The position numbers and the translations under genes were made by a program. From NCBI GenBank assembly GCA_902781465.1, contig CACZJK010000003.1:12054-76053 (forward strand): a DNA stretch of 64,000 nucleotides. Reading direction: 5' to 3'. Positions within the stretch are counted from its first letter, which is position 1. Every line of letters begins with the position of its first letter. The notes under the pieces were generated by a model. The model was not told the origin of the DNA. It saw nothing but the letters and a program-made list of their open reading frames with translations, and did not search any database. Shown here in pieces: positions 1 to 64,000 of the stretch. The DNA is from an uncultured Pseudomonadota bacterium (lineage in GTDB: Bacteria; Pseudomonadota; Alphaproteobacteria; Rs-D84).

Positions 1-29
1 AATAGAAAAATAAAAAAAGGAAGTTGAAG

Positions 30-3000
30 ATGTTAAAATTTTTTATTCGCAAGCCTGTCACAACAATAATGTTTGTTTTGTTCTTTGTGATATTAGGTTT
101 GGTTTCTTTTCCAAAAATGAATATCGAAAGAACGCCATCTGTTGACTTTCCGTATGTGACGGCTACATTTGTCTATCCTGGTGCAACACCAGAAGAACTG
201 GAAAGCCAGGTTATTAAAAAAGCAGAAAATGCGATGTCAGAAGTATCGGGTGTAAAAAAGATTACTTCCCAAATTTACGAAAATTCTGCGTATGTAATTT
301 CTGAATTTAATTTAGGTGTAAATGTTGATGACAAAGCAAACGAAGTAAAGGCAAAGATAGACGGACTTGCTAATGAATTTCCTGATGATTTGAAACAGCC
401 TGTTATTGCAAAATTAAATCCATTGCAAACCTCTGTTTTGGATATTGTTATTCGTGGTGGCAATCCACGTGATGTTGAAAAGTATGTGTCTGATACGCTT
501 TCTAACAAGATAACAGCGGTCAAGGGTGTTGCGTCTATAAATACTTTTGGGGGATTACAACGTGCGGTTCGTATCGCGATGGATCCTGATTTGATGGCTG
601 CGCGTGGCGTGACAGTAAATGATATTGTAAGTGCTATCGCGACACATAATTTAAATGTTCCTGGGGGAAAGATAGAAACATCAATCAATTCTGAAAATGT
701 GCGTTTTGTTGGTGAATTCCAAAGTGTGAAAGATATTTCAAATCTTGAAATTACAACAGTCGAAGGGGAAAATTTCAAATTATCAGATGTTGCATCTATT
801 ACGGATGCCGCACGTGATATAGAAAAAGGGGCGTTATATAATGGTGAAAATGTTGTGATTTTATCAGTTGTTAAATCTTCGGATGGTAATGCGATAAAAA
901 TATCAAATGCTTTGCACAAAAAATTGCCAGAATTTGAAGCGCAATTAAAAACACATTTTCCTGATGCTACTATGAAGGTTGTATCTGATTCTTCAATACA
1001 TGTGTCCCAAGATACAACAGATACAATAAATGGTATTATTTTAGGTGTTATATTCACGGTTATTGTTTTGTTAGCATTCACGCGTAATTGGCGTTCAACA
1101 GTTGTTGCGGGTGTTGTGATACCTGCGTCGTTGATTGCTGGTTTCTTCCTTATGGATGAATCTGGTTTTACAATAAATGCTATGACTTTGTTAGCCTATG
1201 CAACGGCGCTTGGAACATTGGTATCAAATGCGATTATTTTGATTGAGTCTGCTTTGTCAGAATTGCGAGCAGGAAAAACACCAGAGGTTGCAGCAGAAGA
1301 AGGAACACGCAAAGTTGCAGTGCCTGTATTGGCAGGTGTTGGAACTAATGTTGTTGTGTTTTTGCCTTTGGCATTTATGGGTGGTATTGTCGGTCAATTT
1401 ATGTTGCAGTTTGGTATGACAGTTGTGTATTTAACTTTGTTGTCTTTGTTGTTTTCTTTTACCTTAACGCCAATGATGATTGCAAAGTTATTAAGATTGC
1501 CGCGTAAAGTCCAAACCAAACGTGATGTAAAAGAACAACAACAACACAATAATGAATCACGTTTGCACAGTTGGTATCAATATCAGATACGTCATCCATT
1601 TGTTGTTATATTTGGTGCGTTTGCAGTATTAATAATGTCTGCACAATTGATGAAATTTGTTGGAAATGAATTTTCACCATCAACAGATGCTAATGAAATT
1701 ACAATTACTGCGCGTGCGCCAATGGGCAGTGTATATGCTAAATCAGAAAACATTGCACGCGAAATTGATAAACGTGTTAAAGAATTCAAAGAAGTAGAAT
1801 CAACCACAATTAAAATAGGGGATAAAGGTTTACAAAATATAAGTGTAAAGGTTGAATTGGTTGATATTGCAAAACGCGGTATCAGTGATAAAAAACTGGC
1901 GCAAAAAATGTTGCCTGTTTTATCTGATATTGTTGATGCAGAAATTCAAATACGTGCAGGTGAAAATATCAGTGGATCTGGTTTTAATTCGGATATGGTA
2001 TTAAATATTTATGGTGAAGATGATGCCAAAAGAAATACCTATGCACAACAAATACTTGAAATAGTAAATAATATTGATGCAGTGCAGAGTGCAGTTTTGG
2101 CACAACAAACGCCGAACAATGAAATTCGTTTTATTCCAGATATTGAAAAAATGAATTTCTGGGGTGTTAAAAATGCCCAGGCTGGTTCTACTTTACGTAC
2201 AGCATTGTTTGGAAACGACACTTATAAATACAAAGAAAAGGGTGATGAATATCCAATTATTTTGGAATTTGAAAAACAATTCAAAAAACAGTCTATGTTT
2301 GACAGTGTTTATATGAATTCACAAAAAGGTATGGTTGCGTTGTCTGAACTTGGGACAATAGAAAACGCCCCGGCAACTTCGAACATTTATCGTCTTGATA
2401 AAAATCGTGTGACAGAAATAGATATCAATATCGGTAAATCAACTGTCGGTCCTGTTCAGGCGCAAATACAAAAAGAATTGGATTCTATGAATTGGGAACC
2501 AGGTTACAAGGCCACTTTTGCCGGTATGTCTGAAATTCAAGAAGAATCAACATCTGAAATTGCCCAGGCGTTCTTGTTGGCAACAATATTGACATTTATG
2601 CTGTTGGCGGCAATTATGAATTCTTTCATACATCCGTTTACAATTGCAACGTCTATTATCACCAGTTTTGCAGGGGTATTCATTGCATTGTTCTTGTCCG
2701 GTGCTTCAATGAATGTTGGTGCGATGTTGGCGTTTATTATGTTGGTTGGTTTGGTGGTTAATAATAATATTTTGGTGTTGGAACCGACAGTTGTTCGTGT
2801 TCAAAACGGCGAAGATGCCCAAAAAGTATTGTGGGAAGAAATGATGGATAAAAAGCGTATGATTTGGATGACAACTATCGCGGTTGTTGCGGGTATGATT
2901 CCGCAATTGTGGTCGAACGATGGGTTAAAGGTTGCAATGGGTGCGGTTATGATTGGTGGTATGATGGCATCACTGGTTTGGACATTCAGTTTGACACCGT

Positions 3001-3053
3001 CTTTGTTCTTTGTTATGGAAAAATTGCGCAAAAGAATATACCATATTAAATAA
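30..3053 (+). CDS. RND-superfamily (AcrB/AcrD/AcrF-type) efflux transporter permease
   Basis: 1009-aa ORF. The track start at 24 is TTG; the ATG at 30 lies 6-7 nt after AGGAAG. Typical RND N-terminus FFIRKPVTTIMFVLFF, two large soluble loops alternating with TM bundles, ~1000 aa. No membrane-fusion or outer-membrane partner inside the window. Confidence 0.9.
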   Translation: MLKFFIRKPVTTIMFVLFFVILGLVSFPKMNIERTPSVDFPYVTATFVYPGATPEELESQVIKKAENAMSEVSGVKKITSQIYENSAYVISEFNLGVNVDDKANEVKAKIDGLANEFPDDLKQPVIAKLNPLQTSVLDIVIRGGNPRDVEKYVSDTLSNKITAVKGVASINTFGGLQRAVRIAMDPDLMAARGVTVNDIVSAIATHNLNVPGGKIETSINSENVRFVGEFQSVKDISNLEITTVEGENFKLSDVASITDAARDIEKGALYNGENVVILSVVKSSDGNAIKISNALHKKLPEFEAQLKTHFPDATMKVVSDSSIHVSQDTTDTINGIILGVIFTVIVLLAFTRNWRSTVVAGVVIPASLIAGFFLMDESGFTINAMTLLAYATALGTLVSNAIILIESALSELRAGKTPEVAAEEGTRKVAVPVLAGVGTNVVVFLPLAFMGGIVGQFMLQFGMTVVYLTLLSLLFSFTLTPMMIAKLLRLPRKVQTKRDVKEQQQHNNESRLHSWYQYQIRHPFVVIFGAFAVLIMSAQLMKFVGNEFSPSTDANEITITARAPMGSVYAKSENIAREIDKRVKEFKEVESTTIKIGDKGLQNISVKVELVDIAKRGISDKKLAQKMLPVLSDIVDAEIQIRAGENISGSGFNSDMVLNIYGEDDAKRNTYAQQILEIVNNIDAVQSAVLAQQTPNNEIRFIPDIEKMNFWGVKNAQAGSTLRTALFGNDTYKYKEKGDEYPIILEFEKQFKKQSMFDSVYMNSQKGMVALSELGTIENAPATSNIYRLDKNRVTEIDINIGKSTVGPVQAQIQKELDSMNWEPGYKATFAGMSEIQEESTSEIAQAFLLATILTFMLLAAIMNSFIHPFTIATSIITSFAGVFIALFLSGASMNVGAMLAFIMLVGLVVNNNILVLEPTVVRVQNGEDAQKVLWEEMMDKKRMIWMTTIAVVAGMIPQLWSNDGLKVAMGAVMIGGMMASLVWTFSLTPSLFFVMEKLRKRIYHIK

Positions 3054-3056
3054 CAG

Positions 3057-3085
3057 TTGACAAAATTTATGTTTTGTATTATATT
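3057..3085 (+). promoter_or_regulatory. Sigma70-like promoter (TTGACA-N17-TATATT)
   Basis: TTGACA at 3057-3062, 17-nt spacer, TATATT at 3080-3085, in the 55-nt gap ahead of the 3109 ORF. Confidence 0.4.
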
Positions 3086-3108
3086 TATATGGTGATAAAA
3101 GGTGAAAT

Positions 3109-3765
3109 ATGAAAAGTGAAAAAATTATTTCTGGAATAAAGACTGCTGGCGTGGTTTTAACTGCTGCGCTTACCATGAATTCTTGTGGCCCTAGACAGTT
3201 GTCAGAAAAAGAACAACAAACTGTTCAACATAAAACAGACAGTGCGGTATATGTTCATCCTGAATATAGAATGGCCGTGGGATTGGTTGAATTGGGTGAA
3301 ACAAAAATCAAAAGTTTTCGTGATGCTAATAAAGCGTTGCTTAAAATGGGTGCAAAAGATTTTATTAGAACCGGTGTAAAAGATGCCAAAATGGCAAGAT
3401 TCATGTATCGTGCAATTGAAGATGAAAAATTTGTCTTTTCGTCAAATTCGGGAATTGATTCTGATGATGGGTTTGCAGAAAATGTTGATATAAATACTTT
3501 AAGCATGATGCAGCGTATACGTCGTGAACAAAGATGGTATAACGATTTGTTGTTATATTTATCTGATAAGTATACAGAACAACAATTGTTGAAAAGTAAT
3601 TTTTTCAAAGTTATTAATAATAAAGACTTGAAAAAATCTTTCGAATATAATACACAACAGATAGAGTATTTACAATCGTGTATGGAATTCCCTTTGCAGC
3701 GCGAAAAAATAATTCGTGACGAACTGTGGAACAAATACGCATCAGAAGCAGTAAAACAAAGATAA
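3109..3765 (+). CDS. Hypothetical secreted protein, probable lipoprotein
   Basis: 218 aa. N-terminal hydrophobic stretch GVVLTAALTMNSC with the Cys in a lipobox-like context; purine-rich RBS upstream. No family recognised. Confidence 0.6.
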   Translation: MKSEKIISGIKTAGVVLTAALTMNSCGPRQLSEKEQQTVQHKTDSAVYVHPEYRMAVGLVELGETKIKSFRDANKALLKMGAKDFIRTGVKDAKMARFMYRAIEDEKFVFSSNSGIDSDDGFAENVDINTLSMMQRIRREQRWYNDLLLYLSDKYTEQQLLKSNFFKVINNKDLKKSFEYNTQQIEYLQSCMEFPLQREKIIRDELWNKYASEAVKQR

Positions 3766-3771
3766 AAGAAA

Positions 3772-4368
3772 ATGTTAAAAAAAGTAAATGTTGTAGTATT
3801 TGATTTTGATGGAACATTATCTGCAAGCGATTCAAATTACGAATTTTTTAAGTATTGTTTTAAACACTCAATTCGTCCGTGGTTGTTTTTGCCATGTGTA
3901 ATTGCAGGTTTGGTTGGTTCACGTTTGAATTATCGTGGGTTATGGTGGCGTGAACATATTCGTAATTTTATCACACCAAAAATGGTAAAGGATTTTTCTG
4001 CTGACGTAATAAAATTACATAAACAAAATCGTTTTGGTTGGGCGAAAGAAGTTGTCGCCAAAGAACGTTCCAAAGGTAATAAAGTTGTTTTGATTTCTGC
4101 TTCGCCAGATTATTTGGTGCCACATTTGGTAAGTGATATGAAATTTGATGCTGTTTTTTGTTCGCAAATGGATAAAGAAAAACCTTATAAATACAAATTT
4201 CTTTGCTGGAATAAAAACAAGGTGATTGCGTTGGATAAATGGGCGCTTGAAAATAAATATATCCCAAATGTTGTTCGCGCTTATTCAGACAGTATGTCAG
4301 ATATGCCTATAATGGAAATTGCAAAAGAACAAGTTTGGATAAATCCAAAAACAGGTTTAAGAAAATAA
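3772..4368 (+). CDS. HAD-superfamily hydrolase (HAD-IB-like phosphatase)
   Basis: 198 aa. Motif I DFDGTL near the N-terminus, ISASP (motif II-like), SDSMSDMP (motif IV-like). Starts 6 nt after the preceding stop. Confidence 0.75.
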   Translation: MLKKVNVVVFDFDGTLSASDSNYEFFKYCFKHSIRPWLFLPCVIAGLVGSRLNYRGLWWREHIRNFITPKMVKDFSADVIKLHKQNRFGWAKEVVAKERSKGNKVVLISASPDYLVPHLVSDMKFDAVFCSQMDKEKPYKYKFLCWNKNKVIALDKWALENKYIPNVVRAYSDSMSDMPIMEIAKEQVWINPKTGLRK

Positions 4369-4399
4369 TAAAAACCACCGCCAATTGGCTATATTTTTT

Positions 4400-4428
4400 T
4401 TGCATATATACCCAAAATATGATATGAT
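4400..4428 (+). promoter_or_regulatory. Sigma70-like promoter (TTGCAT-N17-TATGAT) giving a near-leaderless mRNA
   Basis: TTGCAT at 4400-4405, 17-nt spacer, TATGAT at 4423-4428. The ATG at 4440 is only 11 nt past the -10 and has no Shine-Dalgarno. Confidence 0.4.
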
Positions 4429-4439
4429 GCACAGTAAGA

Positions 4440-5387
4440 ATGAAAGGAATCTTTGTTTTTTCGTTGGTGTTTTTTGTAGCTTCAAATGCCTGTTGCGCAG
4501 AAGCTCTGGATTTGAACACCGCATTACAAAATACTTACCGTGTATGTGCAGATATTGATGACAATCTTCATGAATTAAAGGTTTTGGCTGGGGTAAACAC
4601 TGCTGTTACTGCGGTTGGAACTGGATTGGGGGTTGGTGCAACGGCGACAGGGTTTGTAAAACAAAAGACCGATAAAGAAATTGAAGAATTGGAAAGACTT
4701 TTGAAAGAAATGGAAGAACTTTCCAATCAATATACAGGCACAGAACCAGATGCCAATCAACGAAGTGCTTTTCTGACAGAATTTAATAATACCTATAATA
4801 CAGCGGTTAAAGATAAATCGACCGCACAACAAAAGATTGACGATCTAACCAAGAAATCCAAGAATCTGGGGAATTGGCGAACTGGATTATTGGCTGGGAA
4901 TACTGTGACCAATGTTGCGGGTGCGGTAATTGCAAGCAAGACAATAAATAAAGATGATATTCAGGGGCAAATTGATGCGTGTATATCCGCAACAAAAGAT
5001 TTAAATAATGCAATATTGGCTGCGAAATTATCAGGTGAAGATATCAGTGAAGCACAAAATATATATAAAGCCTGTCGTGAATATGAATATGTTGATATAA
5101 GCCCAATCAACAAACGTGGAACGGGTGCAATGGTTGCATCATCGGTTGGGGCGGTTGTTGGTGGTGTCGGGACAATAACCAGTGGTGTTGCAAACAGTGA
5201 TAAGATTAGAAACGACAACAGTGATAGTGGTAAAAAGAAAGAAAAAGATTTAAATACTGCATCTAATGTATTATCAATTGGTGCAACAGCAGCATCTGCA
5301 ACGGCAACAGTATTTAACGCAACCCAAATCGCAGCAATAAAGAAAGTTGCCAAGGTATCAGAATCATGCACGGGGGTATTGAAATGA
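4440..5387 (+). CDS. Secreted Gly/Ala-rich protein of unknown function
   Basis: 315 aa. Signal peptide MKGIFVFSLVFFVASNACCAEA. Four Gly/Ala/Thr-rich hydrophobic stretches (e.g. NTAVTAVGTGLGVGATATG, GAMVASSVGAVVGGVGTITSG) separated by charged coiled-coil-like segments. The stop overlaps the next start (ATGA). Confidence 0.7.
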   Translation: MKGIFVFSLVFFVASNACCAEALDLNTALQNTYRVCADIDDNLHELKVLAGVNTAVTAVGTGLGVGATATGFVKQKTDKEIEELERLLKEMEELSNQYTGTEPDANQRSAFLTEFNNTYNTAVKDKSTAQQKIDDLTKKSKNLGNWRTGLLAGNTVTNVAGAVIASKTINKDDIQGQIDACISATKDLNNAILAAKLSGEDISEAQNIYKACREYEYVDISPINKRGTGAMVASSVGAVVGGVGTITSGVANSDKIRNDNSDSGKKKEKDLNTASNVLSIGATAASATATVFNATQIAAIKKVAKVSESCTGVLK

Positions 5388-8158
5388 TAAAGAAAATACT
5401 CTGTGCATTTTTAATGATAATGGTTTCAGGGATTGCAAATGCAAATATCCATATTGACGGCAAAACCGTCCGTAAAATAGTATTGGAACACATAGATAGT
5501 GAACATCAAGTTCCCGCATTACAAGAATACAATGTTCAGTTAAAAGCAACTGGTAATTTTACAATGTCAGCAGCTGGATTATACAAAGTATGCACAGCAG
5601 CAGGATGGGATATTGCAACACCAGACGGTAAAACAAAATGTGATAATTTTGTAAAAGCACTGGTTGCGGAATCAGACTATAAATATTATGAAATCTGTGG
5701 AAAGGACAAAGGCAAATCTGGTGGTACAGAATATTGTGTTGATAATGTGTTTTATTCATTAATTGGCGGTATCCAGGTCACAATGTTACAGGCAGACGGT
5801 TTATGTAAAGAATATGCACGTGTAAAATATAATGACGATATAGAATGTTCAACAAATACCCGCAAAGGCACGATAAATCCATTGAATGACTATGTAAAAT
5901 GCACATCTAAATTAAAACCAATATATTACGAATTCAAATTTGATGATGTGGTTGAAAGTTCGGATAAAACTGTATTAAAAGGTGTGTTAAAAGGTGTTGG
6001 TAAATTATACAATGTTGATATATCTGACCCTGGATGCACTGTGGAAAGAATGATAAATAATACGGCATGTTCAATTGGATATAAAACAACGGATACAAAT
6101 ATATGCAATCAAATCAATAATTCACTTAAAACATTTGGATATACATCAAAGGTTGAAAATGTATCACGTGCAGGCTTAAATTCTGAAAAGTTATGTGGTG
6201 TGCATAATATAATAATGACCAGTTCAAATCTTAAAACCGCATATGGAATACCAAATGATGTTTTCTATGACGGAATAATCCAAATGCAAGGTTCCAAAGA
6301 CATAAAAGAAGGTATAAAACAATATGTCACAGAAAAGATTAAACCAGAAGCATTAACCAGTTTTGAATGTATTTCTAATACTATCAAAATGCCATCAATC
6401 AAGGGCAAGAAAGATAATGATGATGTTTTGACGTGTTATGTAAATGGCAATCAAATAGACTTTGTCTTTGATGATTTAAGCGAAGCCAGCAAATTAAGAC
6501 AACAAGGTGCAAAAGAAGCGTTTCAATGCACATATAATGGTGGATTAATGACAGGCAAAAGATGTTTAAATGTTGGCGAAGAAGCCTGTAAGAAAATTGC
6601 CCAATCAACATTTTTGGTTCAGGAATGTCCAGATTGCAGTAAATTGTATTGGGATGGCAATATGTGTACATTACCTGGTGCGGCTGTATCAAATGCATTG
6701 GACAAAGGATTAAATATAGCACTGATTGTTGGTGGTGCGGCATTAAATATATTTGTTGCGATTGGCACAGGAGGAACAAGTACGGCAGTTGGCGGTGGAT
6801 TATTGTTTGTTGAAACGGTCGGTTCTGCAATTGAATTAGGCACAGAAATAAAAATGGATTTGGCAGCCGATAAATTCTTTGTTGAATCAAGCAAATGCCA
6901 CGATAAAACCTGTGCAAATGATTTAATAAAGAAACATTTACAAAGATTATCTAATTTTTATACCAGATTGACATATGCAGAAGAAAAAGCCGTAGATCAT
7001 GAAATGGCAAGATTGTTTAAATTAATCCCAGCGGAAGAATTATTTACAGTTGAAGCATTGGTAAAAGTTGACCAAGAAAATGGTGGTAAAAAACTTGCTT
7101 CTGTAAAAGACAATCAAAAAGGATTCTTTGATTCAAAATCATGGGAATCAGAGCAAATATGGCAAGCTGTTGGAATAACAATGCAAATGGCAAGTTTGTT
7201 CTATCAAATTGGTTCTTGGGCATTTGGTAAATCAGGTAAGACAGCAAAAGCCATGACAGAAGTTGCAGATGTATTGGATGATAAAGCAGATGATGGATTG
7301 AAACAACTTAGAGAAAAAGGATTGAATGTAGAACTTGATGACAAAGGAAGAATCGTATTTAAAGATCAATTAAATCACGATATTATGAGTAGTTTTTCTG
7401 ATATATCAGACGAAGCAGGAAGAATGAGAATTCAAGCAATGAAAGAAAAATACGGTATCAAATTTCATGACGGTGGGACATCTTTGTATATACCGGATGG
7501 TATTGGTGATATTATGAGAAAGGAATTAGGTGATTCTAATGTAGAAAAAGAGTTTTATGAGGAAGTAAGGAACTTTATATATGAATATCATGGTTTGTTA
7601 GGTGATCCTGTAGATATCGGTGATTTCAGAAGAGTAGAAGAATTAACGCCTAGCACCCCTCTTTCTACTGAAAAAACTGCGGCTTTACGGGAAAAATTTG
7701 GGTTAGCTCCTAAAACAACAAATGCAACTAGTTCTGTTGACGATGCTATTACATCTGGAAGCAACTCTGCTACACAAAGACACTCTGGTTTTAATATGGG
7801 AGATAACACACATACAACTACAACAAAATCAGAACCACAAACTAGTTTTCGTGATAAAATAAAAGCTCTTAACGAAAAATATGCAGGTCAAACACCGGAT
7901 CAAAGTGCTATACCTGTATCTTCAACACCTACACAAAAACGTTCTTGGGCAGAAATTCAGGCTGCGGCGGAAGATGCAGGAAGAGCAAGAATAGAAAAAT
8001 TCAAAGAAAAGTATAATTTATCTATGGAAAACAGACGTAAATATACTAAAGAACAATGGGAACAGATATTAGACCAAGAACTTGGTTATTCCGACATAGA
8101 AGATGTATTCAGAAAAGATTTTAGAAATGGGATGAGTAATTTCTATTGGAATCAATAA
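5384..8158 (+). CDS. Large secreted/membrane protein with a Cys-rich N-terminal region, Gly-rich hydrophobic core and duplicated C-terminal module
   Basis: The track ORF is 5366..8158. The ATG at 5384 gives signal peptide MIKKILCAFLMIMVSGIANA and overlaps the upstream stop (ATGA). About 20 Cys in the first ~440 aa. Hydrophobic segment LNIALIVGGAALNIFVAIGTGGTSTAVGGGLLF. The C-terminal repeat is listed separately. Confidence 0.75.
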   Translation: MIKKILCAFLMIMVSGIANANIHIDGKTVRKIVLEHIDSEHQVPALQEYNVQLKATGNFTMSAAGLYKVCTAAGWDIATPDGKTKCDNFVKALVAESDYKYYEICGKDKGKSGGTEYCVDNVFYSLIGGIQVTMLQADGLCKEYARVKYNDDIECSTNTRKGTINPLNDYVKCTSKLKPIYYEFKFDDVVESSDKTVLKGVLKGVGKLYNVDISDPGCTVERMINNTACSIGYKTTDTNICNQINNSLKTFGYTSKVENVSRAGLNSEKLCGVHNIIMTSSNLKTAYGIPNDVFYDGIIQMQGSKDIKEGIKQYVTEKIKPEALTSFECISNTIKMPSIKGKKDNDDVLTCYVNGNQIDFVFDDLSEASKLRQQGAKEAFQCTYNGGLMTGKRCLNVGEEACKKIAQSTFLVQECPDCSKLYWDGNMCTLPGAAVSNALDKGLNIALIVGGAALNIFVAIGTGGTSTAVGGGLLFVETVGSAIELGTEIKMDLAADKFFVESSKCHDKTCANDLIKKHLQRLSNFYTRLTYAEEKAVDHEMARLFKLIPAEELFTVEALVKVDQENGGKKLASVKDNQKGFFDSKSWESEQIWQAVGITMQMASLFYQIGSWAFGKSGKTAKAMTEVADVLDDKADDGLKQLREKGLNVELDDKGRIVFKDQLNHDIMSSFSDISDEAGRMRIQAMKEKYGIKFHDGGTSLYIPDGIGDIMRKELGDSNVEKEFYEEVRNFIYEYHGLLGDPVDIGDFRRVEELTPSTPLSTEKTAALREKFGLAPKTTNATSSVDDAITSGSNSATQRHSGFNMGDNTHTTTTKSEPQTSFRDKIKALNEKYAGQTPDQSAIPVSSTPTQKRSWAEIQAAAEDAGRARIEKFKEKYNLSMENRRKYTKEQWEQILDQELGYSDIEDVFRKDFRNGMSNFYWNQ
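7421..8150 (+). repeat. Internal protein-level duplication in the 930-aa ORF
   Basis: RMRIQAMKEKYGIKFHDG...MRKELGDSNVEKEFYEEVRNFIYEY (nt ~7421-7590) versus RARIEKFKEKYNLSMEN...LDQELGYSDIEDVFRKDFRNGMSNFY (nt ~7981-8150). Confidence 0.55.
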
Positions 8159-8184
8159 AAACAGTTTTTACAAAAAATCTGTTT
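8159..8184. terminator. Weak bidirectional hairpin between convergent genes
   Basis: AAACAG (8159-8164) pairs with CTGTTT (8179-8184), with A/T runs on both sides. Confidence 0.3.
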
Positions 8185-8196
8185 CTGTGTTATTCT

Positions 8197-9075
8197 CTAA
8201 TCTTCGCCGAAATCCATATCACGTAGTTTTTCAGCCCTTGGGGTGATTTTTGATATAGATGTATTTATTTGTTCTATATCAGAAACAGTTTGTGAAAAAT
8301 GTCGTTGTAAATTATCACTGCGGTCATTTAATCGTGACAGGTCGGTTAATAACAAATCCAATTCCCTTTTTATTTTGCCCGCCACGCGTTTGATTTTGAT
8401 ATCTGAAAGAACTGTGCGAATTGTATTCAATGTTGCCCACAATGTCGCAGGCGATACGATAAAGACTTTTTTATGTGCCGCGTATTCTATGGTATCAGGG
8501 AATTGAGTGTGCAATTCCATAAATATAGATTCCGAAGCGATAAACATCATTGCGCTTTCCGCAGTGATGCCTGGAATAATATATTTTTCAGCAATCGCGT
8601 CAATATGTTTGCGAACGTCCAGTTCGAATTGTTTGCGTGCCATACCGTCGTTTTTATTTTCCAGTATGCGATTATAACTTTCCAATGGGAATTTACTGTC
8701 GATAATCATATCGCCCGGTGGATAAGGCAATCTGATTATGCAATCTGGGCGAACACCGGTTGATAAAACACTTTGGAAAGCATAAGTTTCAGGTGGCATA
8801 ATATCGGCAACCAAATCTTCCAGTTGTCTTTCGCCAAATGTTCCGCGCGCCTGTTTGTTTCCCATTAAAATATCTTTGAAGTTTGCTATGTCAGAACTGA
8901 TGTTCTTTAATTCAATCGCATTTTGGGACAACATACCCAATCTTTCAGCCAATCTTTCACGTAATCTGGCGTTGTCTTCGCGCAGTGTTGATAAATCAAC
9001 CGTATTTTTACGAAAAATCAGCACCAACAGCAGGGCTGTGATAATAATCAAAAGACCGAAAATATAAGTTGTCAT
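8197..9075 (-). CDS. rmuC: DNA recombination protein RmuC
   Basis: 292 aa. N-terminal TM anchor, coiled coil, conserved RmuC core (RPDCIIRLPYPPGDMIIDSKFPLESY). Confidence 0.85.
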   Translation of the reverse strand: MTTYIFGLLIIITALLLVLIFRKNTVDLSTLREDNARLRERLAERLGMLSQNAIELKNISSDIANFKDILMGNKQARGTFGERQLEDLVADIMPPETYAFQSVLSTGVRPDCIIRLPYPPGDMIIDSKFPLESYNRILENKNDGMARKQFELDVRKHIDAIAEKYIIPGITAESAMMFIASESIFMELHTQFPDTIEYAAHKKVFIVSPATLWATLNTIRTVLSDIKIKRVAGKIKRELDLLLTDLSRLNDRSDNLQRHFSQTVSDIEQINTSISKITPRAEKLRDMDFGED

Positions 9076-9125
9076 TTGAAATTCCTTTGCTAATATTTAT
9101 ATAGAGATTATAAAGGTTTTAATAA

Positions 9126-9629
9126 ATGTTGCAAATGAAACTTTGTGGAGATTTGGTTTTGCGCGAAAAATGCGCGCCTGTATCAAGTATCACGCCAGAA
9201 TTGTTAAAAACCATGGACGAAATGGTAAAAATGATGGCGGATCAGAACGGGGTTGGCCTGGCCGCGCCCCAGGTTGGTATTACGCAAAGATTCCTGGTTA
9301 TGATGGACCCTGATACAAATGAAATTTATCGTATGATAAACCCAAAGATTTTATCAAAAAGTGAAGAAACTTCCGTTATGGAAGAAGGCTGTTTGTCTGT
9401 TCTTGGTTCAGATGGCCTGCCAGTATATTCAAATGTTCGTCGTCCAGCATCTGTTGATGTGGAATGGATGGATGAAAATGGTGAAATTTTGCGCGCGAAT
9501 ATGTCTGGTGTTCCGGCGCGTATTGTGCAACACGAAACAGACCATTTGGACGGGGTGTTGTTTATTGACTATTTATCCGGCGTAAAGCGTGAAATGTTAA
9601 TGCGCAAGGTCAATCGGGGGCATAAATAA
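9126..9629 (+). CDS. def: Peptide deformylase
   Basis: 167 aa with the three PDF motifs GVGLAAPQ, EGCLS and HETDHLDG. Confidence 0.95.
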   Translation: MLQMKLCGDLVLREKCAPVSSITPELLKTMDEMVKMMADQNGVGLAAPQVGITQRFLVMMDPDTNEIYRMINPKILSKSEETSVMEEGCLSVLGSDGLPVYSNVRRPASVDVEWMDENGEILRANMSGVPARIVQHETDHLDGVLFIDYLSGVKREMLMRKVNRGHK

Positions 9630-10441
9630 TGAAACTGATTTTAATGGGGACTAATAATTTTGTTGTTCCTGTATTTGACGATTTGGCAAATAAACACGAT
9701 ATTATCGCTGTGTTTACACGCGCGCCAAAGCCAATGGGTCGTAAACACATTTTAACGCCGTCGCCTGTACATACTTGGGCAGAACAACGCGGATTGCCAG
9801 TTCACACAAGCATTAAAGAATTTGACAATATATCTGAAAAACCAGATATGATAGTTGTGTTTTCTTATGGTGTTATTTTACGTGATAATGTTTTGAATGC
9901 GGCGCCTTGTGTAAATGTGCACCCAAGTTCGTTGCCAAAATATCGCGGTCCTTCACCAATAAGAACAGCGATATTAAACGGCGATACTGATATGGACGTG
10001 TGTTTGATGGCGATGACACCTGAAATGGATGCTGGCGATATTTATATGCGTGAAAATATTAAAATTGATATTAACGATACCAATGATGTTGTCGAAGGTA
10101 AGGTAAGTCAGGTTGCCATCGAAATGTTAAATAAATATATGGAAAATCCATTGACCTTTGTTGCGATGCCTCAGATTGGAGAACCTTCTTTTACACGTAA
10201 ATTTATTGGGGATGATGAAATCATAGATTGGAATAATGAACCAATCAAGATTCATAATCAGATTCGTGCGCTGGGGTGTGGAAGAACAAAAATAAATGGA
10301 ATGGATGTAAAAATTTTAGAAACCAAATTTGAAAATAACGAGATGAGAATTGTAAAAATTCAGCCATCTGGAAAAAATCCGATGGATTGGAAAAGTTTCG
10401 TTAATGGACTGCGTGGTGCAGATATCAAGTATGGAGAATAA
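9629..10441 (+). CDS. fmt: Methionyl-tRNA formyltransferase (short form)
   Basis: 270 aa. Formyltransferase core VNVHPSSLPKYRGPSPI. The start overlaps the def stop (TAATG). Classic def-fmt order. Confidence 0.85.
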   Translation: MKLILMGTNNFVVPVFDDLANKHDIIAVFTRAPKPMGRKHILTPSPVHTWAEQRGLPVHTSIKEFDNISEKPDMIVVFSYGVILRDNVLNAAPCVNVHPSSLPKYRGPSPIRTAILNGDTDMDVCLMAMTPEMDAGDIYMRENIKIDINDTNDVVEGKVSQVAIEMLNKYMENPLTFVAMPQIGEPSFTRKFIGDDEIIDWNNEPIKIHNQIRALGCGRTKINGMDVKILETKFENNEMRIVKIQPSGKNPMDWKSFVNGLRGADIKYGE

Positions 10442-10442
10442 A

Positions 10443-10607
10443 ATGGCAAACGAAAGAATTTTTTGTGCACATGGAAATGCTTTTGTTATTCCAAATGCTT
10501 ATAACAATTATGTTGAAGATACAGATAGATGCAGATATGTAAGTGACAGAACATTTTCTGTGTGTAAAAAATGCTGTATGGTTTTAAGATCTTCAAGAGT
10601 AAGATAA
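10443..10607 (+). CDS. Small Cys-rich hypothetical protein (54 aa)
   Basis: The ATG at 10443 comes 1 nt after the fmt stop. MANERIFCAHGN...CRYVSDRTFSVCKKCCMVL. No family recognised; coding status uncertain. Confidence 0.35.
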   Translation: MANERIFCAHGNAFVIPNAYNNYVEDTDRCRYVSDRTFSVCKKCCMVLRSSRVR

Positions 10608-10618
10608 AGGGGTTAATC

Positions 10619-10924
10619 ATGGTAAATTATACAGCGGAAAGCAAAAGCAAAGCAGTGCATCACGATAATTATATTCCGAATGTTTTGGAAAAAAATCAAA
10701 CACATTGTGTGACTTGTTGGGCGTGTATTTTTTGTGGAAAAAATGTTAAAATACCTGTTTTAAAGGATAAAATGCTTTGTGCAAAATATATAGACGAAGT
10801 TGCAAATGTTAAAGGGGCCGGAACTTGTGACAGTGGCAGATCCCGTTTTAATAAATTGAATTTTGTTAACCCAATAAAAAAATGGTTGTTGGAAGAGACT
10901 GGTTTCAATTTCAAAGCAAGATAA
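10619..10924 (+). CDS. Small Cys-rich hypothetical protein (101 aa), zinc-ribbon-like
   Basis: ATG at 10619 preceded by AAAGGGG. CVTCWACIFCG cluster plus three more Cys. No family recognised. Confidence 0.45.
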   Translation: MVNYTAESKSKAVHHDNYIPNVLEKNQTHCVTCWACIFCGKNVKIPVLKDKMLCAKYIDEVANVKGAGTCDSGRSRFNKLNFVNPIKKWLLEETGFNFKAR

Positions 10925-10929
10925 ATCTA

Positions 10930-11676
10930 ATGGCTCGCTATAAAATAAATATTGAATACGATGGAACTGATTTAATTGGTTGGCAAGAAAACCAACAGGG
11001 GCCGTCTGTGCAATCGTTGTTGCAAGATTCAATATTTAAATTTTGTGGGGAAAAAGTTGATGTTTATGGCGCAGGTCGTACTGATGCTGGTGTTCATGCA
11101 ATAAATATGGTTGCGCATTTCGATTTAGAAAAAGATCAAAATCCTGAAACAGTTATGCGTGCTATGAATTTTTATTTAGTGAACAGTCCTGTTGCGGTTT
11201 TGAATTGTGAAAAAGTTGATGATGATTTTCATGCGCGTTTTTCTTGTGTAAAAAGACATTATAAATATGTTGTATTAAATCGTTCTGCGCCGGTTGTTTT
11301 AAATAAAAATCGTGTTTGGTGGGTGCCACAAAAACTTGATTTAGAAAAAATGAAATTGGCCGCCCAAAAATTAATCGGACAACACGATTTTACTTCTTTT
11401 CGTTCTGTTCAATGTCAATCTAAAAGTCCTGTTAAGACTTTGGATGAATGCAAGATAACAAAAAACGGTGATGAAATAATTTTTGAATTTTCTGCGCGTT
11501 CTTTTTTGCATCACCAGGTTCGCAATATGGTTGGAACTTTGGTTGAAATTGGTATGGGTAAAGATTTAGATATAGATAAAATATTTGCTGCAAAAAACCG
11601 TAGTGCTGCGGGTGTCAATTCTCCTGCATCTGGTCTGTTTTTTGTAAAGGCTGATTATGCCACGGACGTTGATTGA
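10930..11676 (+). CDS. truA: tRNA pseudouridine(38-40) synthase TruA
   Basis: MARYKINIEYDGTDLIGWQ start; catalytic motif GAGRTDAGVHA. The track ORF 10882 carries a non-homologous N-extension. Confidence 0.92.
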   Translation: MARYKINIEYDGTDLIGWQENQQGPSVQSLLQDSIFKFCGEKVDVYGAGRTDAGVHAINMVAHFDLEKDQNPETVMRAMNFYLVNSPVAVLNCEKVDDDFHARFSCVKRHYKYVVLNRSAPVVLNKNRVWWVPQKLDLEKMKLAAQKLIGQHDFTSFRSVQCQSKSPVKTLDECKITKNGDEIIFEFSARSFLHHQVRNMVGTLVEIGMGKDLDIDKIFAAKNRSAAGVNSPASGLFFVKADYATDVD

Positions 11677-13600
11677 TAATTTCTGTTATTTTTCCGTTTT
11701 CATAAATCATCAATCCATTTTGTAATATTTTACCATGACAATTTGGTGATTGTGTTTCAAAAGTTGTGACAATATAATCGATGTCTTTGTCACCGCATAC
11801 TTTTTCAATATTGTTTAACATAGCGGTAAATGTTTGCATATATGCTAAATTCCAATTTTTGGTTTTATATGTACAAAAGCCCTTGTTGCATTTGTACCTT
11901 TTGTTTTTAATTGGTTGTTGTTCGTTATTGTATTTATACCAAGAATTAAATGCGAAATAATGTTTTGATGCGCGGGCTTTGTTGAATTCTAATTTTCCGT
12001 TCACATTAAAAGCGACCAATTCATGATCTGTTGTTGCGTAAAACAAAGGTTTGCTGTGATTGGCATAAATTATGATTGCGCCAGATATAAATATGAAACA
12101 CAAAACATAATTTATATTTTTGATAAAGAAATTTTTTGAAACTGGTTTTATTGTTAATATCAAAACCAAAAATCCGATGATGGTTAATAATAAAACCAGA
12201 TTTGAAACATGTGGCACAGATATGTTTGAATACGGTAATTCAGATATATGTGTTGCGATTGATAAAGCAAAATCATAAATGTTATTTGTAATGTTTAAAA
12301 TGTAATGATTTCCAAATAATGCTGTAATTGTTCCGATTATAACCATTGGCATAATTGCAAATGAAAATATCGGTAAAAGAATTATGTTGCCAATTAAACT
12401 GTAAAGTGGAATATAGCCAAAGTGGGCGACTATAAACGGCAAAGTAAATATTGTGGCAACAAGTGCAGACATCAAAGAAATATATATGTAATGAAGTATT
12501 CGTTCCATAAATGTTCTTTTTATATATTCTTTGTTATCTAAAAACCAAATCAATCCGAATATTGCAGCAAAAGATAATTGAAATCCTGCGTTCATTATTG
12601 AATAAGGATTTATCATAAATATTATTAAAAATGCCAGTGCGGCATTGCGTAAAGATAAAACTCCACGTCCAAGTATTGTTGCAATGAATATAAGTGTTGC
12701 CATTAAAAACGCACGCAATGTTGCAACGCTGATTCCTGATATACATAAATATAAAATCAATCCAAACCAGGCACAAATGATTGCCGGATATTTTGCCGGA
12801 ATTCGTTTTGATATATAAGATATGGAACGAAATATTAAATAAAAGAACGCAAACAACCAGCCACCAATTAAAGTCATATGAAAACCACTGATTGACCAAA
12901 CGTGCCCAACGCCAACAGATTTCCAAATTATGTTATCTTTTTCGGGTATAGCCTTTTTATAACCCAAAACCAAAGAATCGGTTAATACAGAATTTGCGTT
13001 GTCGTGAATAAAAGTTCTTGTGTTCCCAGACGAATTATGTTTTTCAATTTTATAATCTTTGAAAAAGCCTGTGCCAGATATTTTATTGAAATATGCCCAA
13101 CGCGCAAAATCAAAGGATGAAGGTGTGTACTTTGCAGATGGATGAAAAACAAGCAAGTCGCCTTTTATAATATCGCCTATGTCTGGTATTTCTTTGTTTG
13201 AATCAACAGATACACGAATGTTCAAATTTTTATTTGGTAAATCTTTATCGATTTGTTGCGAATTTATTTTTAATAAAATGCGTGTTGAATCATTAGTAAA
13301 GTCGATATCTTTTACTGTTCCGTTGACAGCAACAAACCCGAAAGAATCTTTGATTTGAGGGGTGCCTGTTATTTGCGTAAAAGACATTGCATAAAAGAAC
13401 CCGAACATAAATAAAGCAATTATGCGAACAAAAATACTTTTATATTTATAAATAATTACACCAAGCAAGATGGTTATAATAATTGGGAATTGAAAGTTTG
13501 GCTCAATACCCAACGAAAAATAAACCGCTGCACCAAACGCCATAATAAATGGCACCCAAAGAAACATATTTTTATATTGATATTGCAGGATTTCTTTCAT
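11615..13600 (-). CDS. comEC: ComEC/Rec2-family DNA internalisation channel protein
   Basis: 661-aa polytopic membrane protein with the ComEC core (WSISGFHMTLIGGW...GISVATLRAF). No metallo-beta-lactamase domain is evident. The 3' end overlaps truA by 62 nt (convergent). Confidence 0.8.
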   Translation of the reverse strand: MKEILQYQYKNMFLWVPFIMAFGAAVYFSLGIEPNFQFPIIITILLGVIIYKYKSIFVRIIALFMFGFFYAMSFTQITGTPQIKDSFGFVAVNGTVKDIDFTNDSTRILLKINSQQIDKDLPNKNLNIRVSVDSNKEIPDIGDIIKGDLLVFHPSAKYTPSSFDFARWAYFNKISGTGFFKDYKIEKHNSSGNTRTFIHDNANSVLTDSLVLGYKKAIPEKDNIIWKSVGVGHVWSISGFHMTLIGGWLFAFFYLIFRSISYISKRIPAKYPAIICAWFGLILYLCISGISVATLRAFLMATLIFIATILGRGVLSLRNAALAFLIIFMINPYSIMNAGFQLSFAAIFGLIWFLDNKEYIKRTFMERILHYIYISLMSALVATIFTLPFIVAHFGYIPLYSLIGNIILLPIFSFAIMPMVIIGTITALFGNHYILNITNNIYDFALSIATHISELPYSNISVPHVSNLVLLLTIIGFLVLILTIKPVSKNFFIKNINYVLCFIFISGAIIIYANHSKPLFYATTDHELVAFNVNGKLEFNKARASKHYFAFNSWYKYNNEQQPIKNKRYKCNKGFCTYKTKNWNLAYMQTFTAMLNNIEKVCGDKDIDYIVTTFETQSPNCHGKILQNGLMIYENGKITEIINQRPWHNQPLQKTDQMQEN

Positions 13601-13679
13601 ATTTCAATTATAGGATTTTATTTACTTGACGCGCAACCAATAATTTTTGTATGTTTACTAAGCATAAGGAGAAAAGCTT

Positions 13680-15248
13680 ATGCCAAGATATATTTTTGTT
13701 ACTGGCGGGGTTGTATCAAGTTTAGGAAAGGGCGTTTCAGCGGCATCGTTGGGCGCCCTTCTTCAATCCCGTGGATATAGTGTTCATGTTCGTAAATTTG
13801 ACCCGTATTTGAATATAGATCCGGGGACAATGTCGCCTTTGCAACATGGGGAAGTTTATGTCACAAATGATGGTTTTGAAACAGACCTGGATTTGGGTTA
13901 TTACGAAAGATTCCTGGGAATAAAATTATCGCGTAATGATTCTTGTTCTGGTGGCCGTATTTATTGGGAAGTTTTAAATGCAGAACGTCGTGGTGATTAT
14001 TTAGGGGCAACGGTTCAAATGATTCCGCATGTTTCAAATAAAATCAAAGAACATATTGCGATTCCATCAGATACTGATTTTGTAATTTGTGAAATCGGTG
14101 GAACCGTTGGGGATATAGAGCAAAAAATCTTTTTAGAATCAATACGTCAATTTGCAAATGATATAGGACGCAGAAATGTGATGTTTGTTCATTTGGCTTT
14201 GGCACCTTATTTGGAACAAAGTGGTGAATTAAAGACTAAGCCAACCCAAATGTCTGTGCGCAGATTATTGGAAAACGGAATTCAGGCGGATATGTTATTC
14301 GTGCGTTCGCCACGTATGTTGACCAATGAAGAGCGTGCTAAAATCGGTATGTTCTGTAATTTGCCGGCGAAAAATGTTATAACCAGTATGAATGTTGATA
14401 ATATTTACAAGATACCTTTGGTTTATGACGAACAAGATGTGTTTTCTATAATGGCGGAACACTTTGGTTTGCCAAATGCGATTGGCGATATGTCTAAATT
14501 CAAAAAGATAGAACATCATTTAAATGCTGATTTGCCAGTATGTACTATTGGCGTTGTGGGCAAATATTTTGATGTTGCTGATGCTTATAAATCTTTGAAC
14601 GAAGCATTGTTCCACGCCAGTGTTCAAAACAATGTGCATTTGAAAATCAAAAAAATAGATGCAGAACATTTTACACCGGAAGATTGTGCAGATGTTGATG
14701 GTATTTTAATACCTGGTGGTTTTGGAACACGTGGCGTTGATGGAAAAATAGCCGCTGCACAATATGCACGTGAAAATAATATTCCATTTATGGGTATATG
14801 TTTGGGAATGCAGGTCGCAGTTATTGAATTTATGCGTAATGTTGTTGGCGATAAAAACGCTAATTCAACAGAGTTCACTAAAAATTGTACACCTGTTATC
14901 GATATTATGTCCGAATGTGATAAAGAAAACATGGGCGGAACACTTCGTTTGGGCGCATATCCATGTGAAATCAAGCCGGGGACTTTGGCAGAAAAAATCT
15001 ATGGCAAAACAGAGATTTCAGAACGTCATCGCCACAGATACGAAGTGAATATTGCCTATAAAGATGCTTTGGAAAAGGCGGGTATGATAATATCTGGAAT
15101 TTCGCCAGATGGTAAATTGCCAGAAATGATTGAAATCCCATCACATCCTTTCTTTATTGCGGGACAATTCCATCCGGAATTTCAAAGCAGTCCTTTCACA
15201 GGGCATCCAATGTTCAATGCCTTTATTGCGGCATCAAAAAGAAAGTAA
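13680..15248 (+). CDS. pyrG: CTP synthase
   Basis: 522 aa. MPRYIFVTGGVVSSLGKG N-terminus; glutamine amidotransferase triad region GICLGMQ...HRHRYEVN. Confidence 0.97.
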   Translation: MPRYIFVTGGVVSSLGKGVSAASLGALLQSRGYSVHVRKFDPYLNIDPGTMSPLQHGEVYVTNDGFETDLDLGYYERFLGIKLSRNDSCSGGRIYWEVLNAERRGDYLGATVQMIPHVSNKIKEHIAIPSDTDFVICEIGGTVGDIEQKIFLESIRQFANDIGRRNVMFVHLALAPYLEQSGELKTKPTQMSVRRLLENGIQADMLFVRSPRMLTNEERAKIGMFCNLPAKNVITSMNVDNIYKIPLVYDEQDVFSIMAEHFGLPNAIGDMSKFKKIEHHLNADLPVCTIGVVGKYFDVADAYKSLNEALFHASVQNNVHLKIKKIDAEHFTPEDCADVDGILIPGGFGTRGVDGKIAAAQYARENNIPFMGICLGMQVAVIEFMRNVVGDKNANSTEFTKNCTPVIDIMSECDKENMGGTLRLGAYPCEIKPGTLAEKIYGKTEISERHRHRYEVNIAYKDALEKAGMIISGISPDGKLPEMIEIPSHPFFIAGQFHPEFQSSPFTGHPMFNAFIAASKRK

Positions 15249-15250
15249 AA

Positions 15251-15565
15251 TTATTTTCCGAAAATAAAATCAGGATTAGATGATATTGATATAATTGTAT
15301 CGATATCATCGTTTTCTGATGTGTGCTGATTTATAGTTTTTCCACACTTTTCACATTTGTGAGTAATTATGTATCCGTCTTTATCTGGTTTGACAGATAT
15401 TGGCCGCATCATTCCGCCGCAATCAGACATTCTGTCACCCGGGTTATTATCAACGTGACGTGACCATAAACATTTTGGACAATGATTTGTATAACCATTA
15501 CCTAAAACGTCTGCGCCACAATGGGCGCAGGTAAAGTTTTCAATACGTTTTGTAAATTTCTTCAT
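15251..15565 (-). CDS. RNHCP-type zinc-ribbon domain protein
   Basis: 104 aa. CAHC...TNHCPKC...CEKC cysteine pairs matching the RNHCP domain pattern. The start overlaps the upstream stop (TAATG). Confidence 0.7.
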   Translation of the reverse strand: MKKFTKRIENFTCAHCGADVLGNGYTNHCPKCLWSRHVDNNPGDRMSDCGGMMRPISVKPDKDGYIITHKCEKCGKTINQHTSENDDIDTIISISSNPDFIFGK

Positions 15566-15813
15566 TACAGCCCCAATGCATCACGATACATTTTTGTTAA
15601 TTCATCGGCTTCGTCTAATTCATCTGGGTCCAATTTACGCAAACGTATCATTTGGCGAATATATTTAGGATCATATCCAGCAGATTTCGCTTCGCTGTAG
15701 ACTTCTTTGATGTCCGCAGCAATAGCAGCAGTGTCTTCGTTTAATTTTTCAATACGTTCGATGATACTTTTTAATTGGGCGTTATCAATTGCACCATGAT
15801 TTGCGTTTTTCAT
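15565..15813 (-). CDS. UPF0335/DUF2312 family protein
   Basis: Internal ATG at 15813 (MKNANHG...). LKSIIERIEKLNEDTAAIAADIKEVYSEAKSAGYDPKYIRQMIRLRK is the DUF2312 signature, which is typical of alphaproteobacteria. Confidence 0.75.
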   Translation of the reverse strand: MKNANHGAIDNAQLKSIIERIEKLNEDTAAIAADIKEVYSEAKSAGYDPKYIRQMIRLRKLDPDELDEADELTKMYRDALGL

Positions 15814-15897
15814 ATTATCCCTCTTGTTTTTTGTATAATCTATATGATATATTATCAATCAGAAAAATCAAATATTTTAATAAAGCAGGAGAGAACC

Positions 15898-17268
15898 TTG
15901 ACCAGATATACGAAAATCACAGCATCTATTGGACCAAATTGCGAAACCCGTGAAGTTTTAACCAAGATGATAAAGGCGGGCGTTAATGTTTGTCGTCTTA
16001 ATTTCAGCCATGATACAGGTGATGTCCAAGGTGCCAAGATAGATTTAATACGTAATATTTCTGATGAATTGAATATGCCTGTGGCAATTTTGATTGATAT
16101 TCAAGGGCCAAAGCACAGAATTGGTAATTTCGAAACTGAAAATCATTATCCATTAAAAATAGGGCAAAAGTTTGTTCTTGATTCTGATCCAACGCCTGGT
16201 AATGAAAATCGTGTTCAATTACCAGATAATGATGTTATGAAATCACTTAATGTCGGCGACAGGGTTTTGTTAAATGATGGCAAGATAGAATTAAAAGTTG
16301 ATGCAGTGTTTGATGATAAAATCGAAACAACTGTGGTTCGTGGCGATGAAATTTGGTCGCGTCGTGGATTTAATTTGCCTGATACAGATATTGACACAGA
16401 AATTTTAACTGCAAAAGACAAGGCTGATCTTGAATATGCCATAACTAAAAAGCCAGATTATGTTGCATTATCTTTTGTTCAACGCGCAGAAGATGTTGCC
16501 TTTGTTCGTGATTTTATAAGTGCGCGAACATCACATCCAATTAAAATTATCGCAAAAATTGAAAGACCAAACGCTGTGGAACGTATAATTGATATTGCCA
16601 ATGCTGCGGATGGTATTATGATTGCGCGTGGTGATTTGGCGGTTGAATTACCTTTTGAAATGGTGCCGGCTGTATCGCGTCGTATTATTCGTGAATGTCG
16701 TAAATTAAATCGTCCGGTTATTATGGCAACGCAAATGTTATCAAGTATGGTACACAGTGAATTTCCAACGCGTGCAGAAATATCAGACGTTGCAAATGCT
16801 GCCTATTTAAGAACTGATTCAACAATGACATCCGAAGAAACTACAATCGGTGATAATCCGGTTAATGTTATTGAAACAATGAACAAGATTTTATCTTATT
16901 CAGATATGGATGCAATCGCGAATCCATTTGATTGGTCGCGCATAGATAATGTGCCAGAAAACGATTGGTCGCGTTCAGTATCTTCTATGGCTTATTTGAA
17001 TAAAGCGGTTGCCATAGTCGTTTTTGCTCGTGATACTGAAATTGCAACACAAATTGCGTGTCGTCGTCCAGATATTCCAATTATCGCGGTATGTGGGGAT
17101 AAAACGGTTGCAAATCAATTAAGTTTGATTCGTGGAATATTCCCGATTTGTGATGAATGTTTGTTCGGTCAAAGATTGGCATTTGAATCTGTTCGTAAAT
17201 TCGGTATAGGAATTGGTAAATTGGTCATAGTTGACGATGACAAGATAAGTTTGCGAACATTAGATTAA
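15898..17268 (+). CDS. pyk: Pyruvate kinase
   Basis: TTG at 15898 lies 6-7 nt after GGAGAG and gives LTRYTKITASIGP, the canonical PK N-terminus. Also MPVAILIDIQGPKHR and MIARGDLAVELP motifs. The track ORF 15775 adds an implausible N-extension that overlaps the divergent gene. Confidence 0.9.
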   Translation: MTRYTKITASIGPNCETREVLTKMIKAGVNVCRLNFSHDTGDVQGAKIDLIRNISDELNMPVAILIDIQGPKHRIGNFETENHYPLKIGQKFVLDSDPTPGNENRVQLPDNDVMKSLNVGDRVLLNDGKIELKVDAVFDDKIETTVVRGDEIWSRRGFNLPDTDIDTEILTAKDKADLEYAITKKPDYVALSFVQRAEDVAFVRDFISARTSHPIKIIAKIERPNAVERIIDIANAADGIMIARGDLAVELPFEMVPAVSRRIIRECRKLNRPVIMATQMLSSMVHSEFPTRAEISDVANAAYLRTDSTMTSEETTIGDNPVNVIETMNKILSYSDMDAIANPFDWSRIDNVPENDWSRSVSSMAYLNKAVAIVVFARDTEIATQIACRRPDIPIIAVCGDKTVANQLSLIRGIFPICDECLFGQRLAFESVRKFGIGIGKLVIVDDDKISLRTLD

Positions 17269-17272
17269 AAAT

Positions 17273-17300
17273 AAAAGGTTGAATTTTTATTCAACCTTTT
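17273..17300. terminator. Bidirectional rho-independent terminator
   Basis: AAAAGGTTGAA (17273-17283) pairs with TTCAACCTTTT (17290-17300). Flanked by A/T runs, between convergent pyk and the 81-aa ORF. Confidence 0.7.
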
Positions 17301-17544
17301 ATTTTTGTCTGTTTTTTAAATTTTTTATATATTGATCAAGCTTTCTGGCGCTTTGATAGCATTTGTATCCGCTGCCTAAGGCGATTGATGCTGTAAGCAA
17401 AATTAAAGCGGCCCTGAACCATTCTGGTGTAACAGATGTATCACAGATAGTTCCAGTTGTGCTGACCGATGATGCACCACATAACATAGACCACAAAGCA
17501 GGTTCCCATACGTTAGGTGTTTGTTTTAAAGTATTTTTCATATT
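17299..17544 (-). CDS. Small hypothetical membrane protein (81 aa)
   Basis: ATG at 17544 preceded by AAAGGAAAA. Hydrophobic stretches ALWSMLCGASSV and FRAALILLTASIALGSG. Confidence 0.45.
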   Translation of the reverse strand, partial: NMKNTLKQTPNVWEPALWSMLCGASSVSTTGTICDTSVTPEWFRAALILLTASIALGSGYKCYQSARKLDQYIKNLKNRQK

Positions 17545-17643
17545 TGTTTTTCCTTTTATCTTGTTGTTTTTATACTTTAAAACATTAAAGATGTCAAAAT
17601 AATTATTGACCAAAATATAGTATTTTTACTATGATTTCCTATT

Positions 17644-18777
17644 ATGAAGAGAGTTTTATCATTTATTTTATCATTGTGTTTGTTTGCTGGTGTTGCCAAT
17701 GCGGCACAATACAAAGCGGTTTTGGTTGCGGATATTGATTCTGGCAAGGTTTTATATCAAGAAAATGCAAATGAATTGAATTATCCGGCGTCTTTAACCA
17801 AAATAATGACTTTGTATTTGACATTTGATGCGCTGGAACATAACAGATTACATTTGGATGATTATTTAATTGTATCGAATTATGCGGCGGCGGCCCAGCC
17901 TGTGAAATTAGGGCTTGCCGCGGGCAGCAAGATAAAAGTCGAAGATGCAATCAAAGCGGTCGCGGTTCATTCTGCAAATGATGTTGCGCGAGTATTGGCC
18001 GAAAATCTGAAAGGTGGTAAAGAGGGGAATTTTGCAAACCTGATGACACGTGTTGCAAATGAAATAGGGTTGCAACATACGAATTTTGAAAATTCGTCTG
18101 GTTTGCCTAATGATGATCATATGTCAACCGCGCGTGATATAGCGTTGCTTTCCATGGCTGTGTATAAGCATTTTCCACAGTATTGGAAATATTTTGGAAT
18201 TAAATCGTGGACTTATGAAGGCAAAACTTATACCAATGGAAACAGGTTGTTGGGGGTGTATCCGGGCTGTGATGGTATGAAAACAGGTTTTACAAATAAA
18301 TCAAAGTATTCATTGGTTGCGACTGCTGCGCGCGATGGACATCATTTGATAGCTGTTGTTTTGGGGGCTGAAAACAAAGATGTTCGCGCAAGTGTAGCTA
18401 CTAAAATGTTAAACCTTGGTTTTTCAAAGGTTGGAATTTCGAATAATACTTATACCGTACCACAAACAACAAATACTGTTATGGCAACAAATGCAAACCC
18501 AATTGCAAAATATGCAACTGATAAAAAGCCTGTGCAAACAAGTAAGCCTGTTGTGTCTGTGGGTGGCGTTGGTGTTCAATTTGGTGCATTTTCAAGTTAT
18601 GCATCCGCACAAAGTCAGGTAAAAAAAGTAAAGTCTGCAACAGGGTTAAATGCTGAAATTCAACAAAATGAAAGCGGTCTTTATCGTGTGCGCGTCAGTG
18701 GGTTGTCAGAAAGTGCTGCGCAAAATGCTAAAAATGCAGCGGTTGCAAATGGTATAGATTGTTATATATTTCATTAA
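17644..18777 (+). CDS. D-alanyl-D-alanine carboxypeptidase (PBP5/6 class) with C-terminal SPOR domain
   Basis: Signal peptide; SxxK (SLTK), SxN (SAN) and KTG (KTGFT) motifs. The C-terminal ~70 aa (VGVQFGAFSSYASAQ...LYRVRVSGLSESAAQNAK) look SPOR-like. Confidence 0.9.
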   Translation: MKRVLSFILSLCLFAGVANAAQYKAVLVADIDSGKVLYQENANELNYPASLTKIMTLYLTFDALEHNRLHLDDYLIVSNYAAAAQPVKLGLAAGSKIKVEDAIKAVAVHSANDVARVLAENLKGGKEGNFANLMTRVANEIGLQHTNFENSSGLPNDDHMSTARDIALLSMAVYKHFPQYWKYFGIKSWTYEGKTYTNGNRLLGVYPGCDGMKTGFTNKSKYSLVATAARDGHHLIAVVLGAENKDVRASVATKMLNLGFSKVGISNNTYTVPQTTNTVMATNANPIAKYATDKKPVQTSKPVVSVGGVGVQFGAFSSYASAQSQVKKVKSATGLNAEIQQNESGLYRVRVSGLSESAAQNAKNAAVANGIDCYIFH

Positions 18778-18789
18778 AGACGTGTAAAT

Positions 18790-19380
18790 ATGAATATTAA
18801 AATAGAAAAACTTATAAAACAATTTGCAAAACTGCCACGTGTTGGAACACGTGCAGCTACGCGTATAGTCATCGGTTTATTACAGGATAAAACTGGTCGC
18901 GCTGAATCTTTGGCAAATGCTTTATTAGATGCGGCAACATCAATTCGTCCTTGCTCTGTTTGTGGTGTGCTGACAGATGGTGAAGTTTGTGAATATTGCG
19001 CAGATACAACCCGTAAAAATGGACAGTTGTGCATAGTGCGCGATTTATCTGATGTTTTGGTGCTTGAAAAATCAGGTGTTTTTCATGGGCGTTATCATGT
19101 GTTGGGTGCTATGTTGTCTGGTGTAAATGGAATTACACCCCAGGATTTGAATATCGCGAATTTATCAAATCGAATCAAAAATGAAAATATCGAAGAAATC
19201 ATCTTTGCTTTGCCAAATACAGTCGAAGGAAAAACAACCCAGCAATATATAATTTCATCAATTGGTAATATGGGCGTATCTTTTTCTGAATTGGCATCAG
19301 GGGTGCCGCTCGGGGGCGATTTAGATTATATTGATGATGGAACTTTAACATTGGCATTTGGTGGACGTAAAAAATTATGA
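18790..19380 (+). CDS. recR: Recombination protein RecR
   Basis: 196 aa. LPRVGTRAATR HhH, CSVCGVLTDGEVCEYC zinc finger, Toprim region. Confidence 0.95.
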   Translation: MNIKIEKLIKQFAKLPRVGTRAATRIVIGLLQDKTGRAESLANALLDAATSIRPCSVCGVLTDGEVCEYCADTTRKNGQLCIVRDLSDVLVLEKSGVFHGRYHVLGAMLSGVNGITPQDLNIANLSNRIKNENIEEIIFALPNTVEGKTTQQYIISSIGNMGVSFSELASGVPLGGDLDYIDDGTLTLAFGGRKKL

Positions 19381-20210
19381 CTGATAAAATTGCATCTTTG
19401 CCACCTGTATCAGAAATGATGCGCGAAAGTGGTTTAGAACCAAAGAAACAATTTGGACAGAATTTTTTATTTGATTTGAATTTAACAGGTCGGATTGCGC
19501 GTAATATTCCTGATATTGAAAATACCACAGTTGTTGAAGTTGGCCCTGGTCCAGGCGGTTTAACACGTGCAATATTAATGGCGGGTGCTAAAAAATTAAT
19601 CGCAATTGAAAAAGATAAAACAACATCACCAATTTTATCACAAATTATTGATGCGGCAGATGGTCGTTTTGAAGTTATTTTTGGTGATGCATTAAAAACT
19701 GATTTATCAAATATAGACCAAGATGGTTTCGCGATTTGTTCTAATTTACCTTATAACGTTGGAACAGAATTGTTGATTGGTTGGATGCATAAAATTGCAA
19801 ACGGTGAAAAAATAAAATCTTTGACATTGATGTTTCAACGTGAAGTTGCCCAGCGTATTGTCGCAAACACTGGTGATGCGCAATACGGCAGATTATCCGT
19901 GCTTTGTAATTTAATAGCAGATACAAAAATATTATTTGATGTGCCAAATACTGCGTTTGTTCCACGACCAAAGGTTCAATCTGCGGTTGTTCAAATTATT
20001 CCTAATGTTAATAAAATAAAACAGATTGATGATATATCCGTTATTGAAAAACTGACTGCTAAATTATTCGGGCAAAGGCGTAAAATGATACGCGGAATTA
20101 TAAAAACAGATTGGACACAATATGGATTAAATGGAACAGAACGCGCGGAAGAAATTCCACCAGAATTATTCTTAAAAATAGCAAGAAATATTGATGTAAA
20201 TTTGTTATAA
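19377..20210 (+). CDS. rsmA: 16S rRNA (adenine1518/1519-N6)-dimethyltransferase RsmA/KsgA
   Basis: FGQNFLFDLNL and VVEVGPGPGGLT SAM motifs. ATGA overlap with recR. Confidence 0.93.
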   Translation: MTDKIASLPPVSEMMRESGLEPKKQFGQNFLFDLNLTGRIARNIPDIENTTVVEVGPGPGGLTRAILMAGAKKLIAIEKDKTTSPILSQIIDAADGRFEVIFGDALKTDLSNIDQDGFAICSNLPYNVGTELLIGWMHKIANGEKIKSLTLMFQREVAQRIVANTGDAQYGRLSVLCNLIADTKILFDVPNTAFVPRPKVQSAVVQIIPNVNKIKQIDDISVIEKLTAKLFGQRRKMIRGIIKTDWTQYGLNGTERAEEIPPELFLKIARNIDVNLL

Positions 20211-20234
20211 TACGTAAAACGGGAGAGAGAAAAA

Positions 20235-21938
20235 ATGTCAATCGCAACACTTTTATTTTTTGTAATCGCTTTTGGCGCAGTGTTTTTTATGCGACTTTTC
20301 AGAATGGGAACTTTGTTGGCGTTTTTATTGACTGGGGTTTTAGCAGGTCAGCATGTTCTTGGTTTGTTTGAATTGTCTGGTACTTGGAATTTCCTGGGTG
20401 AATTGGGAATAATGTTTTTGTGGTTTAATATTGGATTGCAAATCAATATGCAACGTCTTTGGCAATTGCGCCGCACAATATTTGGCCTTGGTGCATCCCA
20501 GGTTTTAATGGTTGCGGTGATGTTATTCCCTATATTGGTTGGGGTGACAGCCTGGTCTTTGATGGGAACAATTATGATTTCTTTGATTTTAGCAATGTCC
20601 AGTACGTCAGAAGATTTACAAATATTGATTGACAGAAATCAATTACAAACAAATATGGGACGTCAGACTTTTTCAATTTTGTTATTCCAAGATTTATTGT
20701 CAATTCCTTTGTTGGCAATGTTGCCGATTATGGCGGGCAAATCTATCAATCTTGGCGCATCTGCAATTGATATTTTTGTGATGTCTGTTGGCTTGATACT
20801 TGGGGTCATTGTTGTGTCTAAATTCCTTATCAACCCATTAATGCGGGTTGTTGCACGTGTGCGCTCTGGTGAAGCATTTGTGTTGGCTATAATGGTAAAT
20901 ATCGCTGTATGGGCCGTTGTTTTAAGTTTGATGGGGTTGCCACCTGCATTGGGTGCTTTCTTGGCCGGTATGTTAATGTCTGAAACAGTGTACAGACATC
21001 AAGTCAATGCCGCTATTGAACCGTATGCTACGTTATTTTTGGCTTTCTTTTTCATAGTATTAGGTATGGGAATAAATTTACCATTTTTAATACAAAATTG
21101 GTCAATAGTTTTAATGGGCGTTGTTGGTTTGGTTGCAATAAAATTCTTTGCGCTTTATATTGTTGCACGTGTCCGTCATGTCCAAGGGCGCGAGGCTTCG
21201 CTGATGTCGCTTATATTGGCCCAAGGTGGTGAATTTGGTTTGTTGATTTTACAAACTATGAAAACGAATAATATAGAGGCTATTCCTGCGGAACATCAAG
21301 AAATTTTAACAGCGATAATCATAGTTTCTATAATGATGACACCGATATTATTGTTGCTGTATGACCAATTATTAAAATCTGGAAAAATATTCAAAAACGC
21401 ACATAATAAAAAATTATCTGAAAAAATCAACGATGTAACACCAACTGTATTGATTTGTGGTTTTGGACGTATGGGGCAAATTATTGCGCAAATGTTAGAT
21501 TCTGAACATATACCTTATGTTGCAATTGATTCTAATGTTGATGCAGTCGTTGTTGCACGTGAAGCGGGTTATAATGTTATCTATGGTGATTCTAAAAAGA
21601 AAACGATACTGCTTTCTGCGGGGCTTAAAGTGCGTAAAACAAAGGCGGTTGTTGTCTCTTTGAACGATGAAATTGTCGCGCGTGATATTGTTCAAACATT
21701 GCGTGGAATTTCGCCGCGTATAAAAATATTTGCACGTGCGCGCAATTTGAAATCTTCGCGTGATTTGTTGAAAATGGGTGTAAAATCAGCAACACCTGAA
21801 ATCATAGAATCTTCACTTACTTTGGGTTCAGAAGTAATGACAGGATTGGGCTTTTCAAAGCCAAAGATAAATGATTTGATAAACAGTTTGCGTGAAAATG
21901 GCTATGAAAATGTTAAAAAGCCACTTGATTCAAAATAA
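20235..21938 (+). CDS. CPA2-family monovalent cation:proton antiporter with C-terminal KTN/TrkA-N domain (Kef-type)
   Basis: 567 aa. ~12 TM segments followed by a Rossmann motif VLICGFGRMGQ. Confidence 0.85.
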   Translation: MSIATLLFFVIAFGAVFFMRLFRMGTLLAFLLTGVLAGQHVLGLFELSGTWNFLGELGIMFLWFNIGLQINMQRLWQLRRTIFGLGASQVLMVAVMLFPILVGVTAWSLMGTIMISLILAMSSTSEDLQILIDRNQLQTNMGRQTFSILLFQDLLSIPLLAMLPIMAGKSINLGASAIDIFVMSVGLILGVIVVSKFLINPLMRVVARVRSGEAFVLAIMVNIAVWAVVLSLMGLPPALGAFLAGMLMSETVYRHQVNAAIEPYATLFLAFFFIVLGMGINLPFLIQNWSIVLMGVVGLVAIKFFALYIVARVRHVQGREASLMSLILAQGGEFGLLILQTMKTNNIEAIPAEHQEILTAIIIVSIMMTPILLLLYDQLLKSGKIFKNAHNKKLSEKINDVTPTVLICGFGRMGQIIAQMLDSEHIPYVAIDSNVDAVVVAREAGYNVIYGDSKKKTILLSAGLKVRKTKAVVVSLNDEIVARDIVQTLRGISPRIKIFARARNLKSSRDLLKMGVKSATPEIIESSLTLGSEVMTGLGFSKPKINDLINSLRENGYENVKKPLDSK

Positions 21939-21995
21939 TCATTTATATTTGATTTTGCATTTACTAATTGCTATATTTTTGAAAACGGAGAAAAT

Positions 21996-22556
21996 ATGAA
22001 AAAGTTTTTGAAATATATAGCAATTATTTTTATTGTTTTTGCGGCTGATTTCTTTTCAAAACAATATATTTTGGATTTGTTAGCCGGTAAATATGGCGAT
22101 ATTATTTATGATCCAAATAAAATTTGTGCGAAATGCAATATAAACGGTGTGATTATTTCGTGGCCTGATTTAATCGGTGGTGATTATGGATTGTCTAATT
22201 TATTCAATATCCACTTTGTTTGGAATCGTGGTGTATCGTTTTCTGCTTTTAATTTCATAATGCCTGTCATTATAAGTGTTATAACAGGTTTAATCATTTT
22301 GTGGCTTATCTATTATATGGTTAAAAAAGCATGTGATTATGAACATTTGCCATTGGCATTGATTATTGGTGGTGCAATTGGTAATTTGGTGGACAGGGTG
22401 CGTTTTGGTGCGGTTGCAGACTTTATACAATGGCATATTGGTGGATTATGGACTTTTCCGGCGATATTCAATGTTGGTGATGTTTTTATTACTTTTGGTG
22501 TAATTTTGTATTTAATCAATGTTTTTATAAACAGAAAGAAGTGTTCTTGTAAATAA
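21996..22556 (+). CDS. lspA: Lipoprotein signal peptidase (signal peptidase II)
   Basis: 186 aa. VWNRGVSFS and GNLVDRVRFGAVADF motifs. Confidence 0.93.
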   Translation: MKKFLKYIAIIFIVFAADFFSKQYILDLLAGKYGDIIYDPNKICAKCNINGVIISWPDLIGGDYGLSNLFNIHFVWNRGVSFSAFNFIMPVIISVITGLIILWLIYYMVKKACDYEHLPLALIIGGAIGNLVDRVRFGAVADFIQWHIGGLWTFPAIFNVGDVFITFGVILYLINVFINRKKCSCK

Positions 22557-22569
22557 AAGGAAAATGTAA

Positions 22570-24117
22570 ATGGTACAGTATATGGATAATCAATCTGGTT
22601 TTAATCAATGGAATAAAATGAACGCAAAAAAGCCATCGAGATTTTCAGGTTTTTTATGGTGGTTGTTTTTATTTGTTTTTGCTTGGTGGATAATGGGGGG
22701 GTGGTTCAAACCACAAAATACAGAAATTAAAGAAGTTGCCCCAATAACAATAGAACAATCAAATGTTGTAAAACGCAATATTGCAAATGATGATATTTCT
22801 TTTGAAGTCCAAGGATTACGTGTTTCAAATGTATCCCTTAATAAACATAAAAAAGAATCAAATTCAGATGAACATATTGCGCTTTTAAGTGATACCAATA
22901 ATTTTGTTGAAATTGGTTTTGTGTCTTCGGATGTGTCTGTCCCAAATATAAATACACATTGGGAAATGAAATCTGGGGAAATGCATTGGGATAACCCAAG
23001 TGTACATTTTACGCGCAAGATATCGGTTAATGGTTATGTTGTAAGTATAACAGATATAATAAAAAATAAAACGAACCATGAAATCAATGTTGCACCGTAT
23101 GTTTTAATTACTGAAAGTGCGAATAATAAATCTGTATCAGCAGTTGAAACAGGTGGTGTTGTTTATGCTAATTCAAATCTTGACTATGTAAATTGGAATA
23201 AGTTAAATAAAAAATCTTTTGCATATTCATCTGTTGATGCTTCGTTTGGGTTCGCAGAACAATATTGGGAAACAGTCGCATCAACCAGTGCCAAAGATCA
23301 AACAATCAGTTTGAAAAAAAGTGGTGATTTATATTTCGCACAAACAAATGCTGCGCCTGTTAAAATCGCATCAAAAGGGGAATATGAAATAAATACTTAT
23401 TTGTTCGCTGGTCCGCGTCAAAGTGATGTTTTGAATGCCGCAGCACATAATATACCAGGAATTTCAAAAACGATGGATTATGGTTGGTTCTGGTTTTTTG
23501 CACAACCTATGTTATGGATGTTGAATTGGTTATACGCTTTGGTTGGTAATTATGGTGTCGCGATTATTTTAATGACTTTGATTTTAAGGTTATTGATATG
23601 GCCTTTGACACGAAAATCCTATGTTTCTACTATGGCAATGCAAAAGATGCAACCTGAAATGCAACGTGTTCAAAAATTATATGCTAATGATAAAGCGCGT
23701 TTGCAAATAGAAATGATGAAAATTTATCAAACACATAAAACATCACCTATGTCAGGATGTTTGCCAATGTTAATACAAATTCCAATCTTTTTCGCATTGT
23801 ACAAGGCATTGATAATATCTGTGCCTATGCGCAGCGCTCACTTTTTATGGATATCTGATTTGGCGGTAATGGATCCTTATTTCATATTGCCAATATTGAT
23901 GGGATTGACAATGTGGTTGCAACAATATTTACAATCACCAAAACAAACGTCCACAACAAATGATATTGCTGCATCGACACAACGCGCAATGAAGTGGATG
24001 CCAATATTATTTACTGTAATGTTTGCGTGGATGCCAGCAGGATTGGTGTTATATTGGACGGTATCTAATGTATTTGGCATTGTTCAGATGTATATAATCA
24101 AAAAAACGATAAAATAA
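22570..24117 (+). CDS. yidC: Membrane protein insertase YidC
   Basis: 515 aa. Large periplasmic domain, then the conserved core NYGVAIILMTLILRLLIWPLT...GCLPMLIQIPIFFALY. Confidence 0.93.
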   Translation: MVQYMDNQSGFNQWNKMNAKKPSRFSGFLWWLFLFVFAWWIMGGWFKPQNTEIKEVAPITIEQSNVVKRNIANDDISFEVQGLRVSNVSLNKHKKESNSDEHIALLSDTNNFVEIGFVSSDVSVPNINTHWEMKSGEMHWDNPSVHFTRKISVNGYVVSITDIIKNKTNHEINVAPYVLITESANNKSVSAVETGGVVYANSNLDYVNWNKLNKKSFAYSSVDASFGFAEQYWETVASTSAKDQTISLKKSGDLYFAQTNAAPVKIASKGEYEINTYLFAGPRQSDVLNAAAHNIPGISKTMDYGWFWFFAQPMLWMLNWLYALVGNYGVAIILMTLILRLLIWPLTRKSYVSTMAMQKMQPEMQRVQKLYANDKARLQIEMMKIYQTHKTSPMSGCLPMLIQIPIFFALYKALIISVPMRSAHFLWISDLAVMDPYFILPILMGLTMWLQQYLQSPKQTSTTNDIAASTQRAMKWMPILFTVMFAWMPAGLVLYWTVSNVFGIVQMYIIKKTIK

Positions 24118-24148
24118 AAAATGCTCGAAAGAGCATTTTTTATTTTTT
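24116..24148. terminator. Bidirectional rho-independent terminator
   Basis: ATGCTC-gaaa-GAGCAT (24121-24136), flanked by an A-run and a T-run, between convergent yidC and the 112-aa ORF. Confidence 0.7.
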
Positions 24149-24478
24149 ATTCAAGTATTTAAATAAAGCCAAAGGTGTTTGTATTTTTATATTTTTTATA
24201 CCACACATTGCCTTTGTAAATTGTACACATGTCAGGAAAGTTTTATTTTGTATATGTTCTGGGGCCGCAGGGTATTTTATAAATTTCCAGCCATGTTTTT
24301 TAAGAATCTTTAAATCCTTTTTTTGAATATGTATTTTTACGATTTTATTTATGTGTACAAATTGATAAATGATAACAGTATCTCCTTTTACAACAACTGG
24401 CGCACAGTGTTTATATGTATTGCAAAATATTTTCGCGTGAATTTTATTTGAATAATTTGAAAAACTAACATATAACAT
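24140..24478 (-). CDS. Hypothetical protein (112 aa)
   Basis: Internal ATG at 24478 preceded by AAAGGGTGAAAAT. Basic, Cys-containing (TCVQFTKAMCGI). 16 nt downstream of the 117-aa ORF. No family recognised. Confidence 0.5.
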   Translation of the reverse strand: MLYVSFSNYSNKIHAKIFCNTYKHCAPVVVKGDTVIIYQFVHINKIVKIHIQKKDLKILKKHGWKFIKYPAAPEHIQNKTFLTCVQFTKAMCGIKNIKIQTPLALFKYLNKK

Positions 24479-24494
24479 ATTTTCACCCTTTGCT

Positions 24495-24848
24495 TTAATC
24501 AACCAACCAACCTTTTTTAGACGCATAAACATTTAAAATGTCCATCGCAGATTTCCAAAGTGCAGCCGCACGATTTTCGCTGTATATATATTGGTGTGGT
24601 GCGCGTTTTTTATCACCGAATTTTTTCATAATATTTAATTGTTCTTCACTTAATTTACCACAAAGGTAAAGTTTTGTAATAAGGCTTTCAACATCCAAAA
24701 TTTCACATGGACGGCGTATAGAAGATTGGTGGTAATGAAAACCGTTTTGAACAGATTTTGAATACAAAAACCAAAACCATAATTGTTCTGCATTTTGAAA
24801 TCTTTCTGTTGGGTTTGTTTCATATTTTTTTACAGTATTTAATAACAT
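24495..24848 (-). CDS. Hypothetical small protein, possible DNA-binding regulator (117 aa)
   Basis: RBS AAAGGAGAAAAG. Helical, with an HTH-like stretch LSEEQLNIMKKFGDKK. Family not recognised; the regulator call is inference only. Confidence 0.5.
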   Translation of the reverse strand: MLLNTVKKYETNPTERFQNAEQLWFWFLYSKSVQNGFHYHQSSIRRPCEILDVESLITKLYLCGKLSEEQLNIMKKFGDKKRAPHQYIYSENRAAALWKSAMDILNVYASKKGWLVD

Positions 24849-24885
24849 CGTCTTTTCTCCTTTATATTTGTTGAGTTATTAAAAA

Positions 24886-24912
24886 AAGTGCATTATTTCC
24901 TAATGCACTTTA
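24886..24912 (-). promoter_or_regulatory. 11-bp perfect inverted repeat (operator or attenuator hairpin) ~35 nt upstream of the 117-aa ORF
   Basis: AAAGTGCATTA-tttcc-TAATGCACTTT. On the minus strand it is followed by a T-run. Confidence 0.45.
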
Positions 24913-24925
24913 AAATATAATAAAA

Positions 24926-25017
24926 ATCGAATCGTGTAAAATTATACAACTATAAATAGAAATCGGAATCTAAAAACCGATTCGGAACAAGAATTATAGA
25001 TGTATTTTACGAATCGA
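24926..25017. repeat. Cluster of CGAATCG/CGATTCG heptamers (four GANTC sites)
   Basis: GAATC at 24929-24933 (tCGAATCGt), 24966-24970 (tCGGAATCt) and 25011-25015 (aCGAATCGa). GATTC at 24979-24983 (cCGATTCGg). Confidence 0.6.
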
Positions 25018-25023
25018 TAAAAT

Positions 25024-25044
25024 AAAAAACCGCGAAAGCGGTTT
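25024..25044 (-). terminator. Rho-independent terminator after virB10
   Basis: ACCGC-gaaa-GCGGT (25029-25042). The A-run 25024-25029 becomes a T-run on the minus strand. Sits immediately 3' of the virB10 stop. Confidence 0.8.
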
Positions 25045-25045
25045 C

Positions 25046-27496
25046 TTATTTTACTTCTATCGGTGGGAAACAATCGCCGCCACCATCTGGACAACAATTG
25101 AAACCTGCTTCACCCATATCTGTATATGTTTCGCCAGCACAGCAACCGTTTGTATCTGGGGCACTGCCGTCGTCACATGTTAAAACTTCTTCGGCAACAG
25201 CATTATTAGGCGTTTCCCAAGGATTCAACATATTGCCTTCGTCATCATATTGTAATCCAAGGATATCTTGTGCATATGCCTTTGATTGTTCTTCGTTTCC
25301 TGTGTATACTAAACCGTCTTCTTGATTCCAAGTCATAGAACCATATGTTTCTTGTTTCTTTTGTGATTGAGCTTGAATATTAGCGTTATAAGCATTTTGC
25401 TTCGCCATATTTTTAGACTGATAGTTTTGTGATTCACAATACGCCAAAACAGTTCTGTAATCATAACCAGATTCGCCCCAATTTGCGTTTTTATCAATCG
25501 TGATTTTACCATTACTGTCCTGGGTACAATATTGATTCAAGTTAAATGAACGTATTTGTCCACGCCATGAAGGATCATCTGCGCCAACAAATTCTACTTT
25601 CTTTAAGTCAGACCATTTACGACGGTGTTCGGAAGCATAGGTTGTAAATGCACATTTTTTACCAGGATTTTCTTCTTCATCACATGTGACAATCAAATCC
25701 ACAGGTGAATATACATTGATACGTGTTCCGGCGGCGATTGAAAACGGTGGAACTGTATTATCAATTGCATCTACTAATAATTTTTGTGTGATTTTATTCC
25801 ATGTGTTGATAATATCTTGTTTTGCCATTTCAGATGAACGAATTGTTCCTGATTGAACAATTGTATTATTATCCAAATCAATTTGATTTATAACTGTATC
25901 TGTAATAGGCGCAATCATATTAACCGCCGCAGGAACAAGTGCCGTTAATATTGGCATAAACATCTGTTCTACATAGTCTGTGCTGCCATGTCCAGGAACC
26001 CCCATACGACCTTGGGCATCCGCAGAATATGGATCTTGGCCTTCGTCAAAATTGAATTCTACGCCATCTGGACGAATAAATTGATACCATTTTATATTCA
26101 TACGACCGAATGCCTGATATGGCCCAGGTAATCTTCCGTCCAAATATCCCATTAATAATGTTCCAGTTGGCAATATTATTGTGCGTCCATCATCAGAAAA
26201 AACGTTTCTGTCCACTGTTGCACGAACAGGTATGCTATAATTTTTATCTGGATCACAGTTTTGTCCTGATTTATCACAGCCATAAACACTTGGGTCTGCG
26301 CGAACTTCGGATACAATAGTCGCAGGAATTGGTTTAAATTGACGTAATATAAATGTTCTGTCGAATGGACGTGAAGATGTGACAGATTCGCTGCCAAAAC
26401 CAGAACCTTTCAAGGCTGCTTTATCAAAATCTTTTTGTTCGCCCCAAACAATGCCACCGTCAACACCATTACCACCTGCATCCCAATTTGCGTTTTCACC
26501 AAAAGTACCATTGCTGGCCGGTGCAACAAAAGATTTAGGAGTACCTAATTGAGGAACACTTAAACTGCGTGAACGAACATTTCTGTATCCGATATGATCT
26601 GAATCTGTACCGATTTTAGAACCGTCTTCTAATGAAGTTATAATGCCTGTTGTTATATCATAACGACCAGTTGGGTTAGAACAGTCTTTGTCAGAAAAAG
26701 GATGGAAATAGTTTGCACCACGTTCTGGTTTTATCCAACCAATTTGACGACCGGATTGATCGTATCCAGGAATTGCGAATTCAGAACATTTTTCAGGTGG
26801 CAAAACAAATTCTTTTTCTTCCTTTAACGGGTTTTTCACAGCAATAGTTTTTATTTCTTCCGCTGCTTTTTCAACGATTGGTTCTGGTTCGTATTCGATT
26901 TCGTCTTCTTCTTCTTTAACCTCTTCAACAACAGGTTTTGGTGCAGGAGCAACTTTTTTTTCAATGACAGGTTCTGCCTTTTTTTCTTCCTGTTTCCAAG
27001 AAGAATATTTTACTTCTACTTCCTGAGTCTTTACGATTTCAGATTGAGATTCAATAAACCAATTTATTTTCAGTATTGTATCAGATTCTTTTTGAACAAC
27101 GCTTGGGCGATAGATAACATTGATAATACAAACATCGGTTAAATTATCGCAATTATCAGTTGTAGTTATGCCATCAACATCGATATCGATATCTTTGATA
27201 ACAACAGGTGCATTGACAGCCACATTGATGCTTTTGCTGACTGATTTTCCAACCTCTGTCCCGGTTAAATCAATTGTTTCAGGATTGACAGTAAAAGAAA
27301 CATTTTCATTCATATTATCGGCAGATGTTGTCCCGGATTTATGTCCCAACAACAAAACCAACAATATAATAACAACAACAAAAGCCGCGCCCAACAATAT
27401 CCATTGGATATGTTTTGGAGTGTTTGTTTTAAATTCTTTAAATTGTTGTTTTAAACTTTTCATTTCTTTCTTTACTGTATTCTTACCACATGACAA
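25046..27496 (-). CDS. virB10: Type IV secretion system protein VirB10/TrbI family, unusually long (816 aa)
   Basis: N-terminal TM (WILLGAAFVVVIILLVLLL), Pro/Glu/Lys-rich linker (APAPKPVVEEVKEEEDEIEYEPEP), TrbI-like core (ILPTGTLLMGYLDG...QGRMGVPGHGSTDYVEQMFMPILTALV). There is an extra ~200-aa C-terminal extension ending in a Cys-rich tail. An alternative ATG at 27463 would remove the 25-nt overlap with virB9. Confidence 0.85.
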   Translation of the reverse strand: MSCGKNTVKKEMKSLKQQFKEFKTNTPKHIQWILLGAAFVVVIILLVLLLGHKSGTTSADNMNENVSFTVNPETIDLTGTEVGKSVSKSINVAVNAPVVIKDIDIDVDGITTTDNCDNLTDVCIINVIYRPSVVQKESDTILKINWFIESQSEIVKTQEVEVKYSSWKQEEKKAEPVIEKKVAPAPKPVVEEVKEEEDEIEYEPEPIVEKAAEEIKTIAVKNPLKEEKEFVLPPEKCSEFAIPGYDQSGRQIGWIKPERGANYFHPFSDKDCSNPTGRYDITTGIITSLEDGSKIGTDSDHIGYRNVRSRSLSVPQLGTPKSFVAPASNGTFGENANWDAGGNGVDGGIVWGEQKDFDKAALKGSGFGSESVTSSRPFDRTFILRQFKPIPATIVSEVRADPSVYGCDKSGQNCDPDKNYSIPVRATVDRNVFSDDGRTIILPTGTLLMGYLDGRLPGPYQAFGRMNIKWYQFIRPDGVEFNFDEGQDPYSADAQGRMGVPGHGSTDYVEQMFMPILTALVPAAVNMIAPITDTVINQIDLDNNTIVQSGTIRSSEMAKQDIINTWNKITQKLLVDAIDNTVPPFSIAAGTRINVYSPVDLIVTCDEEENPGKKCAFTTYASEHRRKWSDLKKVEFVGADDPSWRGQIRSFNLNQYCTQDSNGKITIDKNANWGESGYDYRTVLAYCESQNYQSKNMAKQNAYNANIQAQSQKKQETYGSMTWNQEDGLVYTGNEEQSKAYAQDILGLQYDDEGNMLNPWETPNNAVAEEVLTCDDGSAPDTNGCCAGETYTDMGEAGFNCCPDGGGDCFPPIEVK

Positions 27497-28914
27497 CTTG
27501 CGCCACTGAACTTTAACAATTGATCACACAATTTTTGTGCCGTATCAATATCTGATAAAGGTCCAATGCGTAAACGATATAAACGTGCAGTTACAGAATC
27601 AGAACCTAAATCACCAACGCCTTGTTCGTCAACTGCAAAGAATACGCTGTTTTTGTATGGGCTTAAAATACCTTCGCCATCGTCGCCACTGAATTTAGCC
27701 AACAAACTGGTCCAGTAATCATTTAATGCCTTTACAGATGTATCTGATTTCAATTCAATTGCAACACCTGTTTGATTGCTGGTTATCAATGGAATATTTG
27801 TTTGTGGCAGATAAGAACCCGCAGTCATACGTGCAGTTGGAATCATTGATGCGCCAGATGCACTTGGCATAACATCTGGTTGATTAGAAACATACATTGG
27901 TGTAGCACTGTAATCCATAATGCTTTGATCGATAGCATATTGTTCATCGCCATAGGCCATCGCGTTCAAAGATTGATTCGCCGCCATTGATTGTGCAACA
28001 TTTGCTTCTGCCAAAGCCATAACAGATGCTGTATCTGCAATCAAGAAAGGTTTAGCGCGTTTTTTAATACATACAATTCTTTGCCCACTGCGCAATACCA
28101 TATCACCAACCGCTTCGACAATCAGTAAACGACCATCTTCGCCGTCTGTACGGAAACCAACAGGGCTTTCGCCACCTTCGACCAACAAAGATACAACAGG
28201 ACGTTGAGTCATAGAAATAACTTTGTCGCCGAAATCGATATAAGTGAATATGCGGTCGCGCCATACACGTTCAGGTGCGATAACATAATCATCTGGGTTT
28301 GGAACGAAAATATCCAAATCGAAACGGAATTCAGACGGATCAATTTTCATAGTTTTAATCCATCCATAATCTTCGCCATCAACACCAACTGTGGAAGTTG
28401 TTGGGGCGGCCTTTGTAAATATAGAACCCATAGAACCAGCAGTCGCGGCACTGTTCGCAGCAATTGCGTTTGAAGCACCCGCCAAAGAAACATCAACCTG
28501 GGAATAAGTGATTTCACTGGAATTCACAGGATATGCGCGTAAATAGAAAATGTAAGTATTACCAGATTGGCCAGTCACAATCATATTTGTATCATTACCC
28601 TGGTTCGCAGATGCTGGTGTAATATACATTGTGCGGCCACCTTTATCAGGTTTTACTTCAAATAAACCGTCATTACCAACAACCGCATCAGCAATCTTTT
28701 CGCCATTTGGTAATGTGACCAAAGTAGCCATACCTGCGCGGGTTTTGATTGGTAAAACCGTTCCTGTTGACCAAGTAAGGTTTGCATAACCTGGCTTAGT
28801 AGAACCGGCAGACATATTTGCGTTTGGGTTGTCCCAGGCCGCCTGAAAATCAGCCATTGCCGGGAAAGCACAGCATAACACAGCCAACAAAGAAATACTA
28901 AATTTAAAAGTCAT
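27472..28914 (-). CDS. virB9: Type IV secretion system protein VirB9/TrbG/CagX family fused to a C-terminal SPOR-like domain (480 aa)
   Basis: Signal peptide. VirB9 signature region ITPASANQGNDTNMIVTGQSGNTYIFYLRAYP. The C-terminal ~95 aa show a SPOR-like pattern (LYRLRIGPLSDIDTAQKLCDQL...CHVVRIQ). Confidence 0.85.
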   Translation of the reverse strand: MTFKFSISLLAVLCCAFPAMADFQAAWDNPNANMSAGSTKPGYANLTWSTGTVLPIKTRAGMATLVTLPNGEKIADAVVGNDGLFEVKPDKGGRTMYITPASANQGNDTNMIVTGQSGNTYIFYLRAYPVNSSEITYSQVDVSLAGASNAIAANSAATAGSMGSIFTKAAPTTSTVGVDGEDYGWIKTMKIDPSEFRFDLDIFVPNPDDYVIAPERVWRDRIFTYIDFGDKVISMTQRPVVSLLVEGGESPVGFRTDGEDGRLLIVEAVGDMVLRSGQRIVCIKKRAKPFLIADTASVMALAEANVAQSMAANQSLNAMAYGDEQYAIDQSIMDYSATPMYVSNQPDVMPSASGASMIPTARMTAGSYLPQTNIPLITSNQTGVAIELKSDTSVKALNDYWTSLLAKFSGDDGEGILSPYKNSVFFAVDEQGVGDLGSDSVTARLYRLRIGPLSDIDTAQKLCDQLLKFSGASCHVVRIQ

Positions 28915-28943
28915 ATTTCACAATCCTTACCTTTTACAAATCT

Positions 28944-29636
28944 TTACCAAGATGCTGTATCTGAATCAAGTGGGTCGCCACGTCCATCCAAAACATCGTA
29001 TTGAACAACCTGAATCCCCAGCGGATTATCGCGCAGTTTTTCCAGGTAATCCAACGTTCCAGATGTATTTTCATCCAGATCAGATTTTATCCTTATTTGT
29101 ATCTTATAATTTTTTTGCGTGGTCTGTCCACCAATATTTTCACAAAGCCAGGTAAATTTTACATTATATGTGTCATTAGACATTCTTAATACCGGTTCGT
29201 CATTATTTGGACTGGAAAAATTGACACTGCAAGAAATGTTAGGCAATTGTTCGCCCAATGCGAATTCTTTATACAGTTTTGTTTGAACCAATTTTTCAAA
29301 AACTTTATTTGACGACCAAGGTTTTACAATACGCGACCAATTTTTGCGTGTGATTCCTGGTTGTGTAGAAAGTGTATTACGCGCGATTACATATTCACGT
29401 ATAAAGCCAGCCTTGTACCGATTAAGGGCGTTTTTATTACTGTTGTCCGGGACCAATGGTTCAATAATAACATTTGCCGAACGGGTAGGGGTCTGTAAAA
29501 AGAAAACTTCCGGTCTTTCCAGCGGTATCATTTTCCACAAAGTGAACACCATTGCGCACATCACAACAATCGACGTAGCCAGTACAAACGTCAATATTCT
29601 GGACAGCAAAACAGGTGGTTCTACCGTTTTTACCAC
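28944..29636 (-). CDS. virB8: Type IV secretion system protein VirB8 family
   Basis: 230 aa. GTG start 7 nt after AGGAG. Single N-terminal TM, periplasmic domain ending with the VirB8-like NPLGIQVVQY motif. Sits directly upstream of virB9-virB10. Confidence 0.75.
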   Translation of the reverse strand: MVKTVEPPVLLSRILTFVLATSIVVMCAMVFTLWKMIPLERPEVFFLQTPTRSANVIIEPLVPDNSNKNALNRYKAGFIREYVIARNTLSTQPGITRKNWSRIVKPWSSNKVFEKLVQTKLYKEFALGEQLPNISCSVNFSSPNNDEPVLRMSNDTYNVKFTWLCENIGGQTTQKNYKIQIRIKSDLDENTSGTLDYLEKLRDNPLGIQVVQYDVLDGRGDPLDSDTASW

Positions 29637-29711
29637 AAGAGACTCCTACATATTTACACAGATTGTAGACAATTTTATTCACATAGCGCAAGCAAAAAAT
29701 GAAGTAATTTT

Positions 29712-30482
29712 TTACCGATTTGTTTCCATACTGTCATCAAAGACAGAATAAGTATTATTTTCAAAACTTACTTTTAATTTTCTTTCGGTTGAAATATTCA
29801 TTGGTATATCGGCCAGGGTCATATTCGCAGAATAAATATTTCCATTTACATTTATATATAAACGATGCTCGCTTGGGTGCGCTGGCGTTTGATGTAAATA
29901 GATTATTTCGTTGCCAATATGTAAAATGCGACCACATTGTGTGGCGGTCCACATACCGGCCGGCGCGAAAGGATGTTCAACCGGGCAGGGTGTTATACCC
30001 TGAGTAGTTGTTTCGTTAAAAGTATAAGTTCCACCCGAACAATAATTATCGCTTTGGCATTTTGTACAATTATCAACACCGGCCGGTAAATAATACCCCG
30101 GGGTACAGGTATGAACATTTGGGGTGAATACAGGGCTTATATTTGCGGTATTATTTAATGATTTTGTAAAATCTGTTCTGCACCCATTTTTTATATCCGA
30201 GGTGATAAAAGTTTTGAATTTAGCGCCCTGGGTATCAGTTTCGTTAAAAGTAAAATTGCCACCATTACAATCATAATATTCAGGACATATAACACAACCA
30301 TCATTATTTGCCGGAACATAATAACCGGAATTACATTGATATTGGTTTGGTGTAAATGTAGCCGATAAATAAGTGTCATTATTTAAACCAGACGAACAAC
30401 CGTTTGGAACGTTGGATATAATCAAATCATCCGCAAATGCAGATATTGGTAATATTAAAAAGATAAATAATAAGTTTTTCAT
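29712..30482 (-). other. B1 module: potentially independently translated Cys-rich secreted protein (256 aa)
   Basis: Internal ATG at 30482 gives MKNLLFIFLILPISAFADD (signal peptide). Followed by two ~70-aa Cys-rich repeats and a C-terminal domain. Confidence 0.5.
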
Positions 30483-31397
30483 TTGTGTCTTTTTTTGATT
30501 CTCCCCTTGGGGGGAGAGGGCCCGCAGGGCGAGGGAGGTTAAGATTCCAGATAACTTATTATCAGTGAACCCTCCCCCCGGCTGCGCCGCACCCCCTCCA
30601 AAGGGGGATTCTGTTAATACTGGGCCCGCTATAAATTGTCCTGTGCCTTGGTTGTAATAAAATTTCCCTTCTACTTTGTCAAACATACATGGGACACCAT
30701 CTTCATCAAGAACAGGAATAAAATCACGAACAAGAACGTCGTTTTCCCATATTTTTGCATAAAATATTTTTGCTGTTGAAATTTCACTCGGGCTATCTCC
30801 CCCACTATATTTATGGCCTGCAAACAAATATAATGAATGCGTTCGTTCAAATACACCAGACTGTGTATAGGTGTTTATTTGGTTTAATGTTTCGTTATTT
30901 TGAATTATTTGTGCAGATGTTGACATAACTTGTATTGAAGCGGTAATAACATCAGAATTCCTGCATTCCGCATTTGTAATATGATAACTGTTAAAATAGT
31001 ATATACATTTGTTATTTTGTACAACTAAAGGTGCGAAATAACTATATTGTACATTTGATGCTCTTGTTGAAGTTAGACCAGCAAAATCCATCGTACCAGA
31101 AGACAACGATTGTACTCTTATTTTAAATTTTGTTCCTATTTTTGGAATATATTCTGTATCAATATATTGTGTTCCTGTGCTTTCAAGATATTCAATCGGT
31201 GTATAGTTTACTATTTCCCACCCAGTAAATGTATATCCATATTTTGTTGGTGGGGTGGTGGGTATATTTAAATCACTATCAACAGTGCAGGTTGAATTTT
31301 GATATGTTGAACCATCTTCATTTAACCAATGCAGGTTTATAGTATCGGCGTATGCCCCAAAACACAATATTGATAATAATACTAAAAACTTTTTCAT
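29712..31397 (-). CDS. Read-through ORF fusing a List-Bact-repeat-like secreted protein (A1) to a Cys-rich repeat protein (B1)
   Basis: Track ORF 29712..31409. The ATG at 31397 gives signal peptide MKKFLVLLSILCFGAYA. The N-terminal half is paralogous to 62920..63642 and the C-terminal half to 63639..>64000. The halves are joined by a 45-codon GC-rich linker with no stop codon, and B1's own ATG and signal peptide are retained internally at 30482. Confidence 0.7.
   Translation of the reverse strand: MKKFLVLLSILCFGAYADTINLHWLNEDGSTYQNSTCTVDSDLNIPTTPPTKYGYTFTGWEIVNYTPIEYLESTGTQYIDTEYIPKIGTKFKIRVQSLSSGTMDFAGLTSTRASNVQYSYFAPLVVQNNKCIYYFNSYHITNAECRNSDVITASIQVMSTSAQIIQNNETLNQINTYTQSGVFERTHSLYLFAGHKYSGGDSPSEISTAKIFYAKIWENDVLVRDFIPVLDEDGVPCMFDKVEGKFYYNQGTGQFIAGPVLTESPFGGGAAQPGGGFTDNKLSGILTSLALRALSPQGENQKKTQMKNLLFIFLILPISAFADDLIISNVPNGCSSGLNNDTYLSATFTPNQYQCNSGYYVPANNDGCVICPEYYDCNGGNFTFNETDTQGAKFKTFITSDIKNGCRTDFTKSLNNTANISPVFTPNVHTCTPGYYLPAGVDNCTKCQSDNYCSGGTYTFNETTTQGITPCPVEHPFAPAGMWTATQCGRILHIGNEIIYLHQTPAHPSEHRLYINVNGNIYSANMTLADIPMNISTERKLKVSFENNTYSVFDDSMETNR
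29982..30404 (-). repeat. Tandem ~70-aa Cys-rich repeats in B1
   Basis: NGC..LNN...TFTPNQYQCNSGYYVPANNDGCVICPEYYDCNGGNFTFNETDTQG versus NGC..LNN...VFTPNVHTCTPGYYLPAGVDNCTKCQSDNYCSGGTYTFNETTTQG. The same unit occurs in B2. Confidence 0.8.
30495..30612. repeat. GC-rich imperfect palindromic (MITE/REP/RPE-like) element
   Basis: Left arm ctccccttggggggagagggcccgcagggcgagggaggttaag. AT-rich centre attccagataacttattatca. The right arm gtgaaccctccccccggctgcgccgcaccccctccaaaggggga is roughly the reverse complement of the left. GATTCT is directly repeated at both ends (30497, 30606). GC content contrasts sharply with the flanks. Confidence 0.65.
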
Positions 31398-31665
31398 CCT
31401 TTCCCCCATTGTTTGGTGTCGCCTTGTAGGGGTTTTTGTTTGATTGTCTTTTTATTCCCATGGCAATAAACAAAAACCGCGCTTATGATAAAGGCGGTTG
31501 GAGGTCAAAGACTATTTATTAGCAGAAAATAGCGTGCTTATTCTGCCCAAATGAAACAGATGGACATTATTCGCAACCCTCCAACCCAAATATTGGAGGA
31601 ATTTTACGTCCCCGCGGACGCTGCTAATATACGAGGTCTTTGCTCCCCAACACATATTCTGTGTC
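31398..31665 (-). promoter_or_regulatory. Long structured 5' leader (candidate attenuator/riboswitch), copy 1
   Basis: Hairpin cgtccgcggggacg (31607-31620). Segment 1 cctccaa (31593-31599). Segment 2 ggttggagg (31578-31586). Segment 3 cctccaacc (31496-31504), overlapping the terminator arm. Blocks shared with 62715-62919. Confidence 0.5.
31467..31499 (-). terminator. Leader terminator hairpin plus T-run (copy 1)
   Basis: Minus-strand sense: AACCGC-ctttatcataagc-GCGGTT followed by TTTGTTT. Lies ~70 nt upstream of the A1 start. Confidence 0.45.
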
Positions 31666-31671
31666 AAACGA

Positions 31672-31701
31672 ATTATAACATATAAATATAACTTTCTGCA
31701 A
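31672..31701 (-). promoter_or_regulatory. Sigma70-like promoter (TTGCAG-N18-TATAAT) for the A1/B1 leader
   Basis: -35 at 31696-31701 and -10 at 31672-31677 (minus strand). Same architecture as 62680-62708. Confidence 0.5.
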
Positions 31702-31712
31702 TACTTTTTCGC

Positions 31713-31741
31713 TTGCGTAAAAAAGTGAAAACCTTTATAAT
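31713..31741 (+). promoter_or_regulatory. Sigma70-like promoter (TTGCGT-N17-TATAAT) upstream of tRNA-Trp
   Basis: -35 at 31713-31718 and -10 at 31736-31741. Back-to-back with the divergent A1 promoter. Confidence 0.4.
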
Positions 31742-31852
31742 ATTTCCGCTTGATTTTTGATAATGGTGTGCTATGCTCTAAGCGATTATCAGTATAAAAT
31801 GGCATAAATGCCGGGGTGTTGGTATGGATTGCAAAGCATAGACGAGTTATAG

Positions 31853-31926
31853 AGGGGCTTAGTTCAACGGTAGAATATCGGTCTCCAAAACCGCGGATGA
31901 GGGTTCGATTCCTTCAGCCCCTGCCA
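31853..31926 (+). tRNA. trnW: tRNA-Trp (anticodon CCA)
   Basis: 74 nt. Acceptor AGGGGCT/AGCCCCT, D arm GTTC/GAAT, anticodon loop CTCCAAA, T arm GAGGG-TTCGATT-CCTTC, encoded CCA. Confidence 0.93.
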
Positions 31927-31965
31927 GAAAAAAACTGATAAAACGCGCGAAACCTAGGAAAAAAT

Positions 31966-32145
31966 ATGAAAAAAATAATAGACTTTATAAAATCAGTACG
32001 CAGCGAATGGTTCAAAATCGTTTGGCCAACGCGTGAAACTGTTATTCATACTACATTTATGATATTGTTATTTTCTGGTTTGGCCGCTTTGTTCTTTTTT
32101 GTTGTAGACAGCATTTTAAATGCTTTGGTGAACTGGATATTCTAA
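31966..32145 (+). CDS. secE: Preprotein translocase subunit SecE (59 aa; below the ORF-track cutoff)
   Basis: MKKIIDFIKSVRSEWFKIVWPTRETVIHTTFMILLFSGLAALFFFVVDSILNALVNWIF. Has the KV.WP.R.E motif plus a single TM. Canonical position between tRNA-Trp and nusG. Confidence 0.88.
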   Translation: MKKIIDFIKSVRSEWFKIVWPTRETVIHTTFMILLFSGLAALFFFVVDSILNALVNWIF

Positions 32146-32158
32146 AAAGGGATGGAAT

Positions 32159-32704
32159 ATGGAAGAAAAAATGCAGTGGTTTGTCGTTAATGTTCATACT
32201 TCTTGCGAAGACAAAGTCGCACGTGAATTGCGTGAACAAATCGATAAACGTAAATTAAATGCTTATTTTGGTGAAATTTTGGTTCCTACGCGCGAAGTTT
32301 CTGAAATCAAAGCAGGTAAACGCGTTAAAACAGAAAAGAAATTTTTCCCAGGCTATATCGTTGTTCAAATGGTTATGAACAATGAAACATTTTCTTTGGT
32401 TAAATTGATGCCAAACGTTGTTATGTTCTTGGGTCAAAAAGTTAAAAACCAATCTAAACCTATTCCTATCAGTGAAGCAGAAGCACGCCGCCTGTTAAAG
32501 CAGGTCGAAGAAGGTTCTGTTATCACAGAAGATACTGTCTATGAAGATGGCCAAGAAGTTCATGTTATTGATGGGCCATTTGCGAACTTTAATGGTATCG
32601 CATCTAATGTTGATAATGTAAAACAAAAAATGACAGTGACGATTTTAGTATTTGGTCGTGAAACCAGTGTTGAATTGGATTTCGCCCAAGTCGAAAGAAT
32701 TTAA
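32159..32704 (+). CDS. nusG: Transcription termination/antitermination factor NusG
   Basis: 181 aa. WFVVNVHTSCEDKV NGN start and a C-terminal KOW (GQEVHVIDGPFANFNG). Confidence 0.95.
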   Translation: MEEKMQWFVVNVHTSCEDKVARELREQIDKRKLNAYFGEILVPTREVSEIKAGKRVKTEKKFFPGYIVVQMVMNNETFSLVKLMPNVVMFLGQKVKNQSKPIPISEAEARRLLKQVEEGSVITEDTVYEDGQEVHVIDGPFANFNGIASNVDNVKQKMTVTILVFGRETSVELDFAQVERI

Positions 32705-32780
32705 TCGCAAGATTAAATAAACCACGTGGTAGATGCGCCACATCGCACCACAACACTAACAAATAAAAATGGAGTGAATT

Positions 32781-33212
32781 ATGGCAAAAAAAGAACTTAA
32801 AGGGATTGTTAAACTGGTTGTGCCAGCGAAACAAGCTAACCCAGCTCCTCCTATTGGACCAGCTTTGGGTGCTGCGGGTGTTAACATCGCAGAATTCTGT
32901 AAACAATTTAATGACAAAACAGCGGATAAAGAACCAGGAATGCCAATTCCTTGCATAATCACTGTTTATACAGATCGCAGTTTCGAATTTATTATGAAAT
33001 TGCCACCTGTGTCATATTATATTAAAAAAGCTTTGGGATTGAAAATTGGTTCTCATAAACCAGGCCGCGATTTCGTTGGTAAAATCTCAAAAGCTCAAAT
33101 CGAAGAAATTGCAAAGAACAAAATGCCTGACTTGAATTGCTCTACTGTTGAATCAGCATGCAATATCGTTGCTGGTCAATGCCGTTCTATGGGCGTAAAG
33201 GTGGAGGACTAA
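32781..33212 (+). CDS. rplK: 50S ribosomal protein L11
   Basis: 143 aa. [26 protein letters not shown] signature. Confidence 0.97.
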
Positions 33213-33215
33213 GTT

Positions 33216-33890
33216 ATGAAAGTTACAAAAAGAAAACAAACTTGGGCCAACTTGGACACCAAAAAAGTTTATGCTTTGGACGAAGCAATCGAAGCTTTGC
33301 GTGGTTTTTGTTCTAAAAAATTCGACGAAAGTTTGGAAATCGCAATCAGATTGGGTATTGATGTAGCGAAAGCAGATCAAAATATCCGTGGTATGTTATC
33401 TTTGCCAAATGGCACTGGTAAAAAAGTCCGCGTTGCAGTATTTACAATCAATTCACAAGAAGAAGCTAAAAAGGCTGGCGCTGATGTTATCGGTGGCGAA
33501 GAATTGATTGACAAAGTTGCAAACGGATTCTTGGATTTCGATCGTGTTATTGCTACACCTGATATGATGCCAAAGATGTCAAAAGTTGCACGTGTTTTGG
33601 GACCAAAAGGCTTGATGCCAAATCCTAAATTAGGAACAGTCACAAACAACGTAGCAGAAGCAGTTGCCAGTGCAAAAGCAGGACAAATTGAATACCGTGC
33701 TGAAAAGAAAGGTATTATCCATGCTGGTATTGGTAAAATGTCTTTTGAAACATCCAAATTGGTCGAAAATGCAAATGCTTTGATCGAACAATTGAAAAAA
33801 GTTAAACCTGCATCCGCAAAAGGTCAATACATTTTGGGTTGCAGTGTTGCGACAACTCAAGGCCCAGGTCTGAAAGTTGAAGTAAAATAA
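33216..33890 (+). CDS. rplA: 50S ribosomal protein L1
   Basis: 224 aa. FDESLEIAIRLGIDVAKADQNIRG, PDMMPKMSKVARVLGPKGLMPNPK. Confidence 0.97.
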   Translation: MKVTKRKQTWANLDTKKVYALDEAIEALRGFCSKKFDESLEIAIRLGIDVAKADQNIRGMLSLPNGTGKKVRVAVFTINSQEEAKKAGADVIGGEELIDKVANGFLDFDRVIATPDMMPKMSKVARVLGPKGLMPNPKLGTVTNNVAEAVASAKAGQIEYRAEKKGIIHAGIGKMSFETSKLVENANALIEQLKKVKPASAKGQYILGCSVATTQGPGLKVEVK

Positions 33891-34073
33891 TTTTATGGTG
33901 GGACAATCCCACCATAAACCGAGATTTCTGTCCAAGACTGATGGTGTGAAGATAATCACTTAATTCCCATCATAGACAAAGAAAAATTCTTTGGGGCAGG
34001 AACAAAAGCCCCACCCGTGGGAGAACCCACAGATGGAAAGATTAACAAAAGAAGCTTAAAAGGATATATAAAG
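33891..34073 (+). promoter_or_regulatory. rplJ (L10) leader region with GC-rich hairpins
   Basis: ATGGTGGGA-caa-TCCCACCAT (33895-33915). TGGGGC/GCCCCA (33992-34013). GTGGG-agaa-CCCAC (34017-34030). This is the position of the autoregulatory L10 leader in other bacteria. Confidence 0.5.
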
Positions 34074-34553
34074 ATGAGACGCGAAGAAAAATCAGATTTG
34101 ATTTCAGCGTTGCAGTCGTCCTTGAAAGAAGCAGACGGTGTTTTCGTTATTGAAAACCATGGTTTGACTGTAAAAGAAATGGAATCTTTGCGTAATGAAT
34201 TACGCCCATTGGTTTCTGTTTTCAAAGTTGTCAAAAACCGTTTGATGAAATTGGCGTTGAAAGACACTAATTTCGAAGCTGTATCTGATTTGATGAAACA
34301 TCCAACAGCAGTTGCAGTTGCAACAGATGCTTTGGCTGTGACAAAAGTATTGGCTAAATTTGCCGAAGAACACCAAAATTTGACAATTTTGGGTGGTAAA
34401 ATGGATGCAGAACTTCTGGATGTGAACGGCGTTGTGCAATTATCCAAGCTTCCATCCTTGCTGGAAATTCGTGGTACTATCGCACGTATATTGGTAGAAC
34501 CAGCTTCACGTCTTGCACGTGTTTCAGCAGAGTATGGAAAAAAAGAAAATTAA
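34074..34553 (+). CDS. rplJ: 50S ribosomal protein L10
   Basis: The ATG at 34074 gives MRREEKSDLISALQSSLKEADGVFVIENHGLTVKEMESLR. The track ORF 34017 extends into the leader. Confidence 0.93.
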   Translation: MRREEKSDLISALQSSLKEADGVFVIENHGLTVKEMESLRNELRPLVSVFKVVKNRLMKLALKDTNFEAVSDLMKHPTAVAVATDALAVTKVLAKFAEEHQNLTILGGKMDAELLDVNGVVQLSKLPSLLEIRGTIARILVEPASRLARVSAEYGKKEN

Positions 34554-34577
34554 TAAAAACTCACAAGGAGTATTAAA

Positions 34578-34946
34578 ATGGCAGATATTCAAAAAATCGT
34601 TGAAGAATTGTCAAAATTGACTGTTCAAGAAGCAGTTGAATTATCAAAAGCATTGGAAGAAACATGGGGCGTAAGCGCTGCTGCTGCTGCTGCAGTTGCT
34701 GCTGGTCCTGCTGCTGCTGGTGCTGCTGAAGAAAAAACAGAATTTGATGTTGTATTGGCTGACGCTGGTGCAAACAAATTGGCTGTTATCAAAGCTGTTA
34801 AAGACATCACAGGTTTGGGTTTAGGCGAAGCAAAAGCTTTGGTTGAATCTGCACCAAAAACAGTAAAAGAAGCAGTTGCTAAAGATGAAGCTGAAAAAAT
34901 GAAAGCAACATTGGAAGCAGCTGGTGCAAAAGTAGAAATGAAATAA
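34578..34946 (+). CDS. rplL: 50S ribosomal protein L7/L12
   Basis: 122 aa. Ala-rich hinge and C-terminal [24 protein letters not shown]. Confidence 0.97.
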
Positions 34947-35006
34947 TTTCTATTTTTAATCGAAATCGCAAGATTTCAAAATAATTGCAGAAATGCAATT
35001 TTCGCC

Positions 35007-35037
35007 GCCCGCCCTGATGTAAAAATCTACGGCGGGC
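35007..35037 (+). promoter_or_regulatory. GC hairpin in the rplL-rpoB spacer (attenuator/processing-site candidate)
   Basis: GCCCGCC (35007-35013) pairs with GGCGGGC (35031-35037). No clear T-run follows. Confidence 0.35.
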
Positions 35038-35113
35038 ACACAGGCGTAAAAAGGTTTTATACTTTTTTCGTTTGCAAAACACACAAAAAAGACAAATAAA
35101 AAGGATTCAGAAA

Positions 35114-39249
<4,136 letters not shown>

Positions 39250-39250
<1 letters not shown>

Positions 39251-39288
39251 TGGCCGGGCCACGGGTGGTTCCCCCACCCGCCGGCCAC
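39250..39288 (+). other. Strong GC-rich hairpin immediately after the rpoB stop
   Basis: GTGGCCGG-(gcca bulge)-CGGGTGG ttcc CCCACCCG-CCGGCCAC. No T-run follows. Confidence 0.6.
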
Positions 39289-39324
39289 AAGGCACTTTTA
39301 GTGACTTAAAAGGAGCAAAAAAAC

Positions 39325-42300
39325 ATGACAAATATGTTGCAAAAGATATTTGGACAAATAGAAACCAAGGAACAGTTTGATGCTTTGCGTATTTCTATTG
39401 CGTCCCCAGAAGAAATTCTGTCTTGGTCGCATGGTGAAGTTAAAAAGCCTGAAACAATCAACTATCATTCCTTGAAACCAGAAGCAGAAGGTTTGTTCTG
39501 TCAACAAATTTTCGGTCCGGTGAAAGATTACGAATGTGCGTGCGGAAAATATAAACGTATTAAATTCCGCGGTGTTGTTTGTGAACGTTGTGGCGTAGAA
39601 GTTGGTTCATCTGCTGTTCGTCGTGAACGTATGGGACACATTAAATTGGCGATTCCTGTTGCGCATACTTGGTTTTTGCGTGAAGGCAAAATTGCTACAT
39701 TATTGAACAATTTGCCACAAAAGAAATTGGAACAAGTTATTTCTTATGATGCTTATATTGTGACAGAACCTGGCCTTACCAGTTTGAAACAATATGATGT
39801 TATCAGTGAAGATGAATACCAAGCAGCAGTTGAAGAATTCGGTGAAGATTCTTTCCATGTTGGCATTGGTGCCGAAGGTATTCGTTCCATCATCGCAAAC
39901 CTTGATATGGGTGATGAAAGAACACGTTTGCGTGCTGAATTGGCTGAAACAAAATCAGAAGCAAAACGTAAATCTATTATCAAACAATTAAAATTGGTTG
40001 AATCATTCCTTGATTCCAAGACTGAACCAGCATGGATGTTGCCGGATATTATCCCTGTTATCCCACCTGATATGCGTCCTTTGGTCACTTTGGATGCAGG
40101 ACACGTTGCAACATCTGATTTGAACGATTTGTATCGTCGTGTGATTATTCGTAACAATCGTTTGAAAAGATTTATTGAAATGCACGCACCTGAAATCATC
40201 GTTCGTAACGAAAAACGTATGTTGCAGGAAGCAGTTGATTCATTGTTCGATAACGGACATAAAGCACGTCCAATGGTTTCACAAAACCGTCGTCCTTTGA
40301 AATCATTGTCTGATTCATTGCGTGGTAAACAAGGTCGTTTCCGTATGAATATGTTGGGTAAACGTGTAGATTATTCTGGACGTAGCGTTATTACACCTGG
40401 ACCAACACTTCGTATGCACCAGGTTGGTTTGCCAAAAACAATGGCATTGGAATTATTCAAACCATTTGTTTATGCTAAATTGTTGGCTGGTGATTATGCT
40501 AATACTTTGAAGACAGCACGCAAGATGGTTGAAGCGGGCGAAGATATCGTATGGGAAATTTTGGAAAAAGTTATTTACCAACATCCTGTATTGTTGAACC
40601 GTGCGCCATCACTTCACAGATTGTCTTTGATTGCGTTTGAACCAGTCTTGATTGAAGGTAAAGCAATCCGTTTGCACCCATTGGTATGTAAAGGATTCAA
40701 TGCGGACTTTGACGGTGACCAGATGTCTGTACACGTTCCAATTTCATTAGAAGCACAATTGGAAGCACGTACATTGATGTTGTCAACCAATAACGTATTG
40801 TCACCTGCTAATGGTGAACCTATGACTGTTCCATCCCAGGACATGGTTTTGGGTGTTTACTATATCTCTTTGATTAACGGTGAACACGATGAAAAGAAAT
40901 CTCCAAGATTTTCTGGTATGGATGAAGTTCAATTGGCATTGGAAAACAAGACAATCACATTACATACACCTATCTATGCACGTGTAAATGGTAAAACTTA
41001 CGCTACAACAGCAGGTCGTATGATTTTGGGTGAATTATTGCCAAAGTCTGAAAATATGCCATTTGATTTGGTTAATAAAGTTATGCCAGTGAAAGAAATC
41101 AAAAAATTGTTAGCAACAACATACGAACGTTGTGGCGACAAGGCGATGATTTTGTTGGCTGATGCTTTGAAAGATACAGGTTTCGAACAGGCTGTACGCA
41201 GTGGTATTTCAATCGGATTTGATGATATCGTTGTTCCTGCTGAAAAAGAAGCAATGATTGCAAAATCTGAAAAAGCAGCGGCAGAAATCGAAAATCAATA
41301 TCAAAACGGTTTGTTGTCCAGTGGTGAACGTCACAATAAATTGATTGACTTGTGGCAACATACAACTGACGAATTGGGTGATAAAGCGTATGCTTCTTTG
41401 GGTAATACCGAAGGCGACAAATGGAATTCAATCCACATGATGGCTTTGTCTGGTGCTCGTGGTTCCAAAGGTCAGATTCAGCAGTTGGCAGGTATGCGTG
41501 GTATGATGCAGAAACCAGACGGTTCTATTATTGAAGTTCCTATTATTTCGAACTTTAAAGAAGGTTTGACCATGTCTGAATACTTTACATCAACCCACGG
41601 TGCACGTAAAGGTATGTCGGATACTGCTTTGAAAACCGCGTCTGCTGGTTATTTGACACGTCGTTTGGTCGATTTGGCAATCAACACAGTTATCACAGAA
41701 CACGATTGTGGAACACATGAATTCATTACTGCTAAACCAGTATATCAAGGTTCTACATTGACTGTTGCTTTGGGTGATGTAGTGTTGGGTCGTACAGCGG
41801 CACACGATGTTGTTCATCCTTTGACCAAAGAAGTTATCGTAAAAGCTGGTGATTTAATTACAAAGGCAGCCGCACGTCAAATCAATGAATCTGGATTACC
41901 ATCTGTTGATGTACGCAGCGTTTTGACATGTCAAAGCGACGGTTTGTGTGCAAAATGTTATGGTATGGATTTGTCCAGAAATGCATTGGTTCACGTTGGC
42001 GAAGCAGTTGGTTTGATTGCTGGTCAATCAATTGGTGAACCTGGAACCCAGTTGACTTTGCGTACCTTCCACATTGGTGGTATTGCAGAAGGTGGTTCTG
42101 AATCTCACTTTATTGAAATGCCAGTTGCTGGAAAAATCAAATTGGATAACGTTAACACAATTACAAACTCTAATGGCCGTGTAGTTGTATTGTCACGTAC
42201 TGGTAAAATAGGCGTTGTAAACGAAGAAGGTAAAGAATTGTTCACAGTTGCATTGCCTTATGCGTCTATGTTGTTGGTAAATGACGGTGATACAGTTGAA

Positions 42301-43437
42301 AAAGGTCAGAAAGTTGCAGAATGGGATCCATATTCCAATACAATTATTGCTGAAAAAGACGGTATTGTATCGTTTAACGATTTGATTGAAAACGTTTCTT
42401 ATCAAGAAGAAGTCGATTCAATGACAGGTATCGTTTCCCGCAAAGTTATCAACTGGAAAGCAAATACCAAGAAAGCATTAAGCCCATCTATCAGATTGGT
42501 TGATGAAAAAGGTAATATGATTTCATTGGGTGGCAAAAAAGTCGCAGAATATCTGTTGCCAACATATTCAACCCTGAATGTGTCAAATGGTGATGCGATA
42601 CATGCGGGCGACATTTTGGCACGTATCCCTGTTCAATCTAAGAAAACAGGTGATATTACTGGTGGATTGCCACGTGTTGAAGAATTGTTGGAAATCCGCC
42701 GTCCTGCTAACCCAGCATTGTTGGCCGAAATTGACGGTACAGTCGAATTAGAAGATGCGAAATCAAAGATTATAATTCGTATTGAACCAACAGACGGCAC
42801 AGCACCTGTTGAATACGCTGTACCAAAGGGAACTAATTTATTGGTTCGCAGCGGTGATACAGTTCACAAGGCTGATAAATTGGTCGATGGTGATCCTGTT
42901 CCACAAGATATTTTGCGCATCTTGGGTCAAAAAGCATTGGCACAATTTATGGTTGAACAGGTCCAACAAGTTTATCGCTTGCAGGGTGTGTCCATCAATG
43001 ACAAACATATTGAAATTTTGATACGTGAAATGACACGTCGTGTAGAAGTCAGCAACCCAGGTGATACTGCGTTCCTTAGTGGACAAGTTATTGACCGTGT
43101 TGATTTCGAAGAAGAAAACGCACGTGTTGCAAAAGACGGTGGCCGTGTTGCAGAAGCCTCTCAAGTTTTGGTCGGTTTGACACGCGCATCTTTGACTTCA
43201 CGTTCATTTATATCCAATGCATCGTTCCAACAAACAACGAAAGTGTTGGTTGACGCGGCAATCAGTGGTTCTACCGATAAATTGGTCGGTGTGAACGAAA
43301 ACTTGATTGTTGGTCGTTTGATACCAATTGGAACTGGTGCCTATGTTCGTCGTGTTCGTGAAATCGCGAAAGAAGAAGAAAAGGCTGAAAAATTGGCCCG
43401 TGAAGGTGGCGAACAACAACAGTTGTTGGATATTTAA
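39325..43437 (+). CDS. rpoC: DNA-directed RNA polymerase subunit beta'
   Basis: 1370 aa. Zn-finger CACGKYKRIKFRGVVCERCG and catalytic NADFDGDQM. Confidence 0.98.
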   Translation: MTNMLQKIFGQIETKEQFDALRISIASPEEILSWSHGEVKKPETINYHSLKPEAEGLFCQQIFGPVKDYECACGKYKRIKFRGVVCERCGVEVGSSAVRRERMGHIKLAIPVAHTWFLREGKIATLLNNLPQKKLEQVISYDAYIVTEPGLTSLKQYDVISEDEYQAAVEEFGEDSFHVGIGAEGIRSIIANLDMGDERTRLRAELAETKSEAKRKSIIKQLKLVESFLDSKTEPAWMLPDIIPVIPPDMRPLVTLDAGHVATSDLNDLYRRVIIRNNRLKRFIEMHAPEIIVRNEKRMLQEAVDSLFDNGHKARPMVSQNRRPLKSLSDSLRGKQGRFRMNMLGKRVDYSGRSVITPGPTLRMHQVGLPKTMALELFKPFVYAKLLAGDYANTLKTARKMVEAGEDIVWEILEKVIYQHPVLLNRAPSLHRLSLIAFEPVLIEGKAIRLHPLVCKGFNADFDGDQMSVHVPISLEAQLEARTLMLSTNNVLSPANGEPMTVPSQDMVLGVYYISLINGEHDEKKSPRFSGMDEVQLALENKTITLHTPIYARVNGKTYATTAGRMILGELLPKSENMPFDLVNKVMPVKEIKKLLATTYERCGDKAMILLADALKDTGFEQAVRSGISIGFDDIVVPAEKEAMIAKSEKAAAEIENQYQNGLLSSGERHNKLIDLWQHTTDELGDKAYASLGNTEGDKWNSIHMMALSGARGSKGQIQQLAGMRGMMQKPDGSIIEVPIISNFKEGLTMSEYFTSTHGARKGMSDTALKTASAGYLTRRLVDLAINTVITEHDCGTHEFITAKPVYQGSTLTVALGDVVLGRTAAHDVVHPLTKEVIVKAGDLITKAAARQINESGLPSVDVRSVLTCQSDGLCAKCYGMDLSRNALVHVGEAVGLIAGQSIGEPGTQLTLRTFHIGGIAEGGSESHFIEMPVAGKIKLDNVNTITNSNGRVVVLSRTGKIGVVNEEGKELFTVALPYASMLLVNDGDTVEKGQKVAEWDPYSNTIIAEKDGIVSFNDLIENVSYQEEVDSMTGIVSRKVINWKANTKKALSPSIRLVDEKGNMISLGGKKVAEYLLPTYSTLNVSNGDAIHAGDILARIPVQSKKTGDITGGLPRVEELLEIRRPANPALLAEIDGTVELEDAKSKIIIRIEPTDGTAPVEYAVPKGTNLLVRSGDTVHKADKLVDGDPVPQDILRILGQKALAQFMVEQVQQVYRLQGVSINDKHIEILIREMTRRVEVSNPGDTAFLSGQVIDRVDFEEENARVAKDGGRVAEASQVLVGLTRASLTSRSFISNASFQQTTKVLVDAAISGSTDKLVGVNENLIVGRLIPIGTGAYVRRVREIAKEEEKAEKLAREGGEQQQLLDI

Positions 43438-43449
43438 TAAAATAACTGA

Positions 43450-43489
43450 ATACCCGGTGTTATCGCATTTGTGAAATGCCGGGTATTTT
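43450..43489 (+). terminator. Rho-independent terminator after rpoC
   Basis: ATACCCGG (43450-43457) pairs with CCGGGTAT (43479-43486), followed by TTTT. Confidence 0.7.
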
Positions 43490-43503
43490 ATGGATAAAAA
43501 GAA

Positions 43504-43902
43504 ATGAAAGAAATACCTGCGATTTTTTGTGATATAGATGGTGTGGTGACGCATAAGTTTGCTGTGCCTAACTATGATCATTTTGGTGAACCAAACGAAA
43601 CAATGCTTCCTGTGTTGGAATGTTTGGGTCGCGAATTTACTTTGGTCTTTATCACAGGACGTTGGGCGATGGGACAAGAAAAAGTTGAAAAACTTTTGAA
43701 CAGTTTATTGCCAAATGCTAAAAAATTAGTGTTTTGTAAATCGCATGAATACCCTGGGACAACGGCTGAATATAAATTGGAAACAATTAAAAATTTGGAA
43801 AAGCAGGGCTATAAATTTCATTTTGGCATTGATGACCACAGCGCAGTTGTTGGTTTAATGCATAACCATGGTATGTTTATTGCCCAGGCACTAAGTGATT
43901 AA
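43504..43902 (+). CDS. Small HAD-superfamily-like phosphatase (132 aa)
   Basis: N-terminal FCDIDGVV (DxDG motif I), FITGRW (motif II-like), GIDDH (motif IV-like). Confidence 0.55.
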   Translation: MKEIPAIFCDIDGVVTHKFAVPNYDHFGEPNETMLPVLECLGREFTLVFITGRWAMGQEKVEKLLNSLLPNAKKLVFCKSHEYPGTTAEYKLETIKNLEKQGYKFHFGIDDHSAVVGLMHNHGMFIAQALSD

Positions 43903-43973
43903 GAAAGTATTTTTTGCTTGCAAATAACGAATAATTGAATAGAATTAACAAAGTCAAATAAAAGGATTGTAAA

Positions 43974-44123
43974 ATGGCAACTCCAAAAAGTAAAACAAGT
44001 AAAGCACGTTCAGCACAACGTCGTTCTCATGATGCATTGTCTGTAATGCCAGTGAGCGTTTGCAAAAAATGTGGCGAAAAGAAACGCCCACATCATGTTT
44101 GCCCTGCGTGTGGTTCAAAATAA
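43974..44123 (+). CDS. rpmF: 50S ribosomal protein L32 (49 aa; below the ORF-track cutoff)
   Basis: MATPKSKTSKARSAQRRSHDALSVMPVSVCKKCGEKKRPHHVCPACGSK. Canonical position upstream of plsX. Confidence 0.9.
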   Translation: MATPKSKTSKARSAQRRSHDALSVMPVSVCKKCGEKKRPHHVCPACGSK

Positions 44124-44142
44124 TACTTGAAAAAAGGAATTA

Positions 44143-44178
44143 AAGGGCAGCGGTGTTTTGTCCAGTTGCCCTTTTTTT
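44143..44178 (+). terminator. Hairpin plus T-run after rpmF
   Basis: AAGGGCA (44143-44149) pairs with TGCCCTT (44167-44173), followed by TTTTT. Confidence 0.6.
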
Positions 44179-44186
44179 ATACAAAA

Positions 44187-45260
44187 ATGTCAGAAACTAA
44201 AAAAATTATTTCAGTTGATGCAATGGGCGGCGATCATGCTCCGATTGCTGTGTTGGGTGGAATGAATCAATTCCTTTATCAATATGGCGAAGATTCTGTG
44301 TTTTTTCGTGTTTTTGGTAATGAAAGAATATTGCGTACCCTGTTAAAGAAATATCCACGTGTTGCGCGTAATTGTGAAATTATTCATGCGAACGAGGTTA
44401 TTTCTGGAACTGATAAAGTGCGCGATGTTATTCGTCATGCCCAAGATACATCGATGTATATGGCGGTCAAGGATGTAAGGGATGGGAATTCGTCTGCGGT
44501 TGTGTCTGCTGGGAATACTGGTGTTTTGATGGCATTGTCTAAATTGGCGTTGAAAACAGTTGATGGTATTTCTCGTCCTGCGATTACAACAATGTTGCCA
44601 TCTGGTAATGGTGATACACGTGTTGTGGGGTTAGATTTGGGCGCAAACGTTCAATGCGATGAAGAAATTTTGTTCGACTTTTCAATATTGGGCAGTGTTT
44701 ATGCTGAAATTATTGGCGGTATGACACGTCCACGTGTTGGCATTTTGAATATTGGTGAAGAAGAAACCAAGGGTAATGAAACATTACAACGCTTGAATAA
44801 AATACTGATGGAACATATCGACGAATTGCCTTACGAATATATTGGTTTCGTAGAAGGTAATGATGTGACCGCTGGACGTGTTCAGGTTGTTGTCACAGAT
44901 GGCTTTACAGGCAACGTTATGTTAAAAACGGTAGAAGGTACCGCAAAAATGATTTCGCGCATTGTAAAGGCAAATTACAAGCGTTCTTGGTTGGCAATTT
45001 TGGGTACATTCTTCCTTATCCATTTGTTCAAAAGATTAAAGAATAAAATTGACCCACGTTCTTATGCTGGGGCGGTGTTCTTGGGGCTTAATGGCTTTTC
45101 AATAAAAACACATGGAAATTCTGATGCGCTGGCTTGGGCTCATGCGTTGGAATATGCGGTGAATTTATCTAAATCAGATTTTTATGGAAAGATTCGCGAA
45201 AGAACAGAAGCACTTTCTAATATCAAAGAAGAAATAAAAACTTTGGATAAAGCTGAATAA
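44187..45260 (+). CDS. plsX: Phosphate acyltransferase PlsX
   Basis: The ATG at 44187 gives MSETKKIISVDAMGGDHAP. The track TTG at 44127 would overlap the rpmF terminator. GFTGNVMLKT motif. Confidence 0.93.
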   Translation: MSETKKIISVDAMGGDHAPIAVLGGMNQFLYQYGEDSVFFRVFGNERILRTLLKKYPRVARNCEIIHANEVISGTDKVRDVIRHAQDTSMYMAVKDVRDGNSSAVVSAGNTGVLMALSKLALKTVDGISRPAITTMLPSGNGDTRVVGLDLGANVQCDEEILFDFSILGSVYAEIIGGMTRPRVGILNIGEEETKGNETLQRLNKILMEHIDELPYEYIGFVEGNDVTAGRVQVVVTDGFTGNVMLKTVEGTAKMISRIVKANYKRSWLAILGTFFLIHLFKRLKNKIDPRSYAGAVFLGLNGFSIKTHGNSDALAWAHALEYAVNLSKSDFYGKIRERTEALSNIKEEIKTLDKAE

Positions 45261-45270
45261 TAAAAAAGTG

Positions 45271-45296
45271 CGCAGATTAAATTCTGCGTCTTTTTA
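45271..45296 (+). terminator. Rho-independent terminator after plsX
   Basis: CGCAGA (45271-45276) pairs with TCTGCG (45283-45288), then a T-run. Confidence 0.6.
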
Positions 45297-45302
45297 TATC
45301 AA

Positions 45303-45328
45303 TAAAAAAACCGCCATTTCGGCGGTTT
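45303..45328 (-). terminator. Rho-independent terminator after the 797-aa gene
   Basis: CCGCC-atttc-GGCGG (45311-45325). The A7 run at 45304-45310 becomes a T-run on the minus strand. Confidence 0.75.
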
Positions 45329-45332
45329 AATT

Positions 45333-47726
45333 TTAGTCAGAATTCTTTAAGCATTTCAGATTATCTAATGTTGTTTCATTACCTGTTAAGTAATAATCTG
45401 AATATCCTTCTGGGCAAGAACATGTTGTTGCCTGGCCACCAGCAGATACTGTTTGAATTGTGCTGCCAGTCACCGCGGTATAAGAGCATGTATCGCCAGT
45501 GCATTGTTTCTTGTATTCTTGTGCCATAGGACAATATTTACATTCTGTTTTTCCTTTGCCATCTGCATTATCTTTTAAGTAATAATTAGCAGAGCAGTTT
45601 ATCAACATACTTGAAACCCAATCGTTCATTGCGCGCAATGTCAATTTTGTTCCGTCTTTTGGTGTGTATCCGCCAACAGACATACATGTTGTGATTTCAG
45701 AAGAACATGCATTGACCGCGGTTCTTGATACTGTTGATGCTGTGTTAGATTCATCGTATCCATTTGTGGACAAGCAAGATTGAACGTCAGCACGACATCC
45801 TTCGGCATAATCTGCCAAAATTGCATCTTGTTGAACTTTGATTTTTGCCAATGTGTTTGTTAAATACATACGAACAACTTCATTAGCAGGGATATATTTC
45901 TTGGTCGATTTTTGACTGTTGAATGTGTAATCTTGACATTGTTTCATCACAGATGCGCACATACCATGAACTTTGTCTTCGCCGTCAATATAACCGATTT
46001 TTTGCAACAAGTACAATGCCATGTTATCTGTTTTTGTCGAATCTTTATAAGATGTATAGTTGCTTTTCCAATCTGTTAAAGCATCATCAATATATCCACC
46101 AAGGTTTTCTTTGGCACCAATACTCCATGCATTCAAACCTGAACCATAATTCCAAGTGGAATACAAATCATACATACCACCACTTGTCCATTCTGTGCTT
46201 GATGGGTCATAGTCGTTTTCATTTTTGTTTTGACCGCCAGAAACGCCTGGTGTTCCACCCTTTACAATTTCGCCGTTGGCCAAATATTTACCAGTTGGAT
46301 CAAGGCATAATTCGTAATCAGAACCGCAAACATATTCGTCTTGCATACAAGAATCAATTGCCGCGACACAACCACGTAAATCATAAGAATTTTTGTTTTG
46401 TGTCAATAACAAACGTGCCTGTTGCAAGATGTTGGTAGCATTTACAACATTGTTTTTCATTTCTGTATTTGCTTCGTTCAAACTGCGTTCGTAAGCAATA
46501 CATTGTTTATCAATTTCCAAATCATAAGAATTGGTGATAACATTCGCATCAATACCTTGTGCTGTGCAAGAATTCAAAACAGTAGCCTTGCAACGATTTG
46601 TTGCGGTCTTGTACAATTGTTCGCCACGTTGATTAGAAACACTGTTTGTAGCGTTGTTATTTGTTCCAAGGAATGAATTCAAATCAAAACTGGACGAAAA
46701 ATCAGCACTTAATAAACCAGAAACATCCAAAGAAATACCATTGGTCACATCAGTTGCTGCTGCGTTTGGAGAAGATACATCAACAACTTTCTTTTTGATT
46801 GCATCCAAACTTGTTTTCAAACGTGAAGAATCAGAATTCGATTTCATTGCCAATTCTGCTTCCGTTTCAGCAAATAATGCTTCAATTTGAGAACCTGTTA
46901 AACCGATGTATTTAATTTTTTGAACGGCTTCTTGGAATTGTTCTGTTGCCGCTGCTAATGCTGCTTCTGTTTTTGCATAATTTTTCAAATTCTTTGAACA
47001 AGAACAACGACCTTGATTGTCATCCAAGACATTACAATAATTATCCATACATGCCGCATATTGCGCCTTGCAGTAATCTGTCAATTCGGCAATGGCTGTC
47101 AAATTTTCTGTTGTTTCTTTGACTTCTGCTTCTGTGACGGTAGGTATAGAAGATGTCAAAGATGAAGAGCTGGCACGTGCAGTTGCACGACGATTGCCAA
47201 CACCAACACGTGCTGCATTTGGATTGTATAAAGCATTACCAGAATCATTTAATGTTTGTTGTGAAGAATATGAAATATTACGGTTGCCAGTCATAACTGA
47301 ATTATTAGATGTTCCAACGCGCGCAGTCACTGGTTTAGCAGACGTTGCACCACGTGCGGTCACTGTTGCGCGTGAAGATGCAGCCCTGCTGACCACGCCA
47401 GATGGACGTGCGGCGCGCGATACTGTTCCGCGGGATGTCACAGACGCAGAACGTGGGGATGCCGCCATTGCGCGTGAAGATGTATTAGCGCGAGATGCTG
47501 TATTCGCAGACGATATAGCGCGAGATGCAGTTGTTGAACGATTGATTGTATTACGTTGCGCAACGCTTTTTGCCACAGGTGCATTTTGTGTTGTTTCGCT
47601 GGCGATTTCTTCGTCATCAAGCATTTCGTCTGTGTATTCGACAATTTCATCGTAATATACCGGCGCGACCTCTGCAAATGCAGGCAAAACCAACAAACTA
47701 CTTAATACAGTTATAAATCTTTTCAT
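45333..47726 (-). CDS. Large secreted protein with acidic N-terminus, Ser/Arg/Ala-rich degenerate repeats and a Cys-rich body
   Basis: 797 aa. Signal peptide MKRFITVLSSLLVLPAFA. Repeats such as TASRAISSANTASRANTSSRAMAASPRSASVTSRGTVSRAARPSGVVSRAASSRATVTARG. Many paired cysteines (CKAQYAAC, CVAAIDSC, CASVMKQC, CRADVQSC, CSSEITTC). No family recognised. Confidence 0.75.
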   Translation of the reverse strand: MKRFITVLSSLLVLPAFAEVAPVYYDEIVEYTDEMLDDEEIASETTQNAPVAKSVAQRNTINRSTTASRAISSANTASRANTSSRAMAASPRSASVTSRGTVSRAARPSGVVSRAASSRATVTARGATSAKPVTARVGTSNNSVMTGNRNISYSSQQTLNDSGNALYNPNAARVGVGNRRATARASSSSLTSSIPTVTEAEVKETTENLTAIAELTDYCKAQYAACMDNYCNVLDDNQGRCSCSKNLKNYAKTEAALAAATEQFQEAVQKIKYIGLTGSQIEALFAETEAELAMKSNSDSSRLKTSLDAIKKKVVDVSSPNAAATDVTNGISLDVSGLLSADFSSSFDLNSFLGTNNNATNSVSNQRGEQLYKTATNRCKATVLNSCTAQGIDANVITNSYDLEIDKQCIAYERSLNEANTEMKNNVVNATNILQQARLLLTQNKNSYDLRGCVAAIDSCMQDEYVCGSDYELCLDPTGKYLANGEIVKGGTPGVSGGQNKNENDYDPSSTEWTSGGMYDLYSTWNYGSGLNAWSIGAKENLGGYIDDALTDWKSNYTSYKDSTKTDNMALYLLQKIGYIDGEDKVHGMCASVMKQCQDYTFNSQKSTKKYIPANEVVRMYLTNTLAKIKVQQDAILADYAEGCRADVQSCLSTNGYDESNTASTVSRTAVNACSSEITTCMSVGGYTPKDGTKLTLRAMNDWVSSMLINCSANYYLKDNADGKGKTECKYCPMAQEYKKQCTGDTCSYTAVTGSTIQTVSAGGQATTCSCPEGYSDYYLTGNETTLDNLKCLKNSD
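47310..47558 (-). repeat. Coding low-complexity tract: degenerate [ST]-x-S-R-A repeats with Arg every 5-7 residues
   Basis: Residues ~57-139 of the 797-aa protein. It generates the spurious 187-aa antisense ORF at 47092..47655. Confidence 0.7.
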
Positions 47727-47919
47727 GTCTAGACATCCTTCCTTATAGGGATAATTTTATCATAAAGGTGATATCTTTACAAGTATAAAAAACAAATTTA
47801 TTCGCTGATTTTTGGCAAAGATGAAAATTTTTTAAATAATTTTTATTTTTATGCTTGACCTGCGAATCGGTTTTGTTCTAAGATGTTTGTATAGACAAGG
47901 GGAAAGTTAATAAAAACCT

Positions 47920-48020
47920 TAGAAATCTGGAAAAAACTAGAAATCTGGGGAAAAATAAAAAATAACAAAAAGTAAAAATAAAAATTTGTAAATACACTGG
48001 TAAATACAAAAATTTTTACT
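47920..48020. repeat. Direct and inverted repeats in the AT-rich divergent spacer
   Basis: TAGAAATCTGG twice (47920-47930, 47938-47948). GTAAATACA twice (47988-47996, 48000-48008), bracketed by AGTAAAAAT (47971-47979) and ATTTTTACT (48012-48020). Confidence 0.5.
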
Positions 48021-48055
48021 TTTTTACAAAAACAATATGAAAGGGGGGAAACCAC

Positions 48056-48385
48056 ATGCCAAAAAATATCAAAGAAATAATGATTGCCCTTAACAAAGTT
48101 TTGACCACAACAGTATGGGTCAATGCAGATCGTCAAATCGTATCTTTAAGCGATGAATTGCATATCGGTAAAAACAATTCACCACGTTCTATCGAAGATT
48201 TGTCACGTGCCGCATTGATTGGGGCCTATGTTTCATTACAAATCAGAACAGACAATTTTGATGTTGCTGCTGAATCTTTAGAAACAGCAGATTTAGCATT
48301 GCGTGTAAAAGAAATGGTTTTCGCAGAAGCCAAAAAAATTATGGATTCTGGCGAAGTTGAAGCAGGTCAACGCAAAGCAGCATAA
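48056..48385 (+). CDS. Hypothetical protein (109 aa)
   Basis: ATG preceded by AAAGGGGGG. Followed by a strong terminator. No family recognised. Confidence 0.55.
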   Translation: MPKNIKEIMIALNKVLTTTVWVNADRQIVSLSDELHIGKNNSPRSIEDLSRAALIGAYVSLQIRTDNFDVAAESLETADLALRVKEMVFAEAKKIMDSGEVEAGQRKAA

Positions 48386-48413
48386 CACAGTTTCCGTTTA
48401 TCGGAAGGAAGGG

Positions 48414-48453
48414 AGTCCCGCCACAGTTCATACTGTGGCGGACTTTTTTTTTA
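48414..48453 (+). terminator. Rho-independent terminator
   Basis: AGTCCCGCCACAG-ttcata-CTGTGGCGGACT followed by T9. Confidence 0.85.
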
Positions 48454-48756
48454 TCGTCCACTGTTTAACATGCGGACATCATCAAATTCAGGATGTTCGG
48501 TAAATATTTTCGAAATATATGGACATATAGACATAACTTTGCGGTGCTGTTCGCGTGCGATGTTTATTATTTCTGTGACCAGGTATAATTCAATATCTTT
48601 TGTTTGGTATTCTGGATCTATTTCGGCTTCACTTATCATTATTTTGTCGGCACCGACGCGGACAAAGAATATATTGCCAATTTTCTTTCCTTTGCATATT
48701 GCATACATACGGCATCCGTTATCACCAATTTGAAAAGTTATATCATTTCTGTTCAT
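48451..48756 (-). CDS. GNAT-like small acetyltransferase-fold protein (YjdJ-type)
   Basis: 101 aa. C-terminal CPYISKIFTEHPEFDDV pattern typical of the short GNAT-like family. Confidence 0.6.
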   Translation of the reverse strand: MNRNDITFQIGDNGCRMYAICKGKKIGNIFFVRVGADKIMISEAEIDPEYQTKDIELYLVTEIINIAREQHRKVMSICPYISKIFTEHPEFDDVRMLNSGR

Positions 48757-48825
48757 AAAAAAATCCCGTGCCTTTTGATATAAAATATAACACGGGATAA
48801 ATTAAAGACTATAAGATTGATTTCT

Positions 48826-49755
48826 TTAAATTGAATCAAAGTTTTTGCGTATGATTTTTGCACTTTGACGCAGGGCGGCAGATTCTGATTTACTTAATTT
48901 TGTGCGCAAACTTGCCACTATACCATTTTCACCAACAATGCGTGGCATGGACATAGCAACCGCATTTTTTCCAATGCCTTCGACAATGGATGTGGTAAGT
49001 ATGCGTTTTTCGTCGTTGATTATTGCGTGTAATAAATCTGCGACTGCCGCGCCAATGCCGTCCCAGGTTGCGCCACGGCCACGAATTATTTCGTATGCAG
49101 CACTGCGAACGCGATGTTCAATGGTTTTACGAGTTGTTTGTGGCAGAGATATTTTTGTTTGCTTGCAAAAATCATCCAATGCGATTGCGCCAATGCTGGC
49201 AGATTCCCAATTTATCACCGAAGAATCACCATGTTCGCCCAATACATACGCATTGATAGAACGCGTTGATACGCCAAGGTGTCGCGATAATATAACGCGC
49301 AAACGTGCTGAATCTAACATGGTCCCGGTGCCTATGACACGACCCGCAGGCAATTTAGATAATTTTTGTGCCAACATAACCATTACATCCAATGGATTCG
49401 TGACAACTATGATTTTTACTTTCTTGGCGTCAACATTAGCCATAACGCGTGGGATAATATCTTCGATAACTGCTGCGTTTTTATTCAATAAATCAGTGCG
49501 AGTTTCGCCTGGTTTTTGATTTGCGCCGGCAGCAATTATAACTATTTCACTGCCACGGATTACGCGATAAGAACTGGCGGCTGTGATTTTAATGTCGTAA
49601 GAAAATGCGCCGGCGTGACCTAAATCTTCTGCTGCGGCACGTGCGCGAACGCCGTCCCTGTCAAATAAAACTATTTCGTGGGCAAGTCCAGTATTTTGGA
49701 CTGCTGTTGCAACTGCTGAACCAACCGAACCAACACCTATGATTGCTATTTTCAT
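48826..49755 (-). CDS. ldh: L-lactate dehydrogenase (LDH/MDH superfamily)
   Basis: 309 aa. MKIAIIGVGSVGSAVA Rossmann motif. AGANQKPGETRTDL has Gln at the substrate-specificity position, as in LDH rather than MDH. Also GEHGDS. Confidence 0.85.
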   Translation of the reverse strand: MKIAIIGVGSVGSAVATAVQNTGLAHEIVLFDRDGVRARAAAEDLGHAGAFSYDIKITAASSYRVIRGSEIVIIAAGANQKPGETRTDLLNKNAAVIEDIIPRVMANVDAKKVKIIVVTNPLDVMVMLAQKLSKLPAGRVIGTGTMLDSARLRVILSRHLGVSTRSINAYVLGEHGDSSVINWESASIGAIALDDFCKQTKISLPQTTRKTIEHRVRSAAYEIIRGRGATWDGIGAAVADLLHAIINDEKRILTTSIVEGIGKNAVAMSMPRIVGENGIVASLRTKLSKSESAALRQSAKIIRKNFDSI

Positions 49756-49802
49756 AAAACTCTCCCATAATTACAAACATAATTATATCATATTTTTTAG
49801 AT

Positions 49803-49827
49803 AAAAAAAACGGGCTTTTATACCCGT
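49803..49827 (-). terminator. Rho-independent terminator after the acyltransferase gene
   Basis: ACGGG-cttttata-CCCGT (49810-49827). The A-run 49803-49810 becomes a T-run on the minus strand. Confidence 0.65.
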
Positions 49828-50637
49828 TTATTTTGTTTCCATATATTTATCAGAAATTATTTTGTGTAATTTGTCTGAAATTTGTTTTCTGTCCATACCA
49901 GATAAATCAGGTACAGGTAAAATTTCAATTTCAACCAAAAATCCGCCCAATACCATTACATGAAAAACCTGCATAAAAGCACTGCGTTCTATTTTGCAAT
50001 ATGGGCCGCAATCCATTTTTTTGTTGTCAAAGTAAGCAAAATGATTTGCCAAATCTTCATCGTTTATTTTTGTTCCGTCGTGCAGGCGATAATGGACAAC
50101 AACAGGTTGCACGGTTGCGCCTGTTTTTTCGATAACATCAAACATAGAACTTTTGAATTGTTTTACATAGGCCCCATTTGTAGAAGTTCCTTCTGGAAAA
50201 ATAAACAAAGGATAATCAACAGATTCCAATTCTTTTTGTATGGCATTTAATGCTTCTGTGGCATGAGAAGGGCGACGGTCAATAAATACCACACCAAACT
50301 TTTTTGCCATCCAACCAATCAATGGCCAAGATTCAATGTCTTTTTTGCCAAAGAAAGAACCACCCAACGCGGCCGCCATAGTTGATATTTCAAAAACAGA
50401 TATATGGTTGCATACACAAAGTAGGGGACGTTTTGAAGAAAGTTTTCCTTTGATTTTATATCGAACACCCATAAACCAATTAAATTGGTGCATAAAGAAC
50501 TGCATATATTTAACAGAAAATTTCCCCTTTGGAATAAAGCACAAGACAATCGCGTTCAACAACACGTAAATCCATGCAATAACAAACTTTACAATTGCCC
50601 AAAGTGTGTTAAATATATTTTGTTTGCGGATTTTCAT
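49828..50637 (-). CDS. olsA: Lysophospholipid/1-acyl-glycerol-3-phosphate-type acyltransferase, likely lyso-ornithine lipid O-acyltransferase OlsA
   Basis: 269 aa. N-terminal TM, NHISVFE (HX4[DE] box), FPEGTSTNG box. Immediately downstream of an OlsB-like gene. Confidence 0.7.
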   Translation of the reverse strand: MKIRKQNIFNTLWAIVKFVIAWIYVLLNAIVLCFIPKGKFSVKYMQFFMHQFNWFMGVRYKIKGKLSSKRPLLCVCNHISVFEISTMAAALGGSFFGKKDIESWPLIGWMAKKFGVVFIDRRPSHATEALNAIQKELESVDYPLFIFPEGTSTNGAYVKQFKSSMFDVIEKTGATVQPVVVHYRLHDGTKINDEDLANHFAYFDNKKMDCGPYCKIERSAFMQVFHVMVLGGFLVEIEILPVPDLSGMDRKQISDKLHKIISDKYMETK

Positions 50638-50640
50638 TTT

Positions 50641-51603
50641 TTATTTTTTTTCTGTTTCTTGTTCTTCATTTTCTTTGTCAATATATTCAACATCTGCGGC
50701 ATCTTCGCGCATGAATAATTCCGCGAAAGCCTTGATTGCTTTGGCCGTACCAGTAATAGGCGACATAATTATTTTACCAAGCATATGTAATGGGCCTTCT
50801 TTTACTTCGAATTCATCAAATGCGTTTTCAGAACCAGTGAAATGTTTTTGATATGTTTTATCGATATCTTTTGTTTGCAACATTACAAATACATCATATG
50901 TTCCAAAGCCTTTATCAATAAATACGCCACGACCAAATGTTGCACCAAGGCGTAAATAACCTTTGATTAAAGGTGTCATTTGTTTTTTTGCTTCTTCTTC
51001 ATCAACAAAAACGCGTGGTAAAATATTCATTTGTGTCATACGTGGATCAATACTTGGATCCAAATTTTCTTTTAATACAGTCGCACGCAAATGAAGTGGT
51101 GATAAGCAGTTGTAATAAAGATATGATATCGCCTGGGCGGATTGTGCAGGCTTGCTGCCAACCCAAGAAGGAACACCAAACAAAATTACAACCTTGCGTT
51201 TAACAACGTATTCGCACAATCCGGCCCAAAGCAAACGCATAACCAAACCGTTATCACGATATTCTGCGTTCACACATGCACGCGACATTTCTGCTATATT
51301 GCCTTTGATACGTTTGATTTTGGACAAATTGTATTCGCGCTCTGTATAAAAACCACCCATTTTTTCAGCCGCTTCACGATCGATAATACGATATGTCCCA
51401 ACAATTTTTCCATTATGAAATACCGCCATATAATCAGCATAAGTATCATAAGAATCGTATTCTTCGCCAAGATTTTTTTGTTCTTCTGTTGCATAAGCAT
51501 CTTCTTCCAAACAAAATACTTCATAACGCAATTGACGCACCTGTTTACGTTCTTCTTTTGTGCGGGTTAGACGAACTTCGTAATCGCGAACTTTTATAGC
51601 CAT
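50641..51603 (-). CDS. olsB: GNAT-family N-acyltransferase, likely ornithine lipid synthase OlsB
   Basis: 320 aa. RLTRTKEERKQVRQLRYEVFCLEE...DSYDTYADYMAVF...GTYRII matches the OlsB/hemolysin-like acyltransferase pattern. Acidic C-terminal tail. Confidence 0.7.
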   Translation of the reverse strand: MAIKVRDYEVRLTRTKEERKQVRQLRYEVFCLEEDAYATEEQKNLGEEYDSYDTYADYMAVFHNGKIVGTYRIIDREAAEKMGGFYTEREYNLSKIKRIKGNIAEMSRACVNAEYRDNGLVMRLLWAGLCEYVVKRKVVILFGVPSWVGSKPAQSAQAISYLYYNCLSPLHLRATVLKENLDPSIDPRMTQMNILPRVFVDEEEAKKQMTPLIKGYLRLGATFGRGVFIDKGFGTYDVFVMLQTKDIDKTYQKHFTGSENAFDEFEVKEGPLHMLGKIIMSPITGTAKAIKAFAELFMREDAADVEYIDKENEEQETEKK

Positions 51604-51715
51604 AATATATTTCCTTTATAATGTTATAAACTAAATAGTACCAAATAAAAGCATCATAAGCAATGTTTTTTATTTTTACTGGATTTTTATATTTTTTTAT
51701 GTAAAGGAAATTTTG

Positions 51716-52789
51716 CTATTTTAATTTTCTGGATAATTCGCCAATTGCGATTGCATACCATGATGAATTATTCCATCTTTTTATTCTGTAAAAATTAGGA
51801 TATGTTAAATACGCTTTTATCACAGGTGCAGGTGCAACATCTGTATCAAGTAATTGTGATTCGTCATCGCGTTGTGGTTGATATAAATCGCGTTTGGCGA
51901 TTTCTTTTGTGTCTGCAATTAAACCAACAACAAATTCTGAATTTTTAAGTGGTGTTCCGTCAATGTTTGTGACACCCATATTTGCCCATTCTGTAAAGCT
52001 TTTTTTAACGTCGCCGTTTAATACTGTCCTATCAAAATCAGCCGGCAAAATGACAGGTTTTATAATAGGTTCGTTTTTATTCCACCCAAGTTTATTCAGG
52101 TAATTACCAGCACTCATCATCGCATCGCCAACACTGTTGATTATATCAATACGACCATCGTTGTTTCCGTCTGTGCCATATTGGGTAAGTGTTGTTGGGA
52201 TAAATTGAAAATGTCCCATTGCGCCAGCCCAAGAACCATGAATAGAATTAACAGGTAATTTATTTTTATCTGCGATTTTCATCAAAGCAATCAATTGTTT
52301 TGTAAAAAATTCTTCGCGACGTCCGTCATAAATTAACGTTAAAAATGCGTTTGTTAATTGATATCTTGATTTTATTGCACCATAGTTAGATTCCATACCC
52401 CAAAATGCCAATATAACATTTCTTGGTATGCCGTATTTATTTTCAACACGTGATAAAAGTGTTGGGTATTCACGGGCTTTCTGTCGACCGATTTTTACGC
52501 GTTCTGCACTTACTGTGCGGTCAAGATATTCATCCAAAGTCAATGTAAATTCAGATTGATTTTTATCTGATTTTATTATTCGTGGAATAACAGATGCTGA
52601 TTTTAATGTGTCGTCTATGACAGATTGTTTGATTTTTTGTTCGTTTGCCTTTATTCGTATGCCTTCGATAACATTGTCCCAACGTTCAATATCAAAAGCG
52701 CCCCTGTCGGCAAACACAGGGTTTGCTGTAATACAAAACATCCCAAAAAATATAGGCAATCTATATTTCATATTTGTCCGTTGTATCAA
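51716..52789 (-). CDS. Lytic murein transglycosylase (MltB/SLT_2-type)
   Basis: 357 aa. Signal peptide from the alternative ATG at 52771 (MKYRLPIFFGMFCITANPVFA). Catalytic region FWGMESNYG and AGAMGHFQFIP. Confidence 0.85.
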   Translation of the reverse strand: MIQRTNMKYRLPIFFGMFCITANPVFADRGAFDIERWDNVIEGIRIKANEQKIKQSVIDDTLKSASVIPRIIKSDKNQSEFTLTLDEYLDRTVSAERVKIGRQKAREYPTLLSRVENKYGIPRNVILAFWGMESNYGAIKSRYQLTNAFLTLIYDGRREEFFTKQLIALMKIADKNKLPVNSIHGSWAGAMGHFQFIPTTLTQYGTDGNNDGRIDIINSVGDAMMSAGNYLNKLGWNKNEPIIKPVILPADFDRTVLNGDVKKSFTEWANMGVTNIDGTPLKNSEFVVGLIADTKEIAKRDLYQPQRDDESQLLDTDVAPAPVIKAYLTYPNFYRIKRWNNSSWYAIAIGELSRKLK

Positions 52790-54268
52790 TTAAAAAGAAT
52801 ATTTTAAACCGATGTGCAAACCGAAAGATTGCCACGTGGCTTCTTTCAAAGATTCAGACACTTGTTCGGTATAGGCAGGTGTTTTTTCAATGATAAAATT
52901 ACCTGGGTTATTTGGATCTTCAACGTATGCAACGGATTCTGCAACATACAATTCGCCAGGTATCTTGCCAATATGGAAATAATTTGTGTCTGCTTTTAAT
53001 GACAACTGCATACGATCAGACAGTTTATACGTGTATTCCATTTCTGCTTCGTAAGAAAATGCGCCATTTGTTCCTTCGTCCAAGAAACTTGGGTTTTGTT
53101 GCCAGTCATCACGATTTGGCCATGTTCCTTCGGATGAATACTTTGGCATACTTACTTGGACATAGAAACGTAATTTGTCCGCCAAAGTCATTTGTTTTTC
53201 CATTTCTAAACCAAGATAAAACCCAGACCAAGTTGTGTTATAAATATGCGTTGTTCCATCAACACGAATAATTCCATCACCACCGATAACGATACAGTCG
53301 CCCTGGACCACGCCCCATGGCAAATCGCCCATACTTGTGTCATATTCAGTTGTTGTTAATGCAGTACCAATATAAGAAATTCCACCACCAAGATCTTGTC
53401 CACCGGCAGTAGTTGCCACAACCTTGATATCTTCTGGACCCATACAGATTTGATATAAATCAACGCTTTCTGTGACATTTACATCCTGTGGAACGGAATA
53501 ATAATTTCCAGACGTATCACCAAATACATATTCGCCAGTAGAGGTCATCAATGGTAAATACACACCAGGATTAGGATATATATGATCCCCCATTTTCAAA
53601 TCGTGCTTGAAAATTTGATAACCGATATGTGGTGTCAATTTCCAACCCGCAACATCCCAAATATTATGGGCGGCCAAACCAAATTTTAATTTGTTTAATT
53701 TGCCACTTTGATTACCCATGGATATTGTAAATATACCTTCTGATGGATAGGCGTAATCATACGGTTCCAAATCATAATCCATAGACATTCCGCCAGATGA
53801 TAATTTGCCGTATGTATATCCTCCGTATACTGCCAAATCAAATCCGCGAACATCAAACACATGTTTAGCACCAACATTGATTTCGTTGAAAATCATATCG
53901 TCCCATTCAAGAACAGAATTTACACCTGTTGTAAATTCAAAATCTGCGAAACGACGCGAATAACTGGCATAAACAGTTGTTTTATTATCAGATGGCTGTG
54001 CAATTCCATTTGCTGTCATTGCCCCATTATATGTTGGTATTTGAGGGCGTGGAACCTGGTAAGAATAACTTTTGGAAGAAATAATTTGCTTGCGGCCAGA
54101 ATTGCCAACATATTTTGTATAACCGTAATCTTGGTATTTGCTGTAAGCGGCACGGTTTGCGTTAACTTTTGTGTTTTTTGAATAATATGATGGCACCCCT
54201 TCGTTTGACGCAAAGCACGCAGACGAAGCCGCAACGGAGCATAAAAAAGCCAAAAATGTATTTTTCAT
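52790..54268 (-). CDS. Predicted outer-membrane beta-barrel protein
   Basis: 492 aa. Signal peptide MKNTFLAFLCSVAASSACFA, alternating aromatic/Gly-rich strands, terminal ...GLHIGLKYSF (C-terminal Phe). The stop abuts the mltB-like start. Confidence 0.7.
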   Translation of the reverse strand: MKNTFLAFLCSVAASSACFASNEGVPSYYSKNTKVNANRAAYSKYQDYGYTKYVGNSGRKQIISSKSYSYQVPRPQIPTYNGAMTANGIAQPSDNKTTVYASYSRRFADFEFTTGVNSVLEWDDMIFNEINVGAKHVFDVRGFDLAVYGGYTYGKLSSGGMSMDYDLEPYDYAYPSEGIFTISMGNQSGKLNKLKFGLAAHNIWDVAGWKLTPHIGYQIFKHDLKMGDHIYPNPGVYLPLMTSTGEYVFGDTSGNYYSVPQDVNVTESVDLYQICMGPEDIKVVATTAGGQDLGGGISYIGTALTTTEYDTSMGDLPWGVVQGDCIVIGGDGIIRVDGTTHIYNTTWSGFYLGLEMEKQMTLADKLRFYVQVSMPKYSSEGTWPNRDDWQQNPSFLDEGTNGAFSYEAEMEYTYKLSDRMQLSLKADTNYFHIGKIPGELYVAESVAYVEDPNNPGNFIIEKTPAYTEQVSESLKEATWQSFGLHIGLKYSF

Positions 54269-54364
54269 CTTCCTTTTGTAGTTCCATTATATCATAAAAA
54301 AGAATTTAAGGAAAGCGTTTGTTTATGTTGAATTTTATTTTTCTTGATTTATCATAATTTCATT

Positions 54365-55420
54365 ATGAATAAAGCCCACAATTTATATATTCATGTCCCT
54401 TTTTGTATGTCAAAGTGCAATTATTGTGCGTTTTTTTCTGTTGCCTGCGCCAATCCTGATTGGCAAAAGTACGCAGATAGTATATGTCAAGAATTGCGTT
54501 TTTGGTCGCAAAAGTTAGGGAAAATAAAGATTCCAACAATATTTTTTGGTGGTGGAACACCATCATTGATGCCGGTAAGTATTTTTGAACAGATAGTAAA
54601 TTGTATAAATCAGTGTTTTGATATAACGGACGATTGTGAAATAACTTTGGAATCAAACCCTGGAACTTTGGACGGTGATAAATTGTCTGGGTTTATACAA
54701 AATAGTGTAAATCGTTTATCTGTTGGTGTGCAATCGTTAAAAGATGAAGAATTAAAATTCTTGGGACGTCGGCATGATGTTAGAACAGCGGTGAATTTAT
54801 TGGAAACTGCGTTGGAAAAGGGATTGCGTGTAAATGCTGATTTTATATATGGTTTGCCAAATCAAACAGTTAAAGATGTCATAGATTTGTGTAATGGTAT
54901 AAACAAAATTGGTTTAACGCATGTATCCATGTATGAATTGACTGTTGAAAAAAATACTCCATTTGGAAAAATGAATTTGGATATGCCAAGTAATGAAGAA
55001 ATGGCACAAATGTATAACGCAATTCCGCAATATTTATCTTTGTCTCGTTACGAGGTTTCTAATTATGCTGTGCCTGGGCAAGAGTGTCGTCATAATATGA
55101 ATATTTGGATGGGTGAACCTTATATTGGTATTGGTAACGGCGCAGCAGGAAGAGTGTTTTATAATAATGTTTGGTATGAACAACGCGGAAATGGTGAAGC
55201 CTTTGAACAAATGTCAACAGAATCACGCGCAACAGAAAAAGTTTTGACAGGTATGCGAACAATGCGTGGTGTAAATTTAAGTACGGATGTAAAAAATATA
55301 ATTGATTTTGATTGGGTAAATTCTCATAAAGATTTAGTTGAAATAGATGGTGAATATTTGCATACTACACACAGCGGTTTGTTGATATTGGATGATATAG
55401 TTGCGGATTTAATAAAATGA
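54365..55420 (+). CDS. hemW: Radical SAM heme chaperone HemW (HemN-like)
   Basis: The ATG at 54365 gives MNKAHNLYIHVPFCMSKCNYCAF (CxxxCxxC). The track start at 54344 is TTG. Confidence 0.88.
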   Translation: MNKAHNLYIHVPFCMSKCNYCAFFSVACANPDWQKYADSICQELRFWSQKLGKIKIPTIFFGGGTPSLMPVSIFEQIVNCINQCFDITDDCEITLESNPGTLDGDKLSGFIQNSVNRLSVGVQSLKDEELKFLGRRHDVRTAVNLLETALEKGLRVNADFIYGLPNQTVKDVIDLCNGINKIGLTHVSMYELTVEKNTPFGKMNLDMPSNEEMAQMYNAIPQYLSLSRYEVSNYAVPGQECRHNMNIWMGEPYIGIGNGAAGRVFYNNVWYEQRGNGEAFEQMSTESRATEKVLTGMRTMRGVNLSTDVKNIIDFDWVNSHKDLVEIDGEYLHTTHSGLLILDDIVADLIK

Positions 55421-57399
55421 AAAATAAATATTTGAACATCTTGGGATTTTTGGCCGTATGTATTGCGGTTGTTTTTGCGTTTTTTTTAACAAAGGGGAAA
55501 ATAATGAATGCTGGAATAAAAATTGAAAATATGGATTTAAGTGTTAATCCTGGAACAGATTTTTATGATTTTGCTACATCTGGTTGGGCAAAAAATAATC
55601 CTATTCCTGATGATTATACACGCTATGGTTCTTTTGATTTTTTAATAGAAGAAAACAACAAACGCGTTCGTGAAATTGTTGAAAATGATAATGGCAAGAT
55701 AGGTTTGCTTTATAAAGTAGCAATGGACAGTGAAAAATTAAATGCCGAAAAAACAAATCCTGTGAAACCATATCTTGGTGAAATTAATGCAATAAATTCC
55801 AAAGAAGATTTAATGGCATATCTTGGAAAAATGCACAAATTTGCATCTGCATTTTGGGATACAGGTGTTTTGCAAGATGATAAAGACAGTACGCATTATA
55901 TCTTTGTGGTTGCCCAGGGTGGAACGGGTTTATCACGTGATTATTATTTCGATAATGATGAAAAATCAAAACAGGTACGTCAAAAATATAAAGAATACAT
56001 CAAAAAGCAAATGGATAATTTTGGTGAAAAGGTTGATGTCGAAAAATTGTATGCGCTGGAAGAACGTATGGCTAAATCTTTCTATACGAAAGAAAAATTA
56101 CGCGACCCTTTAATCAATTATCATAAGAAATCAGTCGATGAATTGAAAAAAGAATTATCTGGCTTTGATTGGGATACTTATTTCAAAGCGCGTGGTGCAA
56201 ATGTTGAATATGTAAATATTGAACAGGTTGAACCAATCATGGAATCAATCGCGATAATGAACGATACAGATTTAGAATTGATAAAGACTTATTTGAAATA
56301 TCGTATTATAAACGGTTCTTCTTCATTTTTAGATGATAAAACATACGATATTGCTTTTGATTTTTATAATCGTGTTTTGTCCGATCAGAAAGAACAAAAA
56401 CCACGTTGGAAAAGGGCTGTTGCGATGATAGACGGTTCACTTGGTGAAATGGTTGGACAATTGTATGTTAAAAAGTATTTTTCAAGTGATGCCAAAGAAC
56501 GTATGGAAACTTTGGTAAAGAATTTATTGCGTGCATACGAAAACCGTGTCAAAGATTTAACTTGGATGAGTGATGATACAAAAAAACGCGCAATTGAAAA
56601 ATTACATACATTTAATGCTAAAATCGGATATCCAGACAAATGGCGTGATTATTCTGCACTGGAAATAAAAGACGATTCTTTGTATGCGAATATGATGCGC
56701 GTTTCGGCTTTTGAAGATGCGTTTTGGTTAAATAAAATTGGGAAAGAAAAAGATTCCAGTGTTTGGTATATGAACGCACACGAAGTCAATGCGTATTATG
56801 ATCCGTCTAATAATGAAATCTGTTTCCCTGCGGGAATATTACAATATCCTTTCTTTGATATGGCGGCAGATGATGCGTTTAATTATGGTGCGATTGGTTC
56901 TGTGATTGGACATGAAATGACACACGGGTTTGATGACAGCGGACGTCATTTTGACAAAGACGGTAATATGAAAGATTGGTGGACAGAAAAAGATGCAGAA
57001 TTATTCACAACAAAAACCAATCTGATGAAAGAACATTTTAATAATATCATTGTTGCACCAAATACTCATGCAAACGGAGAATTTACATTGGGTGAAAATT
57101 TGGCGGATTATGGTGGTGTGACAATAGCATTTGAAGCATATAAAAAATATGGTAAAAAATCTGAAAATGCACTTGGTATGACGCCGGAACAAAGATTCTT
57201 TGTTGCGTTTGCTATGACCGAAGCGGGTAATATTCGTGATGCTGAAATTTTACGCAGAACGAAAATGGATGAACATTCATTGTCGCGTTGGCGTGTGAAC
57301 GGTATTTTGCCACATGTTGAAACTTGGTATGATGTGTTTAATATCAATGAAGATGATGCTTTATACCTGAATCCGGAAAAGCGAGTAAAATTATGGTAA
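55417..57399 (+). CDS. M13-family zinc metallopeptidase (PepO/endothelin-converting-enzyme-like)
   Basis: 660 aa. N-terminal TM anchor, HEMTH (GHEMTHGFD) and ENLADYGG motifs. ATGA overlap with hemW. Confidence 0.9.
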   Translation: MKNKYLNILGFLAVCIAVVFAFFLTKGKIMNAGIKIENMDLSVNPGTDFYDFATSGWAKNNPIPDDYTRYGSFDFLIEENNKRVREIVENDNGKIGLLYKVAMDSEKLNAEKTNPVKPYLGEINAINSKEDLMAYLGKMHKFASAFWDTGVLQDDKDSTHYIFVVAQGGTGLSRDYYFDNDEKSKQVRQKYKEYIKKQMDNFGEKVDVEKLYALEERMAKSFYTKEKLRDPLINYHKKSVDELKKELSGFDWDTYFKARGANVEYVNIEQVEPIMESIAIMNDTDLELIKTYLKYRIINGSSSFLDDKTYDIAFDFYNRVLSDQKEQKPRWKRAVAMIDGSLGEMVGQLYVKKYFSSDAKERMETLVKNLLRAYENRVKDLTWMSDDTKKRAIEKLHTFNAKIGYPDKWRDYSALEIKDDSLYANMMRVSAFEDAFWLNKIGKEKDSSVWYMNAHEVNAYYDPSNNEICFPAGILQYPFFDMAADDAFNYGAIGSVIGHEMTHGFDDSGRHFDKDGNMKDWWTEKDAELFTTKTNLMKEHFNNIIVAPNTHANGEFTLGENLADYGGVTIAFEAYKKYGKKSENALGMTPEQRFFVAFAMTEAGNIRDAEILRRTKMDEHSLSRWRVNGILPHVETWYDVFNINEDDALYLNPEKRVKLW

Positions 57400-57400
57400 T

Positions 57401-57428
57401 AAAAAAACCGCCCAAATGGCGGTTTTTT
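57401..57428. terminator. Bidirectional rho-independent terminator
   Basis: A7-CCGCC-caaat-GGCGG-T6 (57401-57428), between convergent genes. Confidence 0.8.
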
Positions 57429-57690
57429 ATTTTGTTTTTGATTTTATTGATTCTATTTCTTGGTTATATTGACGTTCCAGTCTTATTATTTCATTACGCA
57501 AATCGTTGATTTCGTTTCTGTCTTCGACCGATGATAATCCAGAATCGTAATCGCTTGAAGAACCTTCCAATGCTTTGATTTGTAATTCCAGATTTTTACG
57601 TACGGTATTAAAGGCGGCTGTTTTTTCATCTATTTCCAGTTGGACAAACATATCGCCCATGCCGGAATATTTATCAGATTTTTTTGCCAT
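57427..57690 (-). CDS. Hypothetical coiled-coil protein (87 aa)
   Basis: Charged heptad-like sequence. 13 nt downstream of ihfA. No family recognised. Confidence 0.5.
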   Translation of the reverse strand: MAKKSDKYSGMGDMFVQLEIDEKTAAFNTVRKNLELQIKALEGSSSDYDSGLSSVEDRNEINDLRNEIIRLERQYNQEIESIKSKTK

Positions 57691-57703
57691 TTATATATCC
57701 TTT

Positions 57704-57991
57704 CTATTTACCAGAAACTGTTTTTCTGAAATCTGTACTTGGATGGAAAGTCGCAACACGACGCGCAGATATTACCGCAGGAACGCCTGTTCTTGGGTTG
57801 CGTCCAATGCGCGCAGATTTTGTTAAGATTTTGAAAGTTCCAAATCCTGCGATTTTTACATCTTCGCCATTAACCAAAGATTGTTCAATTTCATCAAAAA
57901 TAATATCTATCATTCGATAAGAATCTGCCGCGGTCAATCCGAAACGGCTGCGTAATGTGTTTGCTAAGTCTATACGTGTTATTGTTGCCAT
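57704..57991 (-). CDS. ihfA: Integration host factor subunit alpha (HU/IHF family)
   Basis: The internal ATG at 57991 gives MATITRIDLANTL... GFGTFKILTKSARIGRNPRTGVPAVISARRVATF matches the IHF-alpha arm. Confidence 0.85.
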   Translation of the reverse strand: MATITRIDLANTLRSRFGLTAADSYRMIDIIFDEIEQSLVNGEDVKIAGFGTFKILTKSARIGRNPRTGVPAVISARRVATFHPSTDFRKTVSGK

Positions 57992-58099
57992 AATTTTTCC
58001 GTCTTTTTTTCCTATATTCAATATTATACAGGCTCTTTTAAGGAAAGCAATCACTAAATATTGATTTATTTTTTTATTAGTGTAAAATCAAATCCGTTC

Positions 58100-58175
58100 G
58101 TCCCCATAGTTCAATTGGATAGAACAAATCCCTCCTAAGGATTAGATGCAGATTCGAATTCTGCTGGGGACGCCA
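58100..58175 (+). tRNA. trnR: tRNA-Arg (anticodon CCT)
   Basis: 76 nt. Acceptor GTCCCCA/TGGGGAC, D arm GTTC/GAAC, anticodon stem AATCC/GGATT with loop CTCCTAA, T arm GCAGA-TTCGAAT-TCTGC, encoded CCA. Confidence 0.93.
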
Positions 58176-58212
58176 CGAATTTTCGTTATCGCGCGCAATA
58201 AAGGATAAAGAT

Positions 58213-58539
58213 ATGAAAAACAAGGCTGTTAAAATAGGGATTGTTGCATCAATTTTGCCACATTTATTTTGTTGTGTTTTACCAATAGTTTTATCTTTGG
58301 TTGGTTTATTTGCACCAGAGGTTGCACATTCTTCTTTTATTCCAGAATGGATAGAACCGTGGCTGTTTGTTTTTTCATCTTTGATGTTGGGCTTGTCTTG
58401 GATTTTGGTATTACAAGATTGTCCTTGTGCGGAATGTGAATCAGAAAAATCACACAAAACGCAAAAAATTATTTTGTCTGTGATAACAACTTTGTTTGTG
58501 ATAAGTGTTGTTTTACATATATTTGCGCATGGGCATTAA
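58213..58539 (+). CDS. Small 3-TM membrane protein with a CC motif in TM1 and CPCAEC loop (heavy-metal-transporter-like)
   Basis: 108 aa. ILPHLFCCVLPIV resembles the vicinal-Cys TM1 of MerT/MerC-type proteins. Family assignment is tentative. Confidence 0.5.
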   Translation: MKNKAVKIGIVASILPHLFCCVLPIVLSLVGLFAPEVAHSSFIPEWIEPWLFVFSSLMLGLSWILVLQDCPCAECESEKSHKTQKIILSVITTLFVISVVLHIFAHGH

Positions 58540-58540
58540 A

Positions 58541-59278
58541 TTATTTTAACACATATTTTTCTGTTTCTTTTTTTATGGCTTTATCACGCAGTTTTTTGAT
58601 ATAACCTTTGTGTTTTACCTGCCAGATAGCCATATAAGTCGGTGTCATTATTTGTTCACAATTATTTGCTAATGAATATTTCTTAGACGCTTGTATATTA
58701 CTGTATAATTGTTTTATTTCATTTAATTTAAAACCGTTCTTTTTAACGATATTGTAATCATGAATAATTTTTTTATAAATAATTGTCGCCTGGTGTTCCA
58801 GTTTTTTCAATTCGTCTTTTGACAGGGCGATAGGTTTTAAAACCCACTCTTTGTTCAATAAAGAATATATAGGGCCACGTCTGTATCGTCCATTATATTC
58901 TGGTGTTTTTTCGTTTTGAAAATTCAAATCAATTTTATGACCATAGATTTTACAAACATGTACCATTGCCCAATCGTAAAAGTAAAGTTTTAATTGCTTT
59001 TCGATATCAAGATTTGGAAACTGTTGTTTTGCATAATCAATATCTAAAACAATACATATATCCATATCTGATTTTCTATCATGAAAAAGTTGTGTTGTTG
59101 AACCAAAAACAAAAATATCTTTGATATCACAATTGCGTATTGGCATATCGTATTCATTTCGAACATAATCTATATAAGCCCAAGCAATAGACAACAGCAT
59201 ATCAGAAACCTTGGGATTCATTTGTTCGTTTTTATCCCATATTTTTCCGTCAAGATTTTTATGCAGTTTTATTTTCAT
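58541..59278 (-). CDS. Nucleotidyltransferase-fold (Pol-beta superfamily) protein
   Basis: 245 aa. FVFGSTTQLFHDRKSDMDICIV (G-S-x10-D-x-D) and a later KIDLNF acidic residue, then a helical C-terminal half. The start abuts the upstream stop (0-nt gap). Confidence 0.7.
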   Translation of the reverse strand: MKIKLHKNLDGKIWDKNEQMNPKVSDMLLSIAWAYIDYVRNEYDMPIRNCDIKDIFVFGSTTQLFHDRKSDMDICIVLDIDYAKQQFPNLDIEKQLKLYFYDWAMVHVCKIYGHKIDLNFQNEKTPEYNGRYRRGPIYSLLNKEWVLKPIALSKDELKKLEHQATIIYKKIIHDYNIVKKNGFKLNEIKQLYSNIQASKKYSLANNCEQIMTPTYMAIWQVKHKGYIKKLRDKAIKKETEKYVLK

Positions 59279-60052
59279 TTATTTATTCGTTTTTTTCAGT
59301 ATATAACACATTATTCTGTATCGCAAAGGTATAAATTGCAATGGTATTGTTTTGCAGAATTTTATAAAAGATTTTTTATCATCGGTCTGTATTGAATTCT
59401 TTATAATTTGTGGGGTTATGTTCTGAAAATATTTTTTCCAAAATATATCTGATAATTTAGTGCGGTTATTATTATAATTATCGATTATATCATCAACAGA
59501 AACATTATGTATCGTTTGTTTAATAATATATGTTCTATTGGTAAAAGTTAAATCTTTTGCATTTGATAAAATGTTAACCAAGAAAGTATGTTCATTATTT
59601 GTTGATGTTTTAATAATATTTTTTTTGAAACAAAATTCGGACAAATTATTAAATACGTATTCCATCAAAGAATCTTTGTTGAATACATACTTGAAATGGC
59701 ATTTTTTGTCAGATGACTCTGGCACTGTATCAGATATAACACCAGAATTAAATTTTATAATATCTGCATTTGTAAATTCAATCATATGTAAAATATTATC
59801 AATCGCATCGGCAATCAGTATATCATTTGAATCAACCAATAAAATATATTCGCCATGTGCAGATTGTATTGCGGTCCCCAGGTCATTAAAAATGAAAAAT
59901 CTGTTATCATTGATTATATATTGTTCGATATTTTTGACGGTATTATTAACAACAAAACATTCCCAAGAATTATTGTTTTGCTGTAACAAAGAAGCAACAG
60001 CGGATATATCGTAATTAGATTTAATGATAATGCTTATTTTTCTTTCGTTCAT
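59279..60052 (-). CDS. Divergent glycosyltransferase family 2-like protein
   Basis: 257 aa. ISIIIKSNYD...ECFVVNN...GEYILLVDSNDIL follows the GT2 N-terminal pattern, with a degenerate DxD (DSND). Confidence 0.55.
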   Translation of the reverse strand: MNERKISIIIKSNYDISAVASLLQQNNNSWECFVVNNTVKNIEQYIINDNRFFIFNDLGTAIQSAHGEYILLVDSNDILIADAIDNILHMIEFTNADIIKFNSGVISDTVPESSDKKCHFKYVFNKDSLMEYVFNNLSEFCFKKNIIKTSTNNEHTFLVNILSNAKDLTFTNRTYIIKQTIHNVSVDDIIDNYNNNRTKLSDIFWKKYFQNITPQIIKNSIQTDDKKSFIKFCKTIPLQFIPLRYRIMCYILKKTNK

Positions 60053-60055
60053 AAT

Positions 60056-60850
60056 TTACTTGTTATAATAAAGATAAGAACCCTTTACATTTGTAGAATA
60101 ATAACAGAGCATACCTTCGTTTGTGTTTGATGAACTTTCTGTTCTGTCGTCAACATAAACATAGGTTCCGCTATCATCATTGAATTCCTGCATATAACAA
60201 TCTGCAATAGTATGAACGTTCCACGAATCCCATAATATTTTACCGCTGTCATAAGAATCTTTTTGAACAGTAGATTCTGCAACCATTGCATTATTAGGAC
60301 ATGTATTACATACTATATCTGCAACGTCACCATTTGAATTTGTGCAAAAATTAGATAATATTTGATTTCTGTATTTTACATATTCGTTTGCAGATACATG
60401 TGTTGCAGAATATGAAGTGGAACTGCCAGAGCCAACTTTTTTTGTGTATTCTATATTTCCTTTGCCACTAAAAAATTTGCGTAAATTATCCATATGAATT
60501 GAATCAGAAGAGGATTCTTTATACGAATAAAAATCAGGTGTTGTCACAGATTTTCCGTCTGTTGTTTTTTTATCAAGTCCCCTTAACCAATTTGTGCCCA
60601 GTGGCGCACTGGAACCACATTTTGCCAAATATTCGCCAGAACGACAAAGACGGATAGTAGCGGTTTGAGGACGGGCATCATCAGAAGACCGGAAAAATTC
60701 AGATGTCAATTTTGGATCGTCGGCTATATATTTTACAGGCGTTGTTGTGTTTTCAGAATCTTCTGCAATTGCATATTCAGGCCCCATGTGACATAAAAAA
60801 ACCATAGTCACACTGAAAATTTTCCATAAAAAATTCCCGAATTTTTCCAT
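60056..60850 (-). CDS. Secreted Cys-rich protein of unknown function
   Basis: The ATG at 60850 (RBS AAGGAAT) gives signal peptide MEKFGNFLWKIFSVTMVFLCHMGPEYAIA. The track start at 60898 would overlap the predicted promoter. About ten Cys in the predicted mature protein, including CNTCPNN. Confidence 0.65.
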   Translation of the reverse strand: MEKFGNFLWKIFSVTMVFLCHMGPEYAIAEDSENTTTPVKYIADDPKLTSEFFRSSDDARPQTATIRLCRSGEYLAKCGSSAPLGTNWLRGLDKKTTDGKSVTTPDFYSYKESSSDSIHMDNLRKFFSGKGNIEYTKKVGSGSSTSYSATHVSANEYVKYRNQILSNFCTNSNGDVADIVCNTCPNNAMVAESTVQKDSYDSGKILWDSWNVHTIADCYMQEFNDDSGTYVYVDDRTESSSNTNEGMLCYYSTNVKGSYLYYNK

Positions 60851-60869
60851 ATTCCTTGCCTTGTAAAAT

Positions 60870-60898
60870 ATTCTATATACTTTGCCATTTTTTCGCAA
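60870..60898 (-). promoter_or_regulatory. Sigma70-like promoter (TTGCGA-N17-TAGAAT)
   Basis: -35 at 60893-60898 and -10 at 60870-60875 (minus strand). Upstream of the three-gene operon. Confidence 0.4.
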
Positions 60899-60916
60899 GG
60901 GAAAAATAAAAAGTGC

Positions 60917-60946
60917 TTGCTTTTGTTTTTGTGTTTTTTTTATAAT
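60917..60946 (+). promoter_or_regulatory. Sigma70-like promoter (TTGCTT-N18-TATAAT)
   Basis: -35 at 60917-60922 and -10 at 60941-60946. Upstream of the CPHC thioredoxin-fold gene. Confidence 0.4.
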
Positions 60947-60975
60947 CTTCTTACTAAGGCAAAAGGAGAAATATC

Positions 60976-61536
60976 ATGAAATTATCAAAATTATTGTTCG
61001 CGGTTTTGGGGTGTTTTGGTCTGTACAGTGCGAACGCCGCAGATATAACTATTTTTTATTCGCCAACATGTCCGCATTGTCATCATGCGCGTGATTTTAT
61101 CGAAAACACATTGATATATGAATATAACGATTTAAAGGTATTGACTGTAAATGTTATGGAAATGGATAATCGTCAGGCTTTTGTTGATGCGCTTTACAAA
61201 TGCGAATACAAAAGTGGTGGTGTTCCAGTATTGGTAATTGGTGAAAAATGTTTCCAGGGTTATTCTGATAAAATGCAATCTGATTTACGGGCTGCAGTCG
61301 AAGCAGATTTAAGCGCGGAACAGAAAAAATCTGCCGCCATGAACAAGGCAGAAATGGAAAAAGATAAAGAAGCCTTTGTAAAATCTCATTCAGAAAGACA
61401 AAATGCGGTATCTGAAAAAGATATCAAAAAAAAAATAACTGATAAATCTGGCAAAACATCAAATATTATTTTGTATGTTTTGCTGGGGCTGTTGTTTGGC
61501 GGATTGGGTGCAATTTTATTCAAAAAACAAAAATAG
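60976..61536 (+). CDS. Secreted thioredoxin/glutaredoxin-fold thiol:disulfide oxidoreductase with DsbA-type CPHC site and C-terminal TM anchor
   Basis: 186 aa. Signal peptide, ITIFYSPTCPHCHHAR, GGVPVLVIGEKCFQGY, Lys/Glu-rich linker, terminal TM ILYVLLGLLFGGLGAILF. Confidence 0.75.
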   Translation: MKLSKLLFAVLGCFGLYSANAADITIFYSPTCPHCHHARDFIENTLIYEYNDLKVLTVNVMEMDNRQAFVDALYKCEYKSGGVPVLVIGEKCFQGYSDKMQSDLRAAVEADLSAEQKKSAAMNKAEMEKDKEAFVKSHSERQNAVSEKDIKKKITDKSGKTSNIILYVLLGLLFGGLGAILFKKQK

Positions 61537-61545
61537 AGAAAACAG

Positions 61546-62247
61546 ATGTTTGATTTAACTTTTCTTGATTATATTTATGTTGTTATTATCTTAGCGTCCA
61601 CAGTATGGGCGACAATTCGTGGGGGCGTGTACGAAACAATCGCAACCTTGTCTTGGGTAGTGGCGGCTATATCAGCACGTTTTGCGTCTCCTTTCTTGGA
61701 TGGACTTTTGCAGAAATGGTTTAATTTGCCAGATTCGACAGTCGTCACTTTGGTTGCATCTTATTTCATAGTATTCTTTGTGATATTGGTAATTGTTGGA
61801 TTTATCAATGCAAAGATTCGCGAAAGAATCCAAGACAGTTTCCTGTCTGTGACTGACAGAACGTTGGGCGTTGTTTTTGGTATCGTCCGCAGTGTTGTTA
61901 TAATGGGATTCGTATATTGGGGAATGTTGTGGTATTATTCAGATATGCCACGTGGGTTGCCGCATTGGATATTGGATGCGCGCACACGTCCTGTTATGCA
62001 ATTGACAGCGGTTAAAATGGACGATTGGTTCTTTTTTGGAAACAGTAAATTATTAAAACAAGATTTAGAAAAAGACAGAAATCAACATGCGAATTTAATA
62101 AACCCTGTGGTTGAAAAAAAGAAAACAGAATCGGTCACAGAAGATACACAAAAAGAAACTGGTTATAAATCTTCGGAAAGGGCGGCATTGGAAAATCAAT
62201 TGTTGCAAATAGAATCTGTGGCAAACGCAATACAAGAAAGCAAATAA
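61546..62247 (+). CDS. cvpA: CvpA-family membrane protein
   Basis: 233 aa. LDYIYVVIILASTVWATIRGGVYETI... is typical of the CvpA N-terminus and 4-TM layout. Confidence 0.8.
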   Translation: MFDLTFLDYIYVVIILASTVWATIRGGVYETIATLSWVVAAISARFASPFLDGLLQKWFNLPDSTVVTLVASYFIVFFVILVIVGFINAKIRERIQDSFLSVTDRTLGVVFGIVRSVVIMGFVYWGMLWYYSDMPRGLPHWILDARTRPVMQLTAVKMDDWFFFGNSKLLKQDLEKDRNQHANLINPVVEKKKTESVTEDTQKETGYKSSERAALENQLLQIESVANAIQESK

Positions 62248-62258
62248 AATCAGAATAG

Positions 62259-62290
62259 AGTCCTGTTGAAAAACAGGGCTTTCTTTTTTT
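62259..62290 (+). terminator. Rho-independent terminator after cvpA
   Basis: AGTCCTGTT-gaaa-AACAGGGCT followed by TTCTTTTTTT. Confidence 0.8.
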
Positions 62291-62301
62291 ATAATTTTTG
62301 T

Positions 62302-62676
62302 ATGCGAAAATTCAAAATATTCACAACCTTTTTTGTTTTGTATGAATTTGTGATGATAACGATATTACAAATTCACAGTTTTTGTATTGGTGTATTTAAC
62401 CAGAATTTTTGTGAAACAAATTATAAATATTTTCTGTTTTGTGTGATGATACCGATATTGATTGGATTTATATATTGGTGGATACCAAAAACAAAAATTG
62501 CGCAACAGCAAGACAAAACTTTCAAAGAAATTTTATTGGATACAATTCCAAAACAATATTTACAGCGCTTTATTATTGCGATGATAATAGTAATGGTTCG
62601 TAAATTTATAATGTCTTACCCGCGTGCAAAAGAATTTTTTGATAATATTAATGATATTTTGAAGAAACAAAAATAA
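62302..62676 (+). CDS. Hypothetical membrane protein (124 aa)
   Basis: ATG at 62302; the track TTG at 62266 lies inside the terminator hairpin. Three or four hydrophobic segments. Confidence 0.5.
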   Translation: MRKFKIFTTFFVLYEFVMITILQIHSFCIGVFNQNFCETNYKYFLFCVMIPILIGFIYWWIPKTKIAQQQDKTFKEILLDTIPKQYLQRFIIAMIIVMVRKFIMSYPRAKEFFDNINDILKKQK

Positions 62677-62679
62677 TAT

Positions 62680-62708
62680 TTGCACAGATGATAATTTGTC
62701 TATATAAT
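62680..62708 (+). promoter_or_regulatory. Sigma70-like promoter (TTGCAC-N17-TATAAT) for the A2/B2 leader
   Basis: -35 at 62680-62685 and -10 at 62703-62708. Same architecture as the A1 promoter. Confidence 0.5.
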
Positions 62709-62714
62709 TTACTA

Positions 62715-62919
62715 TGAATCATAAAAACAATGGTTCTGGGCTTAGAAATCCCATACAAAACCGTCTGCGCAGACGTTAAATGCTCCAACCCTCCATGGTT
62801 GGATGGTGGTGAATATATTGAATAATCCACGCAATTCGTTTTGTATTGTTTCTAACATCCAACCGCCTGTTTCTATGATTTGGCGGTATTTTTGTTGCCA
62901 AAAAAGGAAGGGAAACAAC
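62715..62919 (+). promoter_or_regulatory. Long structured 5' leader (candidate attenuator/riboswitch), copy 2
   Basis: Hairpin cgtctgcgcagacg (62762-62775). Segment 1 tccaacc (62784-62790). Segment 2 ggttggatg (62797-62805). Segment 3 catccaacc (62856-62864), overlapping the terminator arm. Confidence 0.5.
62862..62896 (+). terminator. Leader terminator hairpin plus T-run (copy 2)
   Basis: ACCGCC (62862-62867) pairs with GGCGGT (62882-62887), followed by ATTTTTGTT. Lies 24 nt upstream of the A2 ATG. Confidence 0.45.
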
Positions 62920-63642
62920 ATGAAACGAATAATATTGATATTGGTTGCGTTTACAACAATAAATGCACATTCACAAACAGAAACATTAAATTGGTATATT
63001 GACGGACAAACCTATGCAACAACAACCTGTGAAAGCGGTGGCGATGTCCTTTTGCCAACCAGCCCAACCAAACGCGGTTATACATTTATGGGGTGGAGTC
63101 TTTACACTCCGATAGAGTATTTGGAGAGTACCGGGACACAGTGGATTGATACGGGATATATTCCAAATTTAAATACAAAAATAAAATTATCCGTAGTTTC
63201 CAATAATATATCAAGCAATGCAATTTCCGGAGAAGCTTGGAATTATAGAACAACTTTATTAATGTTTGAAAATGCCACTGTTAAATGGCATTTATGTAGC
63301 AACGGCTCAGTAACAAGTTCACTTATAAGTTCAAATACTGTTTGTAATATAGAAGCGGAAAATGGGGTACTGATATTAAATAACCAGATATATTCTTGTT
63401 ATAAATTAACATCCTTTTCTGCTTATACAAATATGCGCATATTTTTTAACGGAAATAGCTCTAGTAAAATCAAATTATATTATTTTAAAATCTACGATAA
63501 CAACACTCTCGTTCGTGATTTTATTCCTGTTCTTGACAAAGATGGTGCCCCATGTATGTATGACAAAGTGGAAAATAAATTTTATTACAACGCCGGCACC
63601 GGTCAATTTATCGCCGGGCCAATCATAGGGGCAGAACAATGA
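62920..63642 (+). CDS. Secreted protein A2: List-Bact-repeat-like N-domain plus variable-core domain
   Basis: The ATG at 62920 (RBS AAGGAAGGG) gives signal peptide MKRIILILVAFTTINAHS. GYTFMGW motif, YTPIEYLESTGTQWIDTGYIP, and C-terminal LVRDFIPVLDKDGAPCMYDKVENKFYYNAGTGQFIAGP shared with A1. The track ORF 62803 extends into the leader. Confidence 0.75.
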   Translation: MKRIILILVAFTTINAHSQTETLNWYIDGQTYATTTCESGGDVLLPTSPTKRGYTFMGWSLYTPIEYLESTGTQWIDTGYIPNLNTKIKLSVVSNNISSNAISGEAWNYRTTLLMFENATVKWHLCSNGSVTSSLISSNTVCNIEAENGVLILNNQIYSCYKLTSFSAYTNMRIFFNGNSSSKIKLYYFKIYDNNTLVRDFIPVLDKDGAPCMYDKVENKFYYNAGTGQFIAGPIIGAEQ

Positions 63643-64000
63643 AACGTATATCTTTATTATTTGCCTTTATCACACAACCAGTATTCGCATATTATACCGA
63701 AACCATACCCAACCAATGTGGGGTTATTGGTAATAATTTATTTGCGGTGTTTGAAATAAATACTTATACATGCGAAAGTGGTTATTTTTTACCTGCGGAT
63801 ACATTGGGATGTGTACAATGCCCAAAAGGATATACATGTAATGGTGGAACATACAGTTATAACCCAACAATATCACAGGGAATAACATACAAAACACAAT
63901 TTAATGAAAGTATATCAAACGCGTGTTCGTCTAATTTTGGACATGAATTGATTGCGATATTCGAACCAAATACGATAACAATAAACTGGGACGACGGAAC
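63639..64000 (+). CDS. Secreted Cys-rich repeat protein B2 (5' partial; runs off the window)
   Basis: Not in the ORF track. The ATG at 63639 overlaps the A2 stop (ATGA). MKRISLLFAFITQPVFA signal peptide, then TYTCESGYFLPADTLGCVQCPKGYTCNGGTYSYNPTISQG, the same repeat unit as B1. Confidence 0.7.
   Translation, partial: MKRISLLFAFITQPVFAYYTETIPNQCGVIGNNLFAVFEINTYTCESGYFLPADTLGCVQCPKGYTCNGGTYSYNPTISQGITYKTQFNESISNACSSNFGHELIAIFEPNTITINWDDG

Follow-up and report, generated by a model that had tools for sequence, protein, structure and literature searches.

The A1–B1 junction and its inserted element

The A1–B1 gene pair adjoins a type IV secretion gene cluster in the window, by which we mean the whole stretch of 64,000 nucleotides that was analysed, and belongs to a family of rapidly recombining secreted proteins. 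Searches with A1 and B1 against solved structures returned nothing useful. In the window the two genes are parts of one uninterrupted reading frame of 565 aa (29712..31409, minus strand), in which the end of A1 (...FIAGPVLTE) is followed by SPFGGGAAQPGGGFTDNKLSGILTSLALRALSPQGENQKKTQ and then by the start of B1 (MKNLLFIF...). The GC content of the intervening element is 0.64-0.70 in 100-nt windows, against 0.365 for the whole window, and the only one of its three frames that is open is the frame of the A1–B1 ORF. The initial annotation had described here a GC-rich imperfect palindrome at 30495-30612 with a small hairpin in each arm, through which A1 reads into B1 without a stop, and a paralogous pair in which A2 ends in ...FIAGPIIGAEQ-stop and B2 starts through an ATGA overlap. 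Composition and inverted repeats confirmed the palindrome, both small hairpins are present (positions in Table 1), the window sequence does encode the read-through, and the A2–B2 overlap is present at 63639.

Orthologues of the pair lie in a synteny block of the order SecE-A-B-VirB8/9/10. The junction is empty in the syntenic loci L163, L164 and L165 (B 82% identical) and in L168, as well as in L166, L169 and the A2–B2 pair of the window, and at these empty junctions the stop of A and the start of B overlap as TAATG or ATGA. Because the syntenic orthologues and four other A–B pairs have empty junctions, the element at A1–B1 is, on the evidence of these alignments, an acquisition. That the insert is extra DNA had been claimed from the paralogous pair, and the claim holds against the syntenic orthologues too; its extent was drawn too narrowly, as the extra DNA on the minus strand reaches beyond the palindrome (Table 1). 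It is bounded by CCAGTATTA and ATGAAAAAC, where the relatives have 2 or 5 nt. Filled A–B junctions were found in L042, L001, L028 and L040, all four of which retain the stop codon of A, and the B homologues at 70-82% identity are all separate proteins of ~256 aa, with a junction that is either empty or contains a stop.

Table 1. Position of the genes, repeat units and smaller features around the A1–B1 junction
Feature	Position	Strand	Basis or remark
A1; signal peptide, Listeria-Bacteroides repeat, ~195-aa module with hypervariable centre	30615..31409	minus	
B1; own ATG and signal peptide, Cys-rich repeat protein	29712..30482	minus	
Extra DNA relative to empty orthologous A–B junctions, 132 nt	30483..30614	minus	alignment with L163, L168, L166, L169 and window A2–B2
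Site of the 7-nt difference	30608..30609	minus	alignment of window with L170 and L171
Unit 1, A1 side; G-rich strand is the gene strand	30566..30612	minus	nhmmer 30569-30608, minus, E 6e-7; inverted repeat I12
Unit 1 hairpin 1, CCCCC-TTTGGA-GGGGG	plus-strand 30592-30607		
Unit 1 hairpin 2, CGGC-GCA-GCCG	plus-strand 30579-30589		
AT-rich spacer between the inverted units; the two closed frames have TGA and TAA here	30549..30565		
Unit 2, B1 side; inverted relative to unit 1	30497..30548	plus	nhmmer 30499-30541, plus, E 7e-5; inverted repeat I7
Unit 2 hairpin 1, TCTCCCC-TTGG-GGGGAGA	30500-30517		
Unit 2 hairpin 2, GCCC-GCA-GGGC	30520-30530		
Inverted repeat TCTCCCC/GGGGAGA	30500-06/30511-17		
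Inverted repeat CCCCCT/AGGGGG	30592-97/30602-07		
GATTCT	30497-30502 and 30607-30612		

Two copies of a two-hairpin unit of ~45 nt form the element as an inverted doublet. Each unit is laid out as TTCTCCCCC-loop-GGGGGAG, a T(G/A)C linker, a stem of 4-5 bp with a GNA triloop, and GGAGGGGG. Unit starts read (A/G)(A/T)TTCTCCCC, and outside the stems only the GT(A/G)C that links the two hairpins is conserved as a motif. The unit can also be written as CTCCCCCC-GNA-GGGGGGAG, GTAC, CCGGC-GAA-GCCGG and GGAGGGGGG. The tails in the window are GGGGGGAGGGTT for unit 1, which also shares a 37-nt identity with L001 (6119-6155), and GAGGGAGGTTAAGATTCC for unit 2; between the arms of the element, the complement spans 8 nt. 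An RNA structure that modulates A/B expression, as envisaged in the initial annotation, is a possibility. The strand folds more stably than shuffles as RNA (-57.2 kcal/mol, z -2.5) and likewise as DNA (-28.7 kcal/mol, z -3.2). Neither blastn-short nor the nhmmer profile of the family found a second copy of the element in the window, and 74 kb of the source genome contain one doublet only; its copy number may thus be low for a REP-like family.

The GATTCT pair is indeed present at both edges, but its reading as a target-site duplication was rejected: GATTCT is the quasi-palindromic GAWTC end of each unit, is kept in copies elsewhere, and is missing from the empty sites. An alternative duplication, 'ACA', is more than a single event can establish. 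No flanking repeat was found around the doublets in L042, L001 and L028, and the element shows no target-site duplication of the kind looked for in a MITE.

Seven bases at the A1 side of the element

Contigs from two other public assemblies were compared with the window. On the gene strand they read ACAGAA, TAATAAT and TCCCCC in succession, and the window has the same sequence without the TAATAAT. Aligned over 6,804 and 2,141 nt, respectively, L170 and L171 each differ from the window by a single 7-nt gap and show 0 mismatches, and window positions 3680-64000 match one 278,731-nt scaffold with 0 mismatches over 60.3 kb, apart from the 7 extra bases. In the TAATAAT version A1 ends with TAA TAA and is followed by a 130-nt spacer and a separate B1; the two are annotated there as genes of 267 aa (P0271, ending ...GPVLTE-stop) and 256 aa. 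Among the contigs on record, the 565-aa product appears on one only, A1 alone on three, and B1 alone on two.

The in-frame fusion of A1 and B1 put forward in the initial annotation, for which a stop or frameshift missed at the junction had been named as counter-evidence, is not supported: as far as the assemblies show, otherwise identical ones have such a stop. Judged from assemblies rather than reads, either a mistake of the assembly or a private deletion of very recent date is the most likely cause of the fusion. The 565-aa 'fusion protein' on deposit for this MAG rests on seven bases that are contradicted by assemblies of the same clone, and it ought not to be annotated as a two-domain protein that exists in nature. 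G+C-rich repeats in A+T-rich genomes are without stop codons and thereby inflate other gene calls as well. Other inflated calls were seen in P0052, with a 56-aa N-terminal extension, and in the repeat-only ORFs of L110 and L139.

A dispersed family of two-hairpin units

The unit is a dispersed repeat in Alphaproteobacteria MAGs from gut and rumen (Candidatus Enterousia and relatives). Metagenome contigs carry it as well, at least 111 of them, with 32-71% GC and with Acidimicrobiia among the high-GC carriers. A profile built from the first copies detected 39 units across the window and the low-GC loci; of 120 metagenome loci, 111 contained units, and matches came from ~130 loci overall. The true matches of a genome scan were confined to Candidatus Enterousia, RGIG and RUG Alphaproteobacteria MAGs. 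The element is a REP-like repeat of a new family, and the matches at ~130 loci bear out the earlier description of a REP/MITE-like multi-copy palindromic repeat. Units occur singly, in tandem (three in L030, four in L118), as doublets (in the window, L042, L001, L028 and L004) and in mosaic arrays (11 units in L039), the singles, direct tandems and mixed mosaics being as common as the doublets. The in-frame residence in genes known from Rickettsia palindromic elements, to which the initial annotation had likened the insert, is not a habit of this family: 57 of the 58 distinct clusters in low-GC loci are intergenic, and the one inside a real two-sided ORF is that of the window. Two candidate in-frame copies, L110 5708-5749 and L139 4268-4309, were discarded as spurious ORFs built from repeats. 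Units are also located behind the terminators of unrelated genes.

Database searches placed the unit in no named family. Rfam models gave only tRNAs above threshold in the window, L001, L004 and 22 further loci, and a match of sRNA-Xcc1 to a leader was sub-threshold (43.8 against 53). A scan of IMG/VR phages for the unit gave 0 matches, BLAST of the element and of the high-GC consensus against plasmids gave none, to which low-complexity filtering possibly contributed, and a literature search with six 19-21-mers of the unit retrieved no paper. As regards a transposase, tblastn with IS608 TnpA and E. coli RAYT queries, a weak test, found no RAYT or IS200-type match near units in 1.17 Mb. When 131 neighbouring ORFs were assigned to Pfam families, the 25 most frequent families included no transposase, and the examined loci showed no parent insertion sequence sharing the termini. 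A near-identical unit in Rs-D84 Alphaproteobacteria, with genomes below 1 Mb, and in high-GC Acidimicrobiia is unusual among REP-like elements, and such a distribution calls for a mechanism that would move the unit or maintain it.

Pairing within the hairpins is conserved across the family. In hairpin 2, on average 2.76 of the 4 positions of the 3' arm are paired with the 5' arm, where shuffles reach 1.09 +/- 0.15; the scan pattern left the 3' arm free, which makes the test unbiased, and the pairing is achieved with many different stems. The 100% pairing count is no independent evidence, as it comes from units pre-selected for perfect stems. Hairpin 2 usually carries a GNA triloop on a C:G closing pair. 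Of 70 unconstrained hairpin-1 loops of high-GC units, 29 are likewise C:G-closed GNA triloops, and hairpin 2 has a GNA triloop in 19 of the 37 units matching neither pattern. Between the window and L042 copies, the differences, a compensatory change from C-G to T-A among them, keep base pairing and not codons. A conserved coding linker within a natural A–B fusion protein was rejected on this ground and on the absence of the linker peptide from orthologues. At the level of sequence, these comparisons show an element under structural rather than coding constraint. A GNA triloop closed by C:G is a signature of DNA mini-hairpins and not a typical RNA loop (PMC13037366, PMC3201870), and an alternative fold was found for the G-rich strand; the hairpins would act as structures in single-stranded DNA or RNA.

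Origin of the doublet and comparison with known systems

The genes on either side of the doublet have a composite history. A has conserved ends and a centre that cannot be aligned, syntenic loci differ in leader class, and the B genes are, by their patterns of identity, mosaics. Over its first 60 nt, B1 shares 90% identity with the B of L042, where the same doublet lies upstream, and 75% with that of syntenic L163; the 3' end of B1 is closest to L163 and L168. Inheritance of the doublet at an orthologous site common to L042 was rejected in view of the empty syntenic orthologues and the mosaic B.

We consider it likely that an intergenic REP/BIME-like doublet was acquired at A1–B1, and that the fusion is a by-product of the 7-nt difference and not a coding linker. 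Before the acquisition, A and B would have overlapped through their stop and start codons. The element would have entered the junction in the window lineage by transposition or by recombination with an element-bearing A–B cassette. In the strain as represented by the other assemblies it lies within the 130-nt spacer behind TAA TAA, and this spacer would uncouple the translation of B1 from that of A1. In the window version, both stops would have been lost through a deletion of 7 nt where the element meets A1. A1 would thereby have entered the one frame that is open through the element, by chance also the frame of B1, giving the 565-aa ORF. The locus may serve as an example of a repeat breaking a translationally coupled pair at overlapping stop and start codons.

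Two other readings give the open frame a meaning of its own. It is possible, though we doubt it, that the fused allele is real and that a natural 7-bp deletion restored coupled translation from A1 to B1, yielding a secreted A1–linker–B1 product. The 565-aa product has been deposited from an independent record (NCBI and ENA, 263,866-nt contig), the ancestral TAATG/ATGA overlaps imply translational coupling of A and B, the start of B1 lacks a well-spaced Shine-Dalgarno sequence (GGGGAG lies 18 nt upstream, inside hairpin 1), and 7 nt is the kind of deletion needed to enter the sole open frame. However, where other assemblies cover this clone (0 SNPs in 60 kb), at least three of their contigs carry the stops, 7 nt is not a multiple of the AAT repeat, the microhomology amounts to just 1 nt, and the site adjoins a very stable GC hairpin that is error-prone in sequencing and assembly; moreover, the constraint on the element is structural, and the signal peptide of B1 would end up internal. 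Hardly credible is a repeat like the Rickettsia palindromic elements, habitually in frame and kept as a peptide insert. It would suit the ORF that stays open through the element and the host lineage, a reduced-genome alphaproteobacterium (PMC12306168), but a single cluster out of 58 in a real ORF, two spurious 'embedded' cases, orthologues without the peptide and stops in identical assemblies all speak against it.

The remaining readings concern the units themselves. Units are enriched around A–B operons, with Flg_new as the sole enriched neighbouring family; they stand between leader terminator and A, between A and B, or after B in L001, L013, L028, L033, L040 and L042, and A/B homologues lie beside them in 9 low-GC metagenome loci as well. 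In high-GC contigs the C-rich strand ends with GGGGAGAA(A) directly before the ATG of trpD and alr. Together with the alternative fold of the G-rich strand, this would fit cis-acting RNA modules of A–B operons that work as stabilisers between cistrons or at the 3' end, as sites of processing, or as hairpins that sequester a Shine-Dalgarno-like sequence and set the A:B ratio, and are not selfish repeats. We regard that as unlikely, given that the closest syntenic orthologues and four other A–B pairs have no units, both orientations are found at the same junction type, units lie behind unrelated terminators and in Acidimicrobiia, which have no A/B genes, and the C:G-closed GNA triloops point to DNA mini-hairpins (PMC13037366, PMC3201870). 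Rather unlikely, too, is the possibility that units are portable homology for the exchange of A–B cassettes, the doublet having come by homologous recombination and not transposition. The mosaic B1, L042-like at its 5' end and L163/L168-like at its 3' end, the conserved ends and unalignable centre of A and the differing leader classes of syntenic loci agree with such exchange, but the A-side flank of the window doublet is of the L163 and not the L042 type, and units are also frequent at sites remote from A/B genes, as well as in other phyla. In our view it is quite improbable that the unit is a functional module mobile across phyla, recognised as single-stranded DNA mini-hairpins by some enzyme, with the fused allele as a real compensatory variant that regained coupled translation once the element had arrived; such a module would be shared by gut Alphaproteobacteria with reduced genomes, by Acidimicrobiia of soil and by one or more further lineages.

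The preferred reading, an acquired intergenic doublet, relates the family to the REP/BIME sequences of Enterobacteria and the REPIN-RAYT system of Pseudomonas. All are short, G+C-rich, imperfectly palindromic and extragenic, occur as singles, tandems, inverted doublets with a short spacer and mosaic clusters, lie between operon genes or just past stops and terminators, and have no target-site duplication (PMC3116915, PMC3337134). In contrast to REP, the unit described here has two hairpins and a G-run tail in ~45 nt with no GTAG-type 5' tetranucleotide, its density in the source genome is low (the one doublet in 74 kb), and its sequence recurs almost unchanged in more than one phylum, while a REP sequence is as a rule specific to its lineage. 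A RAYT gene, as in REPIN-RAYT, was not found by the weak test applied to the loci examined. Rickettsia palindromic elements (PMC10969869, PMC1779305) are likewise palindromic repeats of a reduced-genome alphaproteobacterium, and the window version is read in frame as they are, but their habit of inserting in frame within genes sets them apart from a family that is intergenic in 57 of 58 clusters. The Correia/NEMIS MITEs, which can alter expression near gene ends (PMC10969869), resemble the doublet: the size is similar (~115-130 bp), the termini are inverted and symmetrical, the sequence is non-coding, and insertion is close to gene ends. Unlike them, the doublet has no target-site duplication and no parent insertion sequence that we found in the loci examined, and its arms are autonomous units that also occur alone and in direct tandem arrays. 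Whalefall-1 (RF01762) matches unit 2 weakly (window 30497-30536, 26.9 bits, E 3e-4), below its gathering score of 37, and strong family members score lower (16.1 bits in L001; none at E <= 0.01 in 15 unit-rich loci). The last likeness is to the d(GCGNAGC) mini-hairpin, a physico-chemical motif and not a genetic element, through which units may act in single-stranded DNA: hairpin 2 typically holds exactly GCGAAGC or GCGCAGC, and in hairpin 1 of high-GC copies the loop is of this type as well (PMC13037366, PMC3201870).

Anatomy and dispersal of the hairpin unit

Across the element (window 30495-30612), located at the junction of the minus-strand secreted-protein genes A1 and B1, the GC content measured in 100-nt windows is 0.64-0.70, compared with 0.365 window-wide. 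The GC-rich palindrome, its small hairpins, the complementarity between its arms, and the two GATTCT hexamers described in the initial annotation are all present in the sequence. Folding of the element strand as RNA, which the initial annotation had called for, was better than that of shuffled controls (z -2.5), as was its folding as DNA (z -3.2). No second copy of the element is present in the window. The closest homologue of the A protein, P0052, is encoded on the metagenome locus L001, which contains G+C islands similar to the element ahead of A, at the A-B junction, and 3' of B; a 37-nt stretch of one island is identical to a window arm. Comparison with these copies revealed that the palindrome is an inverted doublet, each arm being a self-contained unit of ~45 nt.

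Anatomy of the unit, and positions of units and leaders in the window and in comparison loci (L numbers)
Feature	Position	Strand	Sequence or context
Unit outer end			(A/G)(A/T)TTC
Unit hairpin 1			CTCCCCC-loop-GGGGGAG
Unit linker between hairpins			T(G/A)C
Unit hairpin 2			4-5 bp stem and triloop, e.g. CGGC-GCA-GCCG, CCGTC-GAA-GACGG, GCCC-GCA-GGGC
Unit tail			GGAGGGGG(TTA)
Unit 1	window 30566-30612	minus	
Spacer between units 1 and 2			17 nt, AT-rich
Unit 2	window 30497-30548	plus	
Class I leader	window 31470-31665	minus	upstream of A1
Class I leader	window 62728-62897	plus	upstream of A2
Class I leader	L001 5733-5912; L033 1508-1690; L013 4277-4460		other loci
Class II leader	L004 5094-5312; L163 5030-5212; L166 5050-5262; L168 4078-4266; L169 4264-4482; L040 1790-1975 (minus)		
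Units at terminators	L009 811-920; L025 478-600; L026 2244-2340, 3462-3550; L030 1469-1520; L055 314-400		
Units directly before gene ATG	L070 ~5411-5470; L153 ~1100-1160; L052; L100		

The element belongs to a dispersed family of hairpin repeats under structural constraint, and it occupies what is normally an intergenic spacer. Scanning 185,579 species-representative genomes with a sub-type-specific pattern returned 38 stretches, and a profile built from the first copies confirmed units only in the low-GC matches; those in Streptomyces-type high-GC genomes were chance matches that the profile did not confirm. The low-GC carriers are Candidatus Enterousia MAGs and unnamed gut or rumen Alphaproteobacteria or 'proteobacterium' MAGs (RGIG, RUG, and SRR873606/9 bins). 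The order Rs-D84, to which Candidatus Enterousia belongs, comprises gut Alphaproteobacteria whose genomes are smaller than 1 Mb (PMC12306168). A more general pattern found at least 120 stretches in JGI metagenomes, and among the matches listed the profile confirmed units in 111 of 120 loci, on contigs of 32-71% GC. The proposal of a REP-like, multi-copy repeat is thus borne out. Units on the high-GC contigs vary very little, having the form TTTCTCCCCCC-GNA-GGGGGGAGTAC-CCGGC-GAA-GCCGG-GGAGGGGGG, and an alanine racemase beside one such unit clusters at ≥90% identity with Acidimicrobiia MAG proteins, which indicates, as judged from this neighbour, that the family spans phyla.

Besides single units there are direct tandems (three in L030 and in L063, four in L118 and in L040), inverted doublets, and mosaic arrays that also contain other small hairpins (L039, with 11 units in 7.4 kb). 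Their density in this genome is low, with one doublet in 74 kb. Searches for the unit gave no match in viral contigs, plasmids, or Rfam families, and its sequence strings were not found in the literature. A search of 1.17 Mb of flanking sequence, itself a weak test, detected no RAYT or IS200-like gene. For 131 neighbouring ORFs, the 25 Pfam families seen most often include no transposase, and the only family enriched near units is Flg_new (A-type proteins).

As the second scan pattern ended at the loop of hairpin 2, the 3' arm of this hairpin is unbiased, and it pairs with the 5' arm at a mean of 2.76 of 4 positions (shuffles, 1.09 ± 0.15) through many different stems. A true compensatory change, C-G to T-A, distinguishes hairpin 1 of unit 2 in the window and L042 copies. 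A 100% pairing figure, obtained from units pre-selected for perfect stems, was given no weight. Hairpin 2 has a GNA triloop in 19 of the 37 units outside both scan patterns, and the unconstrained hairpin 1 has a C-GNA-G loop in 29 of 70 high-GC units. GCGAAGC and GCGCAGC are classical, very stable DNA mini-hairpins whose stability depends on a C:G closing pair (PMC13037366, PMC3201870); the C:G-closed GNA loops of the units point to a possible role as single-stranded DNA.

Several further properties of the units were observed. In the G-rich strand of unit 1 (minus), two partners are available to the C-run of hairpin 1, the adjacent G-run and the distal tail G-run, so the unit could switch between two folds; of these, RNAfold favours the one with distal pairing (-24.6 kcal/mol, making up 94% of the ensemble). 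In the Alphaproteobacteria MAG RGIG4808, the 7-kb stretch L039 1100-7200 is largely a mosaic array, with the 11 units in a single orientation, interleaved with other small GC hairpins such as ATGCCCGTGACGGGTATGAAA, a local GC of 54%, and long spurious ORFs. Many units lie directly against the T-run of an intrinsic terminator and turn their GGGGGTTA(AAAA) end towards it, which hints at a preferred site of insertion or retention beside terminators. On Acidimicrobiia-type high-GC contigs, the C-rich strand ends in GGGGAGAAA(C) directly before the ATG of real genes (trpD, alr), so that the last hairpin of the unit contains the Shine-Dalgarno sequence of the gene.

Filled and empty A-B junctions

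The secreted proteins A and B make up a conserved pair; B is Cys-rich, and A has a Listeria-Bacteroides repeat together with a ~195-aa module also found in repeated form in ~1000-aa proteins. Junctions filled with elements or half-elements are found in L042, L001, L028, and L040, always 3' of the A stop codon, and the L042 doublet is nearly identical to that of the window and oriented alike. At the truly syntenic loci (rpoB ... NusG-SecE-tRNA-A-B-VirB8-VirB9-VirB10), namely L163/L164/L165 and L168 (B identity to the window 82% and 71%, respectively), the junctions are empty and the A stop overlaps the B start (TAATG). L166, L169, and the paralogous pair A2-B2 (A2 62803-63642, B2 from 63639) have the ATGA overlap already noted for the last. 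The junction is 132 nt long in the window versus 2 or 5 nt at empty loci. The empty syntenic orthologues, the other empty loci, and A2-B2 together show the element to be an acquisition in this lineage, which agrees with the earlier view of it as an insert at the junction.

As to how it arrived, the reading of GATTCT as a flanking target duplication has to be abandoned, as the hexamer is the quasi-palindromic GAWTC end of the unit, conserved elsewhere and missing from the empty sites. The B genes are mosaics: over its first 60 nt, B1 shares 90% identity with the B gene of L042 and 75% with that of the syntenic L163, whereas its 3' end most resembles L163 and L168. The ends of A are conserved and its centre is unalignable. 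Arrival by recombination with a filled cassette would therefore be as plausible as transposition.

Before the arrival, B would have been translated by termination-reinitiation coupling to A, and a structured spacer of 130 nt would now part the A stop from the B ATG. The only Shine-Dalgarno-like sequence for B1, GGGGAG, lies 18 nt upstream, within hairpin 1. This location and the spacer suggest that the element probably lowered or uncoupled B1 translation.

A1 and B1 sit directly upstream of virB8/9/10. When compared with L163, L166, L168, L169, and L042, the A genes (A1 30615-31397) are near-identical at their 5' (~260 nt) and 3' (~100 nt) ends, and for the B genes (B1 29712-30482) the best-matching relative switches every 60-200 nt; the pair looks like a recombining, diversifying secreted-protein family. 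A conserved, structured leader (class I), which matched no Rfam family, precedes some A genes. In it, a long-range helix containing several compensatory pairs (alignment columns 32-38 with 165-171) and internal hairpins are followed by an intrinsic terminator, CCTCCAACCGCC...GGCGGTTTTT, whose 5' side can pair with the upstream GGTTGGAGG, an arrangement that resembles a riboswitch or attenuator. The unrelated class II leader, with compensatory pairs and the terminator GAATCCAATGGGAATTGGGTTCGGG...CCCCGACCGCC, is found ahead of other A genes, among them the syntenic orthologues of A1, which implies that the leader was swapped between lineages. Within it, L166 5155-5241 scored 43.8 against sRNA-Xcc1, below the threshold of 53.

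The fused reading frame and the seven-base difference

In the window, a minus-strand ORF (29712..31409, 565 aa) runs as one frame from A1 (...FIAGPVLTE) through 44 element-encoded residues into B1 with its ATG and signal peptide, MKNLLFIFLILPISAFADD...; of the three frames, only this one stays open through the element, as TGA and TAA in the AT-rich centre close the other two. The open frame of the proposed in-frame fusion is thus present in the window, but otherwise identical assemblies contradict it. Searching with A1 alone retrieved P0271 (100% identical, 267 aa, terminus ...GPVLTE), encoded on ENA ERZ28613905 scaffold_21 (278,731 nt, L170) and ERZ1029112 k87_17158972 (L171). The sole difference of these loci from the window is seven extra bases on the gene strand, ACAGAA-TAATAAT-TCCCCC, with which A1 ends ...V L T E TAA TAA; apart from this one 7-nt gap, the alignments, over 6,804 and 2,141 nt, are free of mismatches. 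Three further stretches of the L170 scaffold, jointly covering window 3680-64000, have 0 differences. A (3001-3804) and B (3935-4705) are called as two genes on L170, 130 nt apart.

The 565-aa product has a single record in the protein collection, P0392 (NCBI and ENA, one 263,866-nt contig), and A1 by itself is recorded on three contigs, B1 by itself on two. What creates the fusion is thus a 7-nt deletion that only one deposited assembly shows, in a clone for which other assemblies record two stop codons. If it is a real allele, ribosomes would read through to give an A1-linker-B1 protein with the signal peptide internal. We consider an assembly or sequence error distinctly likelier, because no SNP separates the assemblies over 60 kb, the deletion does not remove a whole number of AAT repeats, the microhomology is only 1 nt, and the site abuts a very stable hairpin.

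Two observations concern reading frames. Just 5' of the B1 ATG, an A7 run (30489-30495, minus; C-AA AAA AAG in the fused frame) forms a heptamer, A_AAA_AAG, like that of the dnaX -1 frameshift, and GGGGAG precedes it by 4 nt; a -1 shift here would terminate the protein ~22 codons on; it may be a coincidence within an A-rich spacer. Stop-free GC repeats also inflate public gene calls: P0052 (L001 6001-6170) has a 56-aa N-terminal extension composed of units, and whole 'proteins' at L110 5559-6029 and L139 3835-4554 are translated repeat arrays with the recurrent peptide PPWGSAAQPEGG.

Comparison with known repeat families

The earlier observation is confirmed and its interpretation partly supported: its most striking aspect, the in-frame fusion, depends on the seven contradicted bases, and the element itself is real and comes from an undescribed repeat family of some interest. 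Of 58 distinct clusters in low-GC loci, only that of the window lies inside an ORF that takes in real genes to either side; two other ORF-embedded candidates were rejected, their ORFs consisting of repeats only. The family is thus unlike the Rickettsia palindromic elements in behaviour, contrary to the suggested in-frame coding insertion, and it differs from MITEs in having no target duplication. Closest in organisation are the REP/BIME elements and REPIN doublets, with which it shares an extragenic location, the occurrence as singles, tandems, inverted doublets, and mosaics, and the lack of a target duplication. It differs from them in several ways: its unit has two hairpins and a G-run tail, it has no GTAG-type motif, no RAYT gene was found for it, and near-identical unit sequences occur in two phyla. 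We file it as a new, undescribed family of a known kind of element.

Follow-up and report, generated by a model that had tools for sequence, protein, structure and literature searches.

The window (the whole 64,000-nt stretch of DNA that was analysed) carries, upstream of A1-B1 and virB8-virB10, a region in which an initial annotation had seen an attenuator-like leader. This region, named copy 1, raises three questions: whether a switch of this kind is present, whether it belongs to a known RNA class and which genes it controls. We put the probability at roughly 80% that copy 1 is a cis-acting transcription-attenuation switch of a new RNA family. The parts of copy 1 are as follows.

31672-31701, minus strand: promoter, read directly (TTGCAG 31701-31696, 18-nt spacer, TATAAT 31677-31672)
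31649-31665, minus strand: P0, 5'-terminal hairpin of the MFE fold (GACACA gaata TGTGTT)
31633-31648, minus strand: Pa hairpin (GGGG 31648-31645, loop AGCAAAGA 31644-31637, CCTC 31636-31633)
31621-31629, minus strand: 5' strand of P1b, TATTAGCAG, forming a long-range helix with CTGCTAATA at 31525-31517
31607-31620, minus strand: P2, an optional stem (CGTCC-GCGG-GGACG)
31578-31599, minus strand: P3, segment 1 (CCTCCAA, 31599-31593) with segment 2 (GGTTGGAGG, 31586-31578, (GG)TTGGAGG)
31535-31576, minus strand: P4, stem UGC 31575-31573 with GCA 31537-31535 and a conserved loop GAAUA...GAAUAA
31566-31544, minus strand: extra hairpin inserted in the P4 loop of copy 1
31512-31532, minus strand: P5 hairpin (CTATTT 31532-31527 with AAATAG 31517-31512)
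31506-31511, minus strand: 3' strand of PK1, TCTTTG, pairing with Pa loop bases CAAAGA 31642-31637
31496-31504, minus strand: segment 3, CCTCCAACC, pairing with segment 2 as the antiterminator; its AACC is common to the terminator
31467-31499, minus strand: intrinsic terminator (AACCGC 31499-31494 with GCGGTT 31480-31475, then TTTTTGTTT; T-run to about 31467)

These parts can be arranged in two ways. State A consists of a 5' hairpin with a loop pseudoknot, P1b, the optional P2, P3 (segments 1:2), P4 and the terminator. State B consists of the 2:3 antiterminator enclosing P4 and P5, in which P5 sequesters the 3' strand of P1b.

The TTGCAG-N18-TATAAT promoter reported by the initial annotation was recovered on the minus strand. 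It was not listed by a generic sigma-70 scan because its -35 hexamer matches at only 3/6 positions. TTGC-N17/18-TATAAT, about 7 nt 5' of the first hairpin, was recurrent in the alignment of 107 listed copies. The leader, with a start predicted near 31665, runs for about 268 nt to ATG 31397 (minus strand), the likely first codon of A1, which has GGGGGAAAGG before it and a signal peptide after it; ~265 nt had been proposed earlier. The GC hairpin that had been placed about 45 nt into the leader lies at 31620-31607, about 46 nt into the RNA, and corresponds to the optional stem P2. Segments 1, 2 and 3 were all present, with segment 3 starting 73 nt after segment 2 (~75 nt had been claimed), and so was the terminator AACCGC/GCGGTT with its T-run, the 5' arm of which is overlapped by segment 3 through AACC. 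PK1, P1b and P5 had been missed by the initial annotation, as had the optional nature of P2. The leader of copy 1 folded better than 200/200 dinucleotide shuffles (z = -4.6).

A second copy was located in the window via the paralogous A2 gene. A repeat search and blastn-short had both missed it, and the two copies share no blastn-detectable nucleotide similarity.

62680-62896, plus strand: copy 2 as a whole, 5' of A2 (ATG 62920) and B2 (ATG 63640)
62680-62708, plus strand: promoter (TTGCAC 62680-62685, 17-nt spacer, TATAAT 62703-62708)
62716-62736, plus strand: P0
62738-62752, plus strand: Pa (GGG 62738-62740 with CCC 62750-62752)
62742-62748 with 62849-62855, plus strand: PK1
62753-61 with 62838-46, plus strand: P1b
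62762-75, plus strand: P2
62784-90, 62797-805 and 62856-64, plus strand: segments 1, 2 and 3
62863-86, plus strand: terminator (CCGCC 62863-67 with GGCGG 62882-86)

Copy 1 (31469-31674, minus strand) matched the covariance model R1 at 114.1 bits (E ~4e-31) and copy 2 (62711-62894, plus strand) at 122.7 bits, each over model positions 1-181; both copies are in the seed alignment of R1, so that these scores arise partly by construction, and the helices of both were also checked by hand. Both are full-length matches, with Pa, PK1, P3, P4, P5, the 2:3 complementarity and the terminator. Segment 2 of copy 2 has U for a G of copy 1, and segment 3 compensates with A for C. By structure and model, copy 2 is a true homologue of copy 1.

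In pattern scans, genomes yielded at least 107 DNA stretches and metagenomes at least 120, many of the copies being retrieved by patterns that fix segments 2 and 3 (genomes) or the P4 loop (metagenomes). The listed stretches came almost exclusively from MAGs of the order Rs-D84 / 'Ca. Enterousia' (gut, rumen, termite), with several copies per genome among the matches listed. The model gave 115 matches at E < 1e-10, from 100 sources. The initial annotation had been unable to assign the leader to any riboswitch or leader class, and the search against Rfam agrees with this. With Rfam 15 (4227 models, among them every curated riboswitch, T-box, leader and sRNA family) at gathering thresholds, the whole window returned two tRNAs only. 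Region 31200-32000 at E up to 10 gave only noise, namely eukaryotic miRNA and snoRNA models at 14-17 bits, and 18 other motif-bearing loci gave tRNAs only. In the literature, no RNA element was found in Enterousia papers and no riboswitch in Rs-D84, and matches to motif strings were unrelated primers or probes. A phage origin was rejected, as there was 1 true copy among 2.9 million IMG/VR contigs. Apparently the motif, with copies in the hundreds, represents a structured RNA switch family of uncultured, reduced-genome gut Alphaproteobacteria that has been undescribed so far, an abundant, well-supported and apparently uncurated addition to the short list of orphan riboswitch and attenuator candidates. 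Rs-D84 / Ca. Enterousia are uncultured bacteria with genomes of <1 Mb, without TCA cycle or respiration (PMC12306168). They are widespread in the guts of ruminants, horses, humans and termites. The motif also serves as a lineage marker, and with its help contigs that are probably mis-binned were spotted in MAGs carrying the labels Muribaculaceae and Bacteroides fragilis.

The genes downstream of copy 1 are listed below.

29712-31397, minus strand: A1 and B1, the putatively controlled genes, a single fused ORF in the window
28944-29636, minus strand: virB8
27472-28914, minus strand: virB9
25046-27496, minus strand: virB10

A1, B1 and virB8-virB10 are co-oriented as the initial annotation had it, but A1 and B1 are not separate genes in the window: they make up one ORF of 565 aa, because a 7-nt stretch with A1 stop codons is missing that is present in the otherwise identical contig L001. 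A1 is a secreted protein with a Listeria-Bacteroides-repeat-like N-terminus, and B1 is Cys-rich and secreted. Across the family, a same-strand ORF with a Shine-Dalgarno start lies no more than 110 nt away in 90/101 listed copies. The gene starts a median of 48 nt after the CCAACCGCC end of the motif; in copy 1 its start lies about 70 nt past the terminator U-run. Small XRE-type HTH proteins are encoded by 38/93 downstream genes and A-like secreted proteins by 23/93. The remainder encode mostly signal-peptide proteins, OMP beta-barrels and pilin-like proteins, and one a UvrD-like helicase. Behind the small HTH genes no conserved operon partner was found, the neighbours being unrelated housekeeping genes. 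The anatomy of the motif, both pairing sets and this gene association are shown by the present data.

The position of these ORFs bears on the reading of the motif as an independent trans-acting small-RNA gene, which we regard as unlikely. Its ~200-nt product would act, for example, through the anti-Shine-Dalgarno-like CCUCC of segment 3, and gene proximity would be incidental or secondary. At the sequence level a conserved promoter and a Rho-independent terminator do bracket the RNA, the ground state A leaves segment 3 single-stranded, there are multiple copies per genome, and some next genes start at a distance (~270 nt in L007, 70 nt in copy 1). However, an ORF fixed within 110 nt (90/101 listed copies, median 48 nt) is the signature of a 5' leader. 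Furthermore, a small RNA needs no second fold, whereas selection keeps one here, the sole evident effect of which is to dismantle the terminator. A dual role as terminated riboswitch and small RNA is possible.

Gating of A1-B1 by the leader, as first proposed, fits the gene association of the family; its extension to 'possibly virB8-virB10' is the weak part of that proposal. Copy 1 could possibly control virB8-virB10, through read-through only. No terminator was predicted between B1 and virB8, and in a second genome (L030) the motif is followed by a secreted-protein gene and virB8-9-10. A promoter-like site precedes virB8 itself.

29655-29690, minus strand: TTGCGC, 18-nt spacer, TACAAT; the virB8 GTG (29636) follows after about 20 nt

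TTGCGT-N18-TACAAT likewise precedes virB8 in L030, and this TTGCG(C/T)-N18-TACAAT site may function as a promoter. L047, which has the closest A1-B1 orthologue among the matches listed, has no virB genes downstream. A general link between the motif and T4SS was rejected, as virB8-10 lie downstream in L030 only, among the listed relatives. One downstream product was weakly TrbC/VirB2-like (E = 0.007, below the Pfam cut-off). Family-wide, the partners of the motif are envelope proteins and XRE regulators, not T4SS genes.

RNAalifold on a MAFFT alignment predicted the 2:3 helix alone, and it missed the other helices because MAFFT misaligns variable helices. Used instead were alignment-free duplexes of own versus permuted partners and pair counts on the model-guided alignment A3, whose fitting used some of the elements under test (Pa, P2, P3, P4, P5, T) but not PK1 or the 2:3 helix. 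Since the sequences are mostly MAGs of one order, conservation partly reflects relatedness. For each of Pa, PK1, P1b, P4 and P5, own partners beat 500/500 partner permutations. Pair 35:50 of Pa in A3 was GC in 51 copies, AU in 32, GU in 25 and other in 4. The PK1 helix (A3 columns 40-46:260-267), which is absent from the structure of the covariance model, was 99.4% paired with 6/6 pairs changed on both sides (for example AU 52, UA 22, GC 20, CG 17), and its own-partner energy was -3.87 vs -0.23 kcal/mol for permuted partners. Own-partner duplexes of P1b averaged -6.57 kcal/mol vs -0.82 for permuted ones, of which the best of 500 reached -1.26 (94 distinct 5' strands), and P1b is compensated in copy 2 and in the orthologue L047. 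P2, found in 84/114 listed copies, had 4/4 pairs changed on both sides and 97% of cells paired. P4 showed strong covariation in 4/4 pairs (for example CG 50, UA 41, UG 14), with loop insertions in 30/114 listed copies. In P5 (97.9% paired; own-partner energy -3.58 vs permuted -1.84 kcal/mol), pair 237:257 was UA in 71 copies and AU in 43. The 3' strand of P1b (31525-31517) lies within the loop and 3' arm of P5, and therefore P5 and P1b are mutually exclusive. The P0 region had a mean of -8.5 kcal/mol vs -2.8 for shuffled sequences (102 distinct sequences). As a DNA operator palindrome for XRE proteins P0 was judged unlikely: G-U pairs are tolerated and the same stem sequence is almost never found twice.

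In the regulatory part, P3 had 96.7% of cells paired and an own-partner energy of -11.63 vs permuted -10.52 kcal/mol, and segment 1 tracked the variants of segment 2, for example CUCCUGA with GGUCAGGAGG. The 2:3 helix was 99.4% paired (own-partner energy -19.19 vs permuted -16.68 kcal/mol). It occurred in at least 8 fully compensated versions, with segment 1 changing alongside, in a sample retrieved without constraint on segments 1-3; covariation of 2:3 and 1:2 was also seen in non-pattern copies. In L047, PK1, P1b and P5 are all altered with compensation. Segment 3 invariably overlapped the terminator arm. The terminator stems are short (5-6 bp), and the 3' arm and T-run were kept in 97/107 listed copies.

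Covariation in the compared sequences supports two mutually exclusive folds. In state A, 95.4% of cells were paired and the covariation score was 0.398 vs 0.153 shuffled, with 0/500 shuffles as high and scores of 0.03-0.08 when partner columns were slid. In state B, 97.0% were paired and the covariation score was 0.408. The exclusive topology proposed initially, 1:2 plus terminator vs 2:3, is thus borne out and extended by covariation across more than 100 relatives. It is uncommon for both alternative conformations to be visible in the comparative record. State A was the MFE fold in both window copies (state A vs state B, -72.2 vs -61.5 and -51.5 vs -38.3 kcal/mol), by nearest-neighbour energies that exclude the pseudoknot. 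On this measure state A is favoured by 10-13 kcal/mol, and therefore switching would require either kinetic control or some factor.

A constitutive structured 5' UTR, acting as a stabiliser, a processing site or a partial-terminator 'insulator' without regulated switching, would agree with the strong thermodynamic preference for state A and with P0, since 5'-terminal hairpins of this type are typical of stabilising elements. We consider it improbable, more so than the small-RNA gene: compensatory change keeps both P3 and P1b and 2:3 and P5, of which a static structure would keep one, and the overlap between segment 3 and the terminator arm is invariant.

A comparison with a 97.5%-identical strain over 1.6 kb found 1 of 44 differences in the leader RNA (200 nt), at a site in the P3 loop. 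Purifying selection on the leader is visible in this comparison. A selfish or neutral dispersed repeat (MITE/REP-like) carrying promoter-like and hairpin sequences by chance would also be intergenic, multi-copy and confined to a single lineage, and GC-rich palindromic repeats do adjoin some copies. This reading is very improbable, as the leader is more conserved than its flanks between strains, the copies are highly diverged (the window pair without a blastn match) while every helix is kept by compensation, orientation and spacing to the downstream start codon are fixed, and neither terminal repeats nor target duplications turned up. Attenuation of the trp/his type, mediated by ribosomes on a leader peptide, is the least credible reading. 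In its favour, the motif shares its 1:2 / 2:3 / terminator arrangement with classical attenuators, segment 2 is a perfect Shine-Dalgarno mimic and, in copy 1, an AUG 10 nt past segment 2 opens an ORF of 9 codons whose stop is the conserved UAA (candidate MSICFIWAE, 31568-31539, after the GGAGG of segment 2). This reading was rejected for want of a position-conserved short ORF with a Shine-Dalgarno sequence over the first pairing segment: the copy 1 ORF sits in the hairpin insertion found in 30/114 listed copies only, no start codon with an upstream Shine-Dalgarno is conserved in 107 listed copies, the sole recurrent 'ORF' is a UUG within the invariant segment 2 (4-22 codons), and the peptides of copy 1 and copy 2 are unrelated.

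Returning to the reading as a cis-acting attenuation switch, we infer from the sequences that the leader actually modulates termination. Transcription would start about 7 nt after the lineage-typical promoter and yield a structured leader of about 200 nt with two exclusive folds. State A is the computed ground state; in it, the variable 5' domain would zip onto the conserved 3' domain at three sites: segment 1 with segment 2 (P3), the strand following Pa with the would-be P5 loop (P1b), and the Pa loop with the nucleotides immediately 5' of segment 3 (PK1). Segment 3 would be left free, the CCGCC/GGCGG hairpin and U-run would terminate transcription at about 31467-31475, and A1-B1 would be off. 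In state B, pairing of segment 3 would begin at those G's of segment 2, two or three in number, that stay unpaired in P3; segment 3 would then oust segment 1 to form an antiterminator of 9-10 bp. This helix would close a three-way junction with P4 and P5 and take AACC from the terminator stem, and the polymerase would read on into the gene. Our best guess for the trigger is a small molecule or protein that stabilises the conserved state B junction and so turns expression on, because the stretch between segment 2 and segment 3 holds nearly every invariant nucleotide, and what is conserved of the 5' domain is its complementarity alone. The switch would provide regulon-wide control of many envelope/secreted-protein and small XRE regulator genes per Rs-D84 genome.

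More specifically, and tentatively, the motif may be an orphan riboswitch class. The ligand of its sequence-conserved junction (2:3, P5, and P4 with its GAAUAUAUUGAAUAA loop) would be a signal from inside the cell, for instance a second messenger of the nucleotide type or a metabolite of a partner or host, and binding would turn on genes for surface proteins, OMPs, pilin-like proteins and XRE regulators, possibly with virB8-10 by read-through. The copy-specific 5' zipper (P3, P1b and the pseudoknot) would set the default to off and prevent cross-talk between paralogous leaders. The host bacteria in such a reading are obligately dependent, with genomes of <1 Mb. Two traits of riboswitches were found, a conserved, covarying domain in the 5' leader and a terminator that is exclusive with a helix of the sensor domain. 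The 93 downstream genes did not form a coherent pathway or transport set pointing to a ligand. The motif offers a first regulatory handle on Rs-D84, a regulon of envelope/secreted proteins and many small XRE regulators, whose genes would be the likeliest mediators of contact with host or partner cells. It makes the question testable, with constructs for termination and ligand assays and exact 3' ends for gut metatranscriptomes.

Among known systems, the motif resembles the three-way-junction transcriptional 'ON' riboswitches (pbuE/ydhL adenine). In both, the 3' strand of the closing helix doubles as the 5' arm of the terminator and helix formation blocks termination; the closing helix holds two hairpins (here P4 and P5), and the element lies in the 5' leader right behind the promoter. 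Unlike pbuE/ydhL, to which it has no sequence or model similarity (Rfam), the competitor in the motif is the terminator plus a dedicated upstream domain that pairs at three sites, one of them a pseudoknot, and the genes are those of envelope proteins and XRE regulators, with no metabolic pathway. As in the trp, his and pheA attenuators, overlapping 1:2, 2:3 and terminator pairings choose between termination and read-through; unlike those leaders, the motif has no conserved leader ORF and is more elaborate (a pseudoknot, up to four more helices, conserved loops).

In ANTAR targets, BglG/SacY RAT, PyrR and TRAP systems a hairpin overlapping the terminator is likewise present and is stabilised by a trans factor to give read-through, and protein-dependent antitermination of this sort can extend to many operons. 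An ANTAR target consists of two small tandem hexaloop hairpins, whereas the P4 loop of the motif has at least 15 nt and the P5 loops have 7-10 nt and are variable; the loop sizes and positions thus differ from the ANTAR type, to which there was no Rfam match. Unlike RAT/TRAP-type leaders, the motif has no RAT-like or triplet-repeat features. Cyclic di-GMP riboswitches occur in many copies per genome, and the genes behind them are for pilins, adhesins, surface proteins and regulators, not for biosynthesis. The gene context of the motif is similar to that of c-di-GMP class I/II riboswitches, which are also often terminator-based, but the architecture differs and no RF01051 or RF01786 match was found at any threshold tried. 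As in the H-type-pseudoknot riboswitches SAM-II and preQ1-II, a hairpin loop of the motif pairs with a downstream strand beside the regulatory sequence. Unlike in these, the sequence of PK1 varies from copy to copy, and PK1 has the look of a clamp particular to each copy, not of a conserved pocket for a ligand.

The copy 1 leader lies on the minus strand between A1, a secreted-protein gene, and the tRNA-Trp/secE/nusG/rplKAJL/rpoBC cluster, which is divergently transcribed relative to A1. Direct reading of this strand recovered, in place, every element that the initial annotation had listed for an attenuator. The most plausible start of A1 is the ATG at 31397, which follows GGGGGAAAGG and begins a signal peptide; the untranslated leader is then ~268 nt long, in agreement with the ~265 nt first proposed. 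The first RNA element begins ~7 nt after the promoter, and the leader fold was better than 200 of 200 dinucleotide shuffles (z = −4.6).

Parts of the copy 1 leader, all on the minus strand
31701-31696 and 31677-31672, minus: promoter, TTGCAG and TATAAT with an 18-nt spacer
31665-31649, minus: P0, 5′ hairpin
31648-31633, minus: Pa, GGGG, 8-nt loop, CCUC
31629-31621, minus: 5′ strand of the long-range helix P1b
31620-31607, minus: P2, the GC hairpin of the annotation, CGTCC-GCGG-GGACG, which 84 of 114 copies have
31606-31600, minus: A-rich linker
31599-31578, minus: P3, formed by segment 1 (CCTCCAA, 31599-31593) and segment 2 (GGTTGGAGG, 31586-31578)
31576-31535, minus: P4, a stem of 3-5 bp with the conserved loop GAAUAUAUUGAAUAA
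31534-31532, minus: conserved trinucleotide C(A/G)C
31532-31512, minus: P5, with the P1b 3′ strand (31525-31517) within its loop and 3′ arm
31511-31506, minus: 3′ strand of PK1, whose partner is the Pa loop
31504-31496, minus: segment 3, CCTCCAACC (CCUCCAACC in the RNA)
31499-31467, minus: terminator stem and T-run; AACCGC (31499-31494) pairs with GCGGTT (31480-31475)

In 30 of the 114 copies, copy 1 included, a hairpin is inserted in the P4 region. Nucleotide searches for a repeat of this leader found none. A near-identical contig, L001, revealed an A1 paralogue, A2, at the right end of the window, and the second leader was located upstream of it (A2 ATG at 62920).

Parts of the copy 2 leader
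Upstream of A2: promoter TTGCAC-N17-TATAAT
Upstream of A2: hairpin CGTCTG-CG-CAGACG
Upstream of A2: segments UCCAACC / GGUUGGAUG / CAUCCAACC

In copy 2, segment 2 has a G-to-U change and segment 3 the matching C-to-A change. The minimum free energy (MFE) folds of both copies have the same multi-helix architecture, with long-range helices wholly different in sequence. A covariance model of the motif (R1) found exactly these two copies in the window, at 114 and 123 bits.

In other metagenomes (L007, L011), the same element was found upstream of the genes most closely homologous to A and B. An exact-pattern scan with each species represented by a single genome yielded at least 107 stretches. Nearly all are in MAGs that bear the names Ca. 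Enterousia, 'Rickettsiales bacterium' or uncultured Alphaproteobacteria; among the matches listed, the gut sources were rumen, horse, human, mouse and termite, and a single MAG held up to five or more copies. R1 gave 115 matches at E < 1e-10 in 100 sources, some not fitting the search pattern, and a metagenome scan anchored on the P4 loop alone gave at least 120 additional stretches. The scans are pattern-based, their counts are lower bounds, and the copies are MAG-derived sequences from one order, Rs-D84, whose members have genomes under 1 Mb without TCA cycle and respiration (PMC12306168). The window is close to 'Ca. Enterousia sp. ruminal_MAG_27', with A1-B1 orthologues in L047 at 70-82% nucleotide identity. 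Across ~100 aligned leader copies the promoter consensus was TTGC-N17/18-TATAAT; its −35 hexamer shares just the TTG with TTGACA, and for this reason scans for generic sigma-70 promoters do not detect it.

The only true copy found in IMG/VR (120 bits) lies at 9519-9706, minus strand, of contig IMGVR_UViG_3300009694_001054, classed as viral. It is ~1.8 kb from an ORF (6252-7688) that is terminase-like by eye and upstream of genes for a 171-aa protein and a lipoprotein; it may be that the contig is a prophage, or that it belongs to Rs-D84 and was classified wrongly. In MAGs labelled Muribaculaceae (L013) and Bacteroides fragilis (L055), full-length copies stand before genes for secreted Cys-rich proteins of the kind usual in the Rs-D84 set. 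The two contigs are probably mis-binned, and the motif could thus serve as a lineage marker. Copies in L036 (2381-2548, plus; 6672-6844, minus) and L061 (374-543, 614-789, 4828-5008) are clustered, lying no more than a few kb apart and in both orientations, and every one precedes a near-identical small XRE gene, which points to recent duplication of leader-plus-gene cassettes.

The annotation had posed a 1:2 helix with terminator against a mutually exclusive 2:3 helix, and comparative covariation supported both folds. In an alignment-free test, the duplex energy of each strand with its own partner was compared with partners from other copies (own vs permuted mean, kcal/mol): PK1, −3.87 vs −0.23; P1b, −6.57 vs −0.82; P4, −3.43 vs −1.30; P5, −3.58 vs −1.84; Pa, −4.33 vs −3.71. 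For all five, the own-partner mean was better than 500 of 500 permutations. Pairs were also counted on A3, a model-guided alignment partly fitted to the structure under test, with PK1 outside the model's structure. State A (Pa, PK1, P2, P3, P4, terminator) was 95.4% paired, with a covariation score of 0.398 vs 0.153 shuffled, reached by none of 500 shuffles and falling to 0.03-0.08 when partner columns were slid. PK1 was 99.4% paired with double-sided changes at six of six pairs. State B (Pa, PK1, P2, 2:3 helix, P4, P5) was 97.0% paired, with a score of 0.408.

Since segments 2 and 3 were fixed in the retrieval of most copies, the 2:3 helix was examined in model-only copies and the P4-anchored metagenome sample. 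The versions were GGUUGGAGG:CCUCCAACC (44/96), GUCAGGAGG:CCUCCUG(A/G)C (13/96, plus one GUCAGGGGG:CCUCCUGAC), GGUUGGAGU:ACUCCAACC (7), GGCAGGAGG:CCUCCUGCC (3), GGCUGGAGG:CCUCCAGCC, GGUUGGGGU:ACCCCAACC, GGUUGGGGA:UCCCCAGCC and GGUUGGGAU:AUCCCAACC. Segment 1 varies together with them (e.g. CUCCUGA, CUCCUGC). Own partners were better than 300 of 300 permutations for both the 2:3 helix (−19.19 vs −16.68 kcal/mol) and the 1:2 helix (−11.63 vs −10.52 kcal/mol). Segment 2 is common to P3 and the 2:3 helix, and AACC to the 2:3 helix and the terminator; P1b and P5 are mutually exclusive because the P1b 3′ strand is the P5 loop and part of its 3′ arm. Exclusive helices that each have comparative support indicate two alternative folds, the hallmark of a switch. 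In a strain 97.5% identical (44 differences over 1.6 kb), one difference falls in the 200-nt RNA, in the P3 loop; PK1, P1b and P5 all differ in sequence in the L047 orthologue, with compensatory changes that keep the pairing.

A short frame (UUG GAG GGN ... GAA UAA; 31584-31539 in the window) starts at a UUG within the invariant segment 2; it has 4 to 22 codons, median 8, lacks an upstream Shine-Dalgarno and often ends at the conserved P4-loop UAA. Sequence invariance alone probably accounts for it.

A terminator arm with T-run was present in 97 of 107 copies, and a same-strand ORF preceded by a Shine-Dalgarno followed within 110 nt (median 48 nt) in 90 of the 101 copies with enough downstream sequence. 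Among 93 downstream products, 38 were small Cro/C1-type HTH proteins (Pfam HTH_31 / HTH_3), mostly ~70-120 aa (cluster range 51-153), whose genes look monocistronic with unrelated neighbours, and 23 belonged to the A-like secreted family with a Listeria-Bacteroides-repeat N-terminus. Most others have signal peptides (OMP beta-barrel/Opacity-like proteins, type-IV-pilin-like N-termini, Cys-rich proteins); one UvrD-like helicase and one weak TrbC/VirB2-like match were also found.

A1, B1 and the three genes after them, whose products match Pfam VirB8, CagX/VirB9 and TrbI/VirB10, are co-oriented as annotated. For the further suggestion that the leader might gate virB8-virB10 the evidence was mixed. 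On the minus strand, the interval from B1 to virB8 has no predicted terminator, so read-through from the leader promoter is possible; a good predicted terminator comes after virB10 (24911-24885, minus). In L030 a motif copy is followed by a different secreted-protein gene and then directly by homologous virB8-9-10, which suggests that this order is not accidental. Against this, the virB8 GTG of both genomes is preceded at ~20-30 nt by a promoter-like TTGCG(C/T)-N18-TACAAT matching the lineage consensus (window 29655-29690, minus; L030 2009-2038), suggesting that virB8-10 have a promoter of their own. The A1-B1 orthologues in L047 have no virB genes after them, and the remaining genes checked in the window are housekeeping. 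These points count against dedicated T4SS control by the leader.

At 30606 the window is 7 nt (ATTATTA, plus strand) shorter than the 278-kb L001, to which it is otherwise identical; in L001 these bases occupy 4444-4450. They hold the TAATAA stop codons of A1, so that A1, a GC-rich intergenic element and B1 form one 565-aa ORF (29712-31409, minus), either by strain or assembly variation or as an in-frame fusion through a repeat element. The palindromic elements between A1 and B1 (30499-30540, 30565-30613) are at least 75% GC, against 36.5% for the genome, and their appearance suggests a mobile REP/RPE-like intergenic repeat. In another genome, an exact copy of the 29-mer GGAGGGGGTGCGGCGCAGCCGGGGGGAGG lies between leader terminator and A-homologue start (L007 6127-6155). 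Additional GC islands are found at 47380-47419 and 49040-49083, and a GC-rich hairpin in the rpoB-rpoC spacer (39251-39289, GTGGCCGGGCCACGGGTGGTTCCCCCACCCGCCGGCCAC) may belong to this palindrome class or be an attenuator-like structure.

Judged from sequence, the leader is a genuine cis-acting attenuation switch with a probability of about 0.8. State A is the MFE fold of both copies, and state B lies 10-13 kcal/mol above it by nested energies, which take no account of PK1 or co-transcriptional kinetics; the default outcome should therefore be termination. Read-through would need a factor or a kinetic window letting segment 3 invade P3, and the segment 2 G's that are unpaired in P3 and adjoin P4 could give a toehold to those C's of segment 3 that are transcribed first. 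The invariant nucleotides sit almost entirely in the stretch from segment 2 to segment 3 (segment 2, GGG, P4 loop, C(A/G)C, P5 stem, AAC, segment 3), while the 5′ domain is conserved as complement only and P2 is dispensable. This distribution favours the state-B three-way junction as an ON-switch sensor, with the 5′ domain as a putative copy-specific anti-antiterminator. That the leader is a ligand-binding riboswitch is a tentative reading, on the doubtful side; the data fit a protein or RNA effector just as well as a small molecule. The switch may also have the opposite polarity, with an effector that locks the junction or pseudoknot of state A. Leader-peptide attenuation was rejected, as no conserved leader peptide was found among the copies, and so was an ANTAR-type target, the ANTAR pattern being absent from the leader.

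The attenuation switch favoured here matched no Rfam 15 family at gathering thresholds over the whole window, consistent with the annotation's 'no known class'. The leader region had no credible match at E up to 10, 18 further motif loci matched no family, and literature searches, within limited coverage, did not find the motif. In its working the leader resembles a terminator/antiterminator riboswitch or attenuator, yet it stands outside every curated family. It appears unusual in its three-point 5′ 'zipper', including a copy-specific pseudoknot, in the selection visible on both conformers, and in its regulon, which combines envelope proteins with XRE regulators within a minimal genome.

Follow-up and report, generated by a model that had tools for sequence, protein, structure and literature searches.

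A previously uncatalogued leader RNA family with mutually exclusive, covarying terminator and antiterminator folds in Rs-D84 bacteria

Results

A leader RNA family represented twice in the window

Two leader regions in the window (the whole 64,000-nucleotide stretch of DNA analysed here, numbered from its first letter) are copies of one structured leader RNA, copy 2 lying at 62680-62919 on the plus strand and copy 1 at 31710-31467 on the minus strand. The RNA belongs to a previously uncatalogued family with a strongly conserved fold, of which 118 distinct members were recovered with a covariance model and one pattern scan, and it is best read as a new cis-acting family of the transcription-attenuation or riboswitch-like kind. 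As modelled here, control of premature transcription termination in cis by this leader is considered probable, at about 0.75. A sequence-only reading of this DNA had recognised the two-copy layout, and all the features that it listed lie where it placed them, with the correction that copy 1 is on the minus strand; its first hairpin (P2 below), segments 1 to 3 and terminator are real, while the RNA is larger than it described and includes P0, Px, P1a/P1b, P4 and P5, which it had missed.

Members were found in genomes of Candidatus Enterousia / order Rs-D84 and in metagenomes of rumen and gut. In 80 protein-anchored genome loci the covariance model R1 identified 17-18 of them, and in metagenome loci over 100. 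Several matches of the metagenome pattern (L083, L085, L086, L099 and others) were discarded as chance, being high-GC coding or unrelated sequences unrecognised by model R1. A search of the window, also with filters off, found no third copy. Both copies fold better than dinucleotide shuffles by about 4 SD, and the core of the leader spans 130-155 nt with many helices. The lengths of these helices vary by non-multiples of three. Strongly conserved unpaired nucleotides are few outside segments 1-3, fewer than in typical metabolite aptamers. With Rfam 15, no family reached its threshold for the leader and only tRNAs passed gathering in the window, and permissive Rfam scans of both copies and 28 other members returned no riboswitch match; the literature yielded no RNA motif in Rs-D84 or beside Listeria-Bacteroides-repeat genes.

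Amino-acid identity is only 42% between the A1 and A2 proteins encoded behind copies 1 and 2, which means that the leader blocks are no leftover of a recent duplication. Together with the recurrence of these blocks in 118 sequences with massive covariation, this divergence bears out the earlier suggestion that they are under selection.

Architecture of the leader

The elements of copy 2 and the genes behind it are as follows.

62680-62708, plus strand: promoter-like region read from the sequence, with TTGCAC (62680-62685), a 17-nt spacer and TATAAT (62703-62708)
62716-62736, plus strand: P0 hairpin, GAAUCAU with AUGGUUC, at the 5' end of the transcript and abutting the G-run
62737-62752, plus strand: Px, UGGG (62737-62740) with UCCC (62749-62752), its loop holding the P1a 5' strand (62743-62749)
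62743-62749, plus strand: P1a 5' strand, UAGAAAU, with partner GUUUCUA (62848-62854); outer half of the clamp
62755-62761, plus strand: P1b 5' strand, ACAAAAC, with partner GUUUUGU (62838-62844); inner half of the clamp, extended to 62753 in the minimum free energy (MFE) structure
62762-62775, plus strand: P2, CGUCU-GCGC-AGACG
62783-62806, plus strand: P3, the hairpin of segments 1 and 2, comprising segment 1 (CUCCAAC), a loop and segment 2, with the copy-2 register UCCAACC/GGUUGGA
62806-62830, plus strand: P4 hairpin, G/UGG with CCA/C, its loop carrying a GAAUA-N4-GAAUA direct repeat (62811-62815 and 62820-62824)
62831-62849, plus strand: P5 hairpin, GCAAU (62831-62835) with AUUGU (62845-62849), its loop being the P1b 3' strand and its last two bases common with P1a
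62856-62864, plus strand: segment 3, DNA CATCCAACC, RNA CAUCCAACC, with partner segment 2 at 62797-62805; its last bases are the 5' side of the terminator
62862-62895, plus strand: intrinsic terminator, ACCGCC (62862-62867), 14-nt loop, GGCGGU (62882-62887) and tail AUUUUUGU
62920-63642, plus strand: A2, a 240-aa secreted protein with a signal peptide, an Flg_new repeat and a C-terminal domain with YTPIEYLESTGTQ
from 63642, plus strand: B2, cysteine-rich, directly after A2

The corresponding elements of copy 1 are given below.

31467-31710, minus strand: copy 1 leader, with TATAAT (31677-31672), P0 (31665-31649) and GGGG (31648-31645) in its 5' part
minus strand: clamp of copy 1, P1a 31642-31636 with 31512-31506 and P1b 31629-31621 with 31525-31517
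minus strand: middle part of copy 1, P2 31620-31607, segment 1 31598-31592, segment 2 31586-31577, then P4 with an insert hairpin
minus strand: 3' part of copy 1, P5 31533-31529 with 31515-31511, segment 3 31504-31496 and terminator 31499-31475

The helices P1b, P2, P4 and P0 and the terminator were placed in each sequence by best complementarity, so their paired percentages are inflated (among them 95.5% of cells for P0 in the family alignment and 93.8% for the terminator family-wide); a comparison of cognate with non-cognate strands answers this inflation for P0 (mean duplex 8.35 bp vs 5.25 bp) and P1b (7.9 bp vs 4.8 bp), and does so only weakly for P4 and the terminator.

At the 5' end, the TTGCAC-N17-TATAAT promoter described earlier for copy 2 is present, with a -35 hexamer that matches the consensus at only 3/6 positions; the TATAAT box was called by a promoter scan, with shifted -35 alternatives, and family members carry a -10-like box about 10 nt upstream of P0. 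All pairs of P0 (9/9) covary in the family alignment. The boundary between P0 and the G-run commonly reads AUG-GGGG. The G-run enters Px, which in the family is a short GGGG:CCCN hairpin: GAGG occurs with CCU in 17/17 cases and GGAG with CUC in 3/3, and the structural alignment agrees. RNAfold and RNAalifold had instead predicted a helix (P1) between the 5' GGGG and the CUCC of segment 3, which was rejected on 18 A-for-G changes (GAGG) that are uncompensated there. Px replaces that pairing, since the GAGG variants left uncompensated in segment 3 are perfectly compensated in the local CCU.

The strongest covariation of the whole RNA is that of the long-range helices P1a and P1b. For P1a a fixed register gave 7/7 complementary positions in 111/117 members, with 99.4% of cells canonical and double changes in 7/7 pairs, and 99.7% pairing in the structural alignment. 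P1b has double changes in nine pairs of the structural alignment, and its helix is also present in the MFE structure.

The P2 strands of copy 2 (CGTCT 62762-62766 and AGACG 62771-62775 in the DNA) correspond to CGTCC and GGACG in copy 1 (31620-31616 and 31611-31607, minus strand). The T..A against C..G double change that had been proposed for this hairpin is real, the position being occupied in the family by CG in 22, UA in 11, AU in 8 and GC in 6, and 8/8 alignment pairs of P2 covary. The base of the stem is conserved in sequence (gtc..gac). One mini-variant of the family has no P2.

Segment 1 (CTCCAAC in the DNA, 62783-62789, plus strand) pairs in P3 with segment 2 (62797-62806, plus strand; DNA GGTTGGATGG, RNA GGUUGGAUGG), which is also the partner of segment 3. 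The helix of segments 2 and 3 is 100% paired, with double changes in 5/9 pairs of the structural alignment; most metagenome members were gathered with a pattern that fixes segments 1-3, and the variation in these segments rests on about six sequences. The second double change that the sequence-only reading had pointed to, GGATG/CATCC in copy 2 against GGAGG/CCTCC in copy 1, was found as described; it is a G-to-U plus C-to-A compensation specific to copy 2 (W2), and compensatory changes in this helix were also found in L049, L005, L007 and L127, the last three changing segments 1, 2 and 3 jointly. Some of the compensated positions fall outside P3. The bases of segment 3 make 4/7 terminator pairs, and the helix of segments 2 and 3 is therefore an antiterminator.

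In P4, double changes were observed in 6/6 pairs of the structural alignment, and the consensus of its loop is gaa...a..A. In some members, copy 1 included, an extra hairpin lies between the two repeats of the loop. The shared spacer block noted earlier is present in both leaders (GAATAATCCACGC at 62820-62832 and GAATAAGCACGC at 31543-31532, minus strand). P5 is 98.8% paired in the structural alignment. Its middle pair is never mixed: 73 members carry AU, the form of copy 2, and 38 carry UA, the form of copy 1.

The ACCGCC/GGCGGT terminator of copy 2 (second strand 62882-62887), followed by ATTTTTGT and by the A2 ATG at 62920, is likewise as first described, and it is modest, with a 6-bp stem and a 14-nt loop. 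Across the family, one stem position covaries (GC 28, AU 27), 89/111 members have at least five T in the 8-nt tail, and the stem and segment 3 have AACC in common. A simple consensus terminator scan did not call the terminators of the leaders because their loops exceed 8 nt.

Covariation of the two alternative folds

Covariation was tested on a structural alignment of 64 sequences, which was built from anchors and padded with N because MAFFT alone misaligns the variable helices; four and then two MAFFT-shifted sequences were dropped. The OFF structure, which represents the terminator state, was 97.1% paired with a covariation score of 0.595 in this alignment, against 0.164 for shuffles (0/500 reaching the observed score) and at most 0.095 for slid controls. 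For the ON structure, which contains the 2:3 helix, pairing was 97.2% and the score 0.506, with shuffles at 0.160. The OFF set (segment 1 with segment 2, P1a, P1b and the terminator) and the ON set (segment 2 with segment 3, P5 and Px) are mutually exclusive, and both covary. What these data show directly is each of the helices, the incompatibility of the two sets and the bases shared with the terminator; P5 and P1b, and likewise Px and P1a, could instead coexist as pseudoknots within a single fold. The many G-U pairs (GU 39 in P0 and GU 22 in P5, for example) place the structure in a sense-strand RNA and not in DNA. The collection of homologues (118 distinct members) and the covariation test both came out in favour of the conserved, selected RNA structure laid out as an attenuator (1:2, 2:3 and terminator) that had been suggested from the sequence.

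Proposed switch and its energetics

Transcription would start about 8-10 nt after the TATAAT box, and the RNA would then present, from 5' to 3', P0, the G-run, the 5' strands of P1a and P1b, P2, P3, P4 and the P5 region, followed by the 3' strands of P1b and then P1a, segment 3 and the intrinsic terminator. In the proposed OFF state, P3, P1a and P1b would form and leave segment 3 free, so that AACC and the following GCC could build the terminator stem and transcription would stop before A2. In the proposed ON state, segment 2 would leave segment 1 and pair with segment 3 over 9 bp, closing a three-way junction with P4 and P5 and removing 4/7 terminator pairs, and the 5' G-run would fold locally as Px.

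Thermodynamics favours the terminated state: unconstrained MFE structures contain the terminator in 107/111 members and P3 in 111/111, and forcing the 2:3 helix costs 13.1 kcal/mol on average. By nearest-neighbour calculation, forcing the antiterminator leaves the fold about 13 kcal/mol behind the terminator fold, so an ON state would need kinetic control or an effector. When the 5' clamp was left out, the 2:3 state was favoured by 1.6 kcal/mol as segment 3 emerges, and P3 with the terminator by 2.7 kcal/mol afterwards. From these values we infer that the 3' module (segments 1, 2 and 3 and the terminator) is by itself nearly isoenergetic and that the P1a/P1b clamp, worth about 10 kcal/mol, would tip it to OFF; because of this tipping, the regulated step is probably the formation of the clamp as against a clamp held open by Px, P5 and an effector.

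Regulated genes and significance

The leader is always co-oriented with a gene whose start lies 40-100 nt downstream, no intervening promoter being noted. Downstream proteins appear to be of the signal-peptide type in 84/99 cases, and Flg_new was found in 34/84 of the downstream proteins; the operon behind copy 1 consists of A1/B1 (31409-29712), virB8, virB9 and virB10. Judged from the genes, the best explanation would be a regulon of secreted or surface proteins together with at least one virB8/virB9/virB10 operon. Rs-D84 / Candidatus Enterousia, uncultured bacteria of the gut, have genomes below 1 Mb and lack respiration and a TCA cycle (PMC12306168). These reduced-genome alphaproteobacteria probably depend on other cells. 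One leader before dozens of secreted-protein genes and an operon with type IV secretion genes points to a common signal that governs their repertoire of surface and secretion functions, and it may be, tentatively, that a new riboswitch class or RNA/protein antitermination system lets one global signal switch the Rs-D84 secretome and type IV secretion; the identity of the effector would reveal what these organisms sense. The family also supplies over 100 naturally occurring terminator-switch variants, with compensatory changes in both alternative folds, and, if the proposed switch is true, it would be a model for bistable RNA with a long-range clamp, because both conformations are visible by covariation, which is rare. 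As it is absent from Rfam, the family lends itself to curation and to the search for ligands of orphan riboswitches.

Discussion

Alternative explanations

Within cis-acting termination control, a small molecule and an RNA-binding protein acting on the GAAUA-N4-GAAUA of the P4 loop are about equally likely as effectors. A riboswitch, in which a metabolite or second messenger would bind the multi-helix core and set the balance of clamp and terminator against the pairing of segments 2 and 3, is a possibility of less than even odds, and its proposed ligand core, made up of the Px/P1a pseudoknot and the P2-P3-P4 junction, is put forward just as cautiously. The leader has a covariation-supported structured domain in a 5' leader and a mutually exclusive terminator/antiterminator platform with segment 3 common to both, as riboswitches generally have; its core of many helices with a possible H-type pseudoknot (Px/P1a), its terminator expression platform, its many copies before functionally related surface and secreted-protein genes, and a 3' module nearly isoenergetic, as expected of a tunable switch, all fit. 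c-di-GMP riboswitches likewise occur in multiple copies before surface or secreted-type genes. Against a ligand stand junction nucleotides that are only moderately conserved, regulated genes that give no hint of a metabolite, the absence of any matching known riboswitch model in Rfam scans and the confinement of the family to one narrow lineage with genomes below 1 Mb. Occurrence in a single lineage, with many copies in each genome, is what regulon-specific protein/RNA systems display, and it lends some weight to protein-dependent antitermination or termination, in which an RNA-binding protein would decide the partner of segment 2. Its candidate sites would be the GAAUA-N4-GAAUA of the P4 loop and the P2 base CGUC/GACG with the following UAAA; the GAAUA/AAAUA half-sites are kept even where a hairpin is inserted between them, and the conserved gtc..gac stem base of P2 agrees with such a site. 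No candidate protein was found, however, and on inspection the layout is unlike ANTAR dual hexaloops, RAT or TRAP/HutP triplet repeats; the protein reading, too, has less than even odds.

An independent small RNA gene, a promoter-to-terminator unit of about 180 nt acting in trans with its upstream position incidental or secondary, would account for the unit's own -10 box and terminator and for a terminated transcript as the thermodynamic default, and the closest Rfam match, sRNA-Xcc1, is described as an 88-nt small RNA (PMC2996969); it is nevertheless improbable, given an element that always lies co-oriented and 40-100 nt upstream of a gene start, a covariation-supported and terminator-destroying pairing of segments 2 and 3 that has no role in a plain small RNA, and many divergent copies whose helices vary and which have no conserved single-stranded seed apart from the internally pairing segments. 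A leader-peptide attenuator of the trp type, with a ribosome on a short ORF covering segment 1 and freeing segment 2, was suggested by a 21-codon ORF in copy 2 (ATG at 62715, TAA just before segment 1) and by the common AUG-GGGG. A start codon is present at this site in only 78/115 members, the ORFs range from 6 to 78 codons with stops scattered before, inside and after the segments, and the non-multiples of three in the helix lengths also speak against translation; this scatter refutes a conserved leader peptide at the family level and makes the reading very unlikely. Scarcely credible is a DNA-level repeat, whether as an operator, as the end of a mobile element or as what remains of a recent duplication: GGTTGGAGG and CCTCCAACC do form an inverted repeat matching on both strands, yet the many G-U pairs would turn into A-C mismatches on the opposite strand, and model R1 gives 90-124 bits for sense against about 18-22 bits for antisense. 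In addition, identity between the flanking genes is down to 42%, and among the 118 members compensatory changes outweigh sequence conservation.

Comparison with known systems

The only recurrent Rfam match of the leader was sRNA-Xcc1 (RF02221), an RNA of 88 nt (PMC2996969) that lies upstream of symE in integron cassettes of Xanthomonas. It was matched by 3/~30 members, all far below its gathering score of 53 bits (31.6 bits for W2, 30.8 for L015 and 24.5 for L005), with no match at E<=10 in copy 1 or 26 other members. The Xcc1 consensus has a 9-bp G-rich/C-rich outer helix, two hairpins inside and a UUUGAG joiner, and cmscan maps its three helices onto the segment 2:segment 3 helix, P4 and P5, several consensus pairs being non-canonical in that alignment. 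Both RNAs lie upstream of a gene; Xcc1, however, spans only the 3' half of the leader and has no 5' domain, its taxon and genomic context differ, and what stands alone there at about 88 nt forms here the 3' half of an approximately 180-nt leader before Rs-D84 secreted-protein genes. Convergence or chance is the probable source of the resemblance; homology was rejected after the three sub-threshold matches were followed by none in 20 further members, and Xcc1 is only the nearest catalogued resemblance. A BLAST search of the Xcc1 consensus against plasmids gave nothing to compare with.

In T-box, ANTAR, RAT/BglG, PyrR and TRAP/HutP leaders, the choice between terminator and antiterminator is made by a trans factor on the nascent leader, and the GAAUA that occurs twice in the present leader could be a protein site. 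T-box and other Rfam leader models gave no match, and inspection of the alignment revealed no evident dual hexaloop hairpins, RAT hairpin or triplet-repeat arrays. The only repeat seen in the alignment is the GAAUA-N4-GAAUA of the P4 loop.

The four-segment attenuators of trp and his leaders have the same three segments and terminator, with exclusive 1:2, 2:3 and 3:4 pairings and 2:3 as the antiterminator. The leader shows these alternative hairpins with 3:4 as the intrinsic terminator, and the attenuator-like 2:3 antiterminator first suggested from the sequence matches this arrangement exactly. In contrast to trp/his leaders, it has no conserved leader peptide or regulatory codons, and it carries the extra helices P0, Px, P1a, P1b, P4 and P5.

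The c-di-GMP-I (GEMM) and c-di-GMP-II riboswitches resemble the leader in being structured 5' leaders with covarying helices, in which one strand is common to an alternative helix and an intrinsic terminator. They, too, occur several times in a genome before adhesin, surface or secretion genes. Unlike them, the leader matches no Rfam riboswitch model in sequence or structure and is a candidate ligand switch only, and it differs further in its additional 5' long-range clamp P1a/P1b and in the covariation of both alternative folds.

Genomic Context of the Two Leaders

The host of the window is a low-GC alphaproteobacterium near Candidatus Enterousia (order Rs-D84), and when relatives were gathered by the protein of the downstream gene, nearly all proved to be rumen and gut MAGs titled Enterousia or uncultured (alpha)proteobacterium. 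Enterousia genomes are smaller than 1 Mb and have neither respiration nor a TCA cycle (PMC12306168). The window carries two copies of the leader and no others, even with search filters off, and their surroundings are as follows.

62680-62919, +: copy 2 leader, the region under study, between a 136-aa ORF and A2
62920-63642, +: A2, 240 aa, with signal peptide and Flg_new repeat
about 31710-31467, -: copy 1 leader, upstream of A1/B1
29712-31409, -: A1/B1, followed by virB8, virB9/CagX and virB10/TrbI homologues
27472-28914, -: VirB9/CagX ORF
25046-27496, -: VirB10/TrbI ORF
31853-31926, +: tRNA-Trp(CCA), ~150 nt from the copy 1 promoter and divergently transcribed

A1 and A2 share 42% identity. 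A1 is one 565-aa ORF (29712-31409, -) that extends without a frame break into a second protein, cysteine-rich and with a signal peptide (MKNLLFIFLILPISAFADD...), whereas A2 and B2 at copy 2 are separate genes with an ATGA overlap (63639-63642); at copy 1, therefore, either the two genes are fused or the A stop is read through. At 816 aa the VirB10/TrbI homologue is unusually long, and its C-terminal tail is rich in cysteine; a weak SPOR-like domain lies at the end of the VirB9/CagX homologue. The tRNA-Trp gene is followed by a small ORF at 31967 and then by a nusG, ribosomal-protein and rpoB/rpoC-like cluster in the usual arrangement, named from gene order and size.

Architecture of the Leader

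The sequence-only reading had described at copy 2 a TTGCAC-N17-TATAAT promoter, a CGTCT/AGACG hairpin (P2), segments 1, 2 and 3 and an ACCGCC/GGCGGT terminator with a T-run, all of which are present; its two double compensatory differences between the copies are real, and the GAATAA-N-CACGC block is common to both. Both leaders fold ~4 SD better than shuffles. The element is, moreover, larger and more intricate than described there, with the following order from 5' to 3'.

-10 box, then the P0 hairpin, then a G-run (GGGG), at the 5' end
P1a 5' strand, 7 nt, then ACC, then C/U
P1b 5' strand, 6-10 nt, highly variable
P2 hairpin, missing from the mini-variant, then an A-rich linker
segment 1 CUCCAAC, loop, segment 2 GGUUGGAGGG
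P4 hairpin, loop GAAUA-N4-GAAUA, sometimes with an inserted hairpin
P5 5' strand R-C-A/U-A-U, UU, then the P1b 3' strand
P5 3' strand A-U-U/A-G-U, overlapping the P1a 3' strand by two bases
P1a 3' strand, then segment 3 CCUCCAACC
terminator, AACC plus GCC ... GGCGGUU, then a U-run

The P4 loop of copy 2 holds the direct repeat GAAUA-UAUU-GAAUA (62811-62824), and in members with the extra hairpin, including copy 1 (31573-31535, -), the insertion falls exactly between the two GAAUA half-sites, so that the loop looks like a candidate bipartite recognition site.

Distribution of the Family

Homologues were collected, as the sequence-only reading had proposed, and further members were found in both genomes and metagenomes. 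GGTTGG...CCAACC at matching spacing was observed upstream of 11 of the first 49 A-type loci. A covariance model of the leader (R1), built on 14 sequences, recovered 17-18 members with 66-124 bits among 80 genome loci, all of them alphaproteobacterial MAGs, and none among the Firmicutes loci in that set, which share only the C-terminal protein domain. A pattern scan of metagenome contigs gave at least 120 loci; among the matches listed, R1 confirmed about 100 (47-120 bits), and the remainder, unconfirmed by R1, were rejected as unrelated high-GC sequences. De-duplication left at least 118 distinct cores. In two IMG/VR matches the leader adjoins prophage tail genes: L081 1-13164 (IMG/VR UViG_3300024269_000278) and L082 encode phage tail sheath, tape-measure and baseplate-hub proteins, in the order tail genes, PLD-like nuclease, EcoRI-type methylase, leader and 316-aa signal-peptide protein, which places the leader at a prophage edge or on a moron-like cargo gene.

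Covariation of the Helices

With its register fixed relative to the 3' end of segment 3, P1a shows complete complementarity in 111 of 117 members, 99.4% canonical pairs and double changes in 7/7 pairs. P1b, located sequence by sequence, forms cognate duplexes of 7.9 bp on average vs 4.8 bp with strands swapped between members; similarly, P0 averages 8.35 bp (5.25 bp non-cognate) and P2 5.4 bp (4.05 bp in shuffles). At its middle pair P5 has A-U in 73 members, U-A in 38 and a mixed form in none, with both forms found within one genome (copy 1 U-A, copy 2 A-U; another locus, L028, has both). Pairing of the G-run with CUCC of segment 3, although predicted, was rejected, as 18 GAGG variants have no compensating change in that segment. 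Instead, the G-run covaries with CC(C/U)N located 3' of the P1a 5' strand (GAGG/CCU 17/17, GGAG/CUC 3/3), forming a short hairpin, Px, with the P1a 5' strand as its loop.

In an N-padded structural alignment of 64 sequences, P0, Px, P1a, P1b, P2, P3 (segment 1:2), P4 and the terminator together are 97.1% paired with double changes in 48 of 59 pairs, and their covariation score is 0.595 vs 0.164 for shuffles (0/500 reach it; slid partners ≤0.095), while P0, Px, P2, segment 2:3, P4 and P5 reach 97.2% pairing and a score of 0.506 vs 0.160. Because best complementarity decided where P0, P1b, P2, P4 and the terminator were placed, the pairing percentages of these elements are inflated; controls with non-cognate strands address this well for P1b and P0 but only weakly for P4 (3.7 vs 3.2 bp) and the terminator (7.0 vs 6.5 bp). 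The homologue family and this covariation bear out the earlier claim of a conserved, selected RNA structure.

Two Alternative Folds

Segment 2 has two possible partners, segment 1 (giving P3) and segment 3, and the two pairings are mutually exclusive. The metagenome pattern fixed segments 1-3, hence the informative variants are those found via protein or model. Copy 2 has G8->U in segment 2 and C2->A in segment 3 with no compensation in segment 1; L049 has G9->U with C1->A, a position outside P3; the segments of L005 are CUCCUGUC / GGCGGGAGG / CCUCCUGCC and those of L007 CCCUGACC / GGUCGGGGGG / CCCCGACC; and L127 carries an extra base pair inserted in all three segments. These variants indicate that both pairings are under selection. 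AACC of segment 3 contributes to four of the seven terminator pairs, which makes 2:3 an antiterminator. P5 has two bases in common with P1a and the P1b 3' strand as its loop, and Px has one base in common with P1a and the P1a 5' strand as its loop, so that every supported helix can be assigned within a scheme of two states: P1a, P1b, P3 and the terminator would form the OFF state, Px, P5 and 2:3 the ON state, and P0, P2 and P4 would be common to both. Alternatively, Px/P1a and P5/P1b may coexist as pseudoknots.

Under a nearest-neighbour model without pseudoknots, the terminator appears in the unconstrained MFE of 107 of the 111 members, P1a in that of 109 and P3 in that of every member, and forcing 2:3 costs 13.1 ± 4.1 kcal/mol. 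Without the strands of the 5' clamp (P1a + P1b), the 3' module is near balance: 2:3 is favoured by 1.6 kcal/mol once segment 3 has emerged (85/111 members), and P3 with the terminator by 2.7 kcal/mol when the terminator is complete. These energies suggest that clamp formation is the decisive, probably regulated step.

Downstream Genes

Of 99 ORFs lying first downstream of a leader, 84 have an N-terminus resembling a signal peptide; Pfam detected Flg_new in 34 of 84 downstream proteins and, in 3, cysteine-rich repeats of the Ephrin_rec_like type, most others having no domain, and copy 1 heads an operon including virB8, virB9 and virB10. A shorter, P2-less variant with the 5' end GCGGGG/GUGAGG lies directly upstream of small (57-115 aa) XRE-type HTH genes instead of secreted-protein genes (L090, L096, L104, L107 with two copies, L132, L141 with two copies, L147, L183 and L192); HTH genes of this kind were seen solely behind this variant, and none occurs in the window. 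The A1/A2 C-terminal domain (YTPIEYLESTGTQ[YW]IDTG ... FIPVLD ... GxFY), which matched no Pfam family, is widespread in Firmicutes gut MAGs (L029-L080, from Clostridia, Erysipelotrichaceae and Bacilli), where the proteins have neither the Flg_new N-terminus nor the leader RNA. The interest of the leader lies in the family size, the dual-fold covariation and a regulon of secretome and type IV secretion genes.

Identity of the Leader and Comparison with Known Systems

The leader is best read as a cis-acting terminator/antiterminator leader of a new family (probability about 0.75), its class being that of riboswitch-like transcription attenuators. A DNA repeat was rejected, since G-U pairs are frequent, which locates the structure in RNA of the sense strand, and the antisense strand reaches ~20 bits vs >90 bits for the sense strand. 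No conserved leader peptide was found across the family members. As the effector, a small-molecule signal is a tentative candidate and an RNA-binding protein an equally doubtful one, and a trans-acting sRNA role is improbable.

The literature search found no description of an RNA motif in Rs-D84, and in the window tRNAs alone passed the Rfam gathering threshold. When the two copies and 28 further members were scanned against Rfam with permissive settings, the only matches were to sRNA-Xcc1, all sub-threshold, in three members (copy 2, L015 and L005; 24.5-31.6 bits, gathering score 53); the remaining members scanned gave none. The sRNA-Xcc1 consensus, an outer G/C helix with two hairpins, aligns with 2:3, P4 and P5 of the leader, and sRNA-Xcc1 likewise occurs upstream of a gene, symE (PMC2996969); as 3 of about 30 members match, the likeness is taken as resemblance rather than membership.
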